DNA of 52,459 bases from a virus (Duplodnaviria; Caudoviricetes): IMG/VR virus record IMGVR_UViG_3300009155_004654, positions 1 to 52,459 of that record; one strand, given 5' to 3'. This document shows, piece by piece, positions 1 to 52,459 of this stretch. The notes under the pieces are model-generated. The model was not told the origin of the DNA. It was given only the letters and a program-made list of their open reading frames with translations, and did no database searches. How positions within the stretch are numbered: the first letter of the stretch is position 1; each line of letters begins with the position of its first letter. The position numbers and the translations under genes were made by a program.

Positions 1-10
1 ACAGGCTCCA
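1..10 (+). tRNA. 3' end (CCA) of a tRNA truncated by the window edge
   Basis: ACAGGCTCCA ends in CCA 5 nt before the next tRNA, as in a tandem tRNA array. Confidence 0.5.
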
Positions 11-15
11 CATAT

Positions 16-90
16 GGTCGCATGGTCTAGGGGTCATGACGCTAGCCTTTCACGCTGGAAATCGGGGTTCAACTCCCCGTGCGACTACCA
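16..90 (+). tRNA. tRNA-Glu(TTC)
   Basis: Acceptor GGTCGCA/TGCGACT, anticodon loop CTTTCAC, T arm CGGGG-TTCAACT-CCCCG, encoded CCA. Confidence 0.93.
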
Positions 91-95
91 ATTTA

Positions 96-170
96 GGCTA
101 AGTAACTCAGCGGTAGAGTAATCGGCTGTTAACCGATAGGTCGTTGGATCGTTCCCAACCTTAGCCGCCA
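96..170 (+). tRNA. tRNA-Asn(GTT), atypical T loop
   Basis: Acceptor GGCTAAG/CTTAGCC, anticodon stem ATCGG/CCGAT with loop CTGTTAA, T arm GTTGG-ATCGTTC-CCAAC, encoded CCA. Confidence 0.9.
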
Positions 171-238
171 TTTTATATTATATGATAATTGCTTTTCCCG
201 AAGTTCGATACTACTTATTATCATAGGAGATAATAATA

Positions 239-790
239 ATGTCGAAAAGTTCGGAGGCAGTAAAACGTTGGAGAGAAAATACTAAATCAAGATTAGTAGA
301 AGGTATGGGTGGAAAATGCGTTATATGTGGATACTCAAAATGTAAAGCCGCATTAGATTTTCATCATATCGATCCAAACGAAAAAGAATTTGCTTTAGGT
401 GCAGCAAGAGGTTCCATATTAAATTGGGAAAAACTTGTAGACGAAGTTAAAAAATGTGTTCTTTTGTGCGCTAACTGTCATAGAGAAATACATGAAGGTG
501 TAGCAGAATTACCTAATGAGTTACCAATTTTTCTAAAAGAACATGAAGAATATAAAGTAATAAGAGCAGAAAGTAAATTTGATGTTTGTTCGATATGTGG
601 AAAGAAAAAAAGAAATAATCTTTCTTCTTGTTCCGTCGAGTGTTCTACATTAAAGAGAAGAAAGATAAGTAATAGACCTTCCAAAGAACAACTACTTGAC
701 GAGTTAAAAACAACAAGTTACGTTCAAGTAGGAAAGAAATATGGTGTCTCGGACAACGCAATAAGAAAATGGGTGAACTCAAATAAATAA
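239..790 (+). CDS. HNH homing endonuclease with Zn-binding cysteines and C-terminal HTH
   Basis: CVICG..LDFHH..LLCANCHREIH; C-terminal YVQVGKKYGVSDNAIRKW. Confidence 0.88.
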   Translation: MSKSSEAVKRWRENTKSRLVEGMGGKCVICGYSKCKAALDFHHIDPNEKEFALGAARGSILNWEKLVDEVKKCVLLCANCHREIHEGVAELPNELPIFLKEHEEYKVIRAESKFDVCSICGKKKRNNLSSCSVECSTLKRRKISNRPSKEQLLDELKTTSYVQVGKKYGVSDNAIRKWVNSNK

Positions 791-807
791 TCAAAAACTA
801 TTTATAA

Positions 808-1119
808 GTGATGATAACCTGTAACGAAAATAACATTAGAGATATTATAGATGAAAACACTTTTGTAGTAGTTCAATTTGGTAAATTATTTTGTTCACCT
901 TGTAAGCAATTAAAACCCAAGATTGAAAAACTATCAATTGATAATCCATCTATAATATTTGCTTATGTTGATGTTGAAAACACTCAAGATTTTTGCGTTG
1001 AGTGTGAAGTTTTATCTGTTCCTACTACTATCGCCTATTATAATAGTATTGAAATTGGTAGAGTAATTGGAAATAATGAAATTTTAGTAAAAGAACTTAT
1101 AAAAAAGATATCTATTTAA
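808..1119 (+). CDS. Thioredoxin
   Basis: FCSPCK (WCxPC-like) active site and SVPT cis-Pro motif. Confidence 0.85.
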   Translation: MMITCNENNIRDIIDENTFVVVQFGKLFCSPCKQLKPKIEKLSIDNPSIIFAYVDVENTQDFCVECEVLSVPTTIAYYNSIEIGRVIGNNEILVKELIKKISI

Positions 1120-1128
1120 AGGTTCAAT

Positions 1129-1506
1129 ATGTTACAAATTAGAATATGCTCAAAATGTTGTAAACAACTTCCTTTAACGGAAGAATTCTTTACAAAAAAT
1201 GTTTCAACTAATACAAATGGAAAGCAGTATTTTAGACCAGAATGTAAAGAATGTAATAAGAAGCGCAATAAAGGTCAAAAAGAAGCGTACAAATTAGCTG
1301 GTGAACCTAAATATCCAGCAATAGGTACTCCATGTGATTTATGCAATAGAACAGATATGAAGCTGGTTTTCGATCATGATCATAAAACTTTAGAACATAG
1401 AGGATGGTTGTGTGAAAATTGTAATCAAGGTCTAGGAAGATTAGGCGACACCGAAGAAAGCTTACAAAGAGCATTAAATTATTTAAAAAAGTCAAAGAAC
1501 CCCTAA
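1129..1506 (+). CDS. Endonuclease VII-family (HNH-type) nuclease
   Basis: CDLC..DHDH..RGWLCENCNQGLG signature; N-terminal Zn finger. Confidence 0.88.
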   Translation: MLQIRICSKCCKQLPLTEEFFTKNVSTNTNGKQYFRPECKECNKKRNKGQKEAYKLAGEPKYPAIGTPCDLCNRTDMKLVFDHDHKTLEHRGWLCENCNQGLGRLGDTEESLQRALNYLKKSKNP

Positions 1507-1536
1507 TCACAATAGATGGTTAGGGGGTTTTTCTTT
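1498..1536 (+). terminator. Rho-independent terminator
   Basis: AACCCCTAATC..GGTTAGGGGGTT stem followed by T run. Confidence 0.75.
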
Positions 1537-1571
1537 ATAATTTAACTATTTATGCTTAGGAACTTTTATAA

Positions 1572-2237
1572 ATGAGAATAACCGAAGCACAATTAAGAAG
1601 AATCATTCGCGAAGAGCTAGAAAGCGTAACGGGCGATAAAATGTCTATTCTTCCTCCAGACGTTTCACCAGAATTATTTGCGAAAGCATTTAAAATGTAT
1701 TATGGTAGTAAAGAGATTCAAAAAATATTTGTTGATCGTTATGATACTAAATTTGATACAGGAGAATATCTTCGTTCACTTACTAGAGTAGATGATTATA
1801 CAGGAAAAAGCCACCTTACACAACAAGAAGCAGAAGAAGCATTAAAACTTCTTGAAATGTGTATAAAAGGCGAGCAATATGAATTTGGTTATTTAGAAAT
1901 TGTATATTCCATAAGAAAATTATTTAACAAAACTATTGATAGAGGTCCAGATGCTTTGAAAGATATTTATTATACTTACTTCAGTCCAAATATAAATATA
2001 GGAATTATAACCCACATATTATATTCTCCAGCTTCAATAACGACACATACTAAAATTAGTGAAATGAAGAACAGTGTTAATGCTGAGGATTTACAAAAGC
2101 AAATTGATGCTCTTGAATCACTAAAAGCCTTCACAGAACCTAAACAACTTAGCAGATCGAACCTTCTTAAATTAAAGAGGCTTGCTGTTGATCCGGAAGG
2201 TCTGTTTCAAGCTGCCCAATTATATGAGATGCTTTAA
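1572..2237 (+). CDS. Putative internal head protein (MRITE-tag family), paralog A
   Basis: N-terminal MRITEAQLRRIIREELE; late motif at 1545; tandem paralog of next gene (shared SILP.DVS and QAA.LY.ML ends). Confidence 0.6.
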   Translation: MRITEAQLRRIIREELESVTGDKMSILPPDVSPELFAKAFKMYYGSKEIQKIFVDRYDTKFDTGEYLRSLTRVDDYTGKSHLTQQEAEEALKLLEMCIKGEQYEFGYLEIVYSIRKLFNKTIDRGPDALKDIYYTYFSPNINIGIITHILYSPASITTHTKISEMKNSVNAEDLQKQIDALESLKAFTEPKQLSRSNLLKLKRLAVDPEGLFQAAQLYEML

Positions 2238-2238
2238 A

Positions 2239-2883
2239 ATGAGAATAACCGAAGTCCAACTTAGACATATTATTCGTGATGAAATAAAAAATGTAATAGA
2301 TGATAAACTATCTATCTTGCCTTCAAATGTATCCACAGATTTATTTGTTAAGCACTATAATGTGTGTTGGGGTGGAAAAGAGGATAACGATATAACTAAA
2401 AAAAGAATTAATATTACACATATCACAAAAGGTCTTAAAGATAATTCTATTAACAATAGAACACTTACCGATAATGAGGTTCAAGAAGCATTTATTCTTC
2501 TTAATGCTTGTTTGGATGGTGGAGAATACAATAAATACAACATACACGAAGTTTTAGAACTTATCTCAAAAATTATTAAAGTTTCTTCTTATGACTTAAA
2601 ACTTCGACACATTAAAGAACTAGTAGGGTTAATGGATGCTACAAGAAGATTTGTAGATGGTCTAACGTGGAACCCTACTCTTAATGCCCTTAGTAGAGTA
2701 GTAGAACTTAAGACAAATGTTGACCCAGACAATTTAGAGAAAGGAATTGAATTTATGAATTCCTTACAAAACTTTGCTGAACAAAAAGAACTTGATGAAG
2801 AAATAGTAGAAAAACTAAAAGAATTAATACTTTCAGACATCGGTGGTATGCAACAAGCTGCTGAACTTTATTCTATGCTTTAA
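2239..2883 (+). CDS. Putative internal head protein (MRITE-tag family), paralog B
   Basis: Start moved to ATG 2239 (MRITEVQLRHIIRDEI); homologous to 1572-2237. Confidence 0.6.
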   Translation: MRITEVQLRHIIRDEIKNVIDDKLSILPSNVSTDLFVKHYNVCWGGKEDNDITKKRINITHITKGLKDNSINNRTLTDNEVQEAFILLNACLDGGEYNKYNIHEVLELISKIIKVSSYDLKLRHIKELVGLMDATRRFVDGLTWNPTLNALSRVVELKTNVDPDNLEKGIEFMNSLQNFAEQKELDEEIVEKLKELILSDIGGMQQAAELYSML

Positions 2884-2928
2884 TTTTTATCCCCTTGACT
2901 TCTTCTCCAACCTCGTTAAGATTGAAGT

Positions 2929-3165
2929 ATGATCAACGAACCTCAAATTGGCGATCTTGTCCAGCTAGTAAAGCATATTGCTCTAAAAAATCAAGACCGC
3001 TATAAGGCTGCACAACTCTATAAACCTTCTAATGTTTATGGACTTATTACTAAAATCTCCAGCGGTTATTATGATAGCAAAGTAAACTATTATACCGTTA
3101 TGTGGCTTACAACAGGCGAAAGTTATAAGTATGAAGCAGAAGAACTAGCAAAGGTCATCGAATGA
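2929..3165 (+). CDS. Small KOW/SH3-like early protein
   Basis: QIGDLV..YGLIT..YYTVMW pattern; ATG 7 nt after -10. Confidence 0.7.
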   Translation: MINEPQIGDLVQLVKHIALKNQDRYKAAQLYKPSNVYGLITKISSGYYDSKVNYYTVMWLTTGESYKYEAEELAKVIE

Positions 3166-3317
3166 AATTTAAAGTTGGTGACCTTGTTTGTCGCAACAAT
3201 ATTGAATATGGAATAGTCATTAACGTTTATCACAATACTTACAAAGTTGAATGGTTGCACGATAATAGCAAGACGATACATATTAGTTCTAATCGAAAGA
3301 TCAAGAAGGTATCATAA
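3162..3317 (+). CDS. Small KOW/SH3-like early protein (51 aa, not in ORF track)
   Basis: MKFKVGDLVCRNNIEYGIVINVYHNTYKVEW..; start/stop overlaps with both neighbours. Confidence 0.75.
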   Translation: MKFKVGDLVCRNNIEYGIVINVYHNTYKVEWLHDNSKTIHISSNRKIKKVS

Positions 3318-3499
3318 TGTTCCAAATTGGTGATCTTGTAATGATGCCAGCCGATAAAATTGATGATGAAGTTTTTGGAATCATTACAGGACTTGATCGA
3401 GAAATGTATGGTTTAAAGTTTTATAAGATTTTATGGTTTGATGGTCAAGATTCAAGCGAGGCACAAAACGATATTGTAAAGGTGGATACAGATGTTTAA
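3317..3499 (+). CDS. Small KOW/SH3-like early protein
   Basis: MFQIGDLV..FGIIT..YKILWFDG. Confidence 0.75.
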   Translation: MFQIGDLVMMPADKIDDEVFGIITGLDREMYGLKFYKILWFDGQDSSEAQNDIVKVDTDV

Positions 3500-3656
3500 G
3501 ATTGGTGACCTCGTAACTCTTGCTCGTTCTAACGGATCTATTGTTGGATTTGTTACAAGTGTAGTTGATAAACCTTTTGTATGGGTTAAATGGTTTGGTA
3601 ACGATAAGTCAGTAGTTTATTCTTATACCTCGTTGGAGCTTGTTAACCATGTTTAA
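3492..3656 (+). CDS. Small KOW/SH3-like early protein (54 aa, not in ORF track)
   Basis: MFKIGDLVTLARSNGSIVGFVTSVVDKPFVWVKWFG.. Confidence 0.75.
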   Translation: MFKIGDLVTLARSNGSIVGFVTSVVDKPFVWVKWFGNDKSVVYSYTSLELVNHV

Positions 3657-3849
3657 AATTGGTGACCTTGTTGAATACCAAATGGGAAACATTAAGATAG
3701 TAGGATTTGTTGAATGTTTTGTAGATAGTAAAGTAGGAGTTAGATGGTTAAATAATGGTAATGAATTTCCCAAGAACCATCTTTCTGTTTTTACTAATCC
3801 TCTTGACTTCCTCCGAAAGATTGATAAGATAGATGAAGAGGTGACCTAA
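3649..3849 (+). CDS. Small KOW/SH3-like early protein
   Basis: MFKIGDLVEY..VGFVE..VRWL; start moved to 3649. Confidence 0.75.
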   Translation: MFKIGDLVEYQMGNIKIVGFVECFVDSKVGVRWLNNGNEFPKNHLSVFTNPLDFLRKIDKIDEEVT

Positions 3850-4031
3850 TGGATGGTGACAATAATCGTGTAGCAGCAATTATTTCTTCTATTGTTTTCT
3901 TTATTGGATTTCTAATTGGTGCATATGTGATTAACTTTAAGTTCAAGGAAGATACTTATGATTGCACAGTAAAGTGTCTTATGGCTCATTCAATTCAATT
4001 TAACGATAAATGCTATTGTGAGGTAAAATAA
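3849..4031 (+). CDS. Small membrane protein
   Basis: One hydrophobic helix followed by a Cys-rich tail; SD GAGGTG. Confidence 0.6.
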   Translation: MDGDNNRVAAIISSIVFFIGFLIGAYVINFKFKEDTYDCTVKCLMAHSIQFNDKCYCEVK

Positions 4032-4032
4032 A

Positions 4033-4344
4033 ATGACTTTTGTAAACGAGCAAAATGTAAAGGACTTTGTATCAAAAAATCCAAAATCCCTTGTAATGGT
4101 CGGGGCTAGCTGGTGTATGCCTTGTCGCGTTATGAAACCAAGGGTAATTAATATGGAACAGGATTACGATACTGTTTCTTTTGCTTACCTTGATATTGAC
4201 GAGGGACAGGGATGGGCGAAGGAACATAATATTATGGCAGTTCCAACTTTCGTCTTGTATGTTGATGGAAAGGTTGTTAGGGCTATGCCTACCTCAAATG
4301 AAATGGGGGTAAGAGATCTTCTCAGCCTAACAAAGAAACTTTAA
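4033..4344 (+). CDS. Thioredoxin
   Basis: ASWCMPCR and AVPTF motifs. Confidence 0.9.
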   Translation: MTFVNEQNVKDFVSKNPKSLVMVGASWCMPCRVMKPRVINMEQDYDTVSFAYLDIDEGQGWAKEHNIMAVPTFVLYVDGKVVRAMPTSNEMGVRDLLSLTKKL

Positions 4345-4386
4345 TCAACCCTTGACCGCATATGTCCCCAGCGTTAAGCTTCCTAC

Positions 4387-4575
4387 ATGAGAGCAGTAGA
4401 CAAGCAAATAAACGTTGGGGACATTTTCTATAATAAGAATAGAAATTTTTATGTCCTTGTTGTTCAAATCATAGAAAGTGAGGATTTTTATAATGTAGTT
4501 TATCTTCACAGACCCGATGAACATTTAATATTTGGCCTTAAAACATTTGAAAGATCTTACAATAAGGTATCATAA
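4387..4575 (+). CDS. Small KOW/SH3-like early protein
   Basis: INVGDIF motif; leaderless after promoter 4352-4380. Confidence 0.65.
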   Translation: MRAVDKQINVGDIFYNKNRNFYVLVVQIIESEDFYNVVYLHRPDEHLIFGLKTFERSYNKVS

Positions 4576-4775
4576 TGACCCTATATAATATTGGAGATAT
4601 CTTTATTGATATTATTAGCTGTGATGCTGGCGACGACGAAATTTATTGTATGATCGTTAAAATTGAACAGGATTATTATACAATTCAATATTTTAAGCCT
4701 GTTGAGGAAGAAGAAACTATTTTTTCTTTTACTTATGCTAGCTTTGACCGCTATTTTAGGAAGGTGTCCCCATGA
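4575..4775 (+). CDS. Small KOW/SH3-like early protein
   Basis: YNIGDIF motif; paralog of previous gene (FeRy..KVS end). Confidence 0.65.
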   Translation: MTLYNIGDIFIDIISCDAGDDEIYCMIVKIEQDYYTIQYFKPVEEEETIFSFTYASFDRYFRKVSP

Positions 4776-5107
4776 ATATTCCCGAAACTTACATTAATCA
4801 ATCAGTTAAGCCGCGAGGAGCTACAATTAACGAGCGTCTTAATTATCTCCTTAATTGGTATGTTGATACAGGCACAAAGGTAGGCAAGGACTCCGATTGG
4901 CCTTATCAAGTTCAGTTCTGCGCTATTATGGCCGATCAAGGAAAGACACTTCGTCCTATTTTGATGAAGGAAACAAACGAAGATACGCGAAATGCTATCG
5001 TTAATTTTCTTCCCCTTGTTGAACACATGCAGGCTAATAATCGTTCTGCTGCTGGAATTTCATTTTTTACTTATCTTTACGTTGAACTAAACAAGGTGAT
5101 TGCATGA
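4772..5107 (+). CDS. Hypothetical protein
   Basis: ATGA-coupled ORF in operon. Confidence 0.65.
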   Translation: MNIPETYINQSVKPRGATINERLNYLLNWYVDTGTKVGKDSDWPYQVQFCAIMADQGKTLRPILMKETNEDTRNAIVNFLPLVEHMQANNRSAAGISFFTYLYVELNKVIA

Positions 5108-5301
5108 TTTTTTCTCTTCTAATTCTTTCTATTGCTTTTACAGTTTACTGCACGATTGGTTATGCTTATCATCCCGATACAAAAATTAATCTTAAGGTTC
5201 CCATCATTCCTGTTGTTGTCGATTTGATTGAGTACGATTACGTTCAAGATCCCGAAGACGTAGACCCTCCAACAATTGTAATGCCAAGGAAGCAAAAATG
5301 A
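5104..5301 (+). CDS. Small membrane/secreted protein
   Basis: N-terminal hydrophobic helix, coupled ORF. Confidence 0.55.
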   Translation: MIFSLLILSIAFTVYCTIGYAYHPDTKINLKVPIIPVVVDLIEYDYVQDPEDVDPPTIVMPRKQK

Positions 5302-5525
5302 AGTTGGTTGATTATCTTAATAATTGTGTAACTGATGAAACCTCCGTCATTTTTGGAAAGTTTGGAGCAATCGAAAGTTTTAATCTAAATCCTAATGAAA
5401 AGGTAAAGGTTCTTACTCAAAAGGTAATGAGGGACAAAAAGTATTTCTCAATCGATACCTTGACGGTCAACAAGAGGGGAGATATCTTGTTGATTGAAAG
5501 CGGAGATAAGAAGTGGGTTCCATAA
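5298..5525 (+). CDS. Hypothetical protein
   Basis: Coupled ORF. Confidence 0.55.
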   Translation: MKLVDYLNNCVTDETSVIFGKFGAIESFNLNPNEKVKVLTQKVMRDKKYFSIDTLTVNKRGDILLIESGDKKWVP

Positions 5526-5734
5526 AATTTAATTATGCGGATCTTGTAATTCTTAAAATTAGTTATAGTAAATCTAATAACAATTCTGTGCGTAGAGGTT
5601 CCATAGGGATTATTGTTGATCCAAAAGGTGATCGCAGTTACAATATTGTGAAGGTATTTGGTAGTGATGATAATTGGTATCTTAAAGATGATGAAATGGA
5701 TCTTCTTGAACATTCCTTGACGGCTAAACGATAA
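5513..5734 (+). CDS. Small KOW/SH3-like early protein
   Basis: KFNYADLV..GSIGIIVD variant. Confidence 0.55.
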   Translation: MGSIKFNYADLVILKISYSKSNNNSVRRGSIGIIVDPKGDRSYNIVKVFGSDDNWYLKDDEMDLLEHSLTAKR

Positions 5735-5763
5735 CAGGCTAAGCTATAAGCATCGGAGGGAAG

Positions 5764-5970
5764 ATGAACTTTCGAGTAGGTGATCTTATTATGCACAAGC
5801 ACCGCAAGCATTATGGTTTGGTCGCAAAAGCTATGAAGCCATATTGGCTCAATTACTCCTTGCGCGACGAGCAGTATGATATTACTTGGTTTGATGAAGA
5901 ACTAAATAATCGTCATAATGCTGGCCTCCTACAGATTGAACATGGTGATATGCTTGTTAAGGCAACCTAA
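5764..5970 (+). CDS. Small KOW/SH3-like early protein
   Basis: MNFRVGDLI..YGLV..YDITWFD; SD GGAGG. Confidence 0.72.
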   Translation: MNFRVGDLIMHKHRKHYGLVAKAMKPYWLNYSLRDEQYDITWFDEELNNRHNAGLLQIEHGDMLVKAT

Positions 5971-5982
5971 AGATCGGAGGAA

Positions 5983-6300
5983 ATGATGATTAACAACCGT
6001 CCCGAAATTGGCGATATAATTATGCTTCTTCGCCCAGAAATTGTTGAACTACCAACCAAGGTTCGTAGGGGTCGTCCTCCCAAGGTTCCTCGTATTGAGA
6101 CAAAAACTACTTGGCATGATGATGTTGAGGCAATTATTATTAGTGGTCCTATGCAGGGAATTTCTAGCGATGGTGAAGATTATTGGCTTGAATGGGTGAC
6201 GCAACGCCTTGACGACGGTCGCCCGCATGTTATTACTAGTAGTGGACGCTGGACAGGTTCAAATTGGCGTATCATCCAAAGGGTAAATCCAAATGCCTAA
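5983..6300 (+). CDS. KOW/SH3-like protein with AT-hook-like insert
   Basis: EIGDII motif plus RRGRPPK AT-hook-like peptide. Confidence 0.6.
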   Translation: MMINNRPEIGDIIMLLRPEIVELPTKVRRGRPPKVPRIETKTTWHDDVEAIIISGPMQGISSDGEDYWLEWVTQRLDDGRPHVITSSGRWTGSNWRIIQRVNPNA

Positions 6301-6511
6301 TTATTATCAATCAAAGTTTGAAAAGGGTTCTCTGTGGTATGCGGTCCCTACAAATCATAAGAGGTCACCATTTCATTTTATTGTTAGAGATCCTCGCCCG
6401 CTTGATGCTCGCCTTGCTATTTATGATTTTGAGAGCGGAGAGCTTAAGGAAAATTTCTATCTAAACTATTCCGATCTTGCAACAAACTATATTGTAACTA
6501 AGGTAGCATAA
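6293..6511 (+). CDS. Hypothetical protein
   Basis: Coupled ORF; KFEKGSLW resembles the family N-terminus. Confidence 0.55.
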   Translation: MPNYYQSKFEKGSLWYAVPTNHKRSPFHFIVRDPRPLDARLAIYDFESGELKENFYLNYSDLATNYIVTKVA

Positions 6512-6717
6512 TGTCCAGCAAGAAGTTTGACGATGTGAAGATTGGTGATATCCTTATTTCTAAGCAGCAAACCTCAGACGGGAGCAATTTTGTAGGAACC
6601 GTTGAAGCTATTCATTATTTGCCAACAAAGCGTTTGACTGTTAGGATGTTCCGTAATAATACTAATTATACTATTCATTCAACCTCTATCGGTGTAACTT
6701 GGTATATTGTAACCTAA
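6511..6717 (+). CDS. Small KOW/SH3-like early protein
   Basis: VKIGDIL..VGTVE motif. Confidence 0.65.
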   Translation: MSSKKFDDVKIGDILISKQQTSDGSNFVGTVEAIHYLPTKRLTVRMFRNNTNYTIHSTSIGVTWYIVT

Positions 6718-6719
6718 AC

Positions 6720-6941
6720 ATGGAGAATTCAAATATGGTGCTAATGCACGGCGATCTTGTTTTTCAAATCAAGGAACCAAACAAGTTTTATTTTGTTCTA
6801 AATCCTTGTAGACCCGCTGATGGTTTTACGCAGGTTGTTGTCCAAAATGTAGAGGACAGAAACGATTTTCGATATATCAACAAATTTTGGTTTGACGCTG
6901 GCAATTGGGAGCGTTATACTGAACCCACAAAGGAGAATTAA
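6720..6941 (+). CDS. Small KOW/SH3-like early protein
   Basis: HGDLVF motif; start moved to 6720 or later. Confidence 0.55.
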   Translation: MENSNMVLMHGDLVFQIKEPNKFYFVLNPCRPADGFTQVVVQNVEDRNDFRYINKFWFDAGNWERYTEPTKEN

Positions 6942-6942
6942 C

Positions 6943-7149
6943 GTGGCTTTCCGTGGCTTTTTCGATGATGATAACAATAATGATAACAGTAAGAAGGTGC
7001 TTAATTGCCCCATTCATGGTGATTACCCAGCTTCTATGAAGGCTTTTGGGTGTCCCGAATGTGCGAAGGAGCAGGAGGACGAGCAAGAAATTGAAGAAAT
7101 GCTTGACAAGTCCAAGATTGCTCGTTTTAATACTCCAAGGAAGCGGTAA
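6943..7149 (+). CDS. Small Zn-finger protein
   Basis: GTG start after AAGGAG; CPIHG..GCPEC. Confidence 0.65.
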   Translation: MAFRGFFDDDNNNDNSKKVLNCPIHGDYPASMKAFGCPECAKEQEDEQEIEEMLDKSKIARFNTPRKR

Positions 7150-7313
7150 TGTTATATCACGATTTAACTGACAGAGAAATTATCCAAACTCTTGTTGAGG
7201 ATAAAATTCTGCTTGAAGCAAAAGTTAAGCAATTAGAATCCGAGGTGGAGAAACTTAAAAATAAGAGCGACAAGAAAACTATGTCAATCCCACTATTTAG
7301 ATTTGGAGATTGA
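7149..7313 (+). CDS. Small coiled-coil protein (54 aa, not in ORF track)
   Basis: MLYHDLTDREIIQTLVEDKILLEAKVKQLESEVEKLK.. heptad pattern; TAATG coupling. Confidence 0.6.
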   Translation: MLYHDLTDREIIQTLVEDKILLEAKVKQLESEVEKLKNKSDKKTMSIPLFRFGD

Positions 7314-7315
7314 TT

Positions 7316-7564
7316 ATGAGATATCTTATTTTAGCCCCCTTGCTTTTGCTTGCTGGAGATGCTAGAGCAGAGGACGAAGAACCAAAAAAGGTCTATCGCA
7401 AAGAAACAACCATCGATTTTGAAGAACTAGAAATTGAGGGTATTTTAGTTAAACCTCAATCAGCATTAGTCCTTGAAAGGAAAAAGGCAAGTTTTAATCC
7501 GCTTATTAAACTTAGAACGGATTGGAACGATGAAATCGAAAAGAACGTTGACGAAGTGAAATAA
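7316..7564 (+). CDS. cglF: Homolog of myxobacterial adventurous gliding motility protein CglF/GltF
   Basis: Sec signal peptide (..AGDARA) then KKVYRKETTIDFEELEIEGILVKPQ..ERKKASFNPLIKLRTDWNDEIEKNVDEV, matching recalled CglF pattern YxKKTxIDFxDxxIEGELxKP..RKxxxFxxLIxxRxxFxxEL. Confidence 0.8.
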   Translation: MRYLILAPLLLLAGDARAEDEEPKKVYRKETTIDFEELEIEGILVKPQSALVLERKKASFNPLIKLRTDWNDEIEKNVDEVK

Positions 7565-7581
7565 CCCGTTAAGAGGCTTTC

Positions 7582-7776
7582 ATGGACCGCACCCTGTACG
7601 AATTCCAAACGGGCGATATTGTAGCCCATCGCATGAACGAGAATAAAACGGGAGTTGTTCTTGAAGCCAAATATCTAAATCACAAGGGTAGAGAAATTCT
7701 TTATATTTGCTGGTTCGATGAAGGCCCAGCATCTAAAAAGCGTTATCCAGCCGCGCATATTGTAAAAGTATCGTAG
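7582..7776 (+). CDS. Small KOW/SH3-like early protein
   Basis: FQTGDIV..TGVVL..YICWFD. Confidence 0.72.
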   Translation: MDRTLYEFQTGDIVAHRMNENKTGVVLEAKYLNHKGREILYICWFDEGPASKKRYPAAHIVKVS

Positions 7777-7797
7777 ATTTTTATAGGAGAAACTAAA

Positions 7798-7890
7798 ATG
7801 CCCCTAAATGAAGCCTTTGATCCTTTTTTGATCGTAGTATTCCTGGTTTTTTTCTTTGCTATTTCTACTGCTGCGAAACTTCGTCTTTAA
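7798..7890 (+). CDS. 30-aa membrane peptide (not in ORF track)
   Basis: SD AGGAG; MPLNEAFDPFLIVVFLVFFFAISTAAKLRL. Confidence 0.5.
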   Translation: MPLNEAFDPFLIVVFLVFFFAISTAAKLRL

Positions 7891-7941
7891 CCCTTGCGCT
7901 ATCTCTAAGAGGCGTTAATAGGTATTCATCAAGGAGAGAAG

Positions 7942-8562
7942 ATGAAAGGCTATCGTCGCCACCCTCGCTGCTCGTTTTGCTCCGATACGGGCCATAATCG
8001 TCGGAGTTGCGAAAAGCTCAAGACCGTAAAAGATATTGTTGTCGAAAAGTATAAGACCCTTCGCGCAAAGTGGTGGGAATCTTACAAGAATCTTCCTTAT
8101 GGTTATGGAGCTATTTACAAGCATGTTAATGGCTCTTATGCTTATAATGAAGCTGGAGCTTGGACCCGTGCTGAACTAGGTAAGGAGATTATCCATGTTG
8201 TTGTAGGTATCCATCTTCCTACTTATATTAGCGATACAGGCTCTATTTTTACCTCGCCATTTTCTAGGATTGACGCTGGCGAGCATGGTGGTTATTCCGA
8301 TCTTCCTGTGGTTGACGGATATTTCACCAAAAATATCATGGAATCGCTTAAGCAGGGCTATAGTTATCATCCTACAAAGTGCGTTTTTGAGCGTCGTCTA
8401 CTTTCTTTTGGGGCTACCCTTGCCGATACCGTAGACCGCGATAAGCTTAACAAGTGGTTGGAAGCCCAAGACGTTACGGATTCCCATAGGTTTAGAGATT
8501 CTACAAATACCTACGGTCGTATTATAGAATCTTTTTGTATGGATACTGAACTCGTCGGATAA
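7942..8562 (+). CDS. CCHC zinc-knuckle early protein
   Basis: CSFCSDTGHNRRSC = C-x2-C-x4-H-x4-C; own promoter. Confidence 0.75.
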   Translation: MKGYRRHPRCSFCSDTGHNRRSCEKLKTVKDIVVEKYKTLRAKWWESYKNLPYGYGAIYKHVNGSYAYNEAGAWTRAELGKEIIHVVVGIHLPTYISDTGSIFTSPFSRIDAGEHGGYSDLPVVDGYFTKNIMESLKQGYSYHPTKCVFERRLLSFGATLADTVDRDKLNKWLEAQDVTDSHRFRDSTNTYGRIIESFCMDTELVG

Positions 8563-8635
8563 AAGAAACTTGAAATCCTCCTTGACGGGTCTTGTAGGGT
8601 CCGTTAAGGAGTAAATGAAGGAGAGAGGAAAACAA

Positions 8636-9364
8636 ATGACTTGTAGATTCTGTGGAAGCCGTGGACATAATCGTAATGGCTGCCCCGATGTTGCGGCTCA
8701 TGCTGCCAGCGGTAAGGCAAAAATGGAAGAAGGACAAGATCGCTATTCTCTTGGTTGGAAGGAGCGTTTCGCGGTTTCTATCGTAGATAACAAGGCTACC
8801 CGTTCTGCCCGCGTGTCTACTACTCCTCGCAAGTGTTCCTATTGTTCCGTAGCGGGTCATACGCGAGCAAAGTGTGAAATTCTCACGAATGACCGTGCAG
8901 CCGTTTTTACTCACGAAAAGACGTTCCGCACTAACTTTGCGAATTGGGTTCTTACGAGCGGAATTGGTGTTGGTTCCATCGTTACGAGAAAGAATTGGGA
9001 TGGGACCGAATGGTCTGTTCTTATCACGAAGGTTAACTATGATGGTATCAACATCATGAACCCTAACGGACAGAGCCCTCTTCGCGGTCAGTATCTTAAT
9101 CGACAGGGTTGGGAGAATGACGTAGCAAGCTTGAATATTGCCCCGTCGCGGTATTTTGGATTTGAAATCTCCGCTCCCGCTCCCGCTATTCCTGTCCCCG
9201 ATAGCTTCCTTAGCGACGAGGAAATTACGAAGACGGTTAGTAGGTGGTTCGATGAAAAGTCAAGCCGTCGAACGCGCTGGCATGATGTTTCTGTCGGGAT
9301 CTTCCACGAAAATCGTCCCGATCTTGTGGAATTGACGGAGAAGGCGAAGGTTTACGCAGTTTAG
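8636..9364 (+). CDS. Double CCHC zinc-knuckle early protein
   Basis: CRFCGSRGHNRNGC and CSYCSVAGHTRAKC; start 8636 by SD (8615 alternative). Confidence 0.78.
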   Translation: MTCRFCGSRGHNRNGCPDVAAHAASGKAKMEEGQDRYSLGWKERFAVSIVDNKATRSARVSTTPRKCSYCSVAGHTRAKCEILTNDRAAVFTHEKTFRTNFANWVLTSGIGVGSIVTRKNWDGTEWSVLITKVNYDGINIMNPNGQSPLRGQYLNRQGWENDVASLNIAPSRYFGFEISAPAPAIPVPDSFLSDEEITKTVSRWFDEKSSRRTRWHDVSVGIFHENRPDLVELTEKAKVYAV

Positions 9365-9428
9365 GAAACTATTTAATCCTCCTTGACTTTCGGGTCTTGG
9401 AGGATTAACTATTAGTGGGAGGCAAAAA

Positions 9429-9644
9429 ATGAAGTTTGATGTTGAAGAAGCGATTGAAGAAATCCTTGTTGAAGGTTTTAGCGAAGGAGATCTTTTGCGA
9501 GCGGTCCTTGCAGTTCTTCCAAAGAGTGAAATTGAGGAAATTCTAAATTCAGCCGAAGACCACCTTTTTGCCGAAGCAGAAGAAGAAAGCGAGGAAGATT
9601 GGGATAGCGACGAAGATGAAATTGACGAGGAAGAGGAATTCTAA
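9429..9644 (+). CDS. Small highly acidic protein
   Basis: EEESEEDWDSDEDEIDEEEEF tail; own promoter and SD GGAGG. Confidence 0.7.
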   Translation: MKFDVEEAIEEILVEGFSEGDLLRAVLAVLPKSEIEEILNSAEDHLFAEAEEESEEDWDSDEDEIDEEEEF

Positions 9645-9835
9645 TGTTCAAAGTCGGAGATCTTGTCGAGGTTAAATATAGGGAAAATAAACCTGGAATT
9701 ATAACTTCCATTTTTGAGGAGACGGACAGAAAAGATAAGTTTAAACATAAAAGAACTTTTTATGTCGTCAAACACCTTGAAAGTGAATCGACAGGAGAAT
9801 GGCTAGAAACTTCTTTACGACCCTTGAAAAGTTGA
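9644..9835 (+). CDS. Small KOW/SH3-like early protein
   Basis: MFKVGDLVEV..PGIIT..FYVVK. Confidence 0.75.
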   Translation: MFKVGDLVEVKYRENKPGIITSIFEETDRKDKFKHKRTFYVVKHLESESTGEWLETSLRPLKS

Positions 9836-9839
9836 GAAT

Positions 9840-9896
9840 ATCGCCCCTCATACTCGGCAAATTTGGAAAATAAAAGAATAAGGATGAGGGGCGATT
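9840..9896. repeat. Inverted repeat / hairpin upstream of EndoVII gene
   Basis: ATCGCCCCTCAT..ATGAGGGGCGAT 12-bp perfect stem followed by TTT. Confidence 0.65.
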
Positions 9897-9935
9897 TTCT
9901 ATTTATATAACTACTTATTCATAGGAGGAAACTTC

Positions 9936-10505
9936 ATGGAAGATCAAGTAGTTGATGAAAAGAAAACAAAAAAGAGAGAAGCAAATAAAAGATATATACA
10001 AAAGAATAAAGAAAAGTTAAACGAGAAGAAGAAACAATATCGTTTAGAAAATAAAGAAAAAATTAAACAATATTATTTAGAGAATAAAGAAAAATTAAAC
10101 GAACATATGAAACAATATCGTTTAGTGAATAAAGAAAAAATAGAAGAGTATAATAAGCAATATCGTTTAGAAAATAAAGAAAACGATAAACAATATCGTT
10201 TAAATAATAAAGAAAGATATAGAGAAAGTAAACTTAAAAGAAAGTATAACATAACCCTTGACGACTACAATAAGATGTTGTTAGAACAAGACGGCAAGTG
10301 CTGGACCTGTTCTATCAAGATTGAAGATACAAAAAAGAAATATCTTTGTGTAGATCATAATCACTTGACAGGACAGGTAAGAGGGTTATTGTGTGATCCC
10401 TGTAACGTCGCTCTTGGTCTTCTTAAAGAAAGTCAAGAGATAATCGCAAATCTTTCAAAATATTTATATGAAAAAGATCCTTGCGTCCCCGAAGAAGGGC
10501 GTTAA
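9936..10505 (+). CDS. Endonuclease VII-family homing endonuclease with N-terminal helical repeats
   Basis: Repeated KQYRLENKE units; KRKYNITLDDY..QDGKCWTC..VDHNHLTGQVRGLLCDPCN. Confidence 0.9.
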   Translation: MEDQVVDEKKTKKREANKRYIQKNKEKLNEKKKQYRLENKEKIKQYYLENKEKLNEHMKQYRLVNKEKIEEYNKQYRLENKENDKQYRLNNKERYRESKLKRKYNITLDDYNKMLLEQDGKCWTCSIKIEDTKKKYLCVDHNHLTGQVRGLLCDPCNVALGLLKESQEIIANLSKYLYEKDPCVPEEGR

Positions 10506-10524
10506 GAGAGAGGAGGAGGAAAGA

Positions 10525-10845
10525 ATGGCTACCCCTCGTCTTTGCGGAAATTGTGGTGAACCTAATCACAATAAGCGCACCTGTAAAAACCCTCCGAAGA
10601 CAAGGGAGGTCACCCCTGTTCCTGTTGCCCCTGCTATCTCCTACGCTCCTAAGAATGTTGAGCGAATTAAGCAGGTTGAAGCCCAGGAATTTGAGGGTGG
10701 CCTCCCGATAGTCGATATGGCCCCTTGCCTTCTTCGCCTAAACGGTTATACTCAAATCTGTTCGGGATCGTTCCGTATGACGGTCCCCGACGATACTACC
10801 TTTGACCAAATCTCTAACTATGTCGCTTGGAGGCGATATGTTTAA
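10525..10845 (+). CDS. CCHC zinc-knuckle early protein
   Basis: CGNCGEPNHNKRTC; start moved to 10525 after SD GGAGG and promoter 10481. Confidence 0.75.
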   Translation: MATPRLCGNCGEPNHNKRTCKNPPKTREVTPVPVAPAISYAPKNVERIKQVEAQEFEGGLPIVDMAPCLLRLNGYTQICSGSFRMTVPDDTTFDQISNYVAWRRYV

Positions 10846-11008
10846 AATCGCTGATATCGTTCAGTTTACCGCATTTGGACAAAGTGACAATTTTGGAATT
10901 GTCGAAGAAGTATCTAAAAATGATAGAATTATTACGGTGAAATGGTTTAATAAGGGATTTTCTAACAAATATCGTTCATGTGACCTCACACTTATTAAGA
11001 GGGTATAA
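10838..11008 (+). CDS. Small KOW/SH3-like early protein
   Basis: MFKIADIV..FGIVE..VKWFN. Confidence 0.72.
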   Translation: MFKIADIVQFTAFGQSDNFGIVEEVSKNDRIITVKWFNKGFSNKYRSCDLTLIKRV

Positions 11009-11170
11009 ATGATTAAAATCGGTGATCTCGTCCGTCACAAGTATAACATTCAACCCGATGTTTTTGGTATCGTTATCGGTATTGACGGTCACCTTTATAG
11101 AGTTAAGTGGTTTGACGGAGTAGATTCAAAGGAATATCTTCACAACGTCCTTGAGGTTCAAAGTGGCTAA
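11009..11170 (+). CDS. Small KOW/SH3-like early protein (53 aa, not in ORF track)
   Basis: MIKIGDLVRHKYNIQPDVFGIVIGIDGHLYRVKWFDG.. Confidence 0.78.
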   Translation: MIKIGDLVRHKYNIQPDVFGIVIGIDGHLYRVKWFDGVDSKEYLHNVLEVQSG

Positions 11171-11411
11171 ACTCCCCGATTATATCGACAAAACCGATAA
11201 GAAAGCGGTAGCAGAATATTTTATAAAGCAACGCGAAATGGCCGAATATGAGAAATATTATCTTGAAGCAATAAATACCCTTGAAAAGCCATATCTTGAC
11301 CTTTATGGAGATTTCAACCGTTATAATACTGAAATTGGGGATCATCTTATCTCGCAAGGCTGGAAGGTTGAGAATATAGCCCTTTTAACCTACCGAATTT
11401 GGAAACCTTGA
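11163..11411 (+). CDS. Hypothetical protein
   Basis: GTG start after GAGG. Confidence 0.55.
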   Translation: MAKLPDYIDKTDKKAVAEYFIKQREMAEYEKYYLEAINTLEKPYLDLYGDFNRYNTEIGDHLISQGWKVENIALLTYRIWKP

Positions 11412-11467
11412 AAGAACCCTTGACGCTTTAGAACAACAGGTTAAGTAGAAACCCCCAAGGAGCACAA

Positions 11468-11623
11468 ATGGACGAACTTTTCATGGAAATTCTAAACCCT
11501 CAGCCCGATCCTGTTTCTGCTGATTGCCTCTTGACGACGGAGGAAGCAGATAGTATGATGAAGGAGGAGGACGTTATGTTAATCTTCGCAGCTTCTATCT
11601 ACCCTCATATTTTATGGAATTGA
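11468..11623 (+). CDS. Small acidic protein (51 aa, not in ORF track)
   Basis: Promoter 11420, SD AAGGAG, MDELFMEILNPQPD.. Confidence 0.55.
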   Translation: MDELFMEILNPQPDPVSADCLLTTEEADSMMKEEDVMLIFAASIYPHILWN

Positions 11624-11691
11624 AAACTTCATTATTTCAATCTATTCGGCAATTCTTCTAATTCATTCAAATAACTTTCTTTGGAGGTCAA

Positions 11692-11826
11692 ATGTCGGCA
11701 ATCGAACGGTATTATTCTACTCTCTCCCCCGCTGGTCCCTATTGCGCTGAGGACGAGGAAGATGGGGGCACGCTTAGCGACGAAGAGATCGCTGCGCTCT
11801 ACGAAATCGCTATGCAGGACTTCTAA
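11692..11826 (+). CDS. Small acidic protein (44 aa, not in ORF track)
   Basis: SD GGAGG; MSAIERYY..EDEEDGGTLSDEEIAALYEIAMQDF. Confidence 0.6.
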   Translation: MSAIERYYSTLSPAGPYCAEDEEDGGTLSDEEIAALYEIAMQDF

Positions 11827-11925
11827 AATGAAGCTGGCACCTAGCTCAACTGGTCCTCCGTCTTTTTCTTTGGATGGACCTTGCACCCTTTCAGCAACCC
11901 GTTAAGAGGATGAAGAGGAGGAAAG

Positions 11926-12180
11926 ATGAAGGTTTACGAGGTTTCGTGGGGAATTCGATACGAGGGATCGAGCGTTGTTGCGATCTACGCTACTGCTGAC
12001 CGCGCTATGATTGGTGCTTGGGAGGAAGCAGAAAGGCTGAATAAGATCTACGAGTCCACAAGCGGAAATCCTTCCAAAGAGACGGAGTGGACAGTTTCTA
12101 CCGAAAAAAAGTGTCTTTTTTACATCGCTAATGATCTTGACGATTATATCTTCGTCAAAGAACGCGAGGTAATCGAATAA
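11926..12180 (+). CDS. Hypothetical early protein
   Basis: Own promoter 11881 and SD GAGGAGG. Confidence 0.7.
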   Translation: MKVYEVSWGIRYEGSSVVAIYATADRAMIGAWEEAERLNKIYESTSGNPSKETEWTVSTEKKCLFYIANDLDDYIFVKEREVIE

Positions 12181-12236
12181 AAGTTCCTTGACGATCCCCC
12201 TAAACCCGTTAAGAGGATGAAGAGGAGAAAAGAGAA

Positions 12237-12701
12237 ATGAACTTCAAAATCGGTGATATCGTCGTTTCTCGCATGATCGGAGCGACGGGAATTGTGAGCG
12301 AAATCGAAAATCGTCCTTTCGACAACGATCCCGAAAAGATGCCAAGGTATTTCTACACCGTCAAGTGGTTTAATTATGATGTTGAATATACCCGTAATCT
12401 TGACGGACAATCTCTTAAACCTTTTGAAACGGAAAAGCCTGTGAATAATCCTACGAAAAAGATGTGGACGCGCCAGCAGATTGAGGCTATGCTTGAACAG
12501 GACGCAGCGGTCAATCAAGCCGTTGTCTCCCTCGCGAGGAACGTTGACCTTCTTCCCGAAAAGACCCGTTCCTACGTGATTAATTGGGGAAATTGGGTAG
12601 CAAGCGGCAAGTCCCTTAGCGGCAAGCACCTTGTAAACGCCCGTCGAACCTGTATTTTCAACTCCAAGACCCTTACCGCAATCGCAAATAAGGAGGTTTG
12701 A
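12237..12701 (+). CDS. KOW/SH3-like domain fused to helical domain
   Basis: MNFKIGDIV..YTVKWFN followed by a WTRQQIE..LSGKHL domain. Confidence 0.7.
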   Translation: MNFKIGDIVVSRMIGATGIVSEIENRPFDNDPEKMPRYFYTVKWFNYDVEYTRNLDGQSLKPFETEKPVNNPTKKMWTRQQIEAMLEQDAAVNQAVVSLARNVDLLPEKTRSYVINWGNWVASGKSLSGKHLVNARRTCIFNSKTLTAIANKEV

Positions 12702-12832
12702 TGTATACCGAAGAGCAGAAGAAGAAGGATATTGAATTTGTGGATAAGTTCACGGTTGTCCTTAGCGTTTTTGCTGGTTCCTACATGGTCTTCTACTTTA
12801 TCCCTATGGTTATCAGCAAGCTTTTCTTCTAA
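12701..12832 (+). CDS. Small membrane protein (43 aa, not in ORF track)
   Basis: SD AAGGAGG; MYTEEQKKKDIEFVDKFTVVLSVFAGSYMVFYFIPMVISKLFF. Confidence 0.6.
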   Translation: MYTEEQKKKDIEFVDKFTVVLSVFAGSYMVFYFIPMVISKLFF

Positions 12833-12888
12833 AAGTTCCTTGACCATCTACGAGAAACGGTTAATCTCTAAAACGAAGGAGAAAGAAA

Positions 12889-13071
12889 ATGACGGTCGCT
12901 CAGCTTCGTGCGCTTCTTGCTAATCTTCCCGATGATATGCGGATCGCTCTTTCCTACGAGGGATCGGTAGCGACGTTTATGTCTGGAGATATCTGCTTTG
13001 AAGATGATAAGGGCAGCGAGATCAACGAGAGCGAGGCTACGTCAAGCGATTTTCTCGTTTTTGTTGAATAA
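12889..13071 (+). CDS. Small phage protein (MTVxxLxxxL family)
   Basis: MTVAQLRALLANLPDDMRI, a common phage N-terminus; own promoter. Confidence 0.7.
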   Translation: MTVAQLRALLANLPDDMRIALSYEGSVATFMSGDICFEDDKGSEINESEATSSDFLVFVE

Positions 13072-13366
13072 AAGAAAGAGGAAAGAAAATGGTTGACGGT
13101 CTACGAGGTAATGGTTAGTTGAAAAGGGCTGGAGAGAAAACCAGCGAGAACGAAAAAAGAAAAAAGACCCTTGACGAAGTTTGAGGGTCGGTTAAGGAGA
13201 GAAGGTCAACGCGAGGAAAGAAAGCTCCTCGCCACATAAAAGAGGTCAAGGCGGAAAGTTGAAAAAAACTTCCTTGACGCTCCTCCCAAAGCGGTTAAGA
13301 AGAAAGGGCTGGAGGGAAATGGTTCCCGAAGGCTCGCTGATAAACTCCCGACTACGGACGTTCAAA

Positions 13367-13768
13367 ATGGCTCGCAAGAACACCCCCGCTACCTACGCTT
13401 GTGGCAACTGCGGTACTCACGGTCACAACAAGCGCACCTGCCCCGAACTTGGCCTTGTCGCGAAGGTCAAGCCTGTCAAGAAGCCCCGTGCGAAGAAGGT
13501 TGTTGAGGAGACGCCCGCTATCGCTCCTCTCGCGACTGAGGAGCAGCTTGAGGCTCTCCGCGCTCTTGCTGAGGAGATCGCCGCTGAGGTTGAGACGGCG
13601 TGCGAAGAGGAGAGCGAGCGTGAGCCTACCGACGAGGAGCTTACGGAGATTGAGGCTGGCGAGGTTGACGCGGCGTTTGAGGCTGAGATTCCCGCTGGTG
13701 AGGTGGTTGAGGTCAGCGACGAGGAAGAGGCCGCGTTCATGAACGAGTTTGCCGCGCTCTTCGCCTAA
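13367..13768 (+). CDS. CCHC zinc-knuckle protein with basic linker and acidic tail
   Basis: Start moved to 13367; CGNCGTHGHNKRTC, KVKPVKKPRAKK, then Glu-rich tail ending FMNEFAALFA; strongly biased codons. Confidence 0.8.
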   Translation: MARKNTPATYACGNCGTHGHNKRTCPELGLVAKVKPVKKPRAKKVVEETPAIAPLATEEQLEALRALAEEIAAEVETACEEESEREPTDEELTEIEAGEVDAAFEAEIPAGEVVEVSDEEEAAFMNEFAALFA

Positions 13769-13785
13769 AAGCTGAGGGAGATTAA

Positions 13786-13827
13786 GAGGTTGGAGGCTCA
13801 AAAGGCTTCCAGCCTCTTTCTCTTTTA
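13786..13827 (+). terminator. Probable terminator
   Basis: GAGGTTGGAGGC..GCTTCCAGCCTC stem followed by TTTCTCTTTT. Confidence 0.6.
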
Positions 13828-13973
13828 TGCGGGGGGAAGAAATCCAGGTTCTTCCTCCTCTTTGAGAAATCTTCAAAAGCTCCTTGACGGTCTTTGAGGA
13901 GCGGTTAAGTAGAAAGGGCTGGAGGGGAATGGTCCTCGCCAGCAAACGTCCTTCTTCAAAAAGGGTATTTCAA

Positions 13974-14210
13974 ATGGCTTTCAACGCCGACGAGCTTGCT
14001 GCTCACATCTTTTCCGACGAAAACCCCGTAAACATCGTGGGGCGTTATCGTCTTGCTATGAAGAGCCTTCTTATTGACGCGAGGACGCTTAGCCCCGAAA
14101 ATGTTGAGCTTCAAGCTATCGTTTTTGAACGTCTCCGCGCTGCGCTTGATAGCGAGGAATACAAGGCGTATGAGAAGGCTTTGCTTGCCTCTTGGGCGAA
14201 CAAGGGCTAG
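13974..14210 (+). CDS. Hypothetical early protein
   Basis: Start moved to 13974 (MAFNAD); own promoter 13884. Confidence 0.7.
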   Translation: MAFNADELAAHIFSDENPVNIVGRYRLAMKSLLIDARTLSPENVELQAIVFERLRAALDSEEYKAYEKALLASWANKG

Positions 14211-14443
14211 GCATTAAGAGGTTCAAGGAAATCTTCAAAAGACCCTTGCGCCTCTTGATGGAGCGGTTAAGTAGAAAGGGTGAGGGTCGGAACCCCTCCA
14301 GCTTCCCGAAAACGAGGCAGGGACGAGAAAGAAGAAACTTTCAAGAAAGTCCTTGCCGCTTCTCCAAGACCCGTTAATAGAAAGGGGCTGAGGGAATCCT
14401 CCCGACGCTTCTTCAACAACCAGCAATCAAGGTAATCCACCAA

Positions 14444-15529
14444 ATGGCTATCGATTTCAAGACCTTCCTTTCGGTCGCTCCCTACGTCCTCAACGTCCGC
14501 AAGCCTGTCCTTATTCGTGGTCGCCACGGTATCGGCAAGAGCGAGGTTGTCTACCAAATCGCCCGCGAGCTTGGCCTTCCTGTGGTTGAACGCCGCGTTT
14601 CGCAGATGACTGAGGGTGACCTTCTTGGTATGCCTTCCGCTATCGGCACTGAGATCGGCGGCAAGCGTGCGACGACTTGGGACGCTCCCGATTGGCTCCT
14701 CACCGCTTGTGCTCAGCCTGTCGTGATGTTCCTTGACGAAGTGGACCGCGGAACTACTGAGGTTCGACAGGGCATCTTCGAGCTTACCGACTCCCGCAAG
14801 ATCGCTGGCGTTACGCTCCACCCCGATACGCTGATTATCGCTGCTGTGAACGGTGGAAATCACGGGTCGCAATACCAAGTTGGCGAGATGGACCCTGCTG
14901 AGCTTGACCGCTGGACTGCTTTTGACCTTGAGCCTACCGTCGAAGATTGGCTTACTTGGGCGAAGGACAATACTCACGGGCTTGTTTGGGACTTTATCAA
15001 CCAAAACCGCAAGGATCTTGAGCACAACGGGGATTTTGAGCCCAACAAGAAGTACCCGTCCCGACGCTCTTGGAAGCGGCTGAATGACTGTCTCGTCGCT
15101 GGCAAGCTCACGACGGACGCTGCTAAGAAGGCTGGCATCATCTACAACCTCGCTTGCGGATTTGTCGGCTTTGAAGCTGCGGTTAAGCTGAAGGCTCACG
15201 TTGAGAACTACAAGGAGCAGGTTACCGTCGAAGATATCCTTGACGACGGAAAGGTGAGCAAGACCAAGGACTTCGCTATCACCGACCACGCTGCCCTTGC
15301 GGAGAAGATCACTCAGTCGGGTCGTCTCAACGAGGCTCTTACGACGGTCGCTCTCAAGAACCTTGCTTCTTATTGGCTTACTCTGCCCTCTGAGGTTGCC
15401 ATGAAGCTCTACACCGATATCGGTCGCAGCTTCGTCAAGAACGCCGTTGCCCTGCACGCTACGGAGGTCAACGGAGTCAAGGTTGGTGAGCAGCTTGCTA
15501 AGGTGCTTGGTGCTGGTCGCTCTAAGTAG
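14444..15529 (+). CDS. MoxR-family AAA+ ATPase
   Basis: Walker A GRHGIGKS, Walker B MFLDEVDR, AAVN sensor, MDPAELDR Arg finger, PSRRSW. Confidence 0.92.
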   Translation: MAIDFKTFLSVAPYVLNVRKPVLIRGRHGIGKSEVVYQIARELGLPVVERRVSQMTEGDLLGMPSAIGTEIGGKRATTWDAPDWLLTACAQPVVMFLDEVDRGTTEVRQGIFELTDSRKIAGVTLHPDTLIIAAVNGGNHGSQYQVGEMDPAELDRWTAFDLEPTVEDWLTWAKDNTHGLVWDFINQNRKDLEHNGDFEPNKKYPSRRSWKRLNDCLVAGKLTTDAAKKAGIIYNLACGFVGFEAAVKLKAHVENYKEQVTVEDILDDGKVSKTKDFAITDHAALAEKITQSGRLNEALTTVALKNLASYWLTLPSEVAMKLYTDIGRSFVKNAVALHATEVNGVKVGEQLAKVLGAGRSK

Positions 15530-15545
15530 TCAGTAAGGCAGCATA

Positions 15546-15588
15546 AACCCTCGCTTTTCCTTCGGGAGAGGCGGGGGTTTTCTGCTTT
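15546..15588 (+). terminator. Rho-independent terminator (cUUCGg loop)
   Basis: AAACCCTCGCTTTTCC-TTCG-GGAGAGGCGGGGGTTT then T run. Confidence 0.85.
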
Positions 15589-15721
15589 TAATCCGCAAAT
15601 TTCAAGGGCATTTCAGTTCTTGAAATCCGAAAGCTGAAAGCCAGGAGGAGGGGCGACGAAGCCAGGACGATGCCCCTTCCCGAAGGTGAGGGACGGTCCC
15701 GAAGATGCCCCTAGCCCGCAA

Positions 15722-15798
15722 TAGGAAGCGATATGGGACGCGAGGAGGGGCAGGGGTAGGGTGAGGGTAGGGGTCGCAGGGAGGGTCGCCCATATCGC
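15722..15798. repeat. G-rich-loop hairpin element, copy 1
   Basis: Stem GCGATATGGG/CCCATATCGC enclosing GGAGGGGCAGGGGTAGGGTGAGGGTAG. Confidence 0.75.
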
Positions 15799-16009
15799 AA
15801 TAGGTTTAGCAAGTAGTTTTGGACCTCCGCGCAACCTCTTTTGAAAGAAAAAGTTGAAATAAAGTCCTTGACAAAATAAATATTCTTTTTGCTCTTGACT
15901 TTTAGAAGATCCAAAGTGGCGTTACTTGTTCGCAGGTAACGCAAGATCGGAACATCCAGCCCCTAAGCCTACTCCACGGGTCACCCTCAAAGACCTCCGC
16001 TAAGGGCTC

Positions 16010-16086
16010 TAGGAACGCTTATGGGAGCGATGGAGGGTAAGGGGTAGGGTAAGGTAGCCCCCCACGGTCCACGAGGCTCATAAGCG
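16010..16086. repeat. G-rich-loop hairpin element, copy 2
   Basis: Stem CGCTTATGGG/CTCATAAGCG enclosing GGAGGGTAAGGGGTAGGGTAAGGTAG; compensatory changes versus copy 1. Confidence 0.75.
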
Positions 16087-16207
16087 AAATGGGAGCGTCG
16101 AGAACTTTTGGGGAGTCGTCAAGGGCAAAGAAGAAGAAAGTTGAAGAAAGTTTCTCCTTGACGATGGAGGTGGACCCGTTAAGAGAAGAACGAAGGAGAA
16201 AGAAGAA

Positions 16208-16384
16208 ATGAACAAGCTCGTCATGATCTATCTGATCGCGGTTTCTCACCTTTCCAACATCGTGCCCCTTGCCATTCCCGAAGGCGAGGTTATTGGAGGT
16301 GGGGCTGAGATCGAAGCGGTTTACGTTCCTGCTGGCTACGCTGGTCCTATCGTCGCAGCCCCTTTCAGCGAAAAGGTTTTCTAA
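16208..16384 (+). CDS. Small hydrophobic protein (58 aa, not in ORF track)
   Basis: Promoter 16158, SD AAGGAG; MNKLVMIYLIAVSHLS.. Confidence 0.6.
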   Translation: MNKLVMIYLIAVSHLSNIVPLAIPEGEVIGGGAEIEAVYVPAGYAGPIVAAPFSEKVF

Positions 16385-16435
16385 AAGACCTTGACGCTTC
16401 TCCTAAACGCATTAAGAGGTTCAAGAGGAGGGAAG

Positions 16436-16630
16436 ATGAAGGTTTCGTTCAACGTCCTGTATGCCCAAATTGAGGCAAAGAGGAAGGCTGACCCGCGTTC
16501 CAGCCCTAGCCGCGATAATCATTCCTTCAAGGACATTCTTGCCTTGATGAAGGAGATCGAAAAGGATATCGAAAGCGCGGGCTGGAGCGTTCCCGAATAC
16601 TACGATCAAGTCAAGACCATGCCTCTCTGA
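16436..16630 (+). CDS. Hypothetical early protein
   Basis: Start moved to 16436; promoter 16391, SD GAGGAGG. Confidence 0.68.
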   Translation: MKVSFNVLYAQIEAKRKADPRSSPSRDNHSFKDILALMKEIEKDIESAGWSVPEYYDQVKTMPL

Positions 16631-16693
16631 AAAAAGAGAGGGGGGGCCTTGCGCTTATACACCAACCCGTTAAGAGAAGAAGACGGAGGCAAG

Positions 16694-17287
16694 ATGGAAG
16701 CGGTAGAGAGGATCGCAGCAATCAAGGCTAACCCTGCCTTTGAGGGTCTTTCGCAGAGTCACAAGGATTTCGTTGATTCTGTCGAAAAGTGGGTTAAAAC
16801 GCGCCCTCTTTCGATGGGTCAAGAGGCATGGATCGAGCGGATCGAAAAAGTTCTCAAACCTGTTGACAATAGCTGGTTTGACCTTAACGACGAGGAATTC
16901 CAGAAGAAGCGTGCTTATGCGATCCAGCACTACAAGGCAACGGGCTACTACCTTCATCAAGTTTCCCGTATGGAAGCCGATCCTGCCTACATGCCCGAAA
17001 AAGAACTTTGGGATAGAATGTGGGGAAACAAGTATATCAACGCCGCTTTTAAGCGATGGACGGCTGGAGCCCGTTTCAAGATCGGTGATATGGTAGTCAA
17101 CAAATATTATCCTAGTTACTACGGAAAGATCGCGGTTATTGAAAATGTTGTTTGGAATAGTTCGGGCTGGACATATGGCGCACTTCCGCTTAATCCCGGT
17201 GAACATTATATTAATCAAAAGATGCAGCAGATTGACGAAAAGCACTTTCTACCTGCTTCTAATCGCAATCTCAAAAACCGCATCTAA
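16694..17287 (+). CDS. Early protein with C-terminal KOW/SH3-like domain
   Basis: Start moved to 16694; internal RFKIGDMVV motif. Confidence 0.72.
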   Translation: MEAVERIAAIKANPAFEGLSQSHKDFVDSVEKWVKTRPLSMGQEAWIERIEKVLKPVDNSWFDLNDEEFQKKRAYAIQHYKATGYYLHQVSRMEADPAYMPEKELWDRMWGNKYINAAFKRWTAGARFKIGDMVVNKYYPSYYGKIAVIENVVWNSSGWTYGALPLNPGEHYINQKMQQIDEKHFLPASNRNLKNRI

Positions 17288-17373
17288 TCATTAGCGAGCC
17301 GTCAAGGTCTTTCTCTAAAAAAGATTGGCCTTGACGGTTCTTCGTAGCGGGTTAACTTCAAGGAGGAGGGAAG

Positions 17374-17541
17374 ATGGAAGAGAACTTCAAGAACGAAGAC
17401 CACACGGCTTTCTGTGATATGGTGCTAGGCTCCGATAACGGTTTTAGCGAGGGAGATCGTCAAGTTCTTTTTCTCCACGCTCTTATCGAAAAGTATAGCG
17501 TCCCCCTTGATAATCCCCGCGAAAACGTTACTATCTTCTAG
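17374..17541 (+). CDS. Small protein (55 aa, not in ORF track)
   Basis: Promoter 17331, SD AAGGAGG. Confidence 0.6.
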   Translation: MEENFKNEDHTAFCDMVLGSDNGFSEGDRQVLFLHALIEKYSVPLDNPRENVTIF

Positions 17542-17551
17542 GAGGTTCTAA

Positions 17552-17761
17552 ATGGCTAAGGCAAAGAAGGCTAGGCGTGTCTATCCTCTAATTAATGAAA
17601 TTGTTGAGCTTATCCCGCAAAAGCGCAGGGCAAAGGTTACTTTTCTTGACCCTCGCATTATCAAGGTCCGCTGGATGGATAACGAAGCGGTTGAGGAATT
17701 CAGCACAAGTTATTTCGTTGATACATATTGGACTATTGCCGTGAGGAATTACGATGTATAA
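17552..17761 (+). CDS. Small SH3-like protein
   Basis: SD AGGAGG; IKVRWMD. Confidence 0.6.
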   Translation: MAKAKKARRVYPLINEIVELIPQKRRAKVTFLDPRIIKVRWMDNEAVEEFSTSYFVDTYWTIAVRNYDV

Positions 17762-17966
17762 GAAGCCTGCTCCCCCGAAGCTTGGAACCCTTGTTGTTGC
17801 TCAAAATATTGATGGGACTATGTGTAATGGATATGTAAGCGGATTTATGGGCGATATTGCTAAGGGTAGATATTGTATTGAAATTACGTTCCATGAAGGA
17901 AAGCAAAATCATCGTTTCTTCTCAGTTGGTGAGGAAGGCAAACTATGGCGCAAGCTCCCCTCGTAA
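17754..17966 (+). CDS. Small KOW/SH3-like protein
   Basis: PKLGTLV..GYVS variant. Confidence 0.55.
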   Translation: MYKKPAPPKLGTLVVAQNIDGTMCNGYVSGFMGDIAKGRYCIEITFHEGKQNHRFFSVGEEGKLWRKLPS

Positions 17967-18169
17967 ATATTGGAGATTTGGTATGGGTTAAAATCCAGCT
18001 TGGAAGGGATCATTATACCTGCTTGACTGCTTTTATCTTTGCGGTTAACTATTGGGATGGGCAAAACGTATCATCTTATTATGCTGAATATTTAGAACAA
18101 AATAATCCTCAAACAACTGCCCTTTATGGGTTTGACTTCAACGATATATGGGGGAAGCTTGAAACCTAA
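17945..18169 (+). CDS. Small KOW/SH3-like protein
   Basis: VNIGDLVWV. Confidence 0.65.
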   Translation: MAQAPLVNIGDLVWVKIQLGRDHYTCLTAFIFAVNYWDGQNVSSYYAEYLEQNNPQTTALYGFDFNDIWGKLET

Positions 18170-18371
18170 TATCAACGTCGGAGATATGGTCGAGATTAAA
18201 TATAGGGTTGATAGCAAGACCCATACTTATCGATATGCTTATGTTACCGAAATTGATGTTCAAGTTGGTAGCATTATGGCAGCAGATGGTTTTGTCGCTA
18301 AATACCTTGACATAGATGAAATTTGCTACCTCATTTATTCCCATAATGAAAGCTGGTGGAAAAAGCTATGA
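18159..18371 (+). CDS. Small KOW/SH3-like protein
   Basis: INVGDMVEI; start uncertain. Confidence 0.62.
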   Translation: MKPNINVGDMVEIKYRVDSKTHTYRYAYVTEIDVQVGSIMAADGFVAKYLDIDEICYLIYSHNESWWKKL

Positions 18372-18395
18372 AAATTGACTTTGATAAGGTGGACC

Positions 18396-18599
18396 ATGCT
18401 TAAACTTGGTGATATGGTTGACTTCTACGGTAAAGCTGGTGTATCCCCAAGAGGCACACAAGGTATTTATGTGATAATTGAAGAGCATAAAGGTGCCAGC
18501 ACAACTCAATATATTGGCGTGCTAATGTTTGAAGACAAAAAAGAAAGGCTATGGATATTTCCTTCTCAAGAGGGTATTACATGGAAGAAAATAACATGA
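18396..18599 (+). CDS. Small KOW/SH3-like protein
   Basis: MLKLGDMVD; start moved to 18396. Confidence 0.62.
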   Translation: MLKLGDMVDFYGKAGVSPRGTQGIYVIIEEHKGASTTQYIGVLMFEDKKERLWIFPSQEGITWKKIT

Positions 18600-18802
18600 G
18601 ATTTAAAGTTGGGGATTTGGTCCAAAGTGTTAGACACGATCCCGCTGGCAGATTTAGGCTTGCGATTATCATGGGCACAAGCGAGAGCGAGCACAGAAAG
18701 AATTTCCTTTATTATCACCTCTTCGTTGTTGATTGGGACGAGCACCAGCGTTATAGTGCTTACACCGCAGAACGATGCTTTGATTTGATTTCCGCCCCAT
18801 AA
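18596..18802 (+). CDS. Small KOW/SH3-like protein
   Basis: MRFKVGDLVQ; start moved to 18596. Confidence 0.7.
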   Translation: MRFKVGDLVQSVRHDPAGRFRLAIIMGTSESEHRKNFLYYHLFVVDWDEHQRYSAYTAERCFDLISAP

Positions 18803-18825
18803 TTTTTCCATTCCAAAGGATTCCC

Positions 18826-19089
18826 ATGCCAAAAACAATCCCAAATAACGAGCAATATAAGCTCAAAGATGGAAGAGTTATAAAGCTTGGGGATATTGTT
18901 AAATACAAATGGGGTTATTTTCCAACGGGATATGTGTTTAAAATTGAAAAGAAATGGGGACGTTGGAGGTCGCATGTTCAGTTATTTAATTACGAGCAAC
19001 CATACGATATAATTGAAACAAAACTTTGCGACTTTGATCATTTCTTTTCCTTTCTAACCGAAGAGGAATTAAAAAATGAAGATAGGTGA
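18826..19089 (+). CDS. Small KOW/SH3-like protein
   Basis: IKLGDIVKY..TGYVFKI. Confidence 0.65.
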   Translation: MPKTIPNNEQYKLKDGRVIKLGDIVKYKWGYFPTGYVFKIEKKWGRWRSHVQLFNYEQPYDIIETKLCDFDHFFSFLTEEELKNEDR

Positions 19090-19279
19090 TTTGGTCTGTA
19101 GGCGATCTAATCAAAGGGATCAAATAGGATATATCTATAAGTTAACAAATCATCACAATCCATTTAGAAATAGGGGAGAGCCAGCAAATTATATTATGTA
19201 TCATGTTTGTTGGATTGAAACAGAATGTAAAAACTATTGTTACGAGGAAGGGGATATAGAGATTGTTTCGGAGGCATAA
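19076..19279 (+). CDS. Small KOW/SH3-like protein
   Basis: MKIGDLVC..IGYI..YHVCW. Confidence 0.72.
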   Translation: MKIGDLVCRRSNQRDQIGYIYKLTNHHNPFRNRGEPANYIMYHVCWIETECKNYCYEEGDIEIVSEA

Positions 19280-19317
19280 ATGATGGGAGAAAGTAAATTA
19301 ATGGGAAGTAGAGCAAT

Positions 19318-19833
19318 ATGATAGAATACCCCGCAGAATACCCCGTCACATATATAATTCTTTCGCTTTCCTTCTTTCTTCTTATTATTCCTCTTGCTAT
19401 TCAATATGCGATAGGACAATACTCAAAATATCTTAAATATCTTTGGAATAAGGACAACGCTTGTAAAGCAGGACAAACAATCATTTGTGAATATAAATTT
19501 TCAATATCCCATGACTATAACATTATATCGAAAGGTGTAGTATTACAAGATTTTGTTTGGGAGCAAAGACATGAATATCCCCCTTTCTATATAGAAATTG
19601 GCCGTCCCGCAAAGAATCTTAAGGGAGAAGAGCTTTTCGATTACCAATTACTTTACACCAATCAAATTATAAGCATTCAAAAAGTGATTGATGTGGAATA
19701 TTCTAACGATATTATGAAGAGATATAAACAAAAGAAGATTATTAGACCGAAAGAAAAAGAAGATTATTTGAAAGTTTATTCAGACATATTATTTAAAAAT
19801 TACTTTCAGAGTAAATTTCCAAGGCATAAATGA
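19318..19833 (+). CDS. Membrane-anchored hypothetical protein
   Basis: N-terminal TM helix. Confidence 0.6.
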   Translation: MIEYPAEYPVTYIILSLSFFLLIIPLAIQYAIGQYSKYLKYLWNKDNACKAGQTIICEYKFSISHDYNIISKGVVLQDFVWEQRHEYPPFYIEIGRPAKNLKGEELFDYQLLYTNQIISIQKVIDVEYSNDIMKRYKQKKIIRPKEKEDYLKVYSDILFKNYFQSKFPRHK

Positions 19834-20030
19834 ATAATCAATTTAATGTTGGAGATATCATTATTCCTATTGAGGGACAAAAAGGAAATACTTGGATTGT
19901 TCTAAACATAATACATCCAGCATTAGATTATATGTCTTTCTACCTTCTTCAAAATTTAGAAGATAGTGATGAAGTTGAAGCATTATATTGTAATCACATA
20001 GAGAAGTATTATGAGAGAGCAAATGAATAA
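19830..20030 (+). CDS. Small KOW/SH3-like protein
   Basis: QFNVGDII. Confidence 0.65.
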   Translation: MNNQFNVGDIIIPIEGQKGNTWIVLNIIHPALDYMSFYLLQNLEDSDEVEALYCNHIEKYYERANE

Positions 20031-20208
20031 GTTCAGCATAGGGGATATCGTAAAGCATCCTAATAATGGTTCTTACCATATTGTTATTAAAGATACCTTA
20101 ACCCATACAGGGCTTTCCTATTATACTTTATTGAATTGCCAAAACAATACCGAAACCACCCTATACCGTTATGATATTATAAAGTTTGTAATGGTATCGA
20201 GCGCATAG
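20023..20208 (+). CDS. Small KOW/SH3-like protein
   Basis: MNKFSIGDIVK; start moved to 20023. Confidence 0.68.
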   Translation: MNKFSIGDIVKHPNNGSYHIVIKDTLTHTGLSYYTLLNCQNNTETTLYRYDIIKFVMVSSA

Positions 20209-20369
20209 GGATTGTTGTGGTGTGTTGTGCTAATTAAAAGAAAGCTTGACGAACGCTAAGCTTCCATTTTTATTACAAGCCAATAACGTGTAGTTAAAGC
20301 TGTAAATTTATGGGGATAATTGGGCATTTAATAGGCCCTAATAAGTAGTTTGTCAAATGAAAAAAAGCA

Positions 20370-20560
20370 TGTATTATTAAAAATATTTTGTATCAACACA
20401 AGTATCAAAAAAATGATAAATGATACTATGTATTAATGTATTGTGATAAATGATACAAGTATTAATAAAACGTTAACATGACACTAATACATTTGGTTAA
20501 CATGACACTTCAAGTTTATTGATACAAGTATTATGATAAACGATATATCAATACATTAGA
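20370..20560. repeat. AT-rich non-coding block with short direct repeats (origin-like)
   Basis: TGATAAATGATAC x2, TGATACAAGTATTA x2, GTTAACATGACACT x2; IHF consensus TATCAATACATTA at 20546-20558. Confidence 0.65.
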
Positions 20561-20827
20561 CCTCTTGACCATTAAGCGTCGTGAGGCTTTTTGTGTTTCT
20601 AAATAAAAGTCAAGCCCTATCATCAAAAGAAAGTTTGTCAAGAGGCATAGAAAGAAAAGATTCCTCTTGCACCTCCTCTAAGAGCGGTTAAGGTATTGAT
20701 GTGGCGGGGAGAGAAGAAGAAACTCTCTCAGCCCTCTTTGAATCCCCGAATACTTGTGGTGGCCCCTTGACGCTTCTAATGGTGGAAGCTATAGAGGGAA
20801 AGTCGATGAACCCACTACGGAGGCAAC

Positions 20828-21991
20828 ATGGAAGCTGAAGCAATCAACTACGATCTGAATATGGATCTCTACTACCTTCTTCGGGATGAACCGTTCTTCG
20901 CTACGTTCTCCCGCAACATCAACAAGTCCGCAACAACCGCTATTCCTACTGCTGGCGTTCGTATCAACAAGGAAACGCAGCAATTTGAAATGGTCTACAA
21001 TCCCTCCTTCTTCGCGGGTCTGGAAGATAAGGAGCGAATCGATGTGCTCAAGCATGAATTCTATCATGTTATCTTTGAGCATGTTACAGGTCGTCTTCCC
21101 CCCGAAGGTATGACGAAGATGTGGAATATTGCTACGGACCTTGCGATTAATTCCCACCTTCCGAACATTCCAAAAATGGCTTGTATCCCAGGCGTTGGAA
21201 AGTTTGAAAAGTATCCTGCTGGTCTTTCGGGTGAGCAGTATTTCGATCTTCTTAAGGAAGACCCCGAAATGAATAAGGAACCTCAAGAGGGAGAAGGCGA
21301 TCCTAACTTTGACGATCACGAAGGTTGGGGCGATGGTGAGATTGATAACACCATGAAGGAGATCGCTAAGGAAAACCTCAAGGAAGCTCTTAAGAAGGCA
21401 GCTAAGGAAGCTTCTTCTAAGAATTGGGGTTCTGTCCCTGCTGATGTTCGCAAGCAAATTATGGACAAGCTTGAAGCAACTGTCGATTGGCGTAAGATGC
21501 TTCGATACTTTATCAAGACCTCTCAGCGTGCGGATAAGAACTCTACTGTTCGTAAGGTCAATAAGCGGTTCCCAAGGATCCACGCTGGCAAGAAGGTCAA
21601 TCGTGTTGCGAAGATTGCGATTAGTATTGATCAGTCGGGAAGCGTTAGCGATGAAATGCTTGCTATGTTCTTCACTGAATTGAATGAGCTTTCTAACCTT
21701 GCTACCTTCACTGTGATTCCTTTTGATACACGGGTTGATGAAGCCCTTGTGTATGAATGGAAGAAGGGCAAGCGTCATGTATGGGAACGGGTCATGTGTG
21801 GTGGGACTTGCTTCAACGCTCCTACCAAGTTCGTTAACGAGGGCGATTGGGATGGTCATATTGTCCTTACGGATATGTGTGCTCCTAAGCCGATCTCTTC
21901 TCGTCCCTCCCGCATGTGGATGACAGACAAGGCTAACGCTGCTAATCCCTACTTCAAGACAAATGAGCTTGTGGTTGCGGTTGGTAAGTAA
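20828..21991 (+). CDS. DUF2201-type metallopeptidase + VWA domain protein (MoxR partner)
   Basis: TAGV..VLKHEFYH..WNIATDLAIN zincin-like N-domain; MIDAS IDQSGS, GGT, LTD. Confidence 0.9.
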   Translation: MEAEAINYDLNMDLYYLLRDEPFFATFSRNINKSATTAIPTAGVRINKETQQFEMVYNPSFFAGLEDKERIDVLKHEFYHVIFEHVTGRLPPEGMTKMWNIATDLAINSHLPNIPKMACIPGVGKFEKYPAGLSGEQYFDLLKEDPEMNKEPQEGEGDPNFDDHEGWGDGEIDNTMKEIAKENLKEALKKAAKEASSKNWGSVPADVRKQIMDKLEATVDWRKMLRYFIKTSQRADKNSTVRKVNKRFPRIHAGKKVNRVAKIAISIDQSGSVSDEMLAMFFTELNELSNLATFTVIPFDTRVDEALVYEWKKGKRHVWERVMCGGTCFNAPTKFVNEGDWDGHIVLTDMCAPKPISSRPSRMWMTDKANAANPYFKTNELVVAVGK

Positions 21992-22008
21992 TTAGGTTAG
22001 CCACCTCG

Positions 22009-22048
22009 CCCCCTGTTAGCCTTCGGGTTAGCAGGGGGTTTTTCTTTT
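22009..22048 (+). terminator. Rho-independent terminator (cUUCGg loop)
   Basis: CCCCCTGTTAGCC-TTCG-GGTTAGCAGGGGG then TTTTTCTTTT. Confidence 0.88.
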
Positions 22049-22151
22049 GTCAATAGCTAAATGAATATATATATTTTTTATTTATTTCTTTTGATCTTGA
22101 CTCTTAGAATGTGTTGCGATGTATTGAATGTGTCATGATACAAACTAATGA

Positions 22152-22192
22152 TATCAAGGGGTTAGGCCCCCCTCCCCCCCTCCCCTCCCCCC
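22152..22192. other. IHF consensus site followed by C6TC7TC4TC6 tract (G-quadruplex-prone on - strand)
   Basis: TATCAAGGGGTTA matches WATCAANNNNTTR; poly-C tracts 22167-22192. Confidence 0.6.
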
Positions 22193-22355
22193 TACGGAAT
22201 GTATCTCCCATACTTGACAGGCATGTTATATTTCATTAGGTGCTCATTTACGACGGGGGGATAATTTTTGAGATTTTTTGAACCATTAAAAATTTCTATA
22301 GAAAAATCCCAAAATCTTTAACTATTTAAAACAGTTAAAAGGAATCGAAATCATT

Positions 22356-22841
22356 ATGAAACTTACAGAAAGACATATACGTTCAATCGTTAAAGAAGAA
22401 ATTAAATCTATTATGGTTGAAGGATTGTTCGATATATTTAGATCAAAACCAAAGGAAGAAGGGGCATTACAAAAGGCATCAACCGCTTTGGGCGACACCA
22501 ATCCAAAAACTCCCCTAATCCAAGTTCTTTATAAGTTAATGGATAGAGCTTCAACAATCTCTCATAAGGGTGGAATGGTTAGATTTACCGATCCAAGAGC
22601 GTATGAAGAAAGCATGAGAAAAACTGAAATCTTGGTTAATCATTTTGAGGATGTATTAAAGGGATTAAATGAAAAAGAATTCGCGAAGGTTTATAATGAA
22701 GCAGATAAACTTGGGAACTTTCAAGATGCTACTTTTCTTCGACACAATATGAATTCTTTTTATTCTGGAGATCCTTATATTGATAGCAGATCTTCTTATC
22801 ATCAAATATGGGATAAGAAGCTGGAACTTATAAAAGTTTAA
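22356..22841 (+). CDS. Putative internal head protein (MKLTE tag)
   Basis: MKLTERHIRSIVKEEIKSIMVE; late motif 22321. Confidence 0.6.
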   Translation: MKLTERHIRSIVKEEIKSIMVEGLFDIFRSKPKEEGALQKASTALGDTNPKTPLIQVLYKLMDRASTISHKGGMVRFTDPRAYEESMRKTEILVNHFEDVLKGLNEKEFAKVYNEADKLGNFQDATFLRHNMNSFYSGDPYIDSRSSYHQIWDKKLELIKV

Positions 22842-22864
22842 AACATATAATACTATTTATAATC

Positions 22865-23341
22865 ATGAAAACATTATTAGAAAATTGGAATAGATTCTTA
22901 ACGGAAGGAATGCAAGATACATCTGATACTTTGTTTTTTCTTAAATCTCCTTGGGGAATGAAAAGAGGAAAATTTGATCATGTTGGATTTGTTTTGAAAG
23001 ATGGAAGAATGAAAGATATGTCTGGTCATAGAGGGGAAATGATTGCTCCTATTATAAGTACTTGGGAACAATTATTGACCGATGATGTATTCTGGGAAGG
23101 TTGGCCCGATAATGAAGACAAACCACAATCTCCCGATGAAGCAAAAAAAATTGGGATTTATCAAATAATGAAACTTCCAAAGGTTGTTGATGTTCCAGAT
23201 GAGATTGTTTGTAGAACATCCGATAAATCAAAAGTATCGGAGAATTGTGGAAGCTTTGTTTTTAATGTTCTTCATAATGCTGGTATTAATCCAGATTTTT
23301 TGAAAGATGATAAATATATTGTTGTTGGAAAGCAATTTTAA
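22865..23341 (+). CDS. Permuted papain-like (NlpC/P60) enzyme with ENW tag
   Basis: FDHVGF (His) precedes ENCGSFVFNVLHNAGI (NC catalytic Cys). Confidence 0.65.
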   Translation: MKTLLENWNRFLTEGMQDTSDTLFFLKSPWGMKRGKFDHVGFVLKDGRMKDMSGHRGEMIAPIISTWEQLLTDDVFWEGWPDNEDKPQSPDEAKKIGIYQIMKLPKVVDVPDEIVCRTSDKSKVSENCGSFVFNVLHNAGINPDFLKDDKYIVVGKQF

Positions 23342-23366
23342 CTAATGTATTACAAGGATTACGATT

Positions 23367-23930
23367 ATGAAAACATTACTAGAAAATTGGAATAGATTCT
23401 TATTAAGAGAAAAACTTGAACAAGGCCAAAAGATTTATTATTGGCAAGCTCAAGGTGAATGGAGAGGGGACAAACCAATTGAATATGGTGTTACTCACGT
23501 TCCCCAAGCAATACCATTACAAAAAACAATTGGTTCATCATTAAATCACAAATTAGAAGATTTACTTGAAAGAGCAAGATTAGAAGTTGACCCAAGCCTT
23601 CCAAGTCGTTTATCATGCGCTTATGTATGCGACCTTATACAAAAAGGATATTTTGAACATGAAAAATCTTTAAGATCTTATTGTAAGTGTGGAAGTGAAA
23701 AATTAATTACTTATAAGGTAATAATAAAACCTGGAGCAACAATATACAGAGCTAATTCCGCAATATTGGGACATATTATTTATGACCAAACAAATCTTAA
23801 AGATAAAATGGAAGCAGCAAGATTTTACTGGAAAGGGATTCATCCAGAAGATCCAAGTCCATCACCCGAAGTTCTTGTATCTCCTGCAAGCTCCGTTATA
23901 ATAGTTGGAAAGTTGGAGGGCGGCTGTTAA
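23367..23930 (+). CDS. ADP-ribosyltransferase-like protein (DUF2441-like) with ENW tag
   Basis: LERAR....PSLPSRLSCAYV..YKV..AARFYWKG..PEVLV pattern. Confidence 0.6.
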   Translation: MKTLLENWNRFLLREKLEQGQKIYYWQAQGEWRGDKPIEYGVTHVPQAIPLQKTIGSSLNHKLEDLLERARLEVDPSLPSRLSCAYVCDLIQKGYFEHEKSLRSYCKCGSEKLITYKVIIKPGATIYRANSAILGHIIYDQTNLKDKMEAARFYWKGIHPEDPSPSPEVLVSPASSVIIVGKLEGGC

Positions 23931-23934
23931 TATT

Positions 23935-24804
23935 ATGAAACTCTTAATAGAAAACTGGAAGAAATATCTCCTTAACGAAATTGAAATTGTCGATAATGAA
24001 GAAGAAGAGGAATATGATTATGATGCCGAACTTCTTAAACAACAAGGAGAAACAGAAAGCAAATTCTTTGGTCCTGTATTGGAAAGGGCACAAGAGCTTG
24101 CAGTTGATGTTAGCAGATTAATGTTCAGCTTTGAGGATTATGGCGAGGGAGGTCAAATGCTTAGAAGAGCGGTTGAAAAAAAAGGAGAAAAGCTTGGATT
24201 AAATGTTAAATATCTTGGCTCTGGTTCTTCTCGCTTTACTATCTCCGTTAATGATGATTTTGTTATTAAAGTTGCAAAGGAATTGAGATCTACTGACATA
24301 ATCCAAATGAATAAGGATGATTATAATCTTGGAACGAATCCTAGCTTTGGAGGAATATTTCCAAGAGTTTATAAGCATGGTCCTCAAGGGGAAAAGTATC
24401 ATCCCGATTTCTTTTGGATTATAATGGAAAAAGCAACTCCCCTTGTTGATAATAAAAAAATTGCTTCATTCTTTAAAAGCTCTTTTGTTGATTCCGATAA
24501 CTTGGACGAAAGTGAAGCTTATGCTTTTCTTATATTAATGTCCTCATGTATCGTTCGTGGTAGCCTTTATTATGAAGTAAAACCAAGAATTATAAAGTTA
24601 TTGCAGAAAAAAAATCCAAATATGTCAACAATTGATTTTGATATGATAAACCAAGATTTCATGAGATATTCGGACAACTTTAGAAAGATTGTTAGAATCA
24701 CAAAAGAATATCCAAACTTAGATGTTATGGAAGCCTTAGCAATTGGAAACTGTGGAGTTGGATATGATGGAAGATTTGTTATTATTGATTCTTCCATATT
24801 TTAG
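23935..24804 (+). CDS. Atypical protein kinase-like protein 1 with ENW tag
   Basis: LGSGSSR Gly loop, FVIK, FPRVY, WIIMEK hinge, GNCG, IIDSS; start moved to 23935. Confidence 0.75.
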   Translation: MKLLIENWKKYLLNEIEIVDNEEEEEYDYDAELLKQQGETESKFFGPVLERAQELAVDVSRLMFSFEDYGEGGQMLRRAVEKKGEKLGLNVKYLGSGSSRFTISVNDDFVIKVAKELRSTDIIQMNKDDYNLGTNPSFGGIFPRVYKHGPQGEKYHPDFFWIIMEKATPLVDNKKIASFFKSSFVDSDNLDESEAYAFLILMSSCIVRGSLYYEVKPRIIKLLQKKNPNMSTIDFDMINQDFMRYSDNFRKIVRITKEYPNLDVMEALAIGNCGVGYDGRFVIIDSSIF

Positions 24805-24868
24805 TAATAATACAAAATAATATACTATTTATTGATGAATTAATCACAATATAAAGGAGATTGATTAA

Positions 24869-25192
24869 ATGGCTAAATTAACAGAATCATATTTAAGAGG
24901 TATGATAAAACAAGTAATGAGCGAAATGCAAGATAGATACGAAAGTGGCTATGGTATAGAAAGTGATTTTAATTATGGATTAGAAGCAGGTTATGGCGAT
25001 ATGGTAAAACCTGGCTTTAGAGATCTTGAAGAAATGGCTGATGAATTAGGTTTACCAGTAGGAGAAATCGAAAGTGTTGCTCTAAAATTAGGACACCAAA
25101 TACAAACTCACGGTGGAAGAAGATTAATTAAACTTAAAGATGATGGTCTTTCCGAATCCCGTAAATCAAAACTTGCTCCAAAACGTAGATAA
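24869..25192 (+). CDS. Putative internal head protein (KLTE tag)
   Basis: MAKLTESYLRGMIKQVMSE; possible HTH LEEMADELGL. Confidence 0.6.
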   Translation: MAKLTESYLRGMIKQVMSEMQDRYESGYGIESDFNYGLEAGYGDMVKPGFRDLEEMADELGLPVGEIESVALKLGHQIQTHGGRRLIKLKDDGLSESRKSKLAPKRR

Positions 25193-25216
25193 TATTTAAT
25201 ATTCTTCGTTAAGAAA

Positions 25217-25248
25217 AAAATCCCTAGGAGAAATTCTGGGGATTTTTT
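25217..25248 (+). terminator. Terminator (repeat copy 1)
   Basis: AAAATCCCTAGGA-GAAA-TTCTGGGGATTTT. Confidence 0.8.
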
Positions 25249-25290
25249 ATTGTTTATGATCTATTTAATTTAGCAAAAGGAAGTATTATT

Positions 25291-25890
25291 ATGAGAATAA
25301 CTGAATTACAATTAAGAACTGTAATAAGAGAAGAATTAACAAATTATCTAAATGAAGATAAACAAGTTCTTGAAGAAGGAAAAATACATAATTTTATTGC
25401 TGGTATTCTTGCTGCTGTCGCAATTGGTGGTGGTATAGGAGCTAAGATGAATTCTGCACCAACCTCAAGAGAAGTTGTTCAAACGTCTGTCACAGCAAGC
25501 GATACAGCAGCAACTAATGTAGAAAAAATTATTGAGCAAAATCAAATAAAATTTAACAAAGAAGATAGTTCATTTTCAATTGGTAAAGAAAATATTGGCA
25601 AACTATCTCCTAATGTTGTAAAATCAATTATGAGATTAAAAGAAATTGGCTATGTTGCTAATACTGGTGCCAACACAAATAAGTTAAGAGAGATAGAACA
25701 ACTTAAACAACAAATTGAGAAAGACGAAAGTTATAAACAAGTAGCAGCTAAAATACAAAATTTGAAAGGTATTCAAACAGACCAACAAAATAAAGCTCAA
25801 TCTATATTTGCAATTATTGTTGGTGCTGCTACGATTGGACTTCTATTTAATACTGTAGCTTCCATATATGCTGATGAAAAACGCAGATAA
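25291..25890 (+). CDS. MRITE-tag protein with two hydrophobic helices
   Basis: MRITELQLRTVIREELTNYLNE; FIAGILAAVAIGGGIG and IFAIIVGAATIGLLF. Confidence 0.62.
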   Translation: MRITELQLRTVIREELTNYLNEDKQVLEEGKIHNFIAGILAAVAIGGGIGAKMNSAPTSREVVQTSVTASDTAATNVEKIIEQNQIKFNKEDSSFSIGKENIGKLSPNVVKSIMRLKEIGYVANTGANTNKLREIEQLKQQIEKDESYKQVAAKIQNLKGIQTDQQNKAQSIFAIIVGAATIGLLFNTVASIYADEKRR

Positions 25891-25904
25891 TATTCTTCGT
25901 TAAA

Positions 25905-25935
25905 AAAATCCCTAGAAGAAATTCTGGGGATTTTT
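25905..25935 (+). terminator. Terminator (repeat copy 2)
   Basis: AAAATCCCTAGAA-GAAA-TTCTGGGGATTTT, near-identical to copy 1. Confidence 0.8.
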
Positions 25936-25948
25936 ACTATTTAATAAC

Positions 25949-26860
25949 ATGAAACTATTATTAGAAAACTGGCGTAGATTCCTCAAAGAAGAGGATCAAA
26001 AAGAATATGATTATGAAGCGGAAGTAGCAAAAGAAAAAGAAGAGCTTGAACAAAAGCACTTTGGAGCTTCTGCTAATATTGGTCAAATGTTATATGATAT
26101 TTATCAACAAGAAATGGTAACTCTTGAAGCACAGGGATATACATTTAAACAAATAATTGATAATCATCATAGAGAAATTTTTAATGTTATTCAAACAAAA
26201 TTTAATAATATTTCATCAAACAAAGTTTCTTCAAATAGTTTAGAAAATTCTGGTAGAGGAGCATTTCGTGCTGTTTTCTCTTGTGATAAAGATTTCGTAA
26301 TTAAGATTGATGCTTCTGTTGATGGTTCTGGAACGGATATGAACCGTGATGATCAAAAAGTTGGAACAAACCCAAAGTATAAAGATATTTTCCCTCGCGT
26401 GTTTAAGGTTGATCCAGAATATAAATGGATTGTTGCGGAGAAAGTAAAGCCTATTCGTCATAAGTTAACAATATGTGATGCCTTTCCAAACAGACATTTA
26501 AATAATGATCTTTCTAATACAGACAAATATGTTGAATTAATTAAAATTTGTATGATATATAAAGTAGCACAAATGAAAGGTGCTAAAAATACTATGGTAG
26601 AATGTGAAAACAAATTTTTTACTTTAAGAACTGTTTTGCATATTGGTCGTGCTGCTAAATTAGATACATTTATGGACATTATAAAAGAATTTAATAAATT
26701 GCCACTATTCTTCAAGATGGTTTCGGCAGTGTTTGAATTAGATGTTGACGTTGAAGAAATAATGACTGTAAGAAATTTAGGCACTGGAACTGATGATAGA
26801 TTGGTCATTCTTGATTCCTCAATAGCTGATTCTTTGGATAAAGGTAGAGCAGCATTTTAG
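25949..26860 (+). CDS. Atypical protein kinase-like protein 2 with ENW tag
   Basis: GRGAFR, FVIK, FPRVF, WIVAEK, RNLG, ILDSS. Confidence 0.75.
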   Translation: MKLLLENWRRFLKEEDQKEYDYEAEVAKEKEELEQKHFGASANIGQMLYDIYQQEMVTLEAQGYTFKQIIDNHHREIFNVIQTKFNNISSNKVSSNSLENSGRGAFRAVFSCDKDFVIKIDASVDGSGTDMNRDDQKVGTNPKYKDIFPRVFKVDPEYKWIVAEKVKPIRHKLTICDAFPNRHLNNDLSNTDKYVELIKICMIYKVAQMKGAKNTMVECENKFFTLRTVLHIGRAAKLDTFMDIIKEFNKLPLFFKMVSAVFELDVDVEEIMTVRNLGTGTDDRLVILDSSIADSLDKGRAAF

Positions 26861-26875
26861 AATACTATTTATTAT

Positions 26876-27070
26876 GTGTCCCTTCAAAGATTTAATGTTG
26901 GCGATGTTGTAAAGGCTTTAAACCTTAGTGAGTGTGGTTTTGTTGAAAAAATTGAAGAACATTACATAATAAGTGAAAAAAATTTTGTATTTGTTTATTA
27001 CATAAGAATGTTTCACGATAATGTTATTCATATATGGTTTTATGAGGATACATTAGTTAAGATATCGTAG
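26876..27070 (+). CDS. Small KOW/SH3-like protein
   Basis: RFNVGDVV..GFVEKI. Confidence 0.68.
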   Translation: MSLQRFNVGDVVKALNLSECGFVEKIEEHYIISEKNFVFVYYIRMFHDNVIHIWFYEDTLVKIS

Positions 27071-27072
27071 AG

Positions 27073-27279
27073 GTGCAAATGCAAAAGAACTTTGTTCGTT
27101 ATAAGTCCGAAGGATTGTTTGGAGATATTATAACAATTACAATTTCAAAAGACGAAGCAATTGAAAGACAAATTAGAGCTGGTGAAATAAACAATTATAT
27201 TTACAAGACCAGAGAAGAAGCACTTGAAGATTTTATGATTTGTAATTGGGCTTGGTTTTTTGAAGAAACGCCTTATTAA
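27073..27279 (+). CDS. Hypothetical protein
   Basis: Fills the gap between neighbours; SD GAGGTG. Confidence 0.6.
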   Translation: MQMQKNFVRYKSEGLFGDIITITISKDEAIERQIRAGEINNYIYKTREEALEDFMICNWAWFFEETPY

Positions 27280-27293
27280 TACTATTTAATAAC

Positions 27294-28256
27294 ATGAAAG
27301 TATTATTAGAAAACTGGAAAAAATATATTAAAGAAGAATTAAGACCAGAAGATTATGAAGATGAACCTTTTCCAGAAGAACAAAGCGAAGAAGAAAAAGC
27401 AGAAGCTTATTTAGGAAATCCAAAATCTATTGGTGAATTTATTTATACAGCTTTTCGTGAAGAACTTGAAAAGCAGCCAAATGATACCGAAGCTCAACTT
27501 TGGTCCGATAGAATTGTAAGTGATGCAAACTATAAAATTAAACAAAAATTTCCAAATGTAAAATATCTTGGTAATGGTGTATTTAGAACTGCTTACACAT
27601 TAAATAAAAATTTAATTATAAAAGTTAATACTTCTTTTACAACTGATAGTGGACAAATGATGAATAAAGAAGATTTCACATTAAGTCGTGATCCTCAAAC
27701 TTCACAAATGTTTCCAAGAGTTTATTCTCACGATCCAGATTTTAATTGGATTGTTATGGATTTGGTTTATCCAATTGTAACACCAAAAGAATTTTATTCA
27801 TTTTTTCCTAACGATATCATAGCTCCTATCTTATCTAAAGAGCCTATGCTTTATAGATTAATTTTTCATAATTCAATTCGACTTGAAATAGCAAGAATGA
27901 AAAAGAATAAAAAATTATTTGTTGAACTTAATGATATATATAAAACAAAATTATCTGCTGGAATTAAAAACCATTTAGGTAAGAAAGTAAGTATGGATAA
28001 AATTGTTAGTGGATTTAAACCTTTATTTTTGCAAGTATGTAATGCTATTCTTAAACATAATATAAAAATAGAAGAAGTAAGAGCAAATAATACAGGGTTT
28101 ACAATCGATCAAAGTGGTAATAAAAGTTTTGTTTTGCTAGATTCCTCTATTGATGCAAGTATTAAAAAAGCACTTAAACAACCAGAACCTAAAGTGGCTC
28201 CAACAAAACAAAAGAAACAAATAGTAAATGCTGCAACTACTACAATTAGAAGATGA
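27294..28256 (+). CDS. Atypical protein kinase-like protein 3 with ENW tag
   Basis: LGNGVFR, LIIK, FPRVY, WIVMD, NNTG, LLDSS. Confidence 0.75.
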   Translation: MKVLLENWKKYIKEELRPEDYEDEPFPEEQSEEEKAEAYLGNPKSIGEFIYTAFREELEKQPNDTEAQLWSDRIVSDANYKIKQKFPNVKYLGNGVFRTAYTLNKNLIIKVNTSFTTDSGQMMNKEDFTLSRDPQTSQMFPRVYSHDPDFNWIVMDLVYPIVTPKEFYSFFPNDIIAPILSKEPMLYRLIFHNSIRLEIARMKKNKKLFVELNDIYKTKLSAGIKNHLGKKVSMDKIVSGFKPLFLQVCNAILKHNIKIEEVRANNTGFTIDQSGNKSFVLLDSSIDASIKKALKQPEPKVAPTKQKKQIVNAATTTIRR

Positions 28257-28471
28257 ACTACAAAATTGGAGATATGATTGAAGTAAGTTTATCTCCAAAA
28301 AAAGGTTACTCTCAAAAGGTGCCAGCAGTATTGGGTTTGATTGTTGATATTGATGATACAAAATTGAACTTTGTAAAAACTGCTTATTATATTTTATTAA
28401 TCAAATCTCTTAATGAAACAAAAATATGGATTGAGTTAGATAATTACAAAGTTAAAAAATTAAACACTTGA
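28253..28471 (+). CDS. Small KOW/SH3-like protein
   Basis: MNYKIGDMIEV..GLIVDI. Confidence 0.68.
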   Translation: MNYKIGDMIEVSLSPKKGYSQKVPAVLGLIVDIDDTKLNFVKTAYYILLIKSLNETKIWIELDNYKVKKLNT

Positions 28472-28516
28472 CTTTCTAATTTGACCTGCATAAGATGTAT
28501 ACTCTTAGGAGATAAT

Positions 28517-29002
28517 ATGTCTGTGCAGGTTGATTATTTTTCTAGTTCAAAATTTATTGTGAGAGAAGATAAAGCTGAACGTCTAAAAGAACTTGTTGAA
28601 CTTCTCAAAGAAGAAGGAAATACTGGATCTGGTTATTATAGTAGCGAACATTATATAAATCTTTATGACTATGGTAATAATGCTTTCTCTCTTCATACAG
28701 GTGGGTATTGTGATGGAGGTCCAGAACTTTGGGACACTATTATAAATGGTTATAATAGTGAAGAATACGAAAGTGAAGAAGACCAAAATAGTTATTGTGG
28801 CTCTCACAATATTTATGATATAATTCAAGATATGCTACAAGAAGGATCTTGGTTCTTTGTTGACTCTACTGGATTTGAGAAAGGTAGAATTTATAATAAC
28901 ACTTCTTTTTATCACGCAGATGGTAGGAATGGTTCTATAAATACATGGGAACTAAAACGTAAGATCCTTCAAGAACATGGAATAGATACCAAAGAGTTAT
29001 AA
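28517..29002 (+). CDS. Acidic hypothetical protein
   Basis: Start moved to 28517 (SD AGGAG); sigma70-like TTGACT..TAAGAT upstream. Confidence 0.65.
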   Translation: MSVQVDYFSSSKFIVREDKAERLKELVELLKEEGNTGSGYYSSEHYINLYDYGNNAFSLHTGGYCDGGPELWDTIINGYNSEEYESEEDQNSYCGSHNIYDIIQDMLQEGSWFFVDSTGFEKGRIYNNTSFYHADGRNGSINTWELKRKILQEHGIDTKEL

Positions 29003-29007
29003 TCTAA

Positions 29008-29035
29008 GCCCTCGTAGAAATACGGGGGTTTTCTA
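29008..29035 (+). terminator. Terminator
   Basis: GCCCTCGTA-GAAA-TACGGGGGT then TTT. Confidence 0.75.
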
Positions 29036-29056
29036 TTATTAAAAACTATTTACAAC

Positions 29057-29653
29057 ATGCTTACTGCTATCGGCGACGTAATGAGAAGATGTTACGAAAA
29101 AGGTTGGATAACAACAAGAGATGGCAACATTTCATTAAGAAGAAAAAACTCAAATATATTATATGTAACTCCTTCTGGTTGGAGAAAAACAATCATTCAC
29201 CCAGAACATATAGTTAAATGTAAATTAGATGAATATAAAGAATTAATAGTTCCACAAAATTCTAAGCCTTCTGGTGAATTATATATGCATTATTTAATCC
29301 AAAGAGACACGCAAATAACAAGAGCAGTTTTACATGTTCATGCTACCAATATTGTAGCTGCTATGTATGCTGGTTTAAGCTTGCCACAAATAGCTGCTGA
29401 GTTTCCAGAAATACATAGATATACAAGAGTTGGTGCTTCTGTTTCTGCTGTTCCTGCTTTATCAAAAGAACTTGCGATAGAAACAGCGGATAACTTATAT
29501 GTAAAAGAAAATGGTTCTTATGAATTTGATATAGTAGGTCAAAAAAATCATGGTGTATGTGCTGTAGGTAAAGACCCTTGGGATGCTTATGAACATGTTG
29601 AAAGATTAGACCATATATGTGAAATTGTTTTAAAAGGAACATTATTGAGGTAA
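29057..29653 (+). CDS. Class II aldolase/adducin family protein
   Basis: DGNIS, VTPSG, PSGE, LHVH, NHG metal ligands. Confidence 0.9.
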   Translation: MLTAIGDVMRRCYEKGWITTRDGNISLRRKNSNILYVTPSGWRKTIIHPEHIVKCKLDEYKELIVPQNSKPSGELYMHYLIQRDTQITRAVLHVHATNIVAAMYAGLSLPQIAAEFPEIHRYTRVGASVSAVPALSKELAIETADNLYVKENGSYEFDIVGQKNHGVCAVGKDPWDAYEHVERLDHICEIVLKGTLLR

Positions 29654-29655
29654 AA

Positions 29656-30363
29656 ATGAATTTAACAGAACAACAAAGACACGCAATTGATTGTGTTGTA
29701 GCTATATTTGAAACAGGAAAAGTTCCATCAGCTAAATCATACTCAACTTGTTCAGTTCTCGATGATGGGGCTGGAATAAGTTATGGAAAGCACCAGTGTA
29801 CGGACAAAGCAGGTTCATTAGATTTGGTTTGTAAAAAATATATTGAATTAGGTGGACAACATGCAGAGCCATTAAAACAATATATGAATTATCTTTCTAC
29901 AAATCAATCTTCTAAATTTGGTTCAAGAAGAGAAAATTATCCAACTTGGCTTGTGTCTTTAATCAATCTTTTGAAATCTGCTGGTGAAGATTCAATCATG
30001 CACAAAGCTCAAGATGAAGTATTTGATGTAAACTATTGGCTTCCAGCAGTTAATCACTGTAAAAATATTGGTATTACATCAGCTTTAGGACATTTAGTAA
30101 TTTATGATACTTGTATTCATTCTGGTCCTGGTAGAGTTTCTTCTTTAAGACAATTATTCCCAGAGAAATCACCAGCTAACGGTGGCGATGAAAAAGCTTG
30201 GGTTCTTGCTTTCTTAAATGCCAGAAGAAATTGGCTTGCTGCTAATTCAAATCCATTAGTTCAAAAAACAGTTTATAGAATTGATGCTATGAAAGCTATT
30301 GCTGATTCTGGTAATTGGGAATTAAAATTACCTATGACAGTAAGAAATGTTAAAATTGCCTAA
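29656..30363 (+). CDS. Chitosanase (GH46)-like lysozyme, probable endolysin
   Basis: IFETG..DDGAGISYG..AQD..YWLPA..IYDTCIHSG..FLNARR. Confidence 0.75.
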   Translation: MNLTEQQRHAIDCVVAIFETGKVPSAKSYSTCSVLDDGAGISYGKHQCTDKAGSLDLVCKKYIELGGQHAEPLKQYMNYLSTNQSSKFGSRRENYPTWLVSLINLLKSAGEDSIMHKAQDEVFDVNYWLPAVNHCKNIGITSALGHLVIYDTCIHSGPGRVSSLRQLFPEKSPANGGDEKAWVLAFLNARRNWLAANSNPLVQKTVYRIDAMKAIADSGNWELKLPMTVRNVKIA

Positions 30364-30388
30364 TTAATAGTGATATAAGGATTATAAA

Positions 30389-30709
30389 ATGTTAACAGAA
30401 ATAAAGCTTAGGCAAGTAATTCGCAAATATATTCTAAACGAAATGGGAAGATTTGATCCTATGCTAAATAAGATGTCCAATATTCGTAGAGATATACCAG
30501 GTTTTGATATACCAAGTTCTGAAAAAAGAGTAAGTCAATTTAAATCTGATCTTGGAATGACTTCTGATAAAAGTGTCAATAAAGAAGATGTTAAAGCAAA
30601 TTTAAAAGTTTTAGCTGATTTATTAGGGTGGCAAGATTTTGATCCATTAATAGCAACACCAGAAGCTATTAATAACTTAATTCATTACGCTATTGAAAGA
30701 ACCAGATAA
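30389..30709 (+). CDS. Putative internal head protein (LTE tag)
   Basis: MLTEIKLRQVIRKYILNE. Confidence 0.55.
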   Translation: MLTEIKLRQVIRKYILNEMGRFDPMLNKMSNIRRDIPGFDIPSSEKRVSQFKSDLGMTSDKSVNKEDVKANLKVLADLLGWQDFDPLIATPEAINNLIHYAIERTR

Positions 30710-30740
30710 CCTAGATAGAGATCCCACGGAGAGGTGTTTA

Positions 30741-31145
30741 ATGGAACGTCCTTCGTGGGATTTTATTTGGTCTTCTTTTGCTTCTACAATCGCTCAACGT
30801 TCTATGGACCCTAACTTCAAGGTGGGTGCCGTAATCGTCCCAGAAGACAATACAGGTGTCCTAGCGATTGGATATAACGGTGATCATAAAGGTGGAACAA
30901 ACTGTAGGGATAGTGATGAAGCTGGTTCCTCTGGTTTTATTCACGCTGAAATAAATGCACTTATTAAGATGGATTTTAATAACCCAAAGAGAAAGAAAAT
31001 GTATGTAACTCTTTCTCCTTGTAAGATGTGCGCGAAAGCAATTATTAATGCTGATATAAAAGAAGTTTATTACATACAAGAATACCGTGATGATGCAGGA
31101 ATTAAATTACTACAAAATCACGGTATTAAGGTTTGTAAGATTTAA
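30741..31145 (+). CDS. dCMP deaminase
   Basis: KVGAVI..GYNG..HAEINA..SPCKMCAK; start moved to 30741. Confidence 0.92.
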   Translation: MERPSWDFIWSSFASTIAQRSMDPNFKVGAVIVPEDNTGVLAIGYNGDHKGGTNCRDSDEAGSSGFIHAEINALIKMDFNNPKRKKMYVTLSPCKMCAKAIINADIKEVYYIQEYRDDAGIKLLQNHGIKVCKI

Positions 31146-32560
31146 CGTCTTATTTTAATTCTTATTTTATTTTCTGATATTGTTGAAGGCTTTCCTCTTC
31201 TTGGTGGAGAAATTCTTTCTTTTGTTTTTAACCAATCTTTATATTCTTCGGTATATTCACCTTCACCAGTTTCTCTATTATATGTTCCTTTAACAAATTT
31301 TGTAGGTTGAACTGTTTTGTTAAATTCTGCTTTTTGTTTTTCAAGCTCTATATCTTCTGGTCTTTCATTAACAACTCTTTGATAAATAATATCTGCCATT
31401 TCTGGTCTTTTATCTAAAAATAGCATAACTTGTTTTAATGATTGTGCTAACATATCCACATCTGCTAAGGCATCGTGCCATTTATCATTTTTTATTTTAA
31501 ATGCTGCTGTTATTTTTCCAAGTGATGCCGAAAGTTTTGGTGATAAAACTTTTGTTTTAATTTTAACGGTCTTTCCAGTGTCTTTTCTAACCTTAGTTAC
31601 TGTTTTGGTTGTAAAAGATTCTAAAGTTAAACTATTTAACAAGTTTTTTTCTTCTTGTGTTAATGGTTCAGATGTAAGTATTTTTTTTTCTTCTTCTGGT
31701 AATGATTCAAAAGATTCATATTTTTGTTTGAATTGTTGAATAACTGGTATTAAATAATCTCTGAATATTTGTAATGAATCAAATACATATTCATCTGGGG
31801 TTTGTATACCTTCTCTTGCAGCATTATTTTCAATATACTTAATATCAAAGTCAGCATTTTGAGCCATTAATTTTGGTTTTATTAATACTGAGTCACCGCT
31901 ACAAAATTGTACAAATTGTTCTAGTGCATCTTTTAACTCAAGATACTCGTTTGGATCTAAATTCCTTAAACCTTGTGGATTTAATTTATCTGGTGGTGCA
32001 TACTCGGTCATTTTTAAATTATCTAATATACTTCTAAAAGTATAAGATTCAGAATGTTCTTGTGGTGTATATGATTTTGGATCATATTGCTGTCCAGATT
32101 CTTCAGCTTCTTGTCTATTTATTGCTTCAATATCTTCAAATTCTTCTTGTCTTTTTGGTTCTTCTTCCTGCCATTTTTTTAATCTTTTTTCTTTTTGTGG
32201 CTCAGAGTGCCAAAACTGTTCGTTTTCTAGTTCATTCTCTATTTGTCTAATAGTTTCTTCTTTTAGTTTAACTTTTTTGTTAAATACATCAACAATTTCT
32301 ATTTCTGTATCTTCTTGAAAACCATGTGGATTTACTTTTATTGCGGCTATTTGTGTTATTTGACTATAACGCTTTTGTGGGTCAAGACCAGTAGTTTCAG
32401 TATCTAAAAAAATATAAAGTTTATTTGCTTGTGCTTCTTCTGCTACTTCTTGTCTTAATTTTTCAAAGGTTTCTGGGTATTGGTGTGGTTTTGTTCCTTT
32501 TTCATTTAGTAAAGATTTAAACCCTCTCCAGTTTTCCATAATCAAATCAAATTTTTTCAT
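31142..32560 (-). CDS. DEDDh 3'-5' exonuclease (DnaQ-like) with ENW tag
   Basis: FLDTETTGL, AQNADFD, FDSL, WHDALADV; N-terminal MENWRGFKSLLNE. Confidence 0.85.
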   Translation of the reverse strand: MKKFDLIMENWRGFKSLLNEKGTKPHQYPETFEKLRQEVAEEAQANKLYIFLDTETTGLDPQKRYSQITQIAAIKVNPHGFQEDTEIEIVDVFNKKVKLKEETIRQIENELENEQFWHSEPQKEKRLKKWQEEEPKRQEEFEDIEAINRQEAEESGQQYDPKSYTPQEHSESYTFRSILDNLKMTEYAPPDKLNPQGLRNLDPNEYLELKDALEQFVQFCSGDSVLIKPKLMAQNADFDIKYIENNAAREGIQTPDEYVFDSLQIFRDYLIPVIQQFKQKYESFESLPEEEKKILTSEPLTQEEKNLLNSLTLESFTTKTVTKVRKDTGKTVKIKTKVLSPKLSASLGKITAAFKIKNDKWHDALADVDMLAQSLKQVMLFLDKRPEMADIIYQRVVNERPEDIELEKQKAEFNKTVQPTKFVKGTYNRETGEGEYTEEYKDWLKTKERISPPRRGKPSTISENKIRIKIRR

Positions 32561-32582
32561 TTATAGATCCTCTTTTTATTGT

Positions 32583-32605
32583 TAATTAGTATTCAAAACT
32601 AATTA
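32583..32605. promoter_or_regulatory. Back-to-back divergent late promoter motifs
   Basis: TAATTAGT (ACTAATTA on -) at 32583-32590 and ACTAATTA at 32598-32605 between divergent genes. Confidence 0.7.
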
Positions 32606-32610
32606 ATAAC

Positions 32611-33054
32611 ATGAACACATCAAAATGGTATAGATTTCTTCGTGAACAACAAGAAGAAGAAGAATTAACTATAAAAGTCAAAGATACTGATGAAGTAGCT
32701 GGTGATGATACTGCTGATAATCAAATCTCAAAAGAATTAGATATTGATCCAATCGTAACAGATGAAATTTCAGTATTTCAAATTATAGTAAAAGCAGAAT
32801 TCCGCAAATCTACAAACGTTCTTCTTACACAATTCAAAGATATTATTAGAGGTATTATTTCAGTTACTACCGTAGGAACTGAGGATTTACCAGATCCTTC
32901 TATGTTATACGATAGAAGAAATCTTAATATTAAATTTGAGTTGGAGCGTGGTGAAAATATCGATGAATATATGAGAGCAGTTCTTGTTCCTCAATTAAGA
33001 AAAATTAGAGGCATGAGAATTCTACACTATGGAAAAGTTGAAAAAGTAAGATAG
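32611..33054 (+). CDS. Putative virion protein (W-x-R-F-L-x-E tag)
   Basis: MNTSKWYRFLREQ; leaderless after late motif. Confidence 0.6.
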   Translation: MNTSKWYRFLREQQEEEELTIKVKDTDEVAGDDTADNQISKELDIDPIVTDEISVFQIIVKAEFRKSTNVLLTQFKDIIRGIISVTTVGTEDLPDPSMLYDRRNLNIKFELERGENIDEYMRAVLVPQLRKIRGMRILHYGKVEKVR

Positions 33055-33099
33055 TTGACAGTTTAGTTCCATGTGTATATATTGTTTTGGGTATCTTAT

Positions 33100-33402
33100 A
33101 TGTCCGAAACAAAAACAAAATTAAAAATTCCTGCTGATAGATTAGCTGCTGCGGCGACTATCGATGCCTTATTAAAGAGCCAAAAGAAAATAAAAGAATT
33201 ATATGCTTATGAAATGATTATGGGCGAAGGATACGGTCACTATTATAGCCCAGATGAAAAAACATTTGTAAAGATAAGAAAAGGAAGATTAATTACACGT
33301 TTGTCGGAAGACACGGACAAGAAAGGAAGATATCTTATCTACGCGGAGAACCAAAGAGTATTGGTCCCGAAAGAAGAAATAATAGACATAGGATATTACT
33401 AA
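33100..33402 (+). CDS. Hypothetical protein
   Basis: Start moved to 33100 after TTGACA..TATATT promoter. Confidence 0.6.
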   Translation: MSETKTKLKIPADRLAAAATIDALLKSQKKIKELYAYEMIMGEGYGHYYSPDEKTFVKIRKGRLITRLSEDTDKKGRYLIYAENQRVLVPKEEIIDIGYY

Positions 33403-33875
33403 TGAAAAAAGAACGTTGGTTTTCTGGTGATCATAAAGAAACTACACTAGATCAAATATTTATTGATATTAGAAATCACTCTAAAAATAAAGGCAAGATT
33501 TATATTGGATCTGATTCATATGTTCAAAAACAAAATTGTGTATTTTGTTGTGCAATAGTTCTTCATGGAGCAGAGGGACAAAGTGGTGGAAAATATTACT
33601 ATCACAGGTTTCTAACTCATAAGAATAGTTTTCCTTCCATGACAGCAAGAATTACACATGAAGTTCAAAAGTCAATTGAAATTGGAATGGAAGTTGGTCA
33701 AGAATGTCCAAATGTTAAAGTAGAACTTCATTTAGATATTAATAATGATAAAAGAATGTCTAGCCAGAAAATGGCAGAATCTATGACAGGATGGGTTAAA
33801 GCGGTTGGGTTTGATTGTAAAATAAAACCAGAATCTTGGGCTTCTTCAAAGATAGCTGATATACACACTAAATAA
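33402..33875 (+). CDS. RNase H-like YkuK family protein
   Basis: IYIGSDS..RITHEVQKS..ELHLDIN..IKPESWASSKIAD. Confidence 0.85.
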   Translation: MKKERWFSGDHKETTLDQIFIDIRNHSKNKGKIYIGSDSYVQKQNCVFCCAIVLHGAEGQSGGKYYYHRFLTHKNSFPSMTARITHEVQKSIEIGMEVGQECPNVKVELHLDINNDKRMSSQKMAESMTGWVKAVGFDCKIKPESWASSKIADIHTK

Positions 33876-33916
33876 GATTGTCCCCTTAACTATTTAATGT
33901 AGTTAAGGGGTTTTTC

Positions 33917-34186
33917 TTGTTTGAAAAAGACAACATTTTTGGTGGTTCGTTAGTTAGCAAATTTAGTATCGGTGATATTGTTTCTTGGCCTGCTATTGAG
34001 CATTATTATGATGGTGATTTGGACCAAGTAAAAAAGCTTGGAATTTTGTCTGAACTTAAAAAAGTTATAAGATCTGAAAGACCTGTAATGATTGCTAGAG
34101 TTTTAGAACTTGAAACAGGAAAAGAAAAAGAAATTTTGCTTGTATCTATATCATTAGTATCGAAAGCAAAAGAAAATAGAGTTTAG
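33917..34186 (+). CDS. KOW/SH3-like protein
   Basis: KFSIGDIVSW..LGIL; start uncertain. Confidence 0.55.
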   Translation: MFEKDNIFGGSLVSKFSIGDIVSWPAIEHYYDGDLDQVKKLGILSELKKVIRSERPVMIARVLELETGKEKEILLVSISLVSKAKENRV

Positions 34187-34202
34187 AGGACTATTTAATA
34201 TT

Positions 34203-36095
34203 ATGAAATTTGTGTTAAATAAACAAACTGGTTTTTTTGTTTTACGAGAAGATTTAACTTCTGGTATTAAAGCTGCTGCTAGAGATTTAGTAGATCTAGA
34301 AAATAAAAAATTAAAAACTCTTGAAGATGTTACGAGAGAATCGGAAAGAGAATATAACAACGCAAAAAAAACTAAAGAGCAAAAGAAAACTGAATATGAA
34401 CAAGCTTATGCTTTTTTGCAAAGTTTTAAAGAAGAATTAACAAGTTTTTATTTTCAAGGAAATAAAATATTTTATAATAAATATGACAAGACAAAAGAGG
34501 TTGCATTATTTATTGAAGATCAAAAAAATGCCAAACCAACAACCGAACAAGTTAATAACTATTTAGAAGAATTACAAAAGCATTTAGATAACGATAGATT
34601 AAAAAATAACCTTGAAAATATAAAAAAAGCCTTATATAAATGTGCCGATTATTCTCCAAATGATGAACAAATTGATGAAAAAGAATTAGATGAAGCAATA
34701 AAGAATGTTCAAACGATGATTAGTGCTGGTGCTTTGATACCAATAGTTCTTGGACAACCAGAAATAGCTCCGTTTGTACTTTTTTTGTATAAAGCTTTGT
34801 GTGTTGAACCACCAGCAAAATTTGAACGAGTTGTTCCTATATATGGAGAGACAGTAGATCAAATATTAAATCTATTAAAGATTTTTCTTTCAGTAGATGG
34901 AATTAAAAGATTGATAATAAATTCTTTACCAGGTGTTGGTACGTATAATATGGTTAAATCTCTTTATATTGTTATAAAATACAGAGATCAATTGCCAGCT
35001 TGTAAAAAATCTACAGAAATTAATTCTGAAGAACCCACGCAACAAAAAGAGCAACCACAACAAACAAAAAATAATTCAAACGATAAAGATTTAACAGATT
35101 ATAAAAATCGCGAAGATTTTAATATTGCTGGTGATAGAAAAGCTAAAGCTGATTTAGAAAGATCTCTTTCTACAAGAAATAGAAGAATTGATCAAGCTAG
35201 AATAAATACTAGAAGAAATAAAGTTAATGAATCTAAAATATTAAAAGAATATAGAGAAGAAATCAATAATCTCCTTATTCCTCATATGCAAAAGCAACTT
35301 GGTTTTAATCATCCTCCAACAATTAATTTTGCGGAAGACCCAGAAAATGCACAAGATATGTTTGGAAAAACAGCATATTATAATCCAAGCACAAGCGAAA
35401 TAACGGTTTATATAACCAATAGACACCCAAAAGATATCATGCGTTCTGTAGCACATGAAATAGTACATCACGCACAGAACCAAAGAGGAGAGTTTGAGAA
35501 CTCATTTAATCTTGGTGAAGAAGGTTACGCACAAAACAATTCCCATTTAAGAAGTATGGAAGAAGAAGCTTATTTAAGCGGAAATATGATATTTAGAGAT
35601 TGGGAAGATAATTTTAAAAAACAAAGGAACCAAAATAAAATGATTAATGAATCAAGTTTAAGAGCAAAGATACGCTCGTTAATTAAAGAAGAAATGTATA
35701 ATCACATAGAAAATGAACCAGCTAATAAACATGATGCTGGATGTGGATGTAAGGAATGTGATAAGAAAAAAAGATTCTTAGATGATCATGGTGTTAAAAA
35801 CATAGCTGAATCTGTTGAAAAAGAAATCATGCCACTTAAAGAATGGCGTAACATGGAATTAAATTCTTTGCTTCTCAATAGATTTGGTATTGTCTCTCCA
35901 CAAGTATTAGGAGAGAAAACCATGACACCAAAAGAAAAAGAATTAGCAGCTAAATATCCACCAGAAGATAAAATTACTAGAGGCGATGTTATAACAGCAG
36001 CTAAAGAAAAAGGTGGTAAATCAGCTAAAAAACCAGCTAAGAAAGGTAAAGTCCCACCACAATTCTTAAAGGGAAAGCAAGATGAAAGCAAGTAA
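34203..36095 (+). CDS. Large putative virion protein with zincin metallopeptidase domain
   Basis: KTAYYNP..RHPKDIMRSVAHEIVHHAQ..EEEAY; internal MINESSLRAKIRSLIKEE tag. Confidence 0.7.
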   Translation: MKFVLNKQTGFFVLREDLTSGIKAAARDLVDLENKKLKTLEDVTRESEREYNNAKKTKEQKKTEYEQAYAFLQSFKEELTSFYFQGNKIFYNKYDKTKEVALFIEDQKNAKPTTEQVNNYLEELQKHLDNDRLKNNLENIKKALYKCADYSPNDEQIDEKELDEAIKNVQTMISAGALIPIVLGQPEIAPFVLFLYKALCVEPPAKFERVVPIYGETVDQILNLLKIFLSVDGIKRLIINSLPGVGTYNMVKSLYIVIKYRDQLPACKKSTEINSEEPTQQKEQPQQTKNNSNDKDLTDYKNREDFNIAGDRKAKADLERSLSTRNRRIDQARINTRRNKVNESKILKEYREEINNLLIPHMQKQLGFNHPPTINFAEDPENAQDMFGKTAYYNPSTSEITVYITNRHPKDIMRSVAHEIVHHAQNQRGEFENSFNLGEEGYAQNNSHLRSMEEEAYLSGNMIFRDWEDNFKKQRNQNKMINESSLRAKIRSLIKEEMYNHIENEPANKHDAGCGCKECDKKKRFLDDHGVKNIAESVEKEIMPLKEWRNMELNSLLLNRFGIVSPQVLGEKTMTPKEKELAAKYPPEDKITRGDVITAAKEKGGKSAKKPAKKGKVPPQFLKGKQDESK

Positions 36096-36330
36096 ATTTT
36101 TAAGATTAAAAGCTAAATTTCAAGAAGCTTCAAATATTATAACAGAAGCTGTAAAAGAAGTTTCAGTAGTTGTAGAGACAGCAGTTAAAGAAGTAATAGA
36201 AGCAGAAAAAGCAACAGAAGTAGCAGTAGAACAAATCAAAGAAGCTGTTGAAGAAGTAAAGCCTATTATAGAAGCTGTTGTAGATGAAGTCAAGTCAACA
36301 ACCAAAAAGAAAGTAGTAAAAGATGCCTAG
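36082..36330 (+). CDS. Low-complexity Glu/Val/Ala-rich protein
   Basis: Repeated EAV(K/E/V)EV units. Confidence 0.55.
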   Translation: MKASKFLRLKAKFQEASNIITEAVKEVSVVVETAVKEVIEAEKATEVAVEQIKEAVEEVKPIIEAVVDEVKSTTKKKVVKDA

Positions 36331-36616
36331 TAATTTATTAGATAATATTTCTTGGAACTTTATTAAAGAAAGCGCAAAACCAAGCGTTAGATCTTATATT
36401 CTTTCAGTAGAAGAGAAGTTAAATTCTCTTATTAAGCCTTCCATTAGTGATTCGGATAGAGATAGAATTGCTATTGCTTTAAGAGATTTGAAAGAAGTGA
36501 AGAAACATGTTAATAGATTAGAAGAAGAATTAGAACAACAAAAGAACGATCATAAGGATCTTAAGTTTAGATATGAGAAGTTAAAATCTAAAGCAAAAGC
36601 ATCTAAGGAAGAATAA
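36323..36616 (+). CDS. Coiled-coil hypothetical protein
   Basis: SWNFIKE N-terminus, heptad C-terminus. Confidence 0.6.
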   Translation: MPSNLLDNISWNFIKESAKPSVRSYILSVEEKLNSLIKPSISDSDRDRIAIALRDLKEVKKHVNRLEEELEQQKNDHKDLKFRYEKLKSKAKASKEE

Positions 36617-36617
36617 C

Positions 36618-38600
36618 ATGGGTCTAAGCAGCATACCACACGTTTATGATGATAAAGAATTAAACTATGAAGAAGTAGTAGAAATACTTACAAAAGCTGC
36701 TAATGGTAGAATTCAAGGAACTGAGAAAACAGATGGTCTTAATTTGTTTCTTGGTTATAAAGATGGTCAACCAAAAGCAGCAAGAAACTTTACTGAAATA
36801 AGCCAAGGTGGTTTAGATGCTGAAGCTTTTGCTGATAGAGAATTTCAAGCTGATGATCACATAAAAGAAATATTTAGAGCAGCTTTTAATGCTTTCTCTA
36901 ATGTTATAAAACACTTAAATCAAGAACAAATTAATATTTTGTTTGGAACTAATGGAAATACATTTTTAAATTGTGAGATTATCTCTGGTAAAACAAATGT
37001 TATTACATATGATACACAAGTTATATTAATTCATCGTTCTGGTCACAAAGAATTTAATACTGCAACTGGAAAAGTAGAGTCAGTTAGAGCAGATAGACAA
37101 AAAGCAATTTCTATTATGATAGATAACTTTAATGAAGTTATGCAGCAAATGTTAAATGGAACAGAATTTAAAGTTCAGCAAGATAGATTAGAAAGGCTAC
37201 CAGCATTAGAAGATCAATCAACATTAGCAAATACAATTCAAAAATTAAAACAAGCTGGTTTTAAAGAAGGTATGACTATTAGTGATTACCTCTTACAAAA
37301 GTCACTTGCATATGTTAAAGAGAAGCTACCATCCTTAAATAATGAAATAACAATAGAAGTAGCAAAGAAGATAGTTGGAGTAAAAGGAGCAGATAGTATT
37401 ACTGTTCTTAAAAGTTATGTTAATCAAAATCCTAAGTTTGTTGAAGAATTACAGAATTTAGTAAAGAGAAAAGAAGAAATAGTTGATGAAATTAATTTTC
37501 CTATTGAAGATGCTATACATGATTTTACGGTAGAAATATTAAGTAAGTTAAATTCACAATTCGTTCAAGATAAAGAAAAATCAACAGAAGTAATAAAACA
37601 AGAATTAGCAAAGAAAGTAAAAGAATTACAAAACTATAATGGACCAGATAAAGAAAAGGTACATAATAAATTAAAGAAACAATTATTAAAGTTAAAGCAT
37701 ATAGATAAAATATCAAGTCCAACTGAAGGATTTGTATTTAACTATAATAATAAAATGTATAAATTTACTGGTAATTTTGCTCCAGTAAATCAAATAAGAA
37801 ATATGAAGATAAACCAAGAAACAGATACCTCTGGTGCTTCAAGTATGAATTTTAATTTGAAAGAAAACAAAGCAGGTATAGCTTTATTTCCAGGTTCTTT
37901 TAGACCTCCACACAAAGGTCATTTAGAATTAATTAAAAAAGCATTACCAAAATATTCAAAAGTAGTTGTTTTAATCTCTCAACCAGAAAAACATACAAGA
38001 TCTGATATCACAGCAGAGCAATCAAAACAAATTTTTGATCAATATACAAAAGGTCTTCCAGTTGAAACAAGAATGTGCAACAATAGTTCACCTTATGTTG
38101 AAGCAGCAGATATGATTAAGAAGGGAGAAGGAAACGTAGTGTTAACCTCCGATAAAGAACCAACAAAATTTGATAAGTTTAATTTTCCAAAAGAAGTTGT
38201 TCATGCTGACTACAATATAAGTGCTGGTCAAATGAGAAATATATTAAGTTCCGACAAATCAAGAGAAGAGAAGAAAGCAGAATTATTAGGATATATTCCA
38301 GAAGAAACTAATGTAGAAGAAGTATTTAATATTCTTATGAGTGATCAACAACCAATTTCAATACAAGAAATCTTTTCAATATTAGATAACATGCCTTTAA
38401 AAGAAAATGTATCTACAAATAACTTGAAAATGGAAGACATATTTGGTATATTAGATGAAATGTCTGGTGTTAGTGCTACTGAAGGAGCACCTATGCTTAC
38501 ATCAAAACCACAAAGAAAAAAGAAAAAAACAAGAACTTATACACTTGAAGAGATAATTAATATGTCAAACAATTATCTAAAGGAATCTAAAAATGATTAA
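36618..38600 (+). CDS. Ligase-like nucleotidyltransferase fused to HIGH-family (cytidylyltransferase-like) domain
   Basis: EKTDG (motif I), NCEII, EGFVF (motif IV), YKF; then FPGSFRPPHKGH and ISAGQMR. Confidence 0.7.
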   Translation: MGLSSIPHVYDDKELNYEEVVEILTKAANGRIQGTEKTDGLNLFLGYKDGQPKAARNFTEISQGGLDAEAFADREFQADDHIKEIFRAAFNAFSNVIKHLNQEQINILFGTNGNTFLNCEIISGKTNVITYDTQVILIHRSGHKEFNTATGKVESVRADRQKAISIMIDNFNEVMQQMLNGTEFKVQQDRLERLPALEDQSTLANTIQKLKQAGFKEGMTISDYLLQKSLAYVKEKLPSLNNEITIEVAKKIVGVKGADSITVLKSYVNQNPKFVEELQNLVKRKEEIVDEINFPIEDAIHDFTVEILSKLNSQFVQDKEKSTEVIKQELAKKVKELQNYNGPDKEKVHNKLKKQLLKLKHIDKISSPTEGFVFNYNNKMYKFTGNFAPVNQIRNMKINQETDTSGASSMNFNLKENKAGIALFPGSFRPPHKGHLELIKKALPKYSKVVVLISQPEKHTRSDITAEQSKQIFDQYTKGLPVETRMCNNSSPYVEAADMIKKGEGNVVLTSDKEPTKFDKFNFPKEVVHADYNISAGQMRNILSSDKSREEKKAELLGYIPEETNVEEVFNILMSDQQPISIQEIFSILDNMPLKENVSTNNLKMEDIFGILDEMSGVSATEGAPMLTSKPQRKKKKTRTYTLEEIINMSNNYLKESKND

Positions 38601-39345
38601 CGAGAAAGAAGCAGTAAGATTGTATATTAGAAAAGCAATACAATTATATAAAGAAAATAAAAGACAACAAGAAGTTTTAGAAGAAACAAAATTAAGACAA
38701 CTTGTTCGTGGTCTTATTCTTAAAGAAGTAGCAGAAGATCAACCAAAACATGCTTCTACTGGTATTAACGTTCTTGAAGATTTATTAAAAAAGATTGTTC
38801 CTGTGCTTCAAGCAGATTTTAAAATGCTTACAACATCAGCAGGACAAAGAAGCTCATTTAGAGCACACTTAGTTAATGCTATTCAAAATTCACTTTCACC
38901 AGAACTTATGTATGTTCTCTCCGATAAAGAGAAAGAACAACTTAAAGAAGCAGCAACAATTAAGGTAGAAGATCCAGATATGGAGAAGTTTATTGATATT
39001 GAAGATAATGAAGAACCAGAGGAAGAAGAAATTTCACCAGAAGAAGAGTTCTCAAAAGGTCTTGAAGATCAAAATCTAGATTCAACTGGTAGAAATATGG
39101 CTATGGCTACATTCAAAAAAATTGAAAAAGGTATTCTTGATGCTTATGAACTTCTTGACGACGCAAAAGATAGAGAGTTGTTCTACGATTATCTTATTAC
39201 AAATATGAAATTGTACTTTGATAAATTTGAAGAAGAAATGACACCATCTGGTATTACTGAACCAACCACACCAGAATACGAAGCAGAGAAAGATCGTAAG
39301 CAAGCAGAAGATACAGGAACAGCACAAACTCCAGAAGGTCTTTGA
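38593..39345 (+). CDS. Putative virion protein
   Basis: MINEKEAVRLYIRKAI..EETKLRQLVRGLILKE tags; acidic. Confidence 0.6.
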   Translation: MINEKEAVRLYIRKAIQLYKENKRQQEVLEETKLRQLVRGLILKEVAEDQPKHASTGINVLEDLLKKIVPVLQADFKMLTTSAGQRSSFRAHLVNAIQNSLSPELMYVLSDKEKEQLKEAATIKVEDPDMEKFIDIEDNEEPEEEEISPEEEFSKGLEDQNLDSTGRNMAMATFKKIEKGILDAYELLDDAKDRELFYDYLITNMKLYFDKFEEEMTPSGITEPTTPEYEAEKDRKQAEDTGTAQTPEGL

Positions 39346-39734
39346 TGCACTGGAAGAGGAAGAGTAAACTAAATTTAAATGGTGTTTACTCTAAACATTC
39401 TCTATTAAAAAAACTAAAAGAAGAAGGTAAGTCGTCCGATGAATTTGAATTCTATATTGGACGACTTACCCTTGAGGAGTTAATAGCACTAAAGCTTGAA
39501 GTTTCAGCAAGAATGTTGGGCGGAAAGCTTTATGGTTTTAATATTTGGTCAGCTATGCCTAAAATTGCTAAAGATGCCGCTTTAATGTTTGCTATTTCTT
39601 CATCAAATACAATCGAAGAAGCAGCAACAATTTTAAATATGAATACTCTTCGATATTTAAGCATTTTAGACATTTACAAAACTGATAAATATTTTGGTAT
39701 TGTTAAAAGAAACTTGACGACCAAACAAGAGTAG
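39342..39734 (+). CDS. Hypothetical protein, possible C-terminal HTH
   Basis: TIEEAATILNMN resembles a Fis-type HTH. Confidence 0.5.
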   Translation: MMHWKRKSKLNLNGVYSKHSLLKKLKEEGKSSDEFEFYIGRLTLEELIALKLEVSARMLGGKLYGFNIWSAMPKIAKDAALMFAISSSNTIEEAATILNMNTLRYLSILDIYKTDKYFGIVKRNLTTKQE

Positions 39735-39763
39735 ATTATATTTTATTCATCGTTGGAGGTCGC

Positions 39764-39928
39764 ATGGCTAATCAATTAGATAAAACCAAGTATAAAAACA
39801 AAATTGCTGATGTTGAAACAGAAGCACAACTTGAAGATCTCGCTTATCTTCAAGAAAAGAAAAAGCGACTTAATAGAAAAGAACTTTACATGAAGGAAGG
39901 TGAAAATGAGCCACAAGGCAGCACATAG
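39764..39928 (+). CDS. Small protein (54 aa, not in ORF track)
   Basis: SD GGAGGT; TTGACG..TATATT promoter upstream. Confidence 0.6.
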   Translation: MANQLDKTKYKNKIADVETEAQLEDLAYLQEKKKRLNRKELYMKEGENEPQGST

Positions 39929-39992
39929 TCACGGTAGACGTAGACGTAAATTGGGTTCAAAGAAACGTAGAGCAAAGCGTCTTCGTAAGTAA
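39906..39992 (+). CDS. 28-aa Arg/Lys-rich peptide (not in ORF track)
   Basis: MSHKAAHSHGRRRRKLGSKKRRAKRLRK; SD AAGGTG. Confidence 0.55.
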   Translation: MSHKAAHSHGRRRRKLGSKKRRAKRLRK

Positions 39993-40028
39993 CACTCATG
40001 TTGCATCTATTTATTATATGGAGGCAAC

Positions 40029-40241
40029 ATGATGATTTTTGAAATTGAATTACTTAGAGTAGGAAACAAAATATTATATAATGCCTATAAAAAAGATAGG
40101 CTTGGTGTAGAATATGCTTGTGCTGCTGATTTACATAATGAAGAAGCAGCAGTAAACATAATAAGAAATAAATGGAAGCATAATGGTCCTATAAGAGTAA
40201 TTGGACCAGATAACGAAATTAAAACAATAGGTGGTTTATAA
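40029..40241 (+). CDS. Hypothetical protein
   Basis: Late-type motif and SD GGAGG. Confidence 0.6.
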   Translation: MMIFEIELLRVGNKILYNAYKKDRLGVEYACAADLHNEEAAVNIIRNKWKHNGPIRVIGPDNEIKTIGGL

Positions 40242-40690
40242 TGAGTGATGCTTATTCAACTGTTTGTGTGTCTGGTGGGTTTGATCCAATTCATAAGGGT
40301 CATGTTCGTATGATACGAGAAGCAGCACAATTTGGTGATGTTATAATAATTGCTAATTCGGACGAATGGATACTTAGAAAGAAAGGTAAATTTTTTATGA
40401 CTTGGGAAGAAAGAGCAGAAATTTTAGAATCAATTAAAGGTGTAATTAAAGTAGTAAAAGCAAAAGATGATGATGGAACAGTTTGTGAAAGTTTAAAAGA
40501 TATTAAACCAACTTATTTTGCTAATGGTGGAGATCGTAAAGATTATAATACACCAGAAGGCGAAGTTTGTAAAGAACTAGGAATTACCTTGCTTTGGGGA
40601 GTTGGTGGAGATAAAATACAATCTTCTTCTTGGTTACTTGCCGAAGCAGCAAAGGATGTTAATGTATTGGCTGATAGACAAACTATTTGA
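40241..40690 (+). CDS. Cytidylyltransferase-family (HIGH) protein
   Basis: SGGFDPIHKGH, RKKG, ERAEIL, ANGGDR, QSSS. Confidence 0.88.
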   Translation: MSDAYSTVCVSGGFDPIHKGHVRMIREAAQFGDVIIIANSDEWILRKKGKFFMTWEERAEILESIKGVIKVVKAKDDDGTVCESLKDIKPTYFANGGDRKDYNTPEGEVCKELGITLLWGVGGDKIQSSSWLLAEAAKDVNVLADRQTI

Positions 40691-40803
40691 GTTGTTCATG
40701 ACGATCATATTAGATGATAGATATTTTTATGGTTTTATATCTATTTATACAGTCCTATTAACAGGATTAATTATATTATATTTCAATAAAATGGAGAAAT
40801 AAA

Positions 40804-40878
40804 ATGCTTAGTGTTATTATGCTTTTCCTTTTCGGTTGTACCGGAAAGAGTGACGACAGTTCCGATACTGCCGCTTGA
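40804..40878 (+). CDS. 24-aa lipoprotein-like peptide (not in ORF track)
   Basis: SD GGAG; MLSVIMLFLFGC-TGKSDDSSDTAA lipobox. Confidence 0.5.
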   Translation: MLSVIMLFLFGCTGKSDDSSDTAA

Positions 40879-40907
40879 TTAATTAAATAAAAAAGGAAGT
40901 AAATAAA

Positions 40908-41114
40908 ATGATTTCAGTATTATTCGCAGCCCTCGTAGCTTGCTCACCAGCAGAAAAACCAGTAGAGGCACCTGTAGCCGCTCCAGAAACACCAGTTGTT
41001 GTCGAGGCTACTCCAGCAGTTCCAGCTACTAGCGAAGCCACAGAGGTTAAGCCAGAAGCCGCTACAACTACTCCTGCTACCACTCCAGCACCAGCAGTTA
41101 CTACTGGCAACTAA
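40908..41114 (+). CDS. Pro/Ala/Thr-rich lipoprotein
   Basis: MISVLFAALVAC lipobox followed by a disordered P/A/T/E tail. Confidence 0.7.
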   Translation: MISVLFAALVACSPAEKPVEAPVAAPETPVVVEATPAVPATSEATEVKPEAATTTPATTPAPAVTTGN

Positions 41115-41127
41115 AAGTTAAACGCAT

Positions 41128-41198
41128 TAAGCTATCTTCATCGCTAAGGTTCCCATCCTTACAATCCGTGAAAGTCGGATCGAGAAGATAGCTTTTTT
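41128..41198 (+). ncRNA. Candidate three-way-junction structured RNA / terminator upstream of methyltransferase gene
   Basis: Outer stem AAGCTATCTTC/GAAGATAGCTT, inner TAAGG/CCTTA and ATCCG-TGAAAGT-CGGAT, then T run. Confidence 0.4.
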
Positions 41199-41213
41199 AT
41201 TTGGAGTAAATAA

Positions 41214-41750
41214 ATGCGTAAGACCCGCCGTGATCGTTATAACGAAAAGATTGCTAACGGAGAAGTAAAACACTATCCATTTTCTCTTTGTGCTGTAAAC
41301 TTTCAGTGTGATGAAAACCTTGCTTATCTTGTAAGAACAGCGGCTTGTTTTGGTCTACGCGATGTTCATGTTATTGGATCAATTCCAAATTATGAAGATA
41401 TGCGCCGAAAGTCGGGAACTCTTCATGATTATGTAAATATTCATCAGTATTCTACACCATCACAATTTATGGAATATGCCCGTAGAACAAAAATGTGTGT
41501 TATTAGTGTAGAACTTACTGATGGAGCAATCAATCTCCATGATCTAGATATTCCTAACATAGTAAAAGAAAATAATAATATTTGTTTTGTTGTTGGAAAT
41601 GAAACAAGTGGAGTCCCAGCAGAAATTCTACATACAACAGATAGTGTTTATATTCCTATGCCGGGAGCAGGTTTCTGCCTAAATACTAGTCAAGCAGCTA
41701 ATATTGTTATTTACGAAGCAGTTAAGCAGATGGAGGAGCAAAACCAATAA
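41214..41750 (+). CDS. SpoU/TrmH family RNA 2'-O-methyltransferase
   Basis: NLAYLVRTAACFG, VVGNETSGV, YIPMPG..CLNTSQAA. Confidence 0.9.
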   Translation: MRKTRRDRYNEKIANGEVKHYPFSLCAVNFQCDENLAYLVRTAACFGLRDVHVIGSIPNYEDMRRKSGTLHDYVNIHQYSTPSQFMEYARRTKMCVISVELTDGAINLHDLDIPNIVKENNNICFVVGNETSGVPAEILHTTDSVYIPMPGAGFCLNTSQAANIVIYEAVKQMEEQNQ

Positions 41751-41804
41751 CTTGACCTCTGGATAAAAAGACACTATTTACTAACTGACTAAGGAGGTCA
41801 CAAA

Positions 41805-42314
41805 ATGTTATTATACTTACTTCTTGCCTGTAGAGAACCAGAGCCAATTAATACAGAAGTTTGTGAAGAAGAAATCTCAGTAACAGATATGGCAAAAGGC
41901 CTAACTGATGAACAAAAGGAAGTTTCTTACATTATTGAGGAACAATTTGGTGAAATGAATATTCCACCAAATATTACCGCAGCAGCAATAGTAAATGCTA
42001 TAGCAGAAAGTAGGTTAAACGCAGATGCTATTGGAGACGGTGGTAAAGCAGTAGGAGCTTTTCAATTACATAAAAGCGGTCTTGGAAAAAATCTGTCAAC
42101 AACAGAAAGAACAAATGTTTATACAAGCGCAAATATTATAGGTATTCAAATTCTTAAAAATAATACTTTATATGATTTAGAAAATAATAATGCGCTTATT
42201 CCTGTAATGACAGAAGTAATTACAGAAGATATTATGCGACCAGATAAGGTAAAAGAGCAAAAAGAGAAGCGAAGCCAATTAGCCAAGCAAGTATTCCCAA
42301 CAAGAATATGGTAA
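41805..42314 (+). CDS. Lipoprotein with phage tail lysozyme-like domain
   Basis: MLLYLLLAC lipobox; AAAIVNAIAESRLNADAIGDGGKAVGAFQL. Confidence 0.72.
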   Translation: MLLYLLLACREPEPINTEVCEEEISVTDMAKGLTDEQKEVSYIIEEQFGEMNIPPNITAAAIVNAIAESRLNADAIGDGGKAVGAFQLHKSGLGKNLSTTERTNVYTSANIIGIQILKNNTLYDLENNNALIPVMTEVITEDIMRPDKVKEQKEKRSQLAKQVFPTRIW

Positions 42315-42319
42315 AATAG

Positions 42320-42352
42320 ACCTCCAAGGATTAAAACCCTTGGAGGTTTTTA
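42320..42352 (+). terminator. Terminator
   Basis: ACCTCCAAGG..CCTTGGAGGT then TTTT. Confidence 0.8.
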
Positions 42353-42409
42353 ATTTGACAACTTATAAAAAGGGTCTTATACTATTTATATTAGTTTAAC
42401 AGGAATTAA

Positions 42410-43723
42410 ATGGCTAAAAAAACTTACGTTCTAGATACAAGTGCTTTGATTACAGATACAGAATGTGTAAATTCATATGGTAATAATGATATTCTTATTC
42501 CAATTAAAGTATTGGAAGAATTAGATAAGCATAAAAAGCGTCAAGATTTGGTAGGAGCAAGTGCTAGAACTGTTATTAGATTTCTAGATTCTCTCCGCTC
42601 AAAAGGTTCCTTATACGAAGGCGTTAGATTAGGAAAAGGAAAAGGTATCCTTAAAGTTAAAGGATATAATCCAAATATGGAGTTTCCACCAGAGCTTGAC
42701 TTGGACGTTCCAGATCATCAAATTTTGGCAGTAGCCCTAAGTGAAAAAACAGATAGTAGAAAAGTTATTGTTGTATCAAACGACATTAACATGAGAGTTG
42801 TTTGTGATTCAATTGGTATGGAGTCCGAAGATTGTAGCCCAGAAAAAGTAGTTGAATCAAGTTCTAGCTTGTTTCATGGATTTACAGATATCTTGGTAGA
42901 TGATGAATTTATTGATAGATTTTATACAAACGAAAGAATGGAATTACCAGAACAAAAACAGAAGTTATTTCCAAATCAATATCTAATGCTTATTTCTTCG
43001 TATGATAACAAGAAAACAGCCTTAGCAAAATATATTGGACCAAATCAACCATTAGCTAAATTGGCTAACCTTGGTAAAAAAGGTGTATTCAATATTAAAC
43101 CAAGAAATAAAGAACAAAACTTTGCTCTTGACTTGTTAATGAATCCAGATATTCCACTTGTTTCAATCGTAGGTAAAGCTGGTTGTGGTAAAACCATGCT
43201 TGCTATTGCTGCTGGATTAGAACAAACAATTGGAGTAGATAGTAAATATTCTCGTTTGATTGTTTCTCGTCCTGTTCAGCCTATGGGTAAGGATATTGGT
43301 TTCCTTCCCGGTACATTAGAAGAGAAAATGTCTCCTTGGCTTCGTCCAATTCAAGACAACTTACAATTTTTAATGGGTAACGATAAAATTACTCTTGAAA
43401 TGTATATGCAGAAAGGTGTTATTGAAGTCGAAGCAATTACATATATTCGTGGACGCTCAATATCCAACGCCTATATCATTATAGACGAGGCACAGAACTT
43501 ATCCATGCATGAGATCAAAACTATCATTACTCGCGTTGGAGAGAATTCTAAGGTCATTCTAACGGGTGATATCGAACAGATTGATAACGTATATGTAGAT
43601 GAAACCACAAACGGTCTTACATATGTAGCAGAAAAATTTAAACCATACGATCTTGCTGGTCACATAACTCTAATGACGGGCGAACGTTCAAAAGTAGCGA
43701 CTTTGGCTTCTCGCATTCTCTAA
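42410..43723 (+). CDS. phoH: PIN-PhoH (PhoH2-like) protein
   Basis: PIN YVLDTS..VLEELDK; GKAGCGKT, IGFLPG, YIRGRS, IIDEAQN, TGDIEQID. Confidence 0.93.
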   Translation: MAKKTYVLDTSALITDTECVNSYGNNDILIPIKVLEELDKHKKRQDLVGASARTVIRFLDSLRSKGSLYEGVRLGKGKGILKVKGYNPNMEFPPELDLDVPDHQILAVALSEKTDSRKVIVVSNDINMRVVCDSIGMESEDCSPEKVVESSSSLFHGFTDILVDDEFIDRFYTNERMELPEQKQKLFPNQYLMLISSYDNKKTALAKYIGPNQPLAKLANLGKKGVFNIKPRNKEQNFALDLLMNPDIPLVSIVGKAGCGKTMLAIAAGLEQTIGVDSKYSRLIVSRPVQPMGKDIGFLPGTLEEKMSPWLRPIQDNLQFLMGNDKITLEMYMQKGVIEVEAITYIRGRSISNAYIIIDEAQNLSMHEIKTIITRVGENSKVILTGDIEQIDNVYVDETTNGLTYVAEKFKPYDLAGHITLMTGERSKVATLASRIL

Positions 43724-43745
43724 TGTAAAAAAAAATTATTTTCTA

Positions 43746-43786
43746 CCTTTAATAATAAAATAAACAACTATTTATTATTAAAGGAG
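43746..43786 (+). promoter_or_regulatory. RBS-sequestering hairpin containing late promoter
   Basis: CCTTTAATAATAAA (43746-59) pairs perfectly with TTTATTATTAAAGG (43771-84), covering SD AAGG; ACTATTTA at 43767. Confidence 0.7.
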
Positions 43787-43794
43787 TAAATAAA

Positions 43795-44379
43795 ATGATT
43801 ATTGAAATAATAGAAACTGAATTAGCAAAAGATAAAAAATGTATAATAAAATGTGATATTTGCGGAGATACTAAAATAGTTAAATTTTGGGGTCCATGCT
43901 ATAAAGAAATACATAAATGTAGAAAATGTGCTGCATCCGAAAGTGGTAAGGGAAGGACTTATTCACTTGAAACAAGAGAAAAGATTAGTAAATCAAATAT
44001 AATTACAAAAGGAAATAAATCTGAAAGAAGACAAGGAAATGGATATAAAGGTAAGCTATTACCAGTTGGTATCGAACATCCAAGAATAAAATCATATAAG
44101 GGTGGAAGATACATAATGGAACATATTCTTGTTATAGAAGAAAAAATTGGAAGATTTATAAAAGAAGATGCTATAATTCACCATATTGATGGGAACAAAC
44201 TAAATAATAATATAGATAATTTATTTTTAATAGAAGAAGAAAACAGCAAAACAATACATATGCAAATACATAATGAATTAGAAAAATTAGCTTTTGAATT
44301 AGTAAAAAATAAATTAATTTTATTTGAAAATGGACATTATTTATTTGATGAAAAAATAAAAACTTTAATAAGAGGATAA
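43795..44379 (+). CDS. HNH homing endonuclease
   Basis: YIMEHILV..IGRFI..IHHIDGNKLNNNIDNL. Confidence 0.88.
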   Translation: MIIEIIETELAKDKKCIIKCDICGDTKIVKFWGPCYKEIHKCRKCAASESGKGRTYSLETREKISKSNIITKGNKSERRQGNGYKGKLLPVGIEHPRIKSYKGGRYIMEHILVIEEKIGRFIKEDAIIHHIDGNKLNNNIDNLFLIEEENSKTIHMQIHNELEKLAFELVKNKLILFENGHYLFDEKIKTLIRG

Positions 44380-44380
44380 A

Positions 44381-44632
44381 ATGGAAGAGAATACACAAGT
44401 AGTAACTGATAACCCTATGAAAGAATGGTTAGTTGATTATGTAGGGCAAAAAATGAGGCCAGAAAATGGTGAAGTAACAGTAGAATTGATTGTAGAAGCT
44501 ATGGCTAATGAATTCCCAGATTTCTTGATTACTGTAGCAAAAGAAAATTGGCTTAGAGGATATCAACAAGCTCTACATGATGTTGATTATGGTGAATTGA
44601 GTAAAAATGAAGAACCAACCCAACCTTCTTGA
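44381..44632 (+). CDS. Hypothetical protein
   Basis: SD GAGG; operon position. Confidence 0.65.
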   Translation: MEENTQVVTDNPMKEWLVDYVGQKMRPENGEVTVELIVEAMANEFPDFLITVAKENWLRGYQQALHDVDYGELSKNEEPTQPS

Positions 44633-45341
44633 GTATATGAAAAAATCTTCTACTAATTCTAAGAAAAGTCATAAAGAAAGGGTATTCCTTGATGGAATTC
44701 ATGTTCTTATAAAAGATCAATTTACAACAGATATTGATCTTGATAAAGTTCTTAACAAGATTAAGTCAACAATACCCCACTTTCTTTTTCAAAATGTAGA
44801 AGCAATTTATATAGGTCAATTTAAAGAGCTTAAAGAAAGGGAACTTAATGCAGCTTATATGGATGGTGCTTTATATTTAACTAACGAACAAAAAAGTGAA
44901 GTAAATATGTTGGAAGACATAGTACACGAAATAGCTCACTCAATTGAAGAATTAGCAAATTTTGATATGTATACCGATAATAAACTTAATAGAGAATTTG
45001 CTATAAAAAGAGCAAAGCTTAAACAAATATTAAAAGATAATAAATTTGATACTAGTAAATATGATTTTCTAAGTATAGAATACAATAAAAAATTTGATAT
45101 GTATTTGTATGAGGAGGTAGGATATCCAATTCTTAATACTTTAACTGTTGGGCTATTTTGTTCTCCATATGGAGCAACATCTATTAGAGAGTATTTTGCT
45201 AATGGATTTGAGTTCTTCTTCCTAAAGGATAGAGAAACAGTAAAACAGATATCTCCTCAATTATATAGAAAACTTGTAGAAATAGAAAAAGGTTTATTTT
45301 TTGATAACATAGATGAAGTAACTGAAGATATACCCTATTGA
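44607..45341 (+). CDS. Zincin-like metallopeptidase domain protein
   Basis: IVHEIAH with downstream YG..SIREYFA third-ligand motif. Confidence 0.65.
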   Translation: MKNQPNLLEYMKKSSTNSKKSHKERVFLDGIHVLIKDQFTTDIDLDKVLNKIKSTIPHFLFQNVEAIYIGQFKELKERELNAAYMDGALYLTNEQKSEVNMLEDIVHEIAHSIEELANFDMYTDNKLNREFAIKRAKLKQILKDNKFDTSKYDFLSIEYNKKFDMYLYEEVGYPILNTLTVGLFCSPYGATSIREYFANGFEFFFLKDRETVKQISPQLYRKLVEIEKGLFFDNIDEVTEDIPY

Positions 45342-45391
45342 CCTATGCTCTAGTAGTTGTTATGATAGTGGCATAGAAAAAAGGAAGTATC

Positions 45392-46165
45392 TTGTCACAT
45401 ATTTCATTCTCCGAACTTAAAGTTTGGAATGAGTGCCCACATAAGCACAAACTTCAGTATATTGATAAAAACAAAGTATTTACTTCAACACAATATACCT
45501 GTTTTGGTATTGCTATCCATGAAACTTGTGAGAAATCACTACTTAAAGAAATCAAGGAGGAGCAACACAGTGAATACTTTGAAGCAAAATTCAAGGAAGA
45601 ACTCAAGATCCTTGATGGTCAAGTTAAAATTGACCAAGTTCTTATTAATGATATGGTGGAGCAGGGTAAAGCAATCCTCTCAGAGCTTTACAAGAGCCTT
45701 AATAGTTATATGGAAGGCTACGAAGTAGTAGCTACTGAACAACCTCTTTTTGAGCGTATCCAAAACCTTGACTTTGAGTATGACTTCAAGGGTTTTATCG
45801 ATCTTATCCTTAAAACACCAGATGGTAAATATCACATTATTGATTGGAAGACCTGTTCATGGGGTTGGGGCACCGATAAACGTTCAGATCCTATGATCAA
45901 CTATCAACTTACATATTATAAGATGTTTTATGCTCAAAAATTCAATATTGATCCTAAAATGATTGAAACTCACTTTGCTCTTTTGAAGCGAACAGCTAAA
46001 AAAGACCGTGTTGAGTTTTTCCGTGTAACGAGTGGAACAAAAAAGACAGAAAACGCAAATTTACTATTGACAAAGGGAATTAAGGCGATTAAAAGTAATA
46101 AGTATATTAAAAATCGTCTATCTTGTAGTGGATGCGAGTTTTATAAAACAGATTTATGCAAGTGA
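45392..46165 (+). CDS. PD-(D/E)xK nuclease (RecB/Cas4-like exonuclease)
   Basis: HISFSEL..ECP; ATEQ, KGFIDL, IIDWKT, QLTYY, CSGCEFY..C. Confidence 0.88.
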   Translation: MSHISFSELKVWNECPHKHKLQYIDKNKVFTSTQYTCFGIAIHETCEKSLLKEIKEEQHSEYFEAKFKEELKILDGQVKIDQVLINDMVEQGKAILSELYKSLNSYMEGYEVVATEQPLFERIQNLDFEYDFKGFIDLILKTPDGKYHIIDWKTCSWGWGTDKRSDPMINYQLTYYKMFYAQKFNIDPKMIETHFALLKRTAKKDRVEFFRVTSGTKKTENANLLLTKGIKAIKSNKYIKNRLSCSGCEFYKTDLCK

Positions 46166-46172
46166 GTAATAA

Positions 46173-47423
46173 ATGGATAAAAAAATAAAGATTTTAACAC
46201 TATCAGATCACCCTTTTTCACCATCTGGGGTAGGAACACAAACCAAGTATATTATTGAGGGATTGTTGAATACAGGAAAGTATCAATTTATCTCTCTTGG
46301 TGGTGCGGTTAAACATCAAGATTACAGACCACAGAAGACAGAACAGTGGGGAGACAATTGGATTGTGTTTCCTGTTGATGGATACGGTAATAAGGATATG
46401 ATCCGCTCAATTATGAGGACAGAAAGACCAGATGTTATTTGGTTTATGACTGATCCTCGTTTTTGGGGTTGGTTATGGGAAATGGAGAACGAAATTAGAC
46501 CAAACATACCTTTGGTTTATTACCATGTTTGGGATAACTACCCATATCCAACCTTTAATCGTAAGTTTTACCTATCAAACGATCATATTGCTACTATTTC
46601 CAAGCTTACAGATGATATCGTAGCTACCGTAGCACCAGAAGTAGCAAGAACTTATGTACCACACGCTGTTGATACTAATATCTTTAAGAGGTTACCAGCA
46701 GAAGAGATCATTAAATTTAAGAAAGAGAACTTAAAGATTGAAGATGATAGATTAATCTTCTTTTGGAACAATAGAAACGCTAGACGTAAACAATCTGGTT
46801 CGCTTATATGGTGGTTTGCTCAATTCTTAAAGAAAACAGGAACAAAAGCAACTCTTATCATGCATACAGACCCAAGAGACGTTCATGGTCAAGATCTACA
46901 TGCTATTATGAAGGAATTAGGACTTGTAAATAGAGAAGTTCTTATCTCCGAACAAAAAGTTCCACCACAAAACCTAGCTTATTTCTATAATGCTGCTGAT
47001 GCTACTATCAATATCTCCGATGCAGAGGGATTTGGTCTTGCTACGCTTGAATCACTTGCTTGTGAAACACCAATTATAGTGACTAAGACAGGTGGACTTC
47101 AAGATCAAATAAGAAATGGTAATCAATTGTTTGGTATCGAGATTATTCCAGCCTCACAAGCTGTAATTGGTTCACAAGAAGTTCCATTTATCTATGAAGA
47201 TAGAATTAGCCAAGAACAAATGGTTGGTGCTCTTCAAACATTTACAGAAATTCCAAAAGAAACAAGAAAACTAATTGGACAAGCAGGTAGACAACACGTT
47301 ATAGATAATTTCAACTTTACAGATTTTATTAATCGTTGGGATACTATCTTAACTGACACTTATAACAAAGGTGTTTGGCCTAATAAATCTTACAAAGGTT
47401 GGGAGTTTAAAGAAATCGCATGA
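46173..47423 (+). CDS. GT4-family glycosyltransferase
   Basis: SGVG, PHAVDT, RNARRK, AEGFGLATLESLAC. Confidence 0.9.
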   Translation: MDKKIKILTLSDHPFSPSGVGTQTKYIIEGLLNTGKYQFISLGGAVKHQDYRPQKTEQWGDNWIVFPVDGYGNKDMIRSIMRTERPDVIWFMTDPRFWGWLWEMENEIRPNIPLVYYHVWDNYPYPTFNRKFYLSNDHIATISKLTDDIVATVAPEVARTYVPHAVDTNIFKRLPAEEIIKFKKENLKIEDDRLIFFWNNRNARRKQSGSLIWWFAQFLKKTGTKATLIMHTDPRDVHGQDLHAIMKELGLVNREVLISEQKVPPQNLAYFYNAADATINISDAEGFGLATLESLACETPIIVTKTGGLQDQIRNGNQLFGIEIIPASQAVIGSQEVPFIYEDRISQEQMVGALQTFTEIPKETRKLIGQAGRQHVIDNFNFTDFINRWDTILTDTYNKGVWPNKSYKGWEFKEIA

Positions 47424-49396
47424 AAAAGAAATTATTAGTTACAGGACCAGCTTTAACTGCTTCTGGTTATGGTGAGCAATCCAGATTTGCCCTTAGAGCC
47501 CTTCGTTCAAGAGAAGATCTATTCGATATCTACCTTACTCCTACTTCTTGGGGACAGTGTGGATGGATACACGAAGATAATGAAGAACGTGCTTGGATTG
47601 ATAGTTTAATCATGAAAACAGTTCAATATACGCAAGCTTCTAACAATCAACCACAATATGATATATCACTTCAAATCTCCATTCCAAATGAGTGGAAGAA
47701 AATGGCTCCAATTAATATTGGCTACACAGCAGGAATTGAAACAAATAAGATTTCTCCTGCTTGGGTTCAACCTTCAAACGAAATGGACAAGATTATCGTT
47801 GTTTCAAGTTTTGCTAAAAAAGGTTTTGATAACGGAGTTTTTACAGCAGTTAATCAACAAACTGGTAAACAGATACAGGGATACAAAGTTAATACTCCAA
47901 TTGAAGTAGTTAATTATGCTTCAAGAAAGATTGATGGTATAGAACTTGATTTAAACCTTACAACAGATTTCAATTTTCTTGTAGTTGCTCAAGCAGGACC
48001 AAGAAAGAATTTAGCAAATACTATCAAATGGTTTGTTGAAGAGTTCAAGAATGATAATGTAGGTTTGATTTGTAAAACCCATCTTGGTGGTTCTTCTCAA
48101 ATTGATCGAGAAGCAATAACGAATAATCTAAAACAAATCTTAGAACAACACAAAGATAGAAAATGTAAAGTTTATCTTCTTCATGGTGATATGAGCGAAG
48201 GAGAAATGACTTCTCTTTATACCCATCCAAAAGTTAAAGCATTAGTATCTCTATCTCATGGTGAAGGCTTTGGTTTGCCCTTATTTGAAGCAGCAGGATT
48301 AGGACTTCCAGTAATTACAACTGAATGGTCTGGTCATACAGATTTTATGTATTGCCCTAACAAAGAAGGAAAAGTAAAACCACATTTTGCAAGAGTAGAT
48401 TTCACACTTGGTCCTGTCCAACCAGAAGCGATATGGGGAGGAGTAATAGAGAAAGATACTATGTGGTCGTTCCCTGTTGGAAACTCTGCTAAAAGCGAAA
48501 TGAGAGGGGTTTACAAGGATTGGAATAGATACCGTGGACAAGCAAAACGTCTTGCCCTTCATATCGAGAAAGAGTTTGCAGCAGAGAAGATTTATGAAGG
48601 ATTTGTTGAATATGTTTATGGCAAAAGAATAGAAAAGTTTGATATGAATAAACTTCCAAAAATTTCACTTGTAACTTCTATATTTAAAGCTGATGAATAT
48701 ATTGAACAATTTATGGACGATATTACTAGACAAACAATTTTTAAAGATAAATGTGAATGGATTATAATAAATCCAAATTCTCCCGGCAACGAAGAAGAAG
48801 TTATAAAACGTTATATAGAAAAATATCCAGATAATATTATTTATAAAAGATTAGATTACGATCCCGGTATATATGATACATGGAACATGGGTATTCAAAT
48901 GGCAAATGGGGAATACATAACTAATGCTAACGCAGATGATAGAAAAGCAATAAATTCAGTTGAAGAACACGCAAAAGCCTTATACCAAAATCCAGAAACT
49001 GATCTTGTTTATGCAGATAGCTATATAGCAAAAGAATCCAATAAACGTTGGGAAGATATTAGATCAGATTGGCAAAAATATAATTTTGAACAATTTTCAT
49101 TAGAAGCTATGCTTAGAGGTAATCCACCACACAATAATCCTATGTGGAGAAAATCAGTACATGATAAAAATGGTTACTTTGATCAAAAATATAAATCAGC
49201 AGGGGATTGGGATTTTTGGTTAAGGTGTGCATTTAATGATTCAAAATTTATGAAGATAAATGATACTCTAGGTGTATATTATTTTAATCCAGTTGGAATG
49301 AGTACAAATCCAGAACATGATAGCTGGAAGAAACAACATGAAAAAGAAATATTTATGAAATATTTAGAAATATATCAAGAGAGAATGAATAAATGA
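47420..49396 (+). CDS. GT4 + GT2 bifunctional glycosyltransferase
   Basis: SGYG..RKN..GEGFGLPLFEA; then KISLVTS..NADD..AGDWDFW. Confidence 0.88.
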   Translation: MKKKLLVTGPALTASGYGEQSRFALRALRSREDLFDIYLTPTSWGQCGWIHEDNEERAWIDSLIMKTVQYTQASNNQPQYDISLQISIPNEWKKMAPINIGYTAGIETNKISPAWVQPSNEMDKIIVVSSFAKKGFDNGVFTAVNQQTGKQIQGYKVNTPIEVVNYASRKIDGIELDLNLTTDFNFLVVAQAGPRKNLANTIKWFVEEFKNDNVGLICKTHLGGSSQIDREAITNNLKQILEQHKDRKCKVYLLHGDMSEGEMTSLYTHPKVKALVSLSHGEGFGLPLFEAAGLGLPVITTEWSGHTDFMYCPNKEGKVKPHFARVDFTLGPVQPEAIWGGVIEKDTMWSFPVGNSAKSEMRGVYKDWNRYRGQAKRLALHIEKEFAAEKIYEGFVEYVYGKRIEKFDMNKLPKISLVTSIFKADEYIEQFMDDITRQTIFKDKCEWIIINPNSPGNEEEVIKRYIEKYPDNIIYKRLDYDPGIYDTWNMGIQMANGEYITNANADDRKAINSVEEHAKALYQNPETDLVYADSYIAKESNKRWEDIRSDWQKYNFEQFSLEAMLRGNPPHNNPMWRKSVHDKNGYFDQKYKSAGDWDFWLRCAFNDSKFMKINDTLGVYYFNPVGMSTNPEHDSWKKQHEKEIFMKYLEIYQERMNK

Positions 49397-50049
49397 AATT
49401 AATAACTTACGCACTTTGGGGTAACAACCCAAAATATAACGTAGGGGCTATTAAAAACGCAGAGTCAGCCTTGGAGTTATATCCCGGCTGGCTTTGCCGT
49501 TTTTATTGTGCTAAAGACGTACCTACACAAACTATTGAAAAGTTATCGTTATTTAACAATACACAAATAATACAAACTGATGAAACTTCTAATTGGAAAT
49601 ATTCAGTAAATAGATTTTTACCTATGTCAGAAGATGGTATAGAAAGAATGATATCAAGGGACACAGATTCTAGAATAACAAAAAGAGAAGTTGATGCAGT
49701 AAATGCTTGGATCTTAAGCGAAAAAAGTGCTCATGTAATGAGAGATCATCCATATCATGGTGGATTTCCTGTTTTGGCTGGTATGTTTGGGATAAAAAAT
49801 GGTGTAATAAAAAATGTAAAAGCATTATTACACCTCGCACAACAAGTTCCAGAACAATATCATTATGATCAAATTTTTTTACAAAACTTTATTTGGCCTT
49901 ATATTGAAAATAATGTTATTATTCATGATGAGTTTTTTACAAATAATCCTTTCCCTTCAAGAAGAATTGGAACAACATATGTTGGACAACCATTTAACGA
50001 AGACGATACCCCATGCTACCCAGAGCATTCTAATATGGTAATTAAATGA
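49393..50049 (+). CDS. Putative GT-A glycosyltransferase-like protein
   Basis: LWG..Y..GA..RF..SRDTDSR (DxD), MRDHPYH, DQIFL. Confidence 0.6.
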   Translation: MKLITYALWGNNPKYNVGAIKNAESALELYPGWLCRFYCAKDVPTQTIEKLSLFNNTQIIQTDETSNWKYSVNRFLPMSEDGIERMISRDTDSRITKREVDAVNAWILSEKSAHVMRDHPYHGGFPVLAGMFGIKNGVIKNVKALLHLAQQVPEQYHYDQIFLQNFIWPYIENNVIIHDEFFTNNPFPSRRIGTTYVGQPFNEDDTPCYPEHSNMVIK

Positions 50050-50732
50050 AAACTTGTCTTGTTATGATTCATTTAGGTCTTGGAGATCTGATATTGTGTA
50101 ATGGTCTTATACGAGAGATAAAGAAACAAAATGATTTTGTATTTGTACCAATAAAATCACATAATTTATTTAATTTTAAAGATTTATTTAAAGACGATAA
50201 AGAAATAAAGCCTTTAATTGCAAATACAGATAAAGAAGCTTTTAATTATTCAAATGGATTATTTGATTCAATAATAAAAACTGGTATTTTTTGCGAAAGT
50301 AAACATAAAATTTATGAAGATTTTTGTGAACAATTTTATTACCAAGCAAAAGTAGATTATAATAAAAGATGGGATAATTTTTATTATAAAAGTAATACAA
50401 CAAAACAAGATGAATTATACAATAAAATGGTAACTAATGATGAATATGTATTTGTTCATCAAGACATAGAAAGAAATTTAATAATTAATAAAACATTTTC
50501 TAATGCAATATCTGCAAATCATAAATTTTCTCAAGAAAGTCAATATTCAATATTTGATTATCTAAAAATATTAGAAAATGCAAAAGAAATACACTGTATT
50601 GATAGTTCCTTTGCTTGCTTTATCGATCATATTGAAACTTTAAAAGATAAACCAAAATTTATTCATCGTTATGTTAGAAAATATAATGAAAATCCAACCT
50701 ATAAAAATAATTGGATAATTATAAATGAATAA
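50046..50732 (+). CDS. GT9 (heptosyltransferase)-like protein
   Basis: N-terminal HLGLGDLI and C-terminal HCIDSSF resemble GT9 GD and DSG motifs. Confidence 0.45.
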   Translation: MKTCLVMIHLGLGDLILCNGLIREIKKQNDFVFVPIKSHNLFNFKDLFKDDKEIKPLIANTDKEAFNYSNGLFDSIIKTGIFCESKHKIYEDFCEQFYYQAKVDYNKRWDNFYYKSNTTKQDELYNKMVTNDEYVFVHQDIERNLIINKTFSNAISANHKFSQESQYSIFDYLKILENAKEIHCIDSSFACFIDHIETLKDKPKFIHRYVRKYNENPTYKNNWIIINE

Positions 50733-51135
50733 TAAAATATTTACTAATGGATGTTTTGACCTTTTACACTTAGGTCATATAGAATTGCTTAAATATGCTA
50801 AATCATTAGGTGATTATCTTGTTGTTGGTCTTAATAGCGATCAAAGTGTAAAAAAAATAAAAGGTGATTCAAGGCCCATTAATAATGAATTTACAAGAAA
50901 AACAATTTTAGAATCTTTAAAATTTGTTGATGAAGTTATAATATTTAATGAACCAACACCTTTAAATTTGATACAAAGAATACAACCACAAATAATTGTA
51001 AAAGGTGGAGATTATAAAAAAGAAGAAGTAGTAGGATATGAATATGAAAAACTTGGATTACTAGAGGTTAAAATATTTAATTATGTCAGCAACAATTCAA
51101 CAACTGAAATCATTAAACGTATTAGTAATAGGTGA
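50725..51135 (+). CDS. rfaE2: D-glycero-D-manno-heptose 1-phosphate adenylyltransferase (HldE domain II / RfaE2)
   Basis: FTNGCFDLLHLGH, VGLNSD.SV..KG..RPIN, KGGDY, STTEIIKR. Confidence 0.9.
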   Translation: MNNKIFTNGCFDLLHLGHIELLKYAKSLGDYLVVGLNSDQSVKKIKGDSRPINNEFTRKTILESLKFVDEVIIFNEPTPLNLIQRIQPQIIVKGGDYKKEEVVGYEYEKLGLLEVKIFNYVSNNSTTEIIKRISNR

Positions 51136-51853
51136 TTACTGTATAGATCAATTTAGCTATGGTAGCTGCCTGCGGCTAAGCCCAGAAGCACCAGTTCCAG
51201 TATTTGATATAAAATATACAAATAAAATGGAAGGTATGGTTGGTAATGTATATAAAAATTTACAAAATTTAGGTTTAAATGTATTTTTAATAAAAAATGA
51301 AGAAACAGTAATAAAAACTAGATTTGTAGATTTAAAAACTAAACAGCATCTATTAAGAGTTGATGAAAGTAATATAATTAAAAAAATTGATATAAATAAT
51401 ATAAAATCATTTAAATATGATGCAGTAGTAATATCTGATTATGATAAAGGATTTATTACTAATGATATTATACCAAATTTACTAGCATTATTTAATTGTC
51501 CAATTTTTGTTGATAGTAAAAAAACAGATTTAAGTAAATACGAAAATTGTATTATTAAAATAAACGAAACAGAACATAGTAAAGTTCAAAAATATCCAAC
51601 AAACTATAAACTAGTAGTTACTCTTGGAGAAAATGGAGCCTTATATAATAATAAAATTATACCAACAAACAAAGTTCAAGTATTTGATGTTAGTGGTGCT
51701 GGAGATACTTTTATAGCTTCTTTAGTTACTAAGTATCTAATATCTAATGACTTGGAAAAATCTATAAAATTTGCAAATATTTGTTCATCAATAGTTGTTA
51801 CTAAAAGTGGCACAGCTACTATAAATTTTGAGGAAATTATAAATGAAATCTGA
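51083..51853 (+). CDS. rfaE1: Heptose 7-phosphate kinase (HldE domain I / RfaE1, PfkB family)
   Basis: VIGD..D, RLSPEAPVPV, KTR, ISDYDKG, FDVSGAGDTF. Confidence 0.88.
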   Translation: MSATIQQLKSLNVLVIGDYCIDQFSYGSCLRLSPEAPVPVFDIKYTNKMEGMVGNVYKNLQNLGLNVFLIKNEETVIKTRFVDLKTKQHLLRVDESNIIKKIDINNIKSFKYDAVVISDYDKGFITNDIIPNLLALFNCPIFVDSKKTDLSKYENCIIKINETEHSKVQKYPTNYKLVVTLGENGALYNNKIIPTNKVQVFDVSGAGDTFIASLVTKYLISNDLEKSIKFANICSSIVVTKSGTATINFEEIINEI

Positions 51854-52190
51854 AATACATAAAAAAGGTTGGGGATACGAAAAGTGGATAGTTAATAAAG
51901 AACAATATTGTGGAAAATTACTATTCTTTAACAAAGATAGAAAATGTTCTTGGCATTTTCATAATATAAAAGATGAAGTTTTTTATTTGCAATCTGGAAA
52001 AATATTAGTTAGATATAGTGAAGCAAATGATATTGAGAATGCAAACGAAATTATCCTAAACCAAGGAAATTCTTTCCATGTTTATGTTGGTTTAAGACAC
52101 CAAATGATAGCACTAGAAGATAGTGAGCTGTTTGAATTTTCAACTCAACATTTTGAAGAAGATAGCGTGAGGATTATAAAAGGTGATTGA
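51843..52190 (+). CDS. Cupin-fold sugar isomerase-like protein
   Basis: KGWGYE..YCGK..CSWHFH..KDEVFY..RHQM..EFSTQH. Confidence 0.78.
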   Translation: MKSEIHKKGWGYEKWIVNKEQYCGKLLFFNKDRKCSWHFHNIKDEVFYLQSGKILVRYSEANDIENANEIILNQGNSFHVYVGLRHQMIALEDSELFEFSTQHFEEDSVRIIKGD

Positions 52191-52459
52191 ACTTATAATA
52201 TTTGATTTAGATGGAGTATTAGTAGATGCTTGCGAGTGGCACAGAGTTGCATTAAATAAAGCACTAAAGCAAGTATGTGATTATGAAATAAGCTTAAATG
52301 ACCATTATAAAGATTATAATGGTATACCAACAAAAATAAAATTAAATAAATTATTTGAAAAAGGTATAGTGAGTTCTAGTGATTTTGTATTAATTGAAAA
52401 ATTAAAACAACATTATACTATTGAATTGATAAACGAAACAGCTTGTATAAGACAAGAAA
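52183..52459 (+). CDS. HAD-family phosphatase (partial, runs off window)
   Basis: GTG start; LIIFDLDGVLVDACEWH motif I. Confidence 0.8.
   Translation, partial: MIELIIFDLDGVLVDACEWHRVALNKALKQVCDYEISLNDHYKDYNGIPTKIKLNKLFEKGIVSSSDFVLIEKLKQHYTIELINETACIRQE

What the first reader, a model, noticed from the sequence alone, without database searches (positions are those of the whole stretch)
7292..7564. Phage-encoded homolog of myxobacterial gliding protein CglF/GltF under a late promoter
The signal peptide plus the K.T.IDF....IEG.L.KP..RK...F..LI..R pattern matches the recalled CglF/GltF family. CglF is an envelope component of the Agl-Glt gliding machinery and one of the Cgl proteins that Myxococcus cells share by outer-membrane exchange. 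It sits isolated among early genes yet has the late motif. Inference: the host is Myxococcota, and the phage copy may alter host motility (dispersal of infected cells), plug a Glt outer-membrane receptor (superinfection exclusion or progeny release) or be passed to neighbouring cells.
Basis: partly seen in the sequence, partly recalled or inferred. Interest (0 to 1): 0.8.

Follow-up and report, generated by a model that had tools for sequence, protein, structure and literature searches.

The report
Phage copy of gliding linker GltF
A large uncultured freshwater phage carries its own well-preserved, exported copy of GltF, the tiny periplasmic linker of the myxobacterial gliding-type envelope machine, which suggests that the phage puts a part of its own into that host machine and hints at a myxobacterial host.

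Summary
Window 7316..7564 (+) encodes an 82-aa protein with a Sec-type signal peptide. It matches NCBIfam NF033764 (CglF = GltF) over nearly the full profile (E 1e-13, 51 bits). That is below the 90-bit equivalog cut-off, but so are two cellular GltF proteins inside gltD-E-F-G clusters (54.6 and 60.4 bits).

The window is a 23%-complete virus record, so the phage is probably over 200 kb. Of 86 related viral and metagenomic loci, 85 show no glt neighbour. Neighbours annotated in a sample of the longer ones include T4-type topoisomerase II, DNA ligase and ThyX. Ten phage-phage pairs give dN/dS of 0.03-0.17. No GenBank phage record has the gene.

The nearest cellular relatives (up to 62% identity) lie beside GltG-like, and mostly GltE-like, genes in the phylum of a MAG filed under Myxococcota. 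A Flp-like prepilin that flanks the gene in sister phages matches best in the same subset of those genomes.

The ACTATTTA motif upstream is a real, strand-specific element, but its "late" timing is unverified.

My reading: an exported linker that docks into a host Glt/Nfs-type machine. Whether it sustains or blocks the machine is open. This scan has noted phage GltF before, in at least 87 other genomes. My six literature searches listed no paper whose title or abstract describes it.

The parts
7292..7299 (+). ACTATTTA, one of 18 same-strand copies of a promoter-like motif; it ends 16 nt before the start codon and lies inside the upstream ORF
   Evidence: 18 copies, all on +, expected 4.72 +/- 2.08, 0 of 100 shuffles reach 18; many copies lie 3-30 nt before start codons; kept in L010 and L011, not in L012 and L013. 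Timing class not tested.
7305..7308 (+). GGAG ribosome-binding site, 7 nt before ATG 7316
   Evidence: Read. GGAGATTGA is invariant in the five aligned relatives.
7316..7564 (+). Coding sequence of the 82-aa GltF/CglF-family protein (stop codon included)
   Evidence: 345 related 90%-identity clusters. dN/dS 0.05-0.08 against L010 and L011.
7316..7369 (+). Signal peptide, residues 1-18, with predicted signal peptidase I cut after A-R-A
   Evidence: Read by eye from the translation. An A-x-A before an acidic stretch recurs in most rows of alignment A1. No program was run.
7400..7480 (+). Conserved central stretch, residues 29-55 (K-E-T-T-I-D-F ... L-E-R); inferred counterpart of the GltF strand that the published model pairs with the TonB-like C-terminal domain of GltG
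   Evidence: Invariant columns I33 D34 F35 E36 L44 K46 P47 L51 L53 E54 R55. Phage and cellular sequences share the majority residue here. The link to the model's strand is inferred from PMC11761067, not aligned.
7499..7558 (+). C-terminal helix, residues 62-81; inferred counterpart of the GltF helix that the published model places in a GltC crevice
   Evidence: AlphaFold2 model: helix 62-81, the best-scored block (pLDDT 75-80) in an otherwise low-confidence model. P62 L63 R67 E80 are invariant. PMC11761067.

Best explanation
The gene encodes a phage-borne member of the GltF/CglF family. In Myxococcus this small exported protein belongs to the periplasmic part of the Agl-Glt trans-envelope gliding machine. 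A published structural model has it bridging the TonB-like C-terminal domain of GltG (inner-membrane side) and the TPR protein GltC (outer-membrane side).

Shown: the homology, the signal peptide, the phage context, strong purifying selection in phages, and the absence of other glt genes nearby.

Inferred: after infection the protein is exported by the host Sec system. It then occupies the GltF position in a Glt- or Nfs-type machine of the host, probably an aquatic member of the Myxococcota. Both conserved segments are kept: the central stretch and the C-terminal helix. I therefore favour a working or re-tuning replacement subunit, one that keeps the machine coupled while host gene expression fails, over a pure poison. 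The direction of the effect is not settled.
For: Homology: NF033764 at E 1e-13 over profile positions 10-87 of 88. Cellular GltF proteins inside gltD-gltE-gltF-gltG clusters score about the same, 60.4 and 54.6 bits.

Cellular relatives: in the phylum of G001, 139 of 301 genomes match the phage protein, with at most 62% identity and best E 5.9e-26. The record title of G001 is filed under Myxococcota. In the 12 loci the search returned for its best matches, a GltG-like gene follows in 12 of 12 and a GltE-like gene precedes in 9 of 12. Phage and cellular sequences share the same majority residue at 80% or more in 24 of 82 columns, mostly in the mature core.

Phage context: the window is a virus record, 23% complete. 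It carries PhoH, HNH, DNA-polymerase exonuclease and glycosyltransferase PHROG matches and two tRNA genes. The nearest ESM Atlas clusters are 89-100% viral. The DNA occurs in freshwater and viral metagenome runs of 13 studies.

Recurrence: there are 6 viral loci and 80 metagenome loci. Of these 86, only L073 has a GltG-like neighbour; 50 of the 51 loci with at least 1 kb downstream have none. Neighbours include topoisomerase II subunits, DNA ligase, GH46, ThyX and dUTPase.

Selection: dN/dS is 0.033-0.169 in the 10 phage pairs that gave a ratio.

Tree: the phage-like label needs 2 changes against 29.5 for shuffled labels, and 0 of 500 shuffles are as low.

Host lead: a Flp-like prepilin sits beside the gene in sister phages. 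It matches 15 of the same 301 genomes at E 1e-17 or better, and 11 of those are among the 25 genomes with the best GltF matches (hypergeometric P 1.3e-10, not corrected for relatedness).

Role of GltF: passages seen in PMC3169522 and PMC11761067.
Against: The score is below the curated equivalog cut-off (51 against 90 bits). The defining genomic context (gltE-gltF-gltG) is absent, so equal function is not shown.

No host is identified. The phage has 35% G+C, while the cellular loci that I computed have 59-73%. The carriers are many and varied (loci of 32-64% G+C) and come from water-column metagenomes, which sits uneasily with a single bacterial phylum as host.

Only one phylum could be searched, so the Flp/GltF overlap has no outgroup and may reflect shared ancestry within one clade.

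No GenBank phage record, out of 50,697, has the gene, so no cultured system supports the idea.

The AlphaFold2 model of the protein alone has low confidence (pLDDT 64.6, pTM 0.25).

One contig in each of two runs joins 7228 to 7580 without the gene, which suggests it may be dispensable in part of the population.

The published GltF contacts are themselves predictions, without biochemistry (PMC11761067).
Confidence: 0.5

Rival explanations
1. Interference. The exported protein competes with host GltF and uncouples or freezes the Glt-type machine. That could stop movement of the infected cell. If the outer-membrane Glt complex is the phage's receptor or entry route, it could instead exclude superinfecting phages, much as phage lipoproteins block TonB-dependent receptors.
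For: The homology and export evidence is the same as for the best explanation. The gene stands alone, with no partner glt genes, as expected for a decoy. In this window it lies among small genes typical of host-takeover regions. Phage and cellular sequences differ at several positions of the central stretch: phage majority D-L-E-I-E-G against cellular G-V-D-V-s-G.
Against: Both conserved segments are retained, whereas a simple decoy would need only one. Nothing shows that a Glt component is a phage receptor. No assay exists.
Confidence: 0.25
2. The target is not a Glt machine. The protein binds some other TonB-, TolA- or AgmX-like C-terminal domain, or a TPR protein, either of a host outside Myxococcota/Bdellovibrionota or of the phage itself. 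The GltF likeness would then reflect only a shared docking peptide.
For: Carrier loci range from 32 to 64% G+C and come from lakes and oceans. One related phage record, G004, encodes a 263-aa protein with a borderline AgmX/PglI C-terminal domain: 41 bits in six-frame search and 38.8 bits by hmmscan, against a cut-off of 40. In L002, L003 and L023 the next gene encodes a 1260-aa protein with an OmpA-like peptidoglycan-binding end.
Against: Identity to syntenic cellular GltF reaches 62% over the whole mature protein, far more than a shared docking peptide needs. The AgmX-like domain was found in 1 of 7 viral records searched. The Flp-like neighbour matches best in the same Myxococcota subset.
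Confidence: 0.13
3. Export to neighbouring cells. The phage copy is passed to uninfected kin by outer-membrane exchange and changes their behaviour.
For: Only the historical classification of cglF among contact-stimulatable gliding mutants, which I recall and did not read here.
Against: The protein has a type I signal and no lipobox Cys. GltF is described as periplasmic and inner-membrane associated (PMC4488436; PMC3169522). The exchange papers I saw in listings concern outer-membrane lipoproteins.
Confidence: 0.03
4. A recently captured host gene carried as a passenger, with no function for the phage.
For: One contig in each of two runs joins 7228 to 7580 without the gene.
Against: dN/dS is 0.03-0.17 across 10 phage pairs. 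The gene occurs in 85 phage-like loci and 345 clusters. Its G+C is close to that of the phage (37% for the gene, 35% for the window).
Confidence: 0.03

Closest known systems
GltF = CglF of Myxococcus xanthus (MXAN_4868; NCBIfam NF033764)
   Same: Small size: 82 aa here, 89 aa in Table 1 of PMC3169522. Signal peptide without a lipobox. Full-length profile match. Largely unstructured with a C-terminal helix (compared with PMC11761067).
   Different: Encoded by a phage, with no gltE or gltG beside it. Scores below the equivalog cut-off. Its role in gliding is untested.
Syntenic GltF-like genes of uncultured Myxococcota (L008, L009, L073, L090-L121)
   Same: 44-62% identity to the window protein for these genomes' best matches; by MAFFT the best of the 34 rows is 63%, L094. 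The same conserved core. Similar NF033764 scores.
   Different: These lie between GltE-like and GltG-like genes in genomes of 59-69% G+C. The machine could be Glt, or its sporulation paralogue Nfs, or another paralogous set (PMC3169522).
Auxiliary (host-derived) genes of large T4-like phages, such as psbA of cyanophages
   Same: A single host-type subunit of a multi-protein host machine, carried alone by a large lytic-type phage and kept under purifying selection. The comparison is from general knowledge.
   Different: The subunit belongs to an envelope motility-type machine, not to metabolism. Its benefit to the phage is unknown.
Phage superinfection-exclusion proteins that act in the envelope (T5 Llp, T4 Imm/Sp)
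   Same: Small proteins exported by an infected cell that act on envelope components (general knowledge).
   Different: No sequence relation was tested or is expected. Those proteins are lipoproteins or membrane proteins, whereas this one is a soluble homologue of a host machine part.

Membership tests
GltF/CglF (NF033764) | Sequence match to the family profile over its full length | tested here: met
   E 1e-13, profile positions 10-87 of 88; 51.2 bits in the six-frame search.
GltF/CglF (NF033764) | Score at or above the curated equivalog cut-off (90 bits) | tested here: not met
   51.1 bits. Cellular GltF proteins in glt clusters of L008 and L009 also miss it, at 60.4 and 54.6 bits, so the cut-off separates close Myxococcus relatives, not homologues.
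GltF/CglF (NF033764) | Small exported protein with a type I signal peptide and no lipobox | tested here: met
   Read by eye from the translation and alignment A1. No prediction program was run.
GltF/CglF (NF033764) | Gene lies between gltE and gltG in a glt (or nfs) cluster | tested here: not met
   Its neighbours are small phage ORFs. No GltD/E/G match in the window or in 85 of 86 related loci. NF033768 is not found in the window record.
GltF/CglF (NF033764) | Required for gliding and recruited to focal adhesion complexes | not testable with these tools
   Shown for M. xanthus GltF only (PMC3169522).
GltF/CglF (NF033764) | Contacts with the GltG C-terminal domain and with GltC | not testable with these tools
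   Predicted for M. xanthus in PMC11761067. No biochemical data exist. See Tried and rejected for the one job sent.
Phage gene (as opposed to a cellular contig) | Viral record with phage-type genes, found in virome data | tested here: met
   No virion structural gene was identified among the 20 window ORFs scanned.

The most novel reading that the evidence does not exclude
Large aquatic phages of uncultured Myxococcota carry a small toolkit of host envelope-machine subunits: GltF and, in 20 of 86 related loci, a Flp-like prepilin, often side by side. With these they take over the host's gliding and pilus machines during infection, for instance to keep an infected cell moving or attached, or to shut its surface to other phages. 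These would be the first viral auxiliary genes for a gliding machine. Their nearest cellular relatives would also serve as a sequence-based host marker for a large group of orphan jumbo phages.
Probability: 0.3. Interest if true: 0.8.

Novelty: new variant of a known kind. Interest (0 to 1): 0.6.

Why it matters
GltF has been reported only in Myxococcales and Bdellovibrionales (PMC3169522), and its biochemical role is still only predicted (PMC11761067). A widespread, strongly conserved phage version would help in three ways. First, it is a natural minimal variant for finding which GltF contacts matter. Second, it may be the first case of a virus encoding a part of a gliding-type envelope machine. 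Third, it gives a testable host lead for many uncultured freshwater and marine jumbo phages that have no cultured relative carrying the gene. This scan has already seen the same thing on other DNA, in 132 findings from at least 87 genomes, so this window adds a freshwater member and the Flp/GltF co-pointing test rather than a first sighting.

Tried and rejected
Complex prediction (collected). I sent the GltG C-terminal domain of the nearest cellular locus (L122, residues 545-652, alignment of 3 rows) with the mature phage protein (residues 20-82, alignment A1). Result: no verdict; scores 0.28 and 0.29 against a mark of 0.32, and the controls were not run. This counts neither for nor against binding.

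The look-up of sequencing runs. No RNA holder is listed, so nothing can be said about expression or timing.

Read laying. All four runs are contigs, so no transcript starts can be read.

Fold search was not used, because the model's confidence is too low.

I could not search Bdellovibrionota or any phylum other than that of G001. The single genome-contig scan returned only two loci, both from one phylum, and no other centre handle was available. The host inference therefore has no outgroup.

The metagenome records of L021 and L031 are not held, so they were not searched for NF033768.

tblastn of the protein against 50,697 phage records found no match. PhoH and a topoisomerase of a sister locus gave only distant hits (below 60% identity) to jumbo phages of many hosts, which says nothing about the host.

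Long proteins with an embedded CglF-like segment (P0156, P0226, P0247) had no other NCBIfam match. P0169 and P0218 look like chimeric gene calls. None of these gave a functional clue.

dN/dS: of 14 pairs tried, 10 gave a ratio. L004/L024 are identical. L012/L013 differ by two synonymous changes only. L030/L061 and L033/L039 were unusable (misaligned partial sequence or saturated).

Tree: L064, L065, L079 and L080 (partial matches) and L001 and L100 (copies of the window and of L008) were left out. The alignment has only 79 columns and most forks are unresolved, so I claim neither the number nor the direction of transfers.

Literature. Searches listed no paper whose title or abstract describes a phage-encoded GltF/CglF; I did not open the listed papers that hold both words. 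Pathak and Wall 2012 (PMC3318471) is not held. Supplements are closed, so Figure S1 and Tables S2-S3 of PMC3169522 and Table S1B of PMC11761067, which may bear on GltF distribution and contacts, were not seen.

Full report
WHAT IS THERE

The finding's coordinates hold an open frame, 7310..7564 on the + strand. The likely start is ATG 7316, seven bases after a GGAG. This GGAG-spacer-ATG arrangement is conserved in the four closest relatives. The product has 82 residues. Read by eye, it begins with a Sec-type signal: M-R, a hydrophobic core, then A-R-A before E19. It has no cysteine, so it is not a lipoprotein. The mature part starts with an acidic stretch. It continues with a block that is nearly invariant across relatives, including Y27, I33-D34-F35-E36, K46-P47, L53-E54-R55-K56-K57, F60-N61-P62-L63 and R67.

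IS IT GltF/CglF?

NCBIfam NF033764 (gliding_CglF, 88 positions) matches residues 4-80 to profile positions 10-87, at E 1e-13 and 51.1 bits. Pfam and PHROGs have nothing. The score is below the 90-bit equivalog cut-off. I therefore asked how undoubted cellular members score.

- Two genome loci found with the phage protein carry the order GltD-like TPR protein, GltE, small protein, GltG. Their small proteins score 60.4 and 54.6 bits. In L008 an extra GltG-C-terminal-like protein lies between GltE and the small protein.
- In a sample of 301 genomes from the GTDB phylum of one of these (its record title is filed under Myxococcota), 139 genomes match the phage protein. Identity reaches 62%, and the best E-value is 5.9e-26.
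- In the 12 loci the search returned for its best matches, a GltG-like gene follows in 12 of 12. A GltE-like gene precedes in 9 of 12. The three without one either have no room upstream or hold another gene there.

CglF and GltF are one protein (PMC4488436, passage seen). The protein is a homologue of GltF, but not a curated equivalog. The cellular clusters may be Glt or one of its paralogues, such as the sporulation system Nfs (PMC3169522, passages seen); I cannot tell which.

IS IT A PHAGE GENE?

- The window is a whole virus record of 52,459 bases, with CheckV completeness of 23%. That implies a genome above 200 kb.
- Nearly all ORFs of 100 aa or more are on one strand.
- There are two tRNA genes.
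- PHROG matches include PhoH, two glycosyltransferases, a DNA-polymerase exonuclease subunit, HNH endonucleases and an ATPase. None of the 20 ORFs I scanned is a clear virion protein.
- The three nearest ESM Atlas clusters are 100%, 100% and 89% viral.
- Of 20 public runs listed, 16 hold at least half of the sampled words of window 5000-10000. They are freshwater, lake-water and viral metagenomes from 13 studies, and one may be the source. Contigs of two virome runs cover the gene.

HOW WIDESPREAD?

- The word-indexed search found 345 clusters (at 90% identity) with E 0.01 or better. The 120 listed are 60-96% identical.
- The exhaustive search found 432 representatives with E 0.001 or better.
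- Six IMG/VR contigs carry a relative at 62-75% identity. The six records are 15-39% complete at 39-132 kb, so they too come from large phages.
- A metagenome scan confirmed 124 loci and kept 80.
- Of these 86 viral and metagenome loci, only one (L073, 67% G+C) has a GltG-like gene next door. Of the 51 loci with at least 1 kb downstream, 50 have none.
- The neighbours that could be named are phage DNA-metabolism genes: both subunits of a type II topoisomerase, an ATP-dependent DNA ligase, ThyX, a dUTPase/nucleotidase and a nucleoside deoxyribosyltransferase. There are also envelope-directed proteins: GH46, PA14/GLEYA, laminin-G-like, PKD, and a 1260-aa protein ending in an OmpA-like domain.
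- No record among 50,697 GenBank phages has the gene.

SELECTION AND DESCENT

Ten phage-phage pairs give dN/dS between 0.033 and 0.169, so the gene is maintained by selection in phages.

A maximum-likelihood tree of 116 sequences (82 phage-like, 34 from glt clusters; 79 columns) needs only 2 changes of the phage/cell label. Shuffled labels need 29.5 on average, and 0 of 500 shuffles are as low. The window groups with L010 and L011 (support 98) and then with L012 and L013 (96). With so few columns the deep forks are open. I therefore claim no number or direction of transfers, only that the phage copies cluster and sit beside a subset of the cellular ones.

Median identity is 62% among phage sequences, 66% among cellular ones and 53% between the groups.

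HOST

No direct evidence exists. GltF was reported only from Myxococcales and Bdellovibrionales among 1180 proteomes (PMC3169522).

I found one independent pointer. In 20 of the 86 related loci a 66-aa protein with a prepilin-like leader lies near the GltF-like gene, and in 14 of them it is within about 60 nt.

- Its Pfam matches are weak and sub-threshold: Flp1_like and class III signal peptide.
- It has a G-x-x-x-x-E-Y motif, which I recall as the Flp signature.
- The window itself does not have this gene.

Searched in the same 301 genomes, this prepilin matches 20 of them, 15 at E 1e-17 or better with 56-74% identity. Eleven of those 15 are among the 25 genomes with the best GltF matches. 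The hypergeometric P is 1.3e-10, uncorrected for relatedness.

The cellular prepilin loci have 68-73% G+C. In 3 of 6 they lie beside an aldehyde dehydrogenase gene, so they are chromosomal, not phage.

Two unlinked phage genes thus resemble most the versions of one sub-lineage of this phylum. The caveats are serious:

- Only this phylum could be searched.
- The sub-lineage is unnamed.
- The window phage has 35% G+C.
- The carriers are very diverse.

MECHANISM

In M. xanthus, GltF-mCherry localises to the envelope and to focal adhesion clusters, and GltD clusters depend on GltF (PMC3169522).

A 2025 modelling study describes GltF as mostly disordered. A strand pairs with the TonB-like C-terminal domain of GltG, and a C-terminal helix sits in a crevice of GltC, so that GltF bridges the inner-membrane and outer-membrane parts. 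The authors state there is no biochemical evidence (PMC11761067).

The AlphaFold2 model of the phage protein is likewise low in confidence (pLDDT 64.6), with a C-terminal helix at residues 62-81 as its best part. The phage sequences keep both the central block and the C-terminal helix.

I infer that the protein is exported and takes the GltF position in a host Glt/Nfs-type machine. Because both ends of the bridge are conserved, I lean towards a working or re-tuning subunit rather than a decoy. This is inference only.

THE PROMOTER CLAIM

ACTATTTA occurs 18 times, always on the + strand, against 4.7 expected. Many copies lie a few to 30 nt before start codons. It is a real element.

The copy at 7292 lies inside the upstream ORF. 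It is kept in L010 and L011 but not in L012 and L013.

The scanned genes behind other copies are a thioredoxin-like protein, PhoH, an HNH endonuclease and unknowns. Nothing marks them as late, and no RNA data are available. 'Late' is therefore unverified.

A POSSIBLE POLYMORPHISM

In 2 of the 4 runs laid, one contig each joins 7228 to 7580 and skips 351 bases that contain the whole gene. The shorter side is only 30 letters, and what lies between is not known.

In both runs the depth of the contig with the gene (5.75 and 9.27) plus that of the joining contig (11.5 and 8.1) is close to the depth of the flanks (about 20 and 17). The tool warns that contig depths are crude.

This hints that part of the population lacks or replaces the gene. 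It needs long reads to confirm.

VERDICT

The homology and the phage origin are well supported. The host and the mechanism are inferred.

This scan has reported the same phenomenon before on other DNA: 132 findings in at least 87 genomes. Six literature searches listed no paper whose title or abstract describes it.

I rate it a new variant of a known kind, with interest 0.6.

Noticed in passing
L004:10198-10395; also L024, L017, L020, L061, L006, L007, L043, L064, L048, L037, L031, L005, L057 (adjacent) and L014, L002, L003, L023, L028, L033 (nearby): A 66-aa Flp-like prepilin, 83-100% identical among phages, lies beside the GltF-like gene in 14 loci and near it in 6 more, out of 86. It has weak Pfam matches to Flp1_like and class III signal peptide. 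It is not in the window. Its best cellular matches fall in the same genomes as the best GltF matches.
   Followed up: yes
L003:10370-14149 (also L002, L023; 1191 aa in L006 and L007): The gene after the GltF-like gene encodes a 1260-aa protein with a C-terminal OmpA-like peptidoglycan-binding domain. A middle stretch resembles the thrombospondin-type repeats of the myxobacterial protein MtsC (E 1.1e-10). An unannotated 642-aa protein precedes it.
   Followed up: partly
L123:1438-2229 (-), record G004: A phage record that carries a GltF-like gene also encodes a 263-aa protein whose C-terminus is a borderline AgmX/PglI (TonB-C-like) domain: 41 bits in six-frame search and 38.8 bits by hmmscan, against a cut-off of 40. 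The domain was found in 1 of 7 viral records searched.
   Followed up: partly
window 7228-7580: One contig in each of two public runs (a virome and a freshwater metagenome) joins 7228 to 7580, skipping the whole gene. Contig depths are compatible with a mixed population. The shorter side of the joint is only 30 letters.
   Followed up: partly
window 797-43774: ACTATTTA occurs 18 times, all on the + strand (4.7 expected), mostly just upstream of start codons and sometimes only 3-5 nt before the ATG. It looks like a phage-specific promoter element of unknown timing.
   Followed up: partly
window 12001-18000: A stretch of 47-54% G+C lies in a window that is otherwise mostly 29-36%. It contains an ATPase (PHROG 1297, CobS/MoxR-like) and small phage-type ORFs. 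It may be mosaic exchange with higher-G+C phages.
   Followed up: no
P0156, P0226, P0247 (971-1345 aa); P0169, P0218: Three long proteins carry an embedded CglF-like segment near residues 780-1000 and have no other NCBIfam match. Two short ones join a CglF-like tail to an unrelated enzyme or regulator and look like chimeric gene calls.
   Followed up: partly
window 16-170: tRNA-Glu (TTC) and tRNA-Asn (GTT) genes lie at the very start of the record.
   Followed up: no
L005:8461-9746; L060:2473-3486; L034:5637-6335: Other neighbours of the GltF-like gene in sister phages are surface- or wall-directed: a PA14/GLEYA lectin-like protein, a laminin-G-like protein, a TseH-like peptidase domain and a GH46 chitosanase-like enzyme. 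My all-against-all clustering also places one window ORF in the cluster of the GH46-like protein.
   Followed up: no
L009 (record title) and G002: A MAG titled 'uncultured Enterobacteriaceae bacterium' has 68% G+C and a complete gltD-E-F-G cluster, and it is drawn within the same GTDB phylum as the Myxococcota-labelled MAG. The title is probably wrong.
   Followed up: no

Follow-up and report, generated by a model that had tools for sequence, protein, structure and literature searches.

The window, i.e. the whole stretch of DNA analysed (52,459 bp), is an entire IMG/VR virus record with a completeness estimate of 23%. Its genes include those for a cobS-like AAA ATPase, a DUF2201/VWA protein, PhoH, an endonuclease VII-like protein and glycosyltransferases, and two tRNA genes are located at 16-170. 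The phage was taken as T4-like because of this gene set, including the ATPase, which has many relatives on contigs of 150-203 kb, and the carrier is regarded as an uncultured freshwater T4-like dsDNA myovirus. The stretch or a part of it is present in 20 listed sequencing runs from 15 studies, with labels that mostly read freshwater metagenome. The G+C content is 0.47-0.54 at 12-18 kb versus about 0.24-0.43 over most of the window.

Five sequences were compared, namely the window, the locus L003 in the complete 184-kb genome G001, and the metagenome contigs L085, L086 and L087, which were found through an ORF of 58 aa; L003 is the only diverged relative. The locus is a non-coding gap of 678 nt between the stop of the cobS-like gene (15529) and this ORF (at 16208), and the long ORFs around the two hairpins described below are all on the + strand. 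The gap and its borders comprise the following features.

14444-15529, + strand: cobS-like AAA ATPase gene upstream of the gap (PHROG 1297 ATPase, E = 2e-47; Pfam AAA_5)
15545-15580, + strand: intrinsic terminator 3' of cobS, a 16-pair stem with a T-run, conserved in L003 and L086
15643-15788, + strand: hypervariable segment V1, with about 42-58% identity to L003 and a 31-nt gap; the 5' arm and the loop of hairpin copy 1 fall within it
15919-15942, + strand: hairpin of 10 bp with a TTCG loop, between both units, partly conserved in L086, L087 and L003 (by eye)
16208-16384, + strand: 58-aa ORF, the first gene past the gap, with an amino acid identity of 83% to L003 and of 91-100% to L085-L087

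The cobS-like ATPase has 261 relatives in viral contigs, and its L003 homologue shows an amino acid identity of 89%; for the 58-aa ORF, Pfam and PHROG gave no family. The median distance from cobS to the next ORF in 65 other cobS loci is 9 nt, and the gap is therefore specific to the hairpin-bearing clade. Lineage-specific oddities within the gap are a 21-nt tandem duplication and, in L003, a 34-nt insertion; direct repeats of 9 nt adjoin both hairpins. Protein coding of the hairpin region was rejected, as stops are present in every + frame, and the - strand ORF at 16019-16249 was rejected as coding because of a 2-nt indel within it in L003 and in the DNA run X4. An 18-nt repeat (D7), which would place a fragment of ORF 16208 in V1, was not significant in blastn-short and was likewise dismissed.

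The first-pass annotation of this DNA had described two repeats 288 nt apart, each with a 10-bp stem, and both the coordinates and the pairing were confirmed. The hairpins measure 71 nt each (copy 1 at 15728-15798, copy 2 at 16016-16086), with a 10-bp stem, a 51-nt loop and a start-to-start distance of 288 nt; this anatomy is established, and its parts are listed here.

15722-15727, + strand: copy 1 flank TAGGAA, containing the SD-like GGAA, which is invariant in 8/8 copies
15728-15737, + strand: copy 1 5' arm GCGATATGGG, a derived state; L003 has CGCTTATGAG at the same place
15738-15788, + strand: G-rich copy 1 loop of 51 nt, in which two canonical G-quadruplex (G4) motifs overlap (15747-15785); 28/50 identical to L003
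15789-15798, + strand: copy 1 3' arm CCCATATCGC, the start of conserved block B; 10/10 identical in L003, L086 and L087
16010-16015, + strand: copy 2 flank TAGGAA, from the alignment of the copies
16016-16025, + strand: copy 2 5' arm CGCTTATGGG, identical in 4/5 relatives; L085 has G to A at 16023
16026-16076, + strand: copy 2 interior, 51 nt, with predicted pairing of a G-rich 5' part and a C-rich 3' part and inner helices of 2+4 and 3+4 bp; 44/51 identical to L003
16077-16086, + strand: copy 2 3' arm CTCATAAGCG, invariant in 5/5 sequences

All ten pairs of the copy 1 stem are Watson-Crick pairs, and the copy 2 stem consists of nine Watson-Crick pairs and one G.T. Copy 1 and copy 2 have their outer four pairs in opposite orientation (G:C to C:G, C:G to G:C, G:C to C:G and A:T to T:A). 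Outside the stem, the two copies resemble each other only over the 5' 45 nt (73%); their loops are unrelated in the 3' half, where 5/22 positions are identical. The repeated unit nevertheless extends past the hairpins and reaches, about 68 nt downstream of each, a promoter-like word. In 8/8 copies, including the unpaired copy 1 of L003, GGAA, TATG and GGGTAGGG do not vary. The 3' arms are directly followed by AATAGG and AAATGG, respectively, and neither hairpin qualifies as an intrinsic terminator, the stems having no immediate T-run; a terminator scan of 15000-17500 flagged only 15545-15580.

The first-pass annotation had looked to a covariance model for related elements. Built from the 8 copies, the model (R1) recovered two hits each in the window, with filters switched off, and in the complete genome G001, but none in 80 further loci, which were 79 other cobS loci and L002, the sole viral match to the G-rich word and an unrelated chance match. 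On 15 bacterial/archaeal loci from the pattern scan R1 gave no credible hit (the best with 15.1 bits, E = 0.33), and three exact-word scans each returned only the contig of L003. A dispersed repeat or MITE was rejected, since R1 gives two copies per genome and only in the hairpin-bearing clade, to which the element is restricted. A cmscan of 14000-18000 against Rfam 15, its ssDNA-type motifs such as PAGEV included, with E up to 10 gave 7 weak hits, none of them on 15722-15798 or 16010-16086, and blastn against 50,697 phage and 72,556 plasmid records found no similar DNA.

Perfect 10-bp stems with a loop of 30-70 nt occur at 14 positions in the window versus a mean of 5.2 in 30 block shuffles, and a lone stem of this kind in the window is not rare. 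Two stems in one register of two related copies are rare: across 8 sequences (7 distinct) 91.4% of the cells in the stem register pair and four pairs are changed on both sides, the stem pairing of this alignment was matched by 5 of 500 shuffles, and 23-63% paired when the partner was slid by 1-3 columns. The folding energy of the + strand RNA was unremarkable (z = -0.48 for copy 1, z = -1.67 for copy 2). The exchange of the outer four pairs had been put forward as compensatory and as direct evidence of a selected structure. The flips themselves are real, but the four double changes all belong to one lineage (copy 1 of the window, which equals copy 1 of L086) and are not kept in copy 1 of L003. 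This orthologue combines a copy-2-type 5' arm with a copy-1-type 3' arm, pairs at 5/10 positions, and breaks the four flipped pairs and a fifth.

The sequence history of copy 1 differs between its two sides. Regarding the 5' arm and loop, 38/66 positions are identical to L003, no better than neutral, whereas block B shows 72/82 identical positions at 15799-15880 and, together with the 3' arm (15789-15880), an identity of about 89%. In DNA run X4 one contig joins 15642 to 15789, the copy 1 5' arm and loop being absent, and a second contig has the copy 1 hairpin with two changes in the loop and upstream region. Copy 1 of L003 has no stable fold (z = +0.47, empty centroid); its 5' arm is 9/10 like copy 2, and the 5' arm of the window is 5/10 like that of L003. 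Because the 3' arm is common to all lineages and the L003 5' arm is copy-2-like, the window's copy 1 5' arm is considered the derived state, a polarity drawn from one outgroup (copy 2). It is the exact reverse complement of the conserved 3' arm, and the perfect stem was probably made in one step, by a template switch that copied the conserved 3' block in reverse complement; such an origin being probable, the copy 1 stem is not strong evidence of selection. As presented in the part of Monttinen & Loytynoja 2022 (PMC8794818) drawn on here, one template-switch mutation can give multi-base compensatory changes, for which selection is not needed; similarly, adjacent changes in the present 5' arm (positions 1-4 and 9) turn a 5/10 quasi-palindrome into a 10/10 one. 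The present case differs in that its direction comes from one outgroup and in that gene conversion, by which the L003 5' half would have been overwritten from copy 2, is an equally short alternative of one event. Either way, the four 'compensatory' changes are a single event between two paralogues with one orthologue contradicting, the claimed covariation proves little because copy 1 varies between strains, and its reading as direct evidence of selection is not upheld.

Copy 1 is best read as a partial duplicate, made from the 5' 45 nt of copy 2, that is decaying and polymorphic between strains, and judged from the strains compared it is dispensable. A pairing of loop 1 with the C-rich segment 15950-16009, as suggested by the global fold, was rejected, since the duplex energy is no better than that with shuffled partners (window -41.8 versus a shuffled mean of -46.5; L003 -31.7 versus -33.5) and cross-genome pairs are equally good.

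Copy 2 is 69/77 identical (90%) between the window and L003. The neutral benchmark for the same two sequences, the fourfold-degenerate sites of cobS, gives 108/172 (63%; binomial p = 1e-7), and the non-coding neighbours 15953-15990 and 16087-16120 are 62% identical. This conservation is established and, as far as such comparisons tell, places copy 2 clearly under purifying selection. The consensus fold of the five sequences (RNAalifold) has 27 pairs, made up of the closing stem and inner helices that join the G-runs with a C-run, and in a fold of the whole 627-nt gap the copy 2 hairpin persists as a local structure. A strand bias is likewise established: three G.U/U.G pairs are invariant, L003 shows two changes from G-C to G-U, and on the - strand these positions are A.C mismatches, so that the pairing fits the + strand only. 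Copy 2 of L003 folds with -28.5 kcal/mol (z = -2.09) on the + strand versus -16.2 (z = -1.31) on the - strand. Variable columns number 4/46 among paired and 8/25 among unpaired positions (Fisher p = 0.02), the structure having been predicted from the same sequences. The selected structure of the first-pass annotation is thus retained for copy 2, with 90% versus 63% neutral identity and its + strand G.U pairs, and given up for copy 1, whose 5' arm and loop are neutral.

Within copy 2, the covariation term (+0.28) gives no net support, the one double change lies in a weak outer helix that is broken by other sequences, and the G to A change of L085 at 16023 breaks a closing-stem pair without compensation. 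The loop is conserved as well (44/51), and some words are invariant even in the unpaired L003 copy 1; these facts therefore point to a sequence-specific reading (protein site, micro-ORF) as much as to a helix. An SD-sponge was rejected, since copy 2 of L003 is without GGAGG.

Of the word CCTTGAC, the + strand has 23 occurrences and the - strand 4, almost all of them within 2.9-20.8 kb. GTTAAG follows 15-16 nt past it, close before an ATG, at 9 of the 23 + strand sites, and a one-mismatch variant at 3 more. Typically such a site is preceded by an A-rich stretch resembling AAAGTTGAA and followed, at 12-30 nt, by an SD and an ATG, and CCTTGAC-N15-GTTAAG precedes many small ORFs at 2.9-17.3 kb. 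From the motif alone, CCTTGAC is regarded as the putative early-promoter word of the phage; a generic sigma-70 scan of 15000-17500 found no promoter, and the -10-like word of unit 2 differs from TATAAT. The gap contains two such units.

15866-15899, + strand: two -35-like words (CCTTGAC at 15866, TTGAC at 15895), a degenerate promoter unit lacking a gene, with neither GTTAAG nor an ORF
16156-16183, + strand: full early-promoter-like motif (CCTTGAC-N15-GTTAAG); the ATG at 16208 follows after 25 nt

In L003 both -35-like words of the first unit are conserved, except for the 34-nt insertion between them. The distance from the end of the 3' arm to CCTTGAC is 67 nt for copy 1 (15798 to 15866) and 69 nt for copy 2 (16086 to 16156), and because each hairpin precedes a CCTTGAC-type word, the downstream likeness of the 288-nt units is partly promoter consensus. 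Transcription across copy 2 is not assured, since both upstream words are without GTTAAG. The contigs of run X4 diverge from the window at or near the promoter words, with loose ends at 15848, 15894 and 16137. The metatranscriptome run X19 yielded one 157-nt contig, at 15395-15537 inside cobS, which has no bearing on the hairpins either way; run X20 is probably DNA.

On the sequence comparisons, copy 2 is probably a conserved cis element at the RNA level. The explanation preferred here, tentatively and at somewhat less than even odds, makes it an RNA hairpin that acts in cis within the leader of early genes, with copy 1 as its decaying duplicate. The + strand RNA of this leader would fold into an imperfect hairpin of some 27 bp, with the -35-like words (15866 and 15895) on its upstream side and the complete promoter (16156) on its downstream side. 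Most likely this hairpin would serve in cis for processing, for stability or as an insulator, and so part upstream transcription from the small-gene cluster. Of the candidates originally named, a structured ncRNA thus survives as an RNA candidate, a cis element being likelier than a free ncRNA. RNase III hairpins are known to process the early polycistronic transcripts of phages, e.g. at the R-sites of T7 downstream of tandem early promoters. Copy 2 resembles such a site in layout, as a predicted irregular hairpin of about 27 bp with internal loops, placed in a non-coding leader after tandem promoter-like words and ahead of the first small early gene.

The conserved words of the hairpins also frame a short reading frame in each copy, with GGAA, six nucleotides, an ATG plus seven codons, and a TAG inside GGGTAGGG.

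15733-15759, + strand: candidate 8-codon micro-ORF of copy 1, with its ATG in the 5' arm and its TAG in the invariant GGGTAGGG
16021-16047, + strand: candidate 8-codon micro-ORF of copy 2 (MGAMEGKG, stop), with the start lost in L085 (ATA)

In attenuators of the cat/erm type, a short ORF with an SD lies in a hairpin, and the opposite strand of that hairpin conceals the site where translation of the regulated gene begins. A leader micro-ORF of the present kind could act similarly, its ATG being hidden in the stem and a ribosome opening the 5' strand, which would free the C-rich 3' strand and alter downstream events; this is considered improbable. In its favour, the frame is open in 8/8 copies with an ATG in 7/8, the best-conserved words are the SD-like word, start and stop, 3/5 variable in-frame sites among the copy 2 variants are synonymous third positions (by eye), and an ATG at 16089, 2 nt past the copy 2 3' arm, repeats the first 9 nt of the micro-ORF. 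An open frame of 8 codons is, however, cheap, since stops are rare in G-rich sequence, the counts are too small for any test, and the start in L085 is ATA. The peptides (MGREEGQG, MSPEEHKG, MGAMEGKG, MGAMEGEG and MGAMKGKG) are not conserved between the copy-1 orthologues, in which 4/7 codons change the amino acid. The ORF 16089-16211, which starts at the ATG past the copy 2 stem, overlaps the promoter motif and keeps neither frame nor length in L003, so that there is no clear regulated gene. The more specific proposal that copy 2 is a translation-sensing switch, with ribosome traffic on the 8-codon leader setting the pairing of the 3' strand and thereby processing or read-through into the small-gene cluster, is a long shot, slightly less probable still. 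If true, T4-like phages would have a leader-peptide attenuator of a type that has not been described for them, and copy 1 would be a second, degenerating sensor.

Two further readings dispense with an RNA fold. It is unlikely, though worth serious weight, that the stems have no function, the gap being debris of cassette duplication, deletion and recombination (PeSL-like shuffling, PeSL being the promoter-early stem-loop) with inverted repeats as mutational by-products, and copy 2 being conserved only as young or as hitch-hiking with the promoter. The gap is clade-specific by the 9-nt median of the 65 other loci, it carries the lineage-specific tandem duplication, direct repeats and L003 insertion noted above, and the X4 contigs part from the window at or beside promoter words; PeSL-mediated shuffling is documented in T4-type phages in the parts consulted of PMC2839356 and PMC4122927. 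The 90% identity of copy 2 against 63% at fourfold sites and 62% in the flanks is hard to explain without constraint, however, and its paired columns are less variable than the unpaired ones. Decidedly unlikely, too, is a DNA-level element, in which the conserved words (GGAA, TATG, GGGTAGGG and C.CATA) and the inverted arms would bind a protein that controls the promoters about 68 nt downstream, the pairing of the arms reflecting the two-fold symmetry of binding sites and not a folded strand. The invariance of words in 8/8 copies, the L003 copy 1 with its broken outer stem included, the like distances of both hairpins to CCTTGAC and the copy 2 loop, nearly as conserved as its stem, suit this reading. 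Yet 51 nt between the arms is a wide spacing for the symmetric site of a dimer, the G.T pairs that are conserved and the changes from G-C to G-T suit one strand only, the other 21 CCTTGAC sites of the + strand are without a hairpin copy (R1 having 2 hits in the window), and no candidate regulator was found, the adjoining small ORFs being without a Pfam or PHROG family.

The first-pass annotation had further suggested single-strand signals for primosome assembly or priming, a pause in DNA injection, and G-quadruplex potential of the loops. Phages of the T4 type have a primosome of their own, which is loaded at forks and D-loops; they are not known to use sequence-specific ssi hairpins for this. 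A role as a ssDNA signal of these kinds, or as a G-quadruplex/R-loop replication origin, is very improbable for the present hairpins. They share with ssi signals a length of about 70 nt and strand-specific pairing, and a G-rich non-template strand downstream of promoter-like words could in principle favour an R-loop; copy 1 has the canonical G4 motif, and the 12-18 kb island has 2 motifs versus 0.1 in shuffles. The quadruplex potential is confined to that copy, however: the canonical motif (four runs of G3+, loops of at most 7 nt) is found in 2/8 copies, which are one distinct sequence, and is missing in copy 1 of L003, which has 2 G3+ runs, and in 5/5 copy-2 sequences, in which the G-runs are predicted to pair with the C-run. 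Moreover, the G4-bearing copy is the one that appears dispensable, and the cumulative GC skew climbs steadily through the hairpins without a turn. A literature search found no paper combining G-quadruplex, T4-like and intergenic. The ssi/primosome and injection-pause proposals are without support, given no match in Rfam or among the phage and 72,556 plasmid records and a large T4-like dsDNA myovirus as the carrier.

Among described systems the locus is most like the PeSL cassettes of T4-type phages (Arbiol et al. 2010, PMC2839356; Comeau et al. 2014, PMC4122927), as these appear in the parts of the two papers used for this comparison. There the stem-loops are short, are placed within the promoter, overlap it or closely precede it, and are found again at many promoters; the promoter is a sigma-70-like early one, A/T-rich on its upstream side and immediately ahead of the SD and start codon of a small ORF. 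Common to both are a T4-like myovirus whose hyperplastic early region is crowded with small ORFs, a putative promoter word that is repeated before each ORF and is A-rich on its upstream side, and a stem-loop upstream of the promoter (copy 2 with G-runs followed by a C-run); a gene-less unit is also present, and relatives differ by replacement or indels exactly at the units (V1, the 34-nt insertion of L003 and the X4 joint). By contrast, the hairpin here is 71 nt long, lies 67-69 nt before the -35 word, has no T-run, and occurs only twice per genome versus 23 promoter words. As both the position at the promoter and the recurrence with it fail, the hairpin itself is not a PeSL stem-loop in the sense of those sources; by analogy it may work like an RNA structure between cassettes.

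The practical value is modest, as the element is limited to one small clade and its role is putative. For genome scans the locus is a caution that a 'compensatory' block between paralogous hairpins can be one mutational event, and that covariation between paralogues should be checked against orthologues before it is read as selection. If copy 2 is a cis-acting RNA structure, as preferred here, it would mark how early transcription units are punctuated in abundant uncultured freshwater T4-like phages.

Each of the two hairpins downstream of the cobS ATPase gene (copy 1, 15728-15798; copy 2, 16016-16086) is accompanied by a 9-nt direct repeat, one copy of which overlaps an arm and the other of which lies immediately outside the stem, after AA:

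15717-15725 and 15796-15804, copy 1 direct repeat, 9 nt, CGCAATAGG
16021-16029 and 16089-16097, copy 2 direct repeat, 9 nt, ATGGGAGCG

The two 9-nt repeats are possibly footprints of one local mutational process shared by both hairpins; neither is present in L003, the diverged relative in a complete 184-kb genome. A 21-nt tandem duplication at 15638-15679 is missing in L086, a metagenome contig of a relative. Directly past the cobS terminator, an 8-bp inverted repeat (15599-15626, ATTTCAAG / CTTGAAAT, spacer of 12 nt) is kept in L086 and is found with one change in L003. A further hairpin (15919-15942, 10 bp, TTCG loop) lies 3' of the incomplete promoter words (-35-like words at 15866 and 15895, without GTTAAG); the four sequences spanning the whole hairpin (the window, L003, L086 and L087, another metagenome contig of a relative) share an unchanged 3' arm and differ in the 5' arm.

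An early-promoter-like motif is repeated in the window, consisting of an A-rich AAAGTTGAA-like stretch followed by CCTTGAC, 15-16 nt, GTTAAG, and then a Shine-Dalgarno sequence with ATG. The word CCTTGAC occurs 23 times on the + strand and four times on the - strand, and the -10-like word shows no resemblance to TATAAT.

2893-20771, + strand, 23 early-promoter-like motif sites (CCTTGAC word), e.g. 12186, 13272, 16156 and 16389

A 40-codon ORF (16089-16211) starts 2 nt past copy 2, and its terminal ATGA overlaps the start of the 58-aa ORF at 16208. It overlaps the promoter motif, continues in a different frame in L003, and is probably not a gene.

At the left end of the window, tRNA genes were recorded:

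16-170, tRNA-Glu(ttc) and tRNA-Asn(gtt) genes

A near-pure C tract of 26 nt on the + strand (22167-22192; a G4 motif on the - strand) lies in the gap that follows the DUF2201 gene. Positions 12000-18000 stand out as an island with a G+C content of 47-54%, compared with about 24-43% for the genome, and the matching stretch is likewise G+C-rich in L003 and L086. Since other cobS loci average 49% G+C, this block may be derived from a G+C-richer T4-like phage. Contigs of X4, a freshwater DNA sequencing run, diverge from the window at or next to promoter words (15848, 15894, 16137 and 16365), which suggests that coexisting strains are distinguished by cassette-level replacement.

What the first reader, a model, noticed from the sequence alone, without database searches (positions are those of the whole stretch)
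23935..28256. Three paralogous kinase-like proteins with coordinated non-canonical active-site residues
All three keep the Gly loop (GSGSSR/GRGAFR/GNGVFR), the beta3 Lys, the hinge and the catalytic-loop Asn. However, the catalytic Asp appears replaced by Glu (MEALAIGN, EEIMTVRN, EEVRANN), the alphaC Glu by Asp (NKDD, NRDD, NKED) and DFG by DSS. The same substitutions in three diverged paralogs argue for selection rather than decay. These may be a new kinase-fold chemistry (an altered phosphoacceptor, or nucleotidylation as in some pseudokinases) delivered from the virion.
Basis: partly seen in the sequence, partly recalled or inferred. Interest (0 to 1): 0.72.

Follow-up and report, generated by a model that had tools for sequence, protein, structure and literature searches.

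The report
Three phage kinase-like paralogs, catalytic glutamate
A freshwater T4-type phage fragment encodes three diverged copies of an unannotated, stripped-down kinase-like enzyme related to the T7 phage kinase; their unusual glutamate at the catalytic position is an interchangeable variant of the usual aspartate, not a sign of new chemistry.

Summary
Three paralogs (289, 303 and 320 aa; 29-31% identical) carry exactly the motifs quoted. They belong to a large, unannotated family found only in viral and metagenomic data (phrog_4301; no Pfam or NCBIfam hit). AlphaFold2 models are confident (pLDDT 88 and 94). Their only structural matches are kinase-fold proteins: APH(2''), MTR kinase, PsiK, CK1, TBK1 and T7-type phage kinases. 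TM-scores are low (0.26-0.37), and the chain ends just after the Mg-binding Asp.

Profile alignments equate the Glu with the HRD Asp (T7 kinase D195) and DSS with DFG (T7 kinase DPV).

The "new chemistry" reading is not supported. Across 160 family domains the catalytic acid is D in 93 and E in 66, with at least 17 switches on the tree. The 12 closest orthologs of paralog 2 all have Asp. A tree-aware test finds no coupling with the helix-C D/E position.

Most likely these are active phosphotransferases with ordinary chemistry. Their N-termini (MKLLLENW...LxE) are swappable leaders resembling the T4 capsid-targeting sequence, and syntenic relatives encode the T4 prohead protease and Gp23. Delivery from the virion is therefore plausible but unproven.

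The parts
23935..24804 (+). Kinase-like paralog 1 (289 aa). Leader A is MKLLIENWKKYLLNE. The chain ends 4 residues after D285 of the DSS motif.
25949..26860 (+). Kinase-like paralog 2 (303 aa). Leader A is MKLLLENWRRFLKEE. AF2 model pLDDT 88.3.
27294..28256 (+). Kinase-like paralog 3 (320 aa). Leader A is MKVLLENWKKYIKEE. AF2 model of the core has pLDDT 93.9. 67% identical to its ortholog in the syntenic 184-kb relative G001.
24217..24234 (+). Gly-rich loop GSGSSR of paralog 1. The equivalents are 26252-26269 (GRGAFR) and 27570-27587 (GNGVFR). The family signature is GxGx[FSYW]R, with an invariant Arg where kinases have the third Gly.
26303..26305 (+). beta3 Lys codon (K119) of paralog 2. The equivalents are 24268-24270 and 27621-27623. 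Lys in 160 of 160 family domains.
24730..24732 (+). Glu codon (E266, GAA) of paralog 1 at the catalytic-loop acid position, 6 residues before the Asn.
26756..26758 (+). Glu codon (E270, GAA) of paralog 2. It aligns with the HRD Asp of MAP kinases and with T7 kinase D195. Orthologs have Asp here. A synonymous A>G variant at 26758 occurs in other runs.
28074..28076 (+). Glu codon (E261, GAA) of paralog 3, 5 residues before the Asn. It is Glu also in orthologs P0162, P0164 and the G001 copy.
26813..26815 (+). Mg-binding Asp codon (D289, start of DSS) of paralog 2. The equivalents are 24787-24789 and 28140-28142. Asp in 160 of 160 family domains. It aligns with the DFG Asp and with T7 kinase D213 (DPV motif).
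25937..25944 (+). Promoter-like motif CTATTTAA, 4 nt before the ATG of paralog 2. The same motif lies at 27282-27289, 4 nt before paralog 3.
25904..25935 (+). Terminator-like hairpin just upstream of paralog 2. A near-identical copy lies at 25215-25248.
22356..25890 (+). Neighbouring cargo-like ORFs that share the two leader types. Leader A: 22865-23341 and 23367-23930. Leader B (M[RK][IL]TExxLRxxI[RK]EE): 22356-22841, 24869-25192 and 25291-25890.

Best explanation
The three genes encode diverged paralogs of a large, phage-restricted and so far unannotated family of minimal protein-kinase-like (PKL) enzymes (phrog_4301). The family is distantly related to the T7 gp0.7 (T7K) type of phage kinase.

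Each protein has, in order:
- a short N-terminal leader;
- an acidic linker and a helical N-domain with a conserved (Y/H)FG;
- a canonical five-strand N-lobe with helix C;
- a hinge (WIxxE);
- a helical insert of about 100 residues;
- the catalytic loop ([DE]-x4-5-N-x-G);
- the Mg-binding D-[SAYP]-[SG].

The chain ends almost immediately after that, with no activation segment.

Because every ATP- and Mg-binding residue is kept, they most likely bind Mg-ATP and transfer the gamma-phosphate by ordinary kinase chemistry. The loop carboxylate, Glu here and Asp in many relatives, would serve as the usual acid/base (inferred). Glu is a tolerated alternative to Asp in this family, not a marker of a new reaction.

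The leader (MKLLLENW...[LI]xE) is a modular address tag. It is most likely a capsid-targeting and prohead-protease-cleaved propeptide like the T4 CTS. If so, the kinases would be loaded into the head and enter the host with the DNA. There they would phosphorylate host proteins early, as T7K does after early expression. All of this is inferred. The substrates are unknown.

The confidence given (0.6) is for the core claim: active kinase-fold phosphotransferases with ordinary chemistry and interchangeable Asp/Glu. I put the virion-delivery part alone at about 0.4 to 0.45.
For: **Family**
- 1047 representative hits at E<=1e-3.
- 51 of 65 aligned members match phrog_4301, of unknown function. 4 of 65 match phrog_18305 'kinase', and 1 each match the T7-type phrog_15752 and phrog_11167.

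**Fold**
- AF2 gives pLDDT 88.3 / pTM 0.82 for full paralog 2 and pLDDT 93.9 / pTM 0.87 for the core of paralog 3.
- The listed PDB Foldseek matches are nearly all kinase-fold proteins: APH(2''), MTR kinase, PsiK, Cph001, TBK1, HIPK3, CK1, TTBK1, PRPK and Lpg2603. The exceptions are a few SAICAR synthase rows. Best E-values are 2e-4 and 8e-4.
- BFVD matches include annotated T7-type protein kinases and A0A7L7SMK1. PMC13645617 treats A0A7L7SMK1 among T7K homologues (passages read).

**Motif equivalences**
- PDB profile search: SteC N-lobe at E=0.0034. MAP kinase catalytic loop plus DFG at E about 0.2, aligning Glu with the HRD Asp.
- hhalign against 12 T7K homologs: 142 colinear columns. The pairs are GxGxF, VIK = K93, E270 = D195, N276 = N200 and D289 = D213 of DPV.

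**Conservation in 160 domains**
- K119 in 160; D289 in 160; G104, R107, N132 and W160 in 159 each.
- The catalytic position is acidic in 159 (D 93, E 66).

**D/E interchange**
- At least 17 changes on the tree.
- 12 of 12 close orthologs of paralog 2 have Asp.
- A synonymous variant at the Glu codon occurs in other runs.

**Leader**
- 5 window ORFs carry leader A and 6 carry leader B.
- Among the top 150 family representatives, 54 carry leader A, 14 carry leader B, 80 have neither and 2 are partial. 67 of the 68 leader-bearing proteins have [LIV]xE within residues 7-22.
- The syntenic relative G001 (87% identity in the neighbouring DUF2201 protein) encodes a T4 prohead protease and Gp23. Its leader-B ORFs flank the protease.
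- The T4 CTS rules and the gp21 cleavage after Glu are taken from PMC9026906 (passages read).
Against: **Weak links to known kinases**
- No Pfam kinase model matches any of the three proteins at E<=1. None matches any of 65 family members at E<=0.01. NCBIfam gives nothing relevant.
- hhalign probability against T7K is only 19% (E 0.0012).
- Foldseek TM-scores are 0.24-0.37 with large rmsd, so only the N-lobe and the catalytic segment superpose well.

**Departures from the kinase core**
- The chain lacks helix F after the Mg-binding Asp. Scheeff and Bourne count helix F as part of the universal kinase core (PMC1261164, passages read).
- The same paper calls D166 the most conserved residue of the superfamily, so Glu there is unusual. 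Activity has not been measured.
- I could not inspect model coordinates, so the geometry of the Glu, N132, D135 and R107 is unverified.

**Gaps in the delivery argument**
- The window fragment (23% complete) contains no prohead protease.
- No virion proteomics exist.
- Paralogs 1 and 2 are acidic (pI 5.0 and 6.0), unlike the basic T4 internal proteins.
- The T4 late promoter TATAAATA is not enriched.
Confidence: 0.6

Rival explanations
1. They are small-molecule kinases of the APH, choline-kinase or MTR-kinase type. They would phosphorylate a metabolite, sugar, lipid, nucleotide or antibiotic-like compound and not proteins.
For: - The best PDB fold matches are small-molecule kinases: APH(2''), MTR kinase, PsiK, capreomycin, corramycin and macrolide phosphotransferases.
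- Like those enzymes, the proteins have no activation segment, and the window sequences end soon after the Mg-binding Asp.
- The window is rich in sugar and metabolic genes: glycosyltransferases, a GH46 hydrolase, an aldolase and a cytidylyltransferase.
Against: - No hit to the Pfam APH, choline-kinase or other small-molecule-kinase models.
- TM-scores are only about 0.3.
- The C-terminal substrate-binding helical subdomain of APH enzymes is absent, because the chain ends.
- The nearest viral structural and profile relatives are T7-type protein kinases, which share the truncated architecture.
- Three diverged paralogs carrying cargo-type leaders fit host-protein targeting better.
Confidence: 0.18
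2. The Glu, Asp and DSS substitutions would re-tool the site for another phospho-acceptor, or for nucleotidyl transfer (AMPylation or UMPylation) as in SelO-type pseudokinases.
For: - Glu sits at the position of the most conserved Asp of the superfamily.
- An invariant Arg replaces the third Gly of the Gly loop, and an invariant Asn lies in helix C. Both are family-specific and could contact nucleotide phosphates differently.
- Nothing here measures the reaction.
Against: - Asp and Glu alternate freely: D 93 / E 66, with at least 17 switches. Orthologs of paralog 2 have Asp. The Glu therefore cannot define a distinct reaction.
- There is no coupling with the helix-C D/E position.
- The Lys, Asn and Mg-binding Asp constellation for normal ATP orientation is fully kept.
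- DFG+1/+2 grades into DYG, DAG, DPG and DFG in relatives.
- T7K, with DPV in place of DFG, is a conventional and very active Ser/Thr/Tyr kinase (PMC13645617, passages read).
Confidence: 0.08
3. They are catalytically dead pseudokinases or ATP-binding scaffolds. They would serve as internal head proteins, or as decoys or binders of host factors.
For: - Glu at the D166 position would class them as pseudokinases under the usual sequence rules.
- The C-lobe is truncated.
- Several leader-bearing neighbours have no enzymatic signature.
Against: - Strict conservation of Lys (160 of 160), the Mg-binding Asp (160 of 160), the loop acid (159 of 160) and Asn/His (155 of 160), at about 25% overall identity, is what purifying selection on catalysis would produce.
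- Pseudokinases typically lose several of these residues.
Confidence: 0.08

Closest known systems
Phage T7 protein kinase gp0.7 (T7K; Pfam PF27024)
   Same: - Both are phage-encoded minimal kinase domains with an N-terminal helical extension, no activation segment, and a non-DFG Mg-binding motif (DPV in T7K, DSS here).
- All catalytic motifs align colinearly.
- They hit the same BFVD proteins, and one PF27024 cluster is among the ESM Atlas neighbours.
- T7K acts early against host proteins and defence systems (PMC13645617, passages read).
   Different: - hhalign probability is only 19%, and the family carries no precomputed PF27024 hit.
- The Gly loop ends in an invariant Arg; T7K has Ser there.
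- The catalytic acid is Glu in the window proteins and D195 in T7K.
- There is no C-terminal shut-off or DNA-binding domain.
- T7K is made after infection, whereas these proteins carry cargo-type leaders.
- Three paralogs are present instead of one gene.
Aminoglycoside 2''-phosphotransferases and related small-molecule kinases (MTR kinase, PsiK, Cph001)
   Same: They are the best matches among solved structures (E 2e-4 to 3e-3). The N-lobe superposes at 3.5 A over 87 columns with APH(2'')-IVa. Both groups have a short segment after the Mg-binding Asp.
   Different: - TM-scores are 0.3 or lower overall, and there is no Pfam APH hit.
- The C-terminal substrate-binding helices are missing.
- I recall a His-x-Asp start to the APH catalytic motif. 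That is not from a call. It is absent here.
T4 internal proteins and Alt with the capsid targeting sequence (CTS)
   Same: - A short N-terminal leader is shared by otherwise unrelated proteins and ends in [LI]xE, the gp21 cleavage pattern.
- Relatives encode a gp21-type protease and Gp23.
- An enzyme as cargo has a precedent in Alt (PMC9026906, passages read).
   Different: - The leader sequences differ from the T4 CTS.
- Two leader types coexist in this phage, and a third (…KLA…) occurs on family members elsewhere.
- Neither packaging nor cleavage has been shown.
- Paralogs 1 and 2 are acidic.
Salmonella effector kinase SteC (PDB 8jbi), N-lobe
   Same: It is the best sequence-profile hit in the PDB (E 0.0034). 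The match covers the Gly loop, the beta3 VxK and the following Asn/acid segment. It is also a delivered, atypical minimal kinase; that description is my recollection, not from a call.
   Different: Only about 50 residues align. SteC was not fetched or studied further here.

Membership tests
Protein kinase-like (PKL) superfamily, universal core (Scheeff and Bourne 2005, PMC1261164) | Gly-rich loop between strands 1 and 2 | tested here: met
   The family has GxGx[FSYW]R. G104 is present in 159 of 160 domains and G102 in 145 of 160. The loop lies between predicted strands E99-103 and E107-111.
Protein kinase-like (PKL) superfamily, universal core (Scheeff and Bourne 2005, PMC1261164) | Strand-3 Lys (PKA K72) | tested here: met
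   K119 is present in 160 of 160 domains. It aligns with the SteC VVK and with T7K K93.
Protein kinase-like (PKL) superfamily, universal core (Scheeff and Bourne 2005, PMC1261164) | Helix-C acid that pairs with the Lys (PKA E91) | tested here: inconclusive
   Predicted helix 127-139 carries the invariant N132 and an acidic residue at 135 (E 87 / D 73 of 160).
Protein kinase-like (PKL) superfamily, universal core (Scheeff and Bourne 2005, PMC1261164) | Catalytic-loop Asp (PKA D166) | tested here: not met
   All three window proteins have Glu. In the family the position is D 93 / E 66 / M 1. A carboxylate is conserved, but not Asp.
Protein kinase-like (PKL) superfamily, universal core (Scheeff and Bourne 2005, PMC1261164) | Catalytic-loop Asn (PKA N171) and Mg-binding Asp (PKA D184) | tested here: met
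   N276 is N in 134, H in 21, Q in 4 and S in 1 of 160. D289 is present in 160 of 160. Both align with the corresponding MAP kinase and T7K residues.
Protein kinase-like (PKL) superfamily, universal core (Scheeff and Bourne 2005, PMC1261164) | Helix F following the Mg-binding strand | tested here: not met
   Paralog 1 ends 4 residues after D285 of the DSS motif. Paralog 2 has only one short helix (293-302) after it. The helices that could substitute lie before the catalytic loop.
Protein kinase-like (PKL) superfamily, universal core (Scheeff and Bourne 2005, PMC1261164) | Overall fold similarity to solved kinases | tested here: inconclusive
   Nearly all listed PDB matches are kinase-fold proteins with probability up to 1.0. 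However, E-values are only 2e-4 to 1e-2 and TM-scores 0.25-0.37.
Eukaryotic-type protein kinases (Pfam Pkinase) | Match to the family model; activation segment with APE | tested here: not met
   No kinase Pfam hit for the three proteins at E<=1. None for 65 of 65 family members at E<=0.01. There is no sequence after DSS that could form an activation segment.
T7 gp0.7 kinase family (PF27024) | Match to the family profile; DP(V) motif | tested here: not met
   Precomputed Pfam is '-' for all 34 listed family proteins. hhalign probability is 19%, E 0.0012. The motif here is DSS, while 12 of 160 relatives have DP. This is at best a distant relationship, not membership.
T4-type CTS-bearing head cargo | Short N-terminal leader shared by unrelated proteins and ending in [LI]xE | tested here: met
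   In the window, 5 ORFs carry leader A and 6 carry leader B. 67 of 68 leader-bearing family representatives have [LIV]xE within residues 7-22.
T4-type CTS-bearing head cargo | Phage encodes a gp21-type prohead protease | tested here: inconclusive
   None was found in the 52-kb fragment, which is 23% complete. It is present in 4 of 5 relatives' records, including the syntenic G001.
T4-type CTS-bearing head cargo | Protein present in virions, with the leader removed | not testable with these tools
   No cultured relative was found. tblastn of paralogs 2 and 3 and of P0008 against 50,697 phage records gave no match.

The most novel reading that the evidence does not exclude
A widespread, unannotated family of T7K-like minimal kinases serves as capsid-loaded cargo. 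Each phage lineage fuses the same kinase core to its own address leader; three leader types were seen. T4-type freshwater and marine phages would then inject several diverged kinases (three here) with their DNA, pre-empting host defences before any phage gene is expressed. The family would also be the first kinase-fold group in which Glu routinely replaces the superfamily's most conserved catalytic Asp with activity retained.
Probability: 0.28. Interest if true: 0.72.

Novelty: new variant of a known kind. Interest (0 to 1): 0.52.

Why it matters
Phage kinases have recently been shown to disarm many bacterial defence systems at once (T7K, PMC13645617). This family is far larger than the T7K group. 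It is invisible to Pfam, NCBIfam and PHROG annotation, and it occurs as multi-copy, fast-evolving cassettes in T4-type phages of natural waters.

If the leaders really load these proteins into heads, they would be pre-made, injected kinases. That would be a new delivery mode for a known anti-host weapon.

For kinase enzymology, the natural and repeated Asp/Glu exchange at the D166 position offers a ready-made test of how strictly that residue's geometry is required.

Tried and rejected
- **Coupling of the two D/E positions.** The raw table looks coupled: (helix-C E, catalytic D) 72, (D,E) 51, (D,D) 21, (E,E) 15. On the tree the helix-C state changes at least 5 times and the catalytic state at least 17 times. 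In 5 independent supported pairs the helix-C state mostly does not differ. I therefore rejected coupling as a phylogenetic artefact.
- **T4 late promoter.** TATAAATA gives 11 matches against 7.9 expected, and none lies upstream of these genes.
- **Cultured relatives.** tblastn of paralogs 2 and 3 and of the core-only member P0008 against the phage collection gave no match.
- **Cellular genomes.** A pattern-based scan of genome contigs found no relative.
- **The search for related loci with A2.** It failed because the alignment has no conserved stretch. I repeated it with A1.
- **PHROG scans of G001 ORFs.** 11 ORFs were scanned: 9 in the head-module region and 2 leader-A ORFs of the cargo cluster. 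There was one hit, to a family of unknown function. Their roles as scaffold or core proteins therefore rest on position only.
- **Small ORFs after paralogs 2 and 3** (26876-27070 and 28253-28471). They are not similar to each other, so they give no evidence for a conserved partner or inhibitor gene.
- **Expression.** No RNA holder is listed among the sequencing runs.
- **Literature on Glu at the HRD Asp.** One search for Glu replacing the catalytic Asp in atypical kinases found no paper containing 'replaced by glutamate' together with the other terms. This is one search, not proof of absence.
- **Literature on packaged kinases.** One search with the terms 'capsid targeting sequence', 'kinase' and 'phage' returned 7 papers, 6 listed. 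None, by title or abstract, describes a packaged kinase. The jumbo-phage overview PMC7824862 contains the term 'protein kinase' 0 times.
- **A malformed paper search** was not repeated.
- **Supplements.** Supplementary Table 8 of PMC13645617, which lists the T7K homologues, could not be seen. It may or may not include members of this family.

Full report
**1. What is there**

The + strand carries three ORFs: 23935-24804 (289 aa), 25949-26860 (303 aa) and 27294-28256 (320 aa). In a three-way alignment the other two are 31% and 29% identical to the first, with 48 invariant columns. A family profile finds exactly these three copies in the record.

The Glu is 6 residues before the Asn in paralogs 1 and 2, and 5 residues before it in paralog 3.

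The window is a whole IMG/VR virus record of 52,459 bases, estimated 23% complete. Base composition is about 30% G+C around the genes.

**2. Family**

- No Pfam model matches the three proteins (E<=1). None matches any of 65 aligned relatives (E<=0.01). NCBIfam gives nothing relevant.
- PHROGs places them in phrog_4301, of unknown function. 51 of 65 relatives match it. 4 of 65 weakly match phrog_18305 'kinase', and 1 each match the T7-type kinase phrog_15752 and phrog_11167.
- A profile of the three finds 1047 representative proteins at E<=1e-3, 203 at E<=1e-10 and 26 at E<=1e-30.
- The 34 proteins listed by the word-indexed search are unnamed, are called hypothetical, or (the window's own protein) carry no source or name. 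Those with a source listed are nearly all from metagenome collections, and one is listed only under NCBI.
- tblastn against 50,697 deposited phage genomes finds nothing. A pattern-limited scan of 185,579 species genomes also finds no relative.

**3. Fold**

- AlphaFold2 with a 65-row alignment gives pLDDT 88.3 / pTM 0.82 for full-length paralog 2. It gives pLDDT 93.9 / pTM 0.87 for the core of paralog 3.
- The predicted elements are a helical N-domain, then five strands with one helix between strands 3 and 4 (a kinase N-lobe). A helical region of about 100 residues follows, then a short turn, two strands and the end of the chain.
- The listed PDB Foldseek matches are nearly all kinase-fold proteins: APH(2''), MTR kinase, PsiK, capreomycin, corramycin and macrolide phosphotransferases, TBK1, HIPK3, CK1, TTBK1, PRPK, Lpg2603 and CRAF. 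A few SAICAR synthases also appear. Best E-values are 1.9e-4 and 8e-4.
- TM-scores are only 0.25-0.37. The N-lobe alone fits well (rmsd 3.5 A over 87 columns with APH(2'')-IVa).
- Against predicted viral structures there are 45 matches at E<=1e-3. They include proteins annotated as T7-type protein kinases and A0A7L7SMK1. PMC13645617 discusses A0A7L7SMK1 among T7 kinase homologues (passages read).
- The ESM Atlas neighbours are viral hypothetical clusters plus one cluster that carries PF27024 Phage_T7_kinase on 44% of its members.

**4. Residue equivalences**

- A 65-sequence profile against PDB sequences aligns the Gly loop and beta3 Lys with the Salmonella kinase SteC (E 0.0034).
- The same search aligns '...eeiregNlGi...rlViLDsSi' with the MAP kinase 'IIHRDLKPGNLAV...LKILDFGL' (E about 0.2). 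This puts the Glu on the HRD Asp, the Asn on the loop Asn, and the DSS Asp on the DFG Asp.
- hhalign against 12 T7 kinase homologs gives a colinear 142-column alignment: GxGxF, VIK = K93, E270 = D195, N276 = N200 and D289 = D213. Probability is only 19% (E 0.0012). D213-215 is the DPV motif that replaces DFG in T7K (PMC13645617).
- I could not inspect model coordinates, so these equivalences rest on profiles and secondary structure, not on measured geometry.

**5. Is the Glu special?**

In 160 family domains that span the core:
- K119 and D289 are invariant. G104, R107, N132 and W160 are missed once each.
- The catalytic position is D 93 / E 66 / M 1.
- The helix-C position 135 is E 87 / D 73.
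- DFG+1 is S 79 / Y 29 / A 23 / P 12 / L 4 / F 3, and DFG+2 is S 102 / G 51.
- The acid-to-Asn spacing is 5 or 6 with either acid.

The raw association between the two D/E positions (72/51/21/15) disappears on a tree built without those columns. The catalytic state changes at least 17 times and the helix-C state at least 5 times. In the 5 independent supported pairs that differ at the catalytic site, the helix-C residue mostly does not differ. This was a FastTree tree with 69 of 157 branches poorly supported, so the counts are rough.

The cleanest case needs no tree. The 12 nearest orthologs of paralog 2 (52-67% identical) all read (E/D/Q)-D-(S/A)-I-(R/K/Q)-(P/Q)-x-N, where the window has E-E-I-M-T-V-R-N.

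The orthologs of paralogs 1 and 3 keep Glu. Contigs from 3 of the 4 other runs that I laid carry GAA>GAG at the Glu codon of paralog 2, which is a synonymous change.

The carboxylate is therefore selected, while its side-chain length is not. Scheeff and Bourne call D166 the most conserved residue of the superfamily. They also note that an insertion between D166 and N171 is tolerated in one family (PMC1261164, passages read). Glu here is thus unusual for the superfamily but ordinary for this family.

**6. Leaders and context**

- Five window ORFs begin MK(L/T/V)L(L/I)ENW. These are the three kinases plus 22865-23341 and 23367-23930.
- Six begin with a second leader, M(R/K)(I/L)TExxLRxxI(R/K)EE. 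The non-kinase carriers have no informative family hits.
- Among the top 150 family representatives, 54 carry the first leader, 14 carry the second, 80 have neither and 2 are partial. Many of the 80 start with a third, '...KLA...L...EEA' type of N-terminus.
- 67 of the 68 leader-bearing proteins have [LIV]xE within residues 7-22.
- The same kinase core therefore sits behind interchangeable leaders, and the same leaders sit on unrelated proteins. That is the behaviour of an address tag.
- In T4, the first 10 residues of IPIII suffice for head loading, and gp21 cleaves after Glu in a short motif (PMC9026906, passages read).

Relatives:
- Four of five relatives' records (148-194 kb) encode a T4 prohead protease, and all four of those encode Gp23.
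- One of them, G001, is syntenic with the window. The DUF2201 neighbour is 87% identical and the paralog 3 ortholog 67% identical, and the small ORFs, the GH46 gene and the leader-B ORFs lie in the same order.
- In G001 four leader-B ORFs flank the prohead protease. A separate cluster holds leader-A ORFs, including two kinases.
- The protease N-termini (MNKTLLREFFEL and MAKLLREYYEL) faintly resemble leader A.

All of this is circumstantial. No virion data exist, and the window fragment itself has no protease.

**7. Gene anatomy**

- CTATTTAW occurs 22 times, all on the + strand. 12.65 are expected, and 1 of 100 shuffles reaches 22. It lies 4-35 nt before many start codons, including exactly 4 nt before paralogs 2 and 3.
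- Near-identical terminator-like hairpins lie at 25215-25248 and 25904-25935.
- Contigs of other runs join across some of these cassettes. The short flanks mean these joints are only hints.
- Strains at 95-99% identity occur in the contigs of all four runs I laid, which come from four studies labelled freshwater or unspecified metagenome.

**8. Verdict**

The kinase-fold reading and 'selection, not decay' are supported. 'Coordinated substitutions' and 'new chemistry' are not.

The best reading is a family of active, minimal, T7K-like phosphotransferases in which Asp and Glu are interchangeable. They carry modular leaders that probably load them into T4-type heads. Substrate, activity and packaging are all unmeasured.

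Noticed in passing
window 798-43775 (22 sites, e.g. 22853, 25937, 27282, 34191, 42382): The motif CTATTTAW occurs 22 times, and all 22 are on the + strand (12.65 expected). It mostly lies 4-35 nt upstream of start codons. For ORFs 22865, 25949 and 27294 it ends exactly 4 nt before the ATG, and there is no Shine-Dalgarno sequence. This could be a phage promoter that gives leaderless or near-leaderless mRNAs.
   Followed up: partly
window 1572-2237, 2239-2883, 22356-22841, 24869-25192, 25291-25890, 30389-30709: A second shared N-terminal leader, M(R/K)(I/L)TExxLRxxI(R/K)EE, sits on six otherwise unrelated ORFs. In the syntenic relative G001 the same leader type sits on four ORFs that flank the T4-type prohead protease (G001 153401, 154705, 155128, 156293).
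   Followed up: partly
window 25215-25248 and 25904-25935: Two near-identical terminator-like hairpins bracket ORF 25291-25890. Contigs in two other runs join 25214>25902 and 25228>25917, which suggests the cassette is absent there. One contig joins 25934>26891, which would remove paralog 2. The flanks are short (30-61 letters), so these joints are hints only.
   Followed up: partly
proteins P0015 (923 aa), P0046 (969 aa), P0028 (638 aa), P0057 (587 aa) and others: Some relatives are long proteins with 4 to 8 separate matches to the kinase-core profile. These look like tandem arrays of kinase-like domains in one polypeptide.
   Followed up: no
family representatives such as P0022, P0054, P0069, P0077, P0079, P0091, P0104, P0112: A third N-terminal type (M..(L/I)..LA..L...(L/G)..EA..(V/L)..L) precedes the same kinase core in other phages. 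It resembles the 'KLA' leader noted by an earlier scan finding.
   Followed up: no
window 12001-18000: G+C rises to 0.47-0.54 against about 0.30 elsewhere. This region holds the MoxR/CobS-like AAA ATPase (14444-15529). A DUF2201 metallopeptidase-VWA gene (20828-21991, G+C about 0.42) lies further downstream. The region may be a compositionally foreign block.
   Followed up: no
window 29057-31145 and 42410-49396: Accessory genes of note: a class II aldolase, a GH46 chitosanase-like hydrolase, a PIN-PhoH fusion, and two large glycosyltransferases (GT4, and GT4+GT2).
   Followed up: no
window 27294-28256 versus L001 10001-10951; window 20828-21988 versus L001 5101-6267: Paralog 3 is 67% identical to its G001 ortholog, while the neighbouring DUF2201 gene is 87% identical. 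Most of the differences fall in the helical insert (residues about 180-240), which is the likely substrate-facing part.
   Followed up: partly
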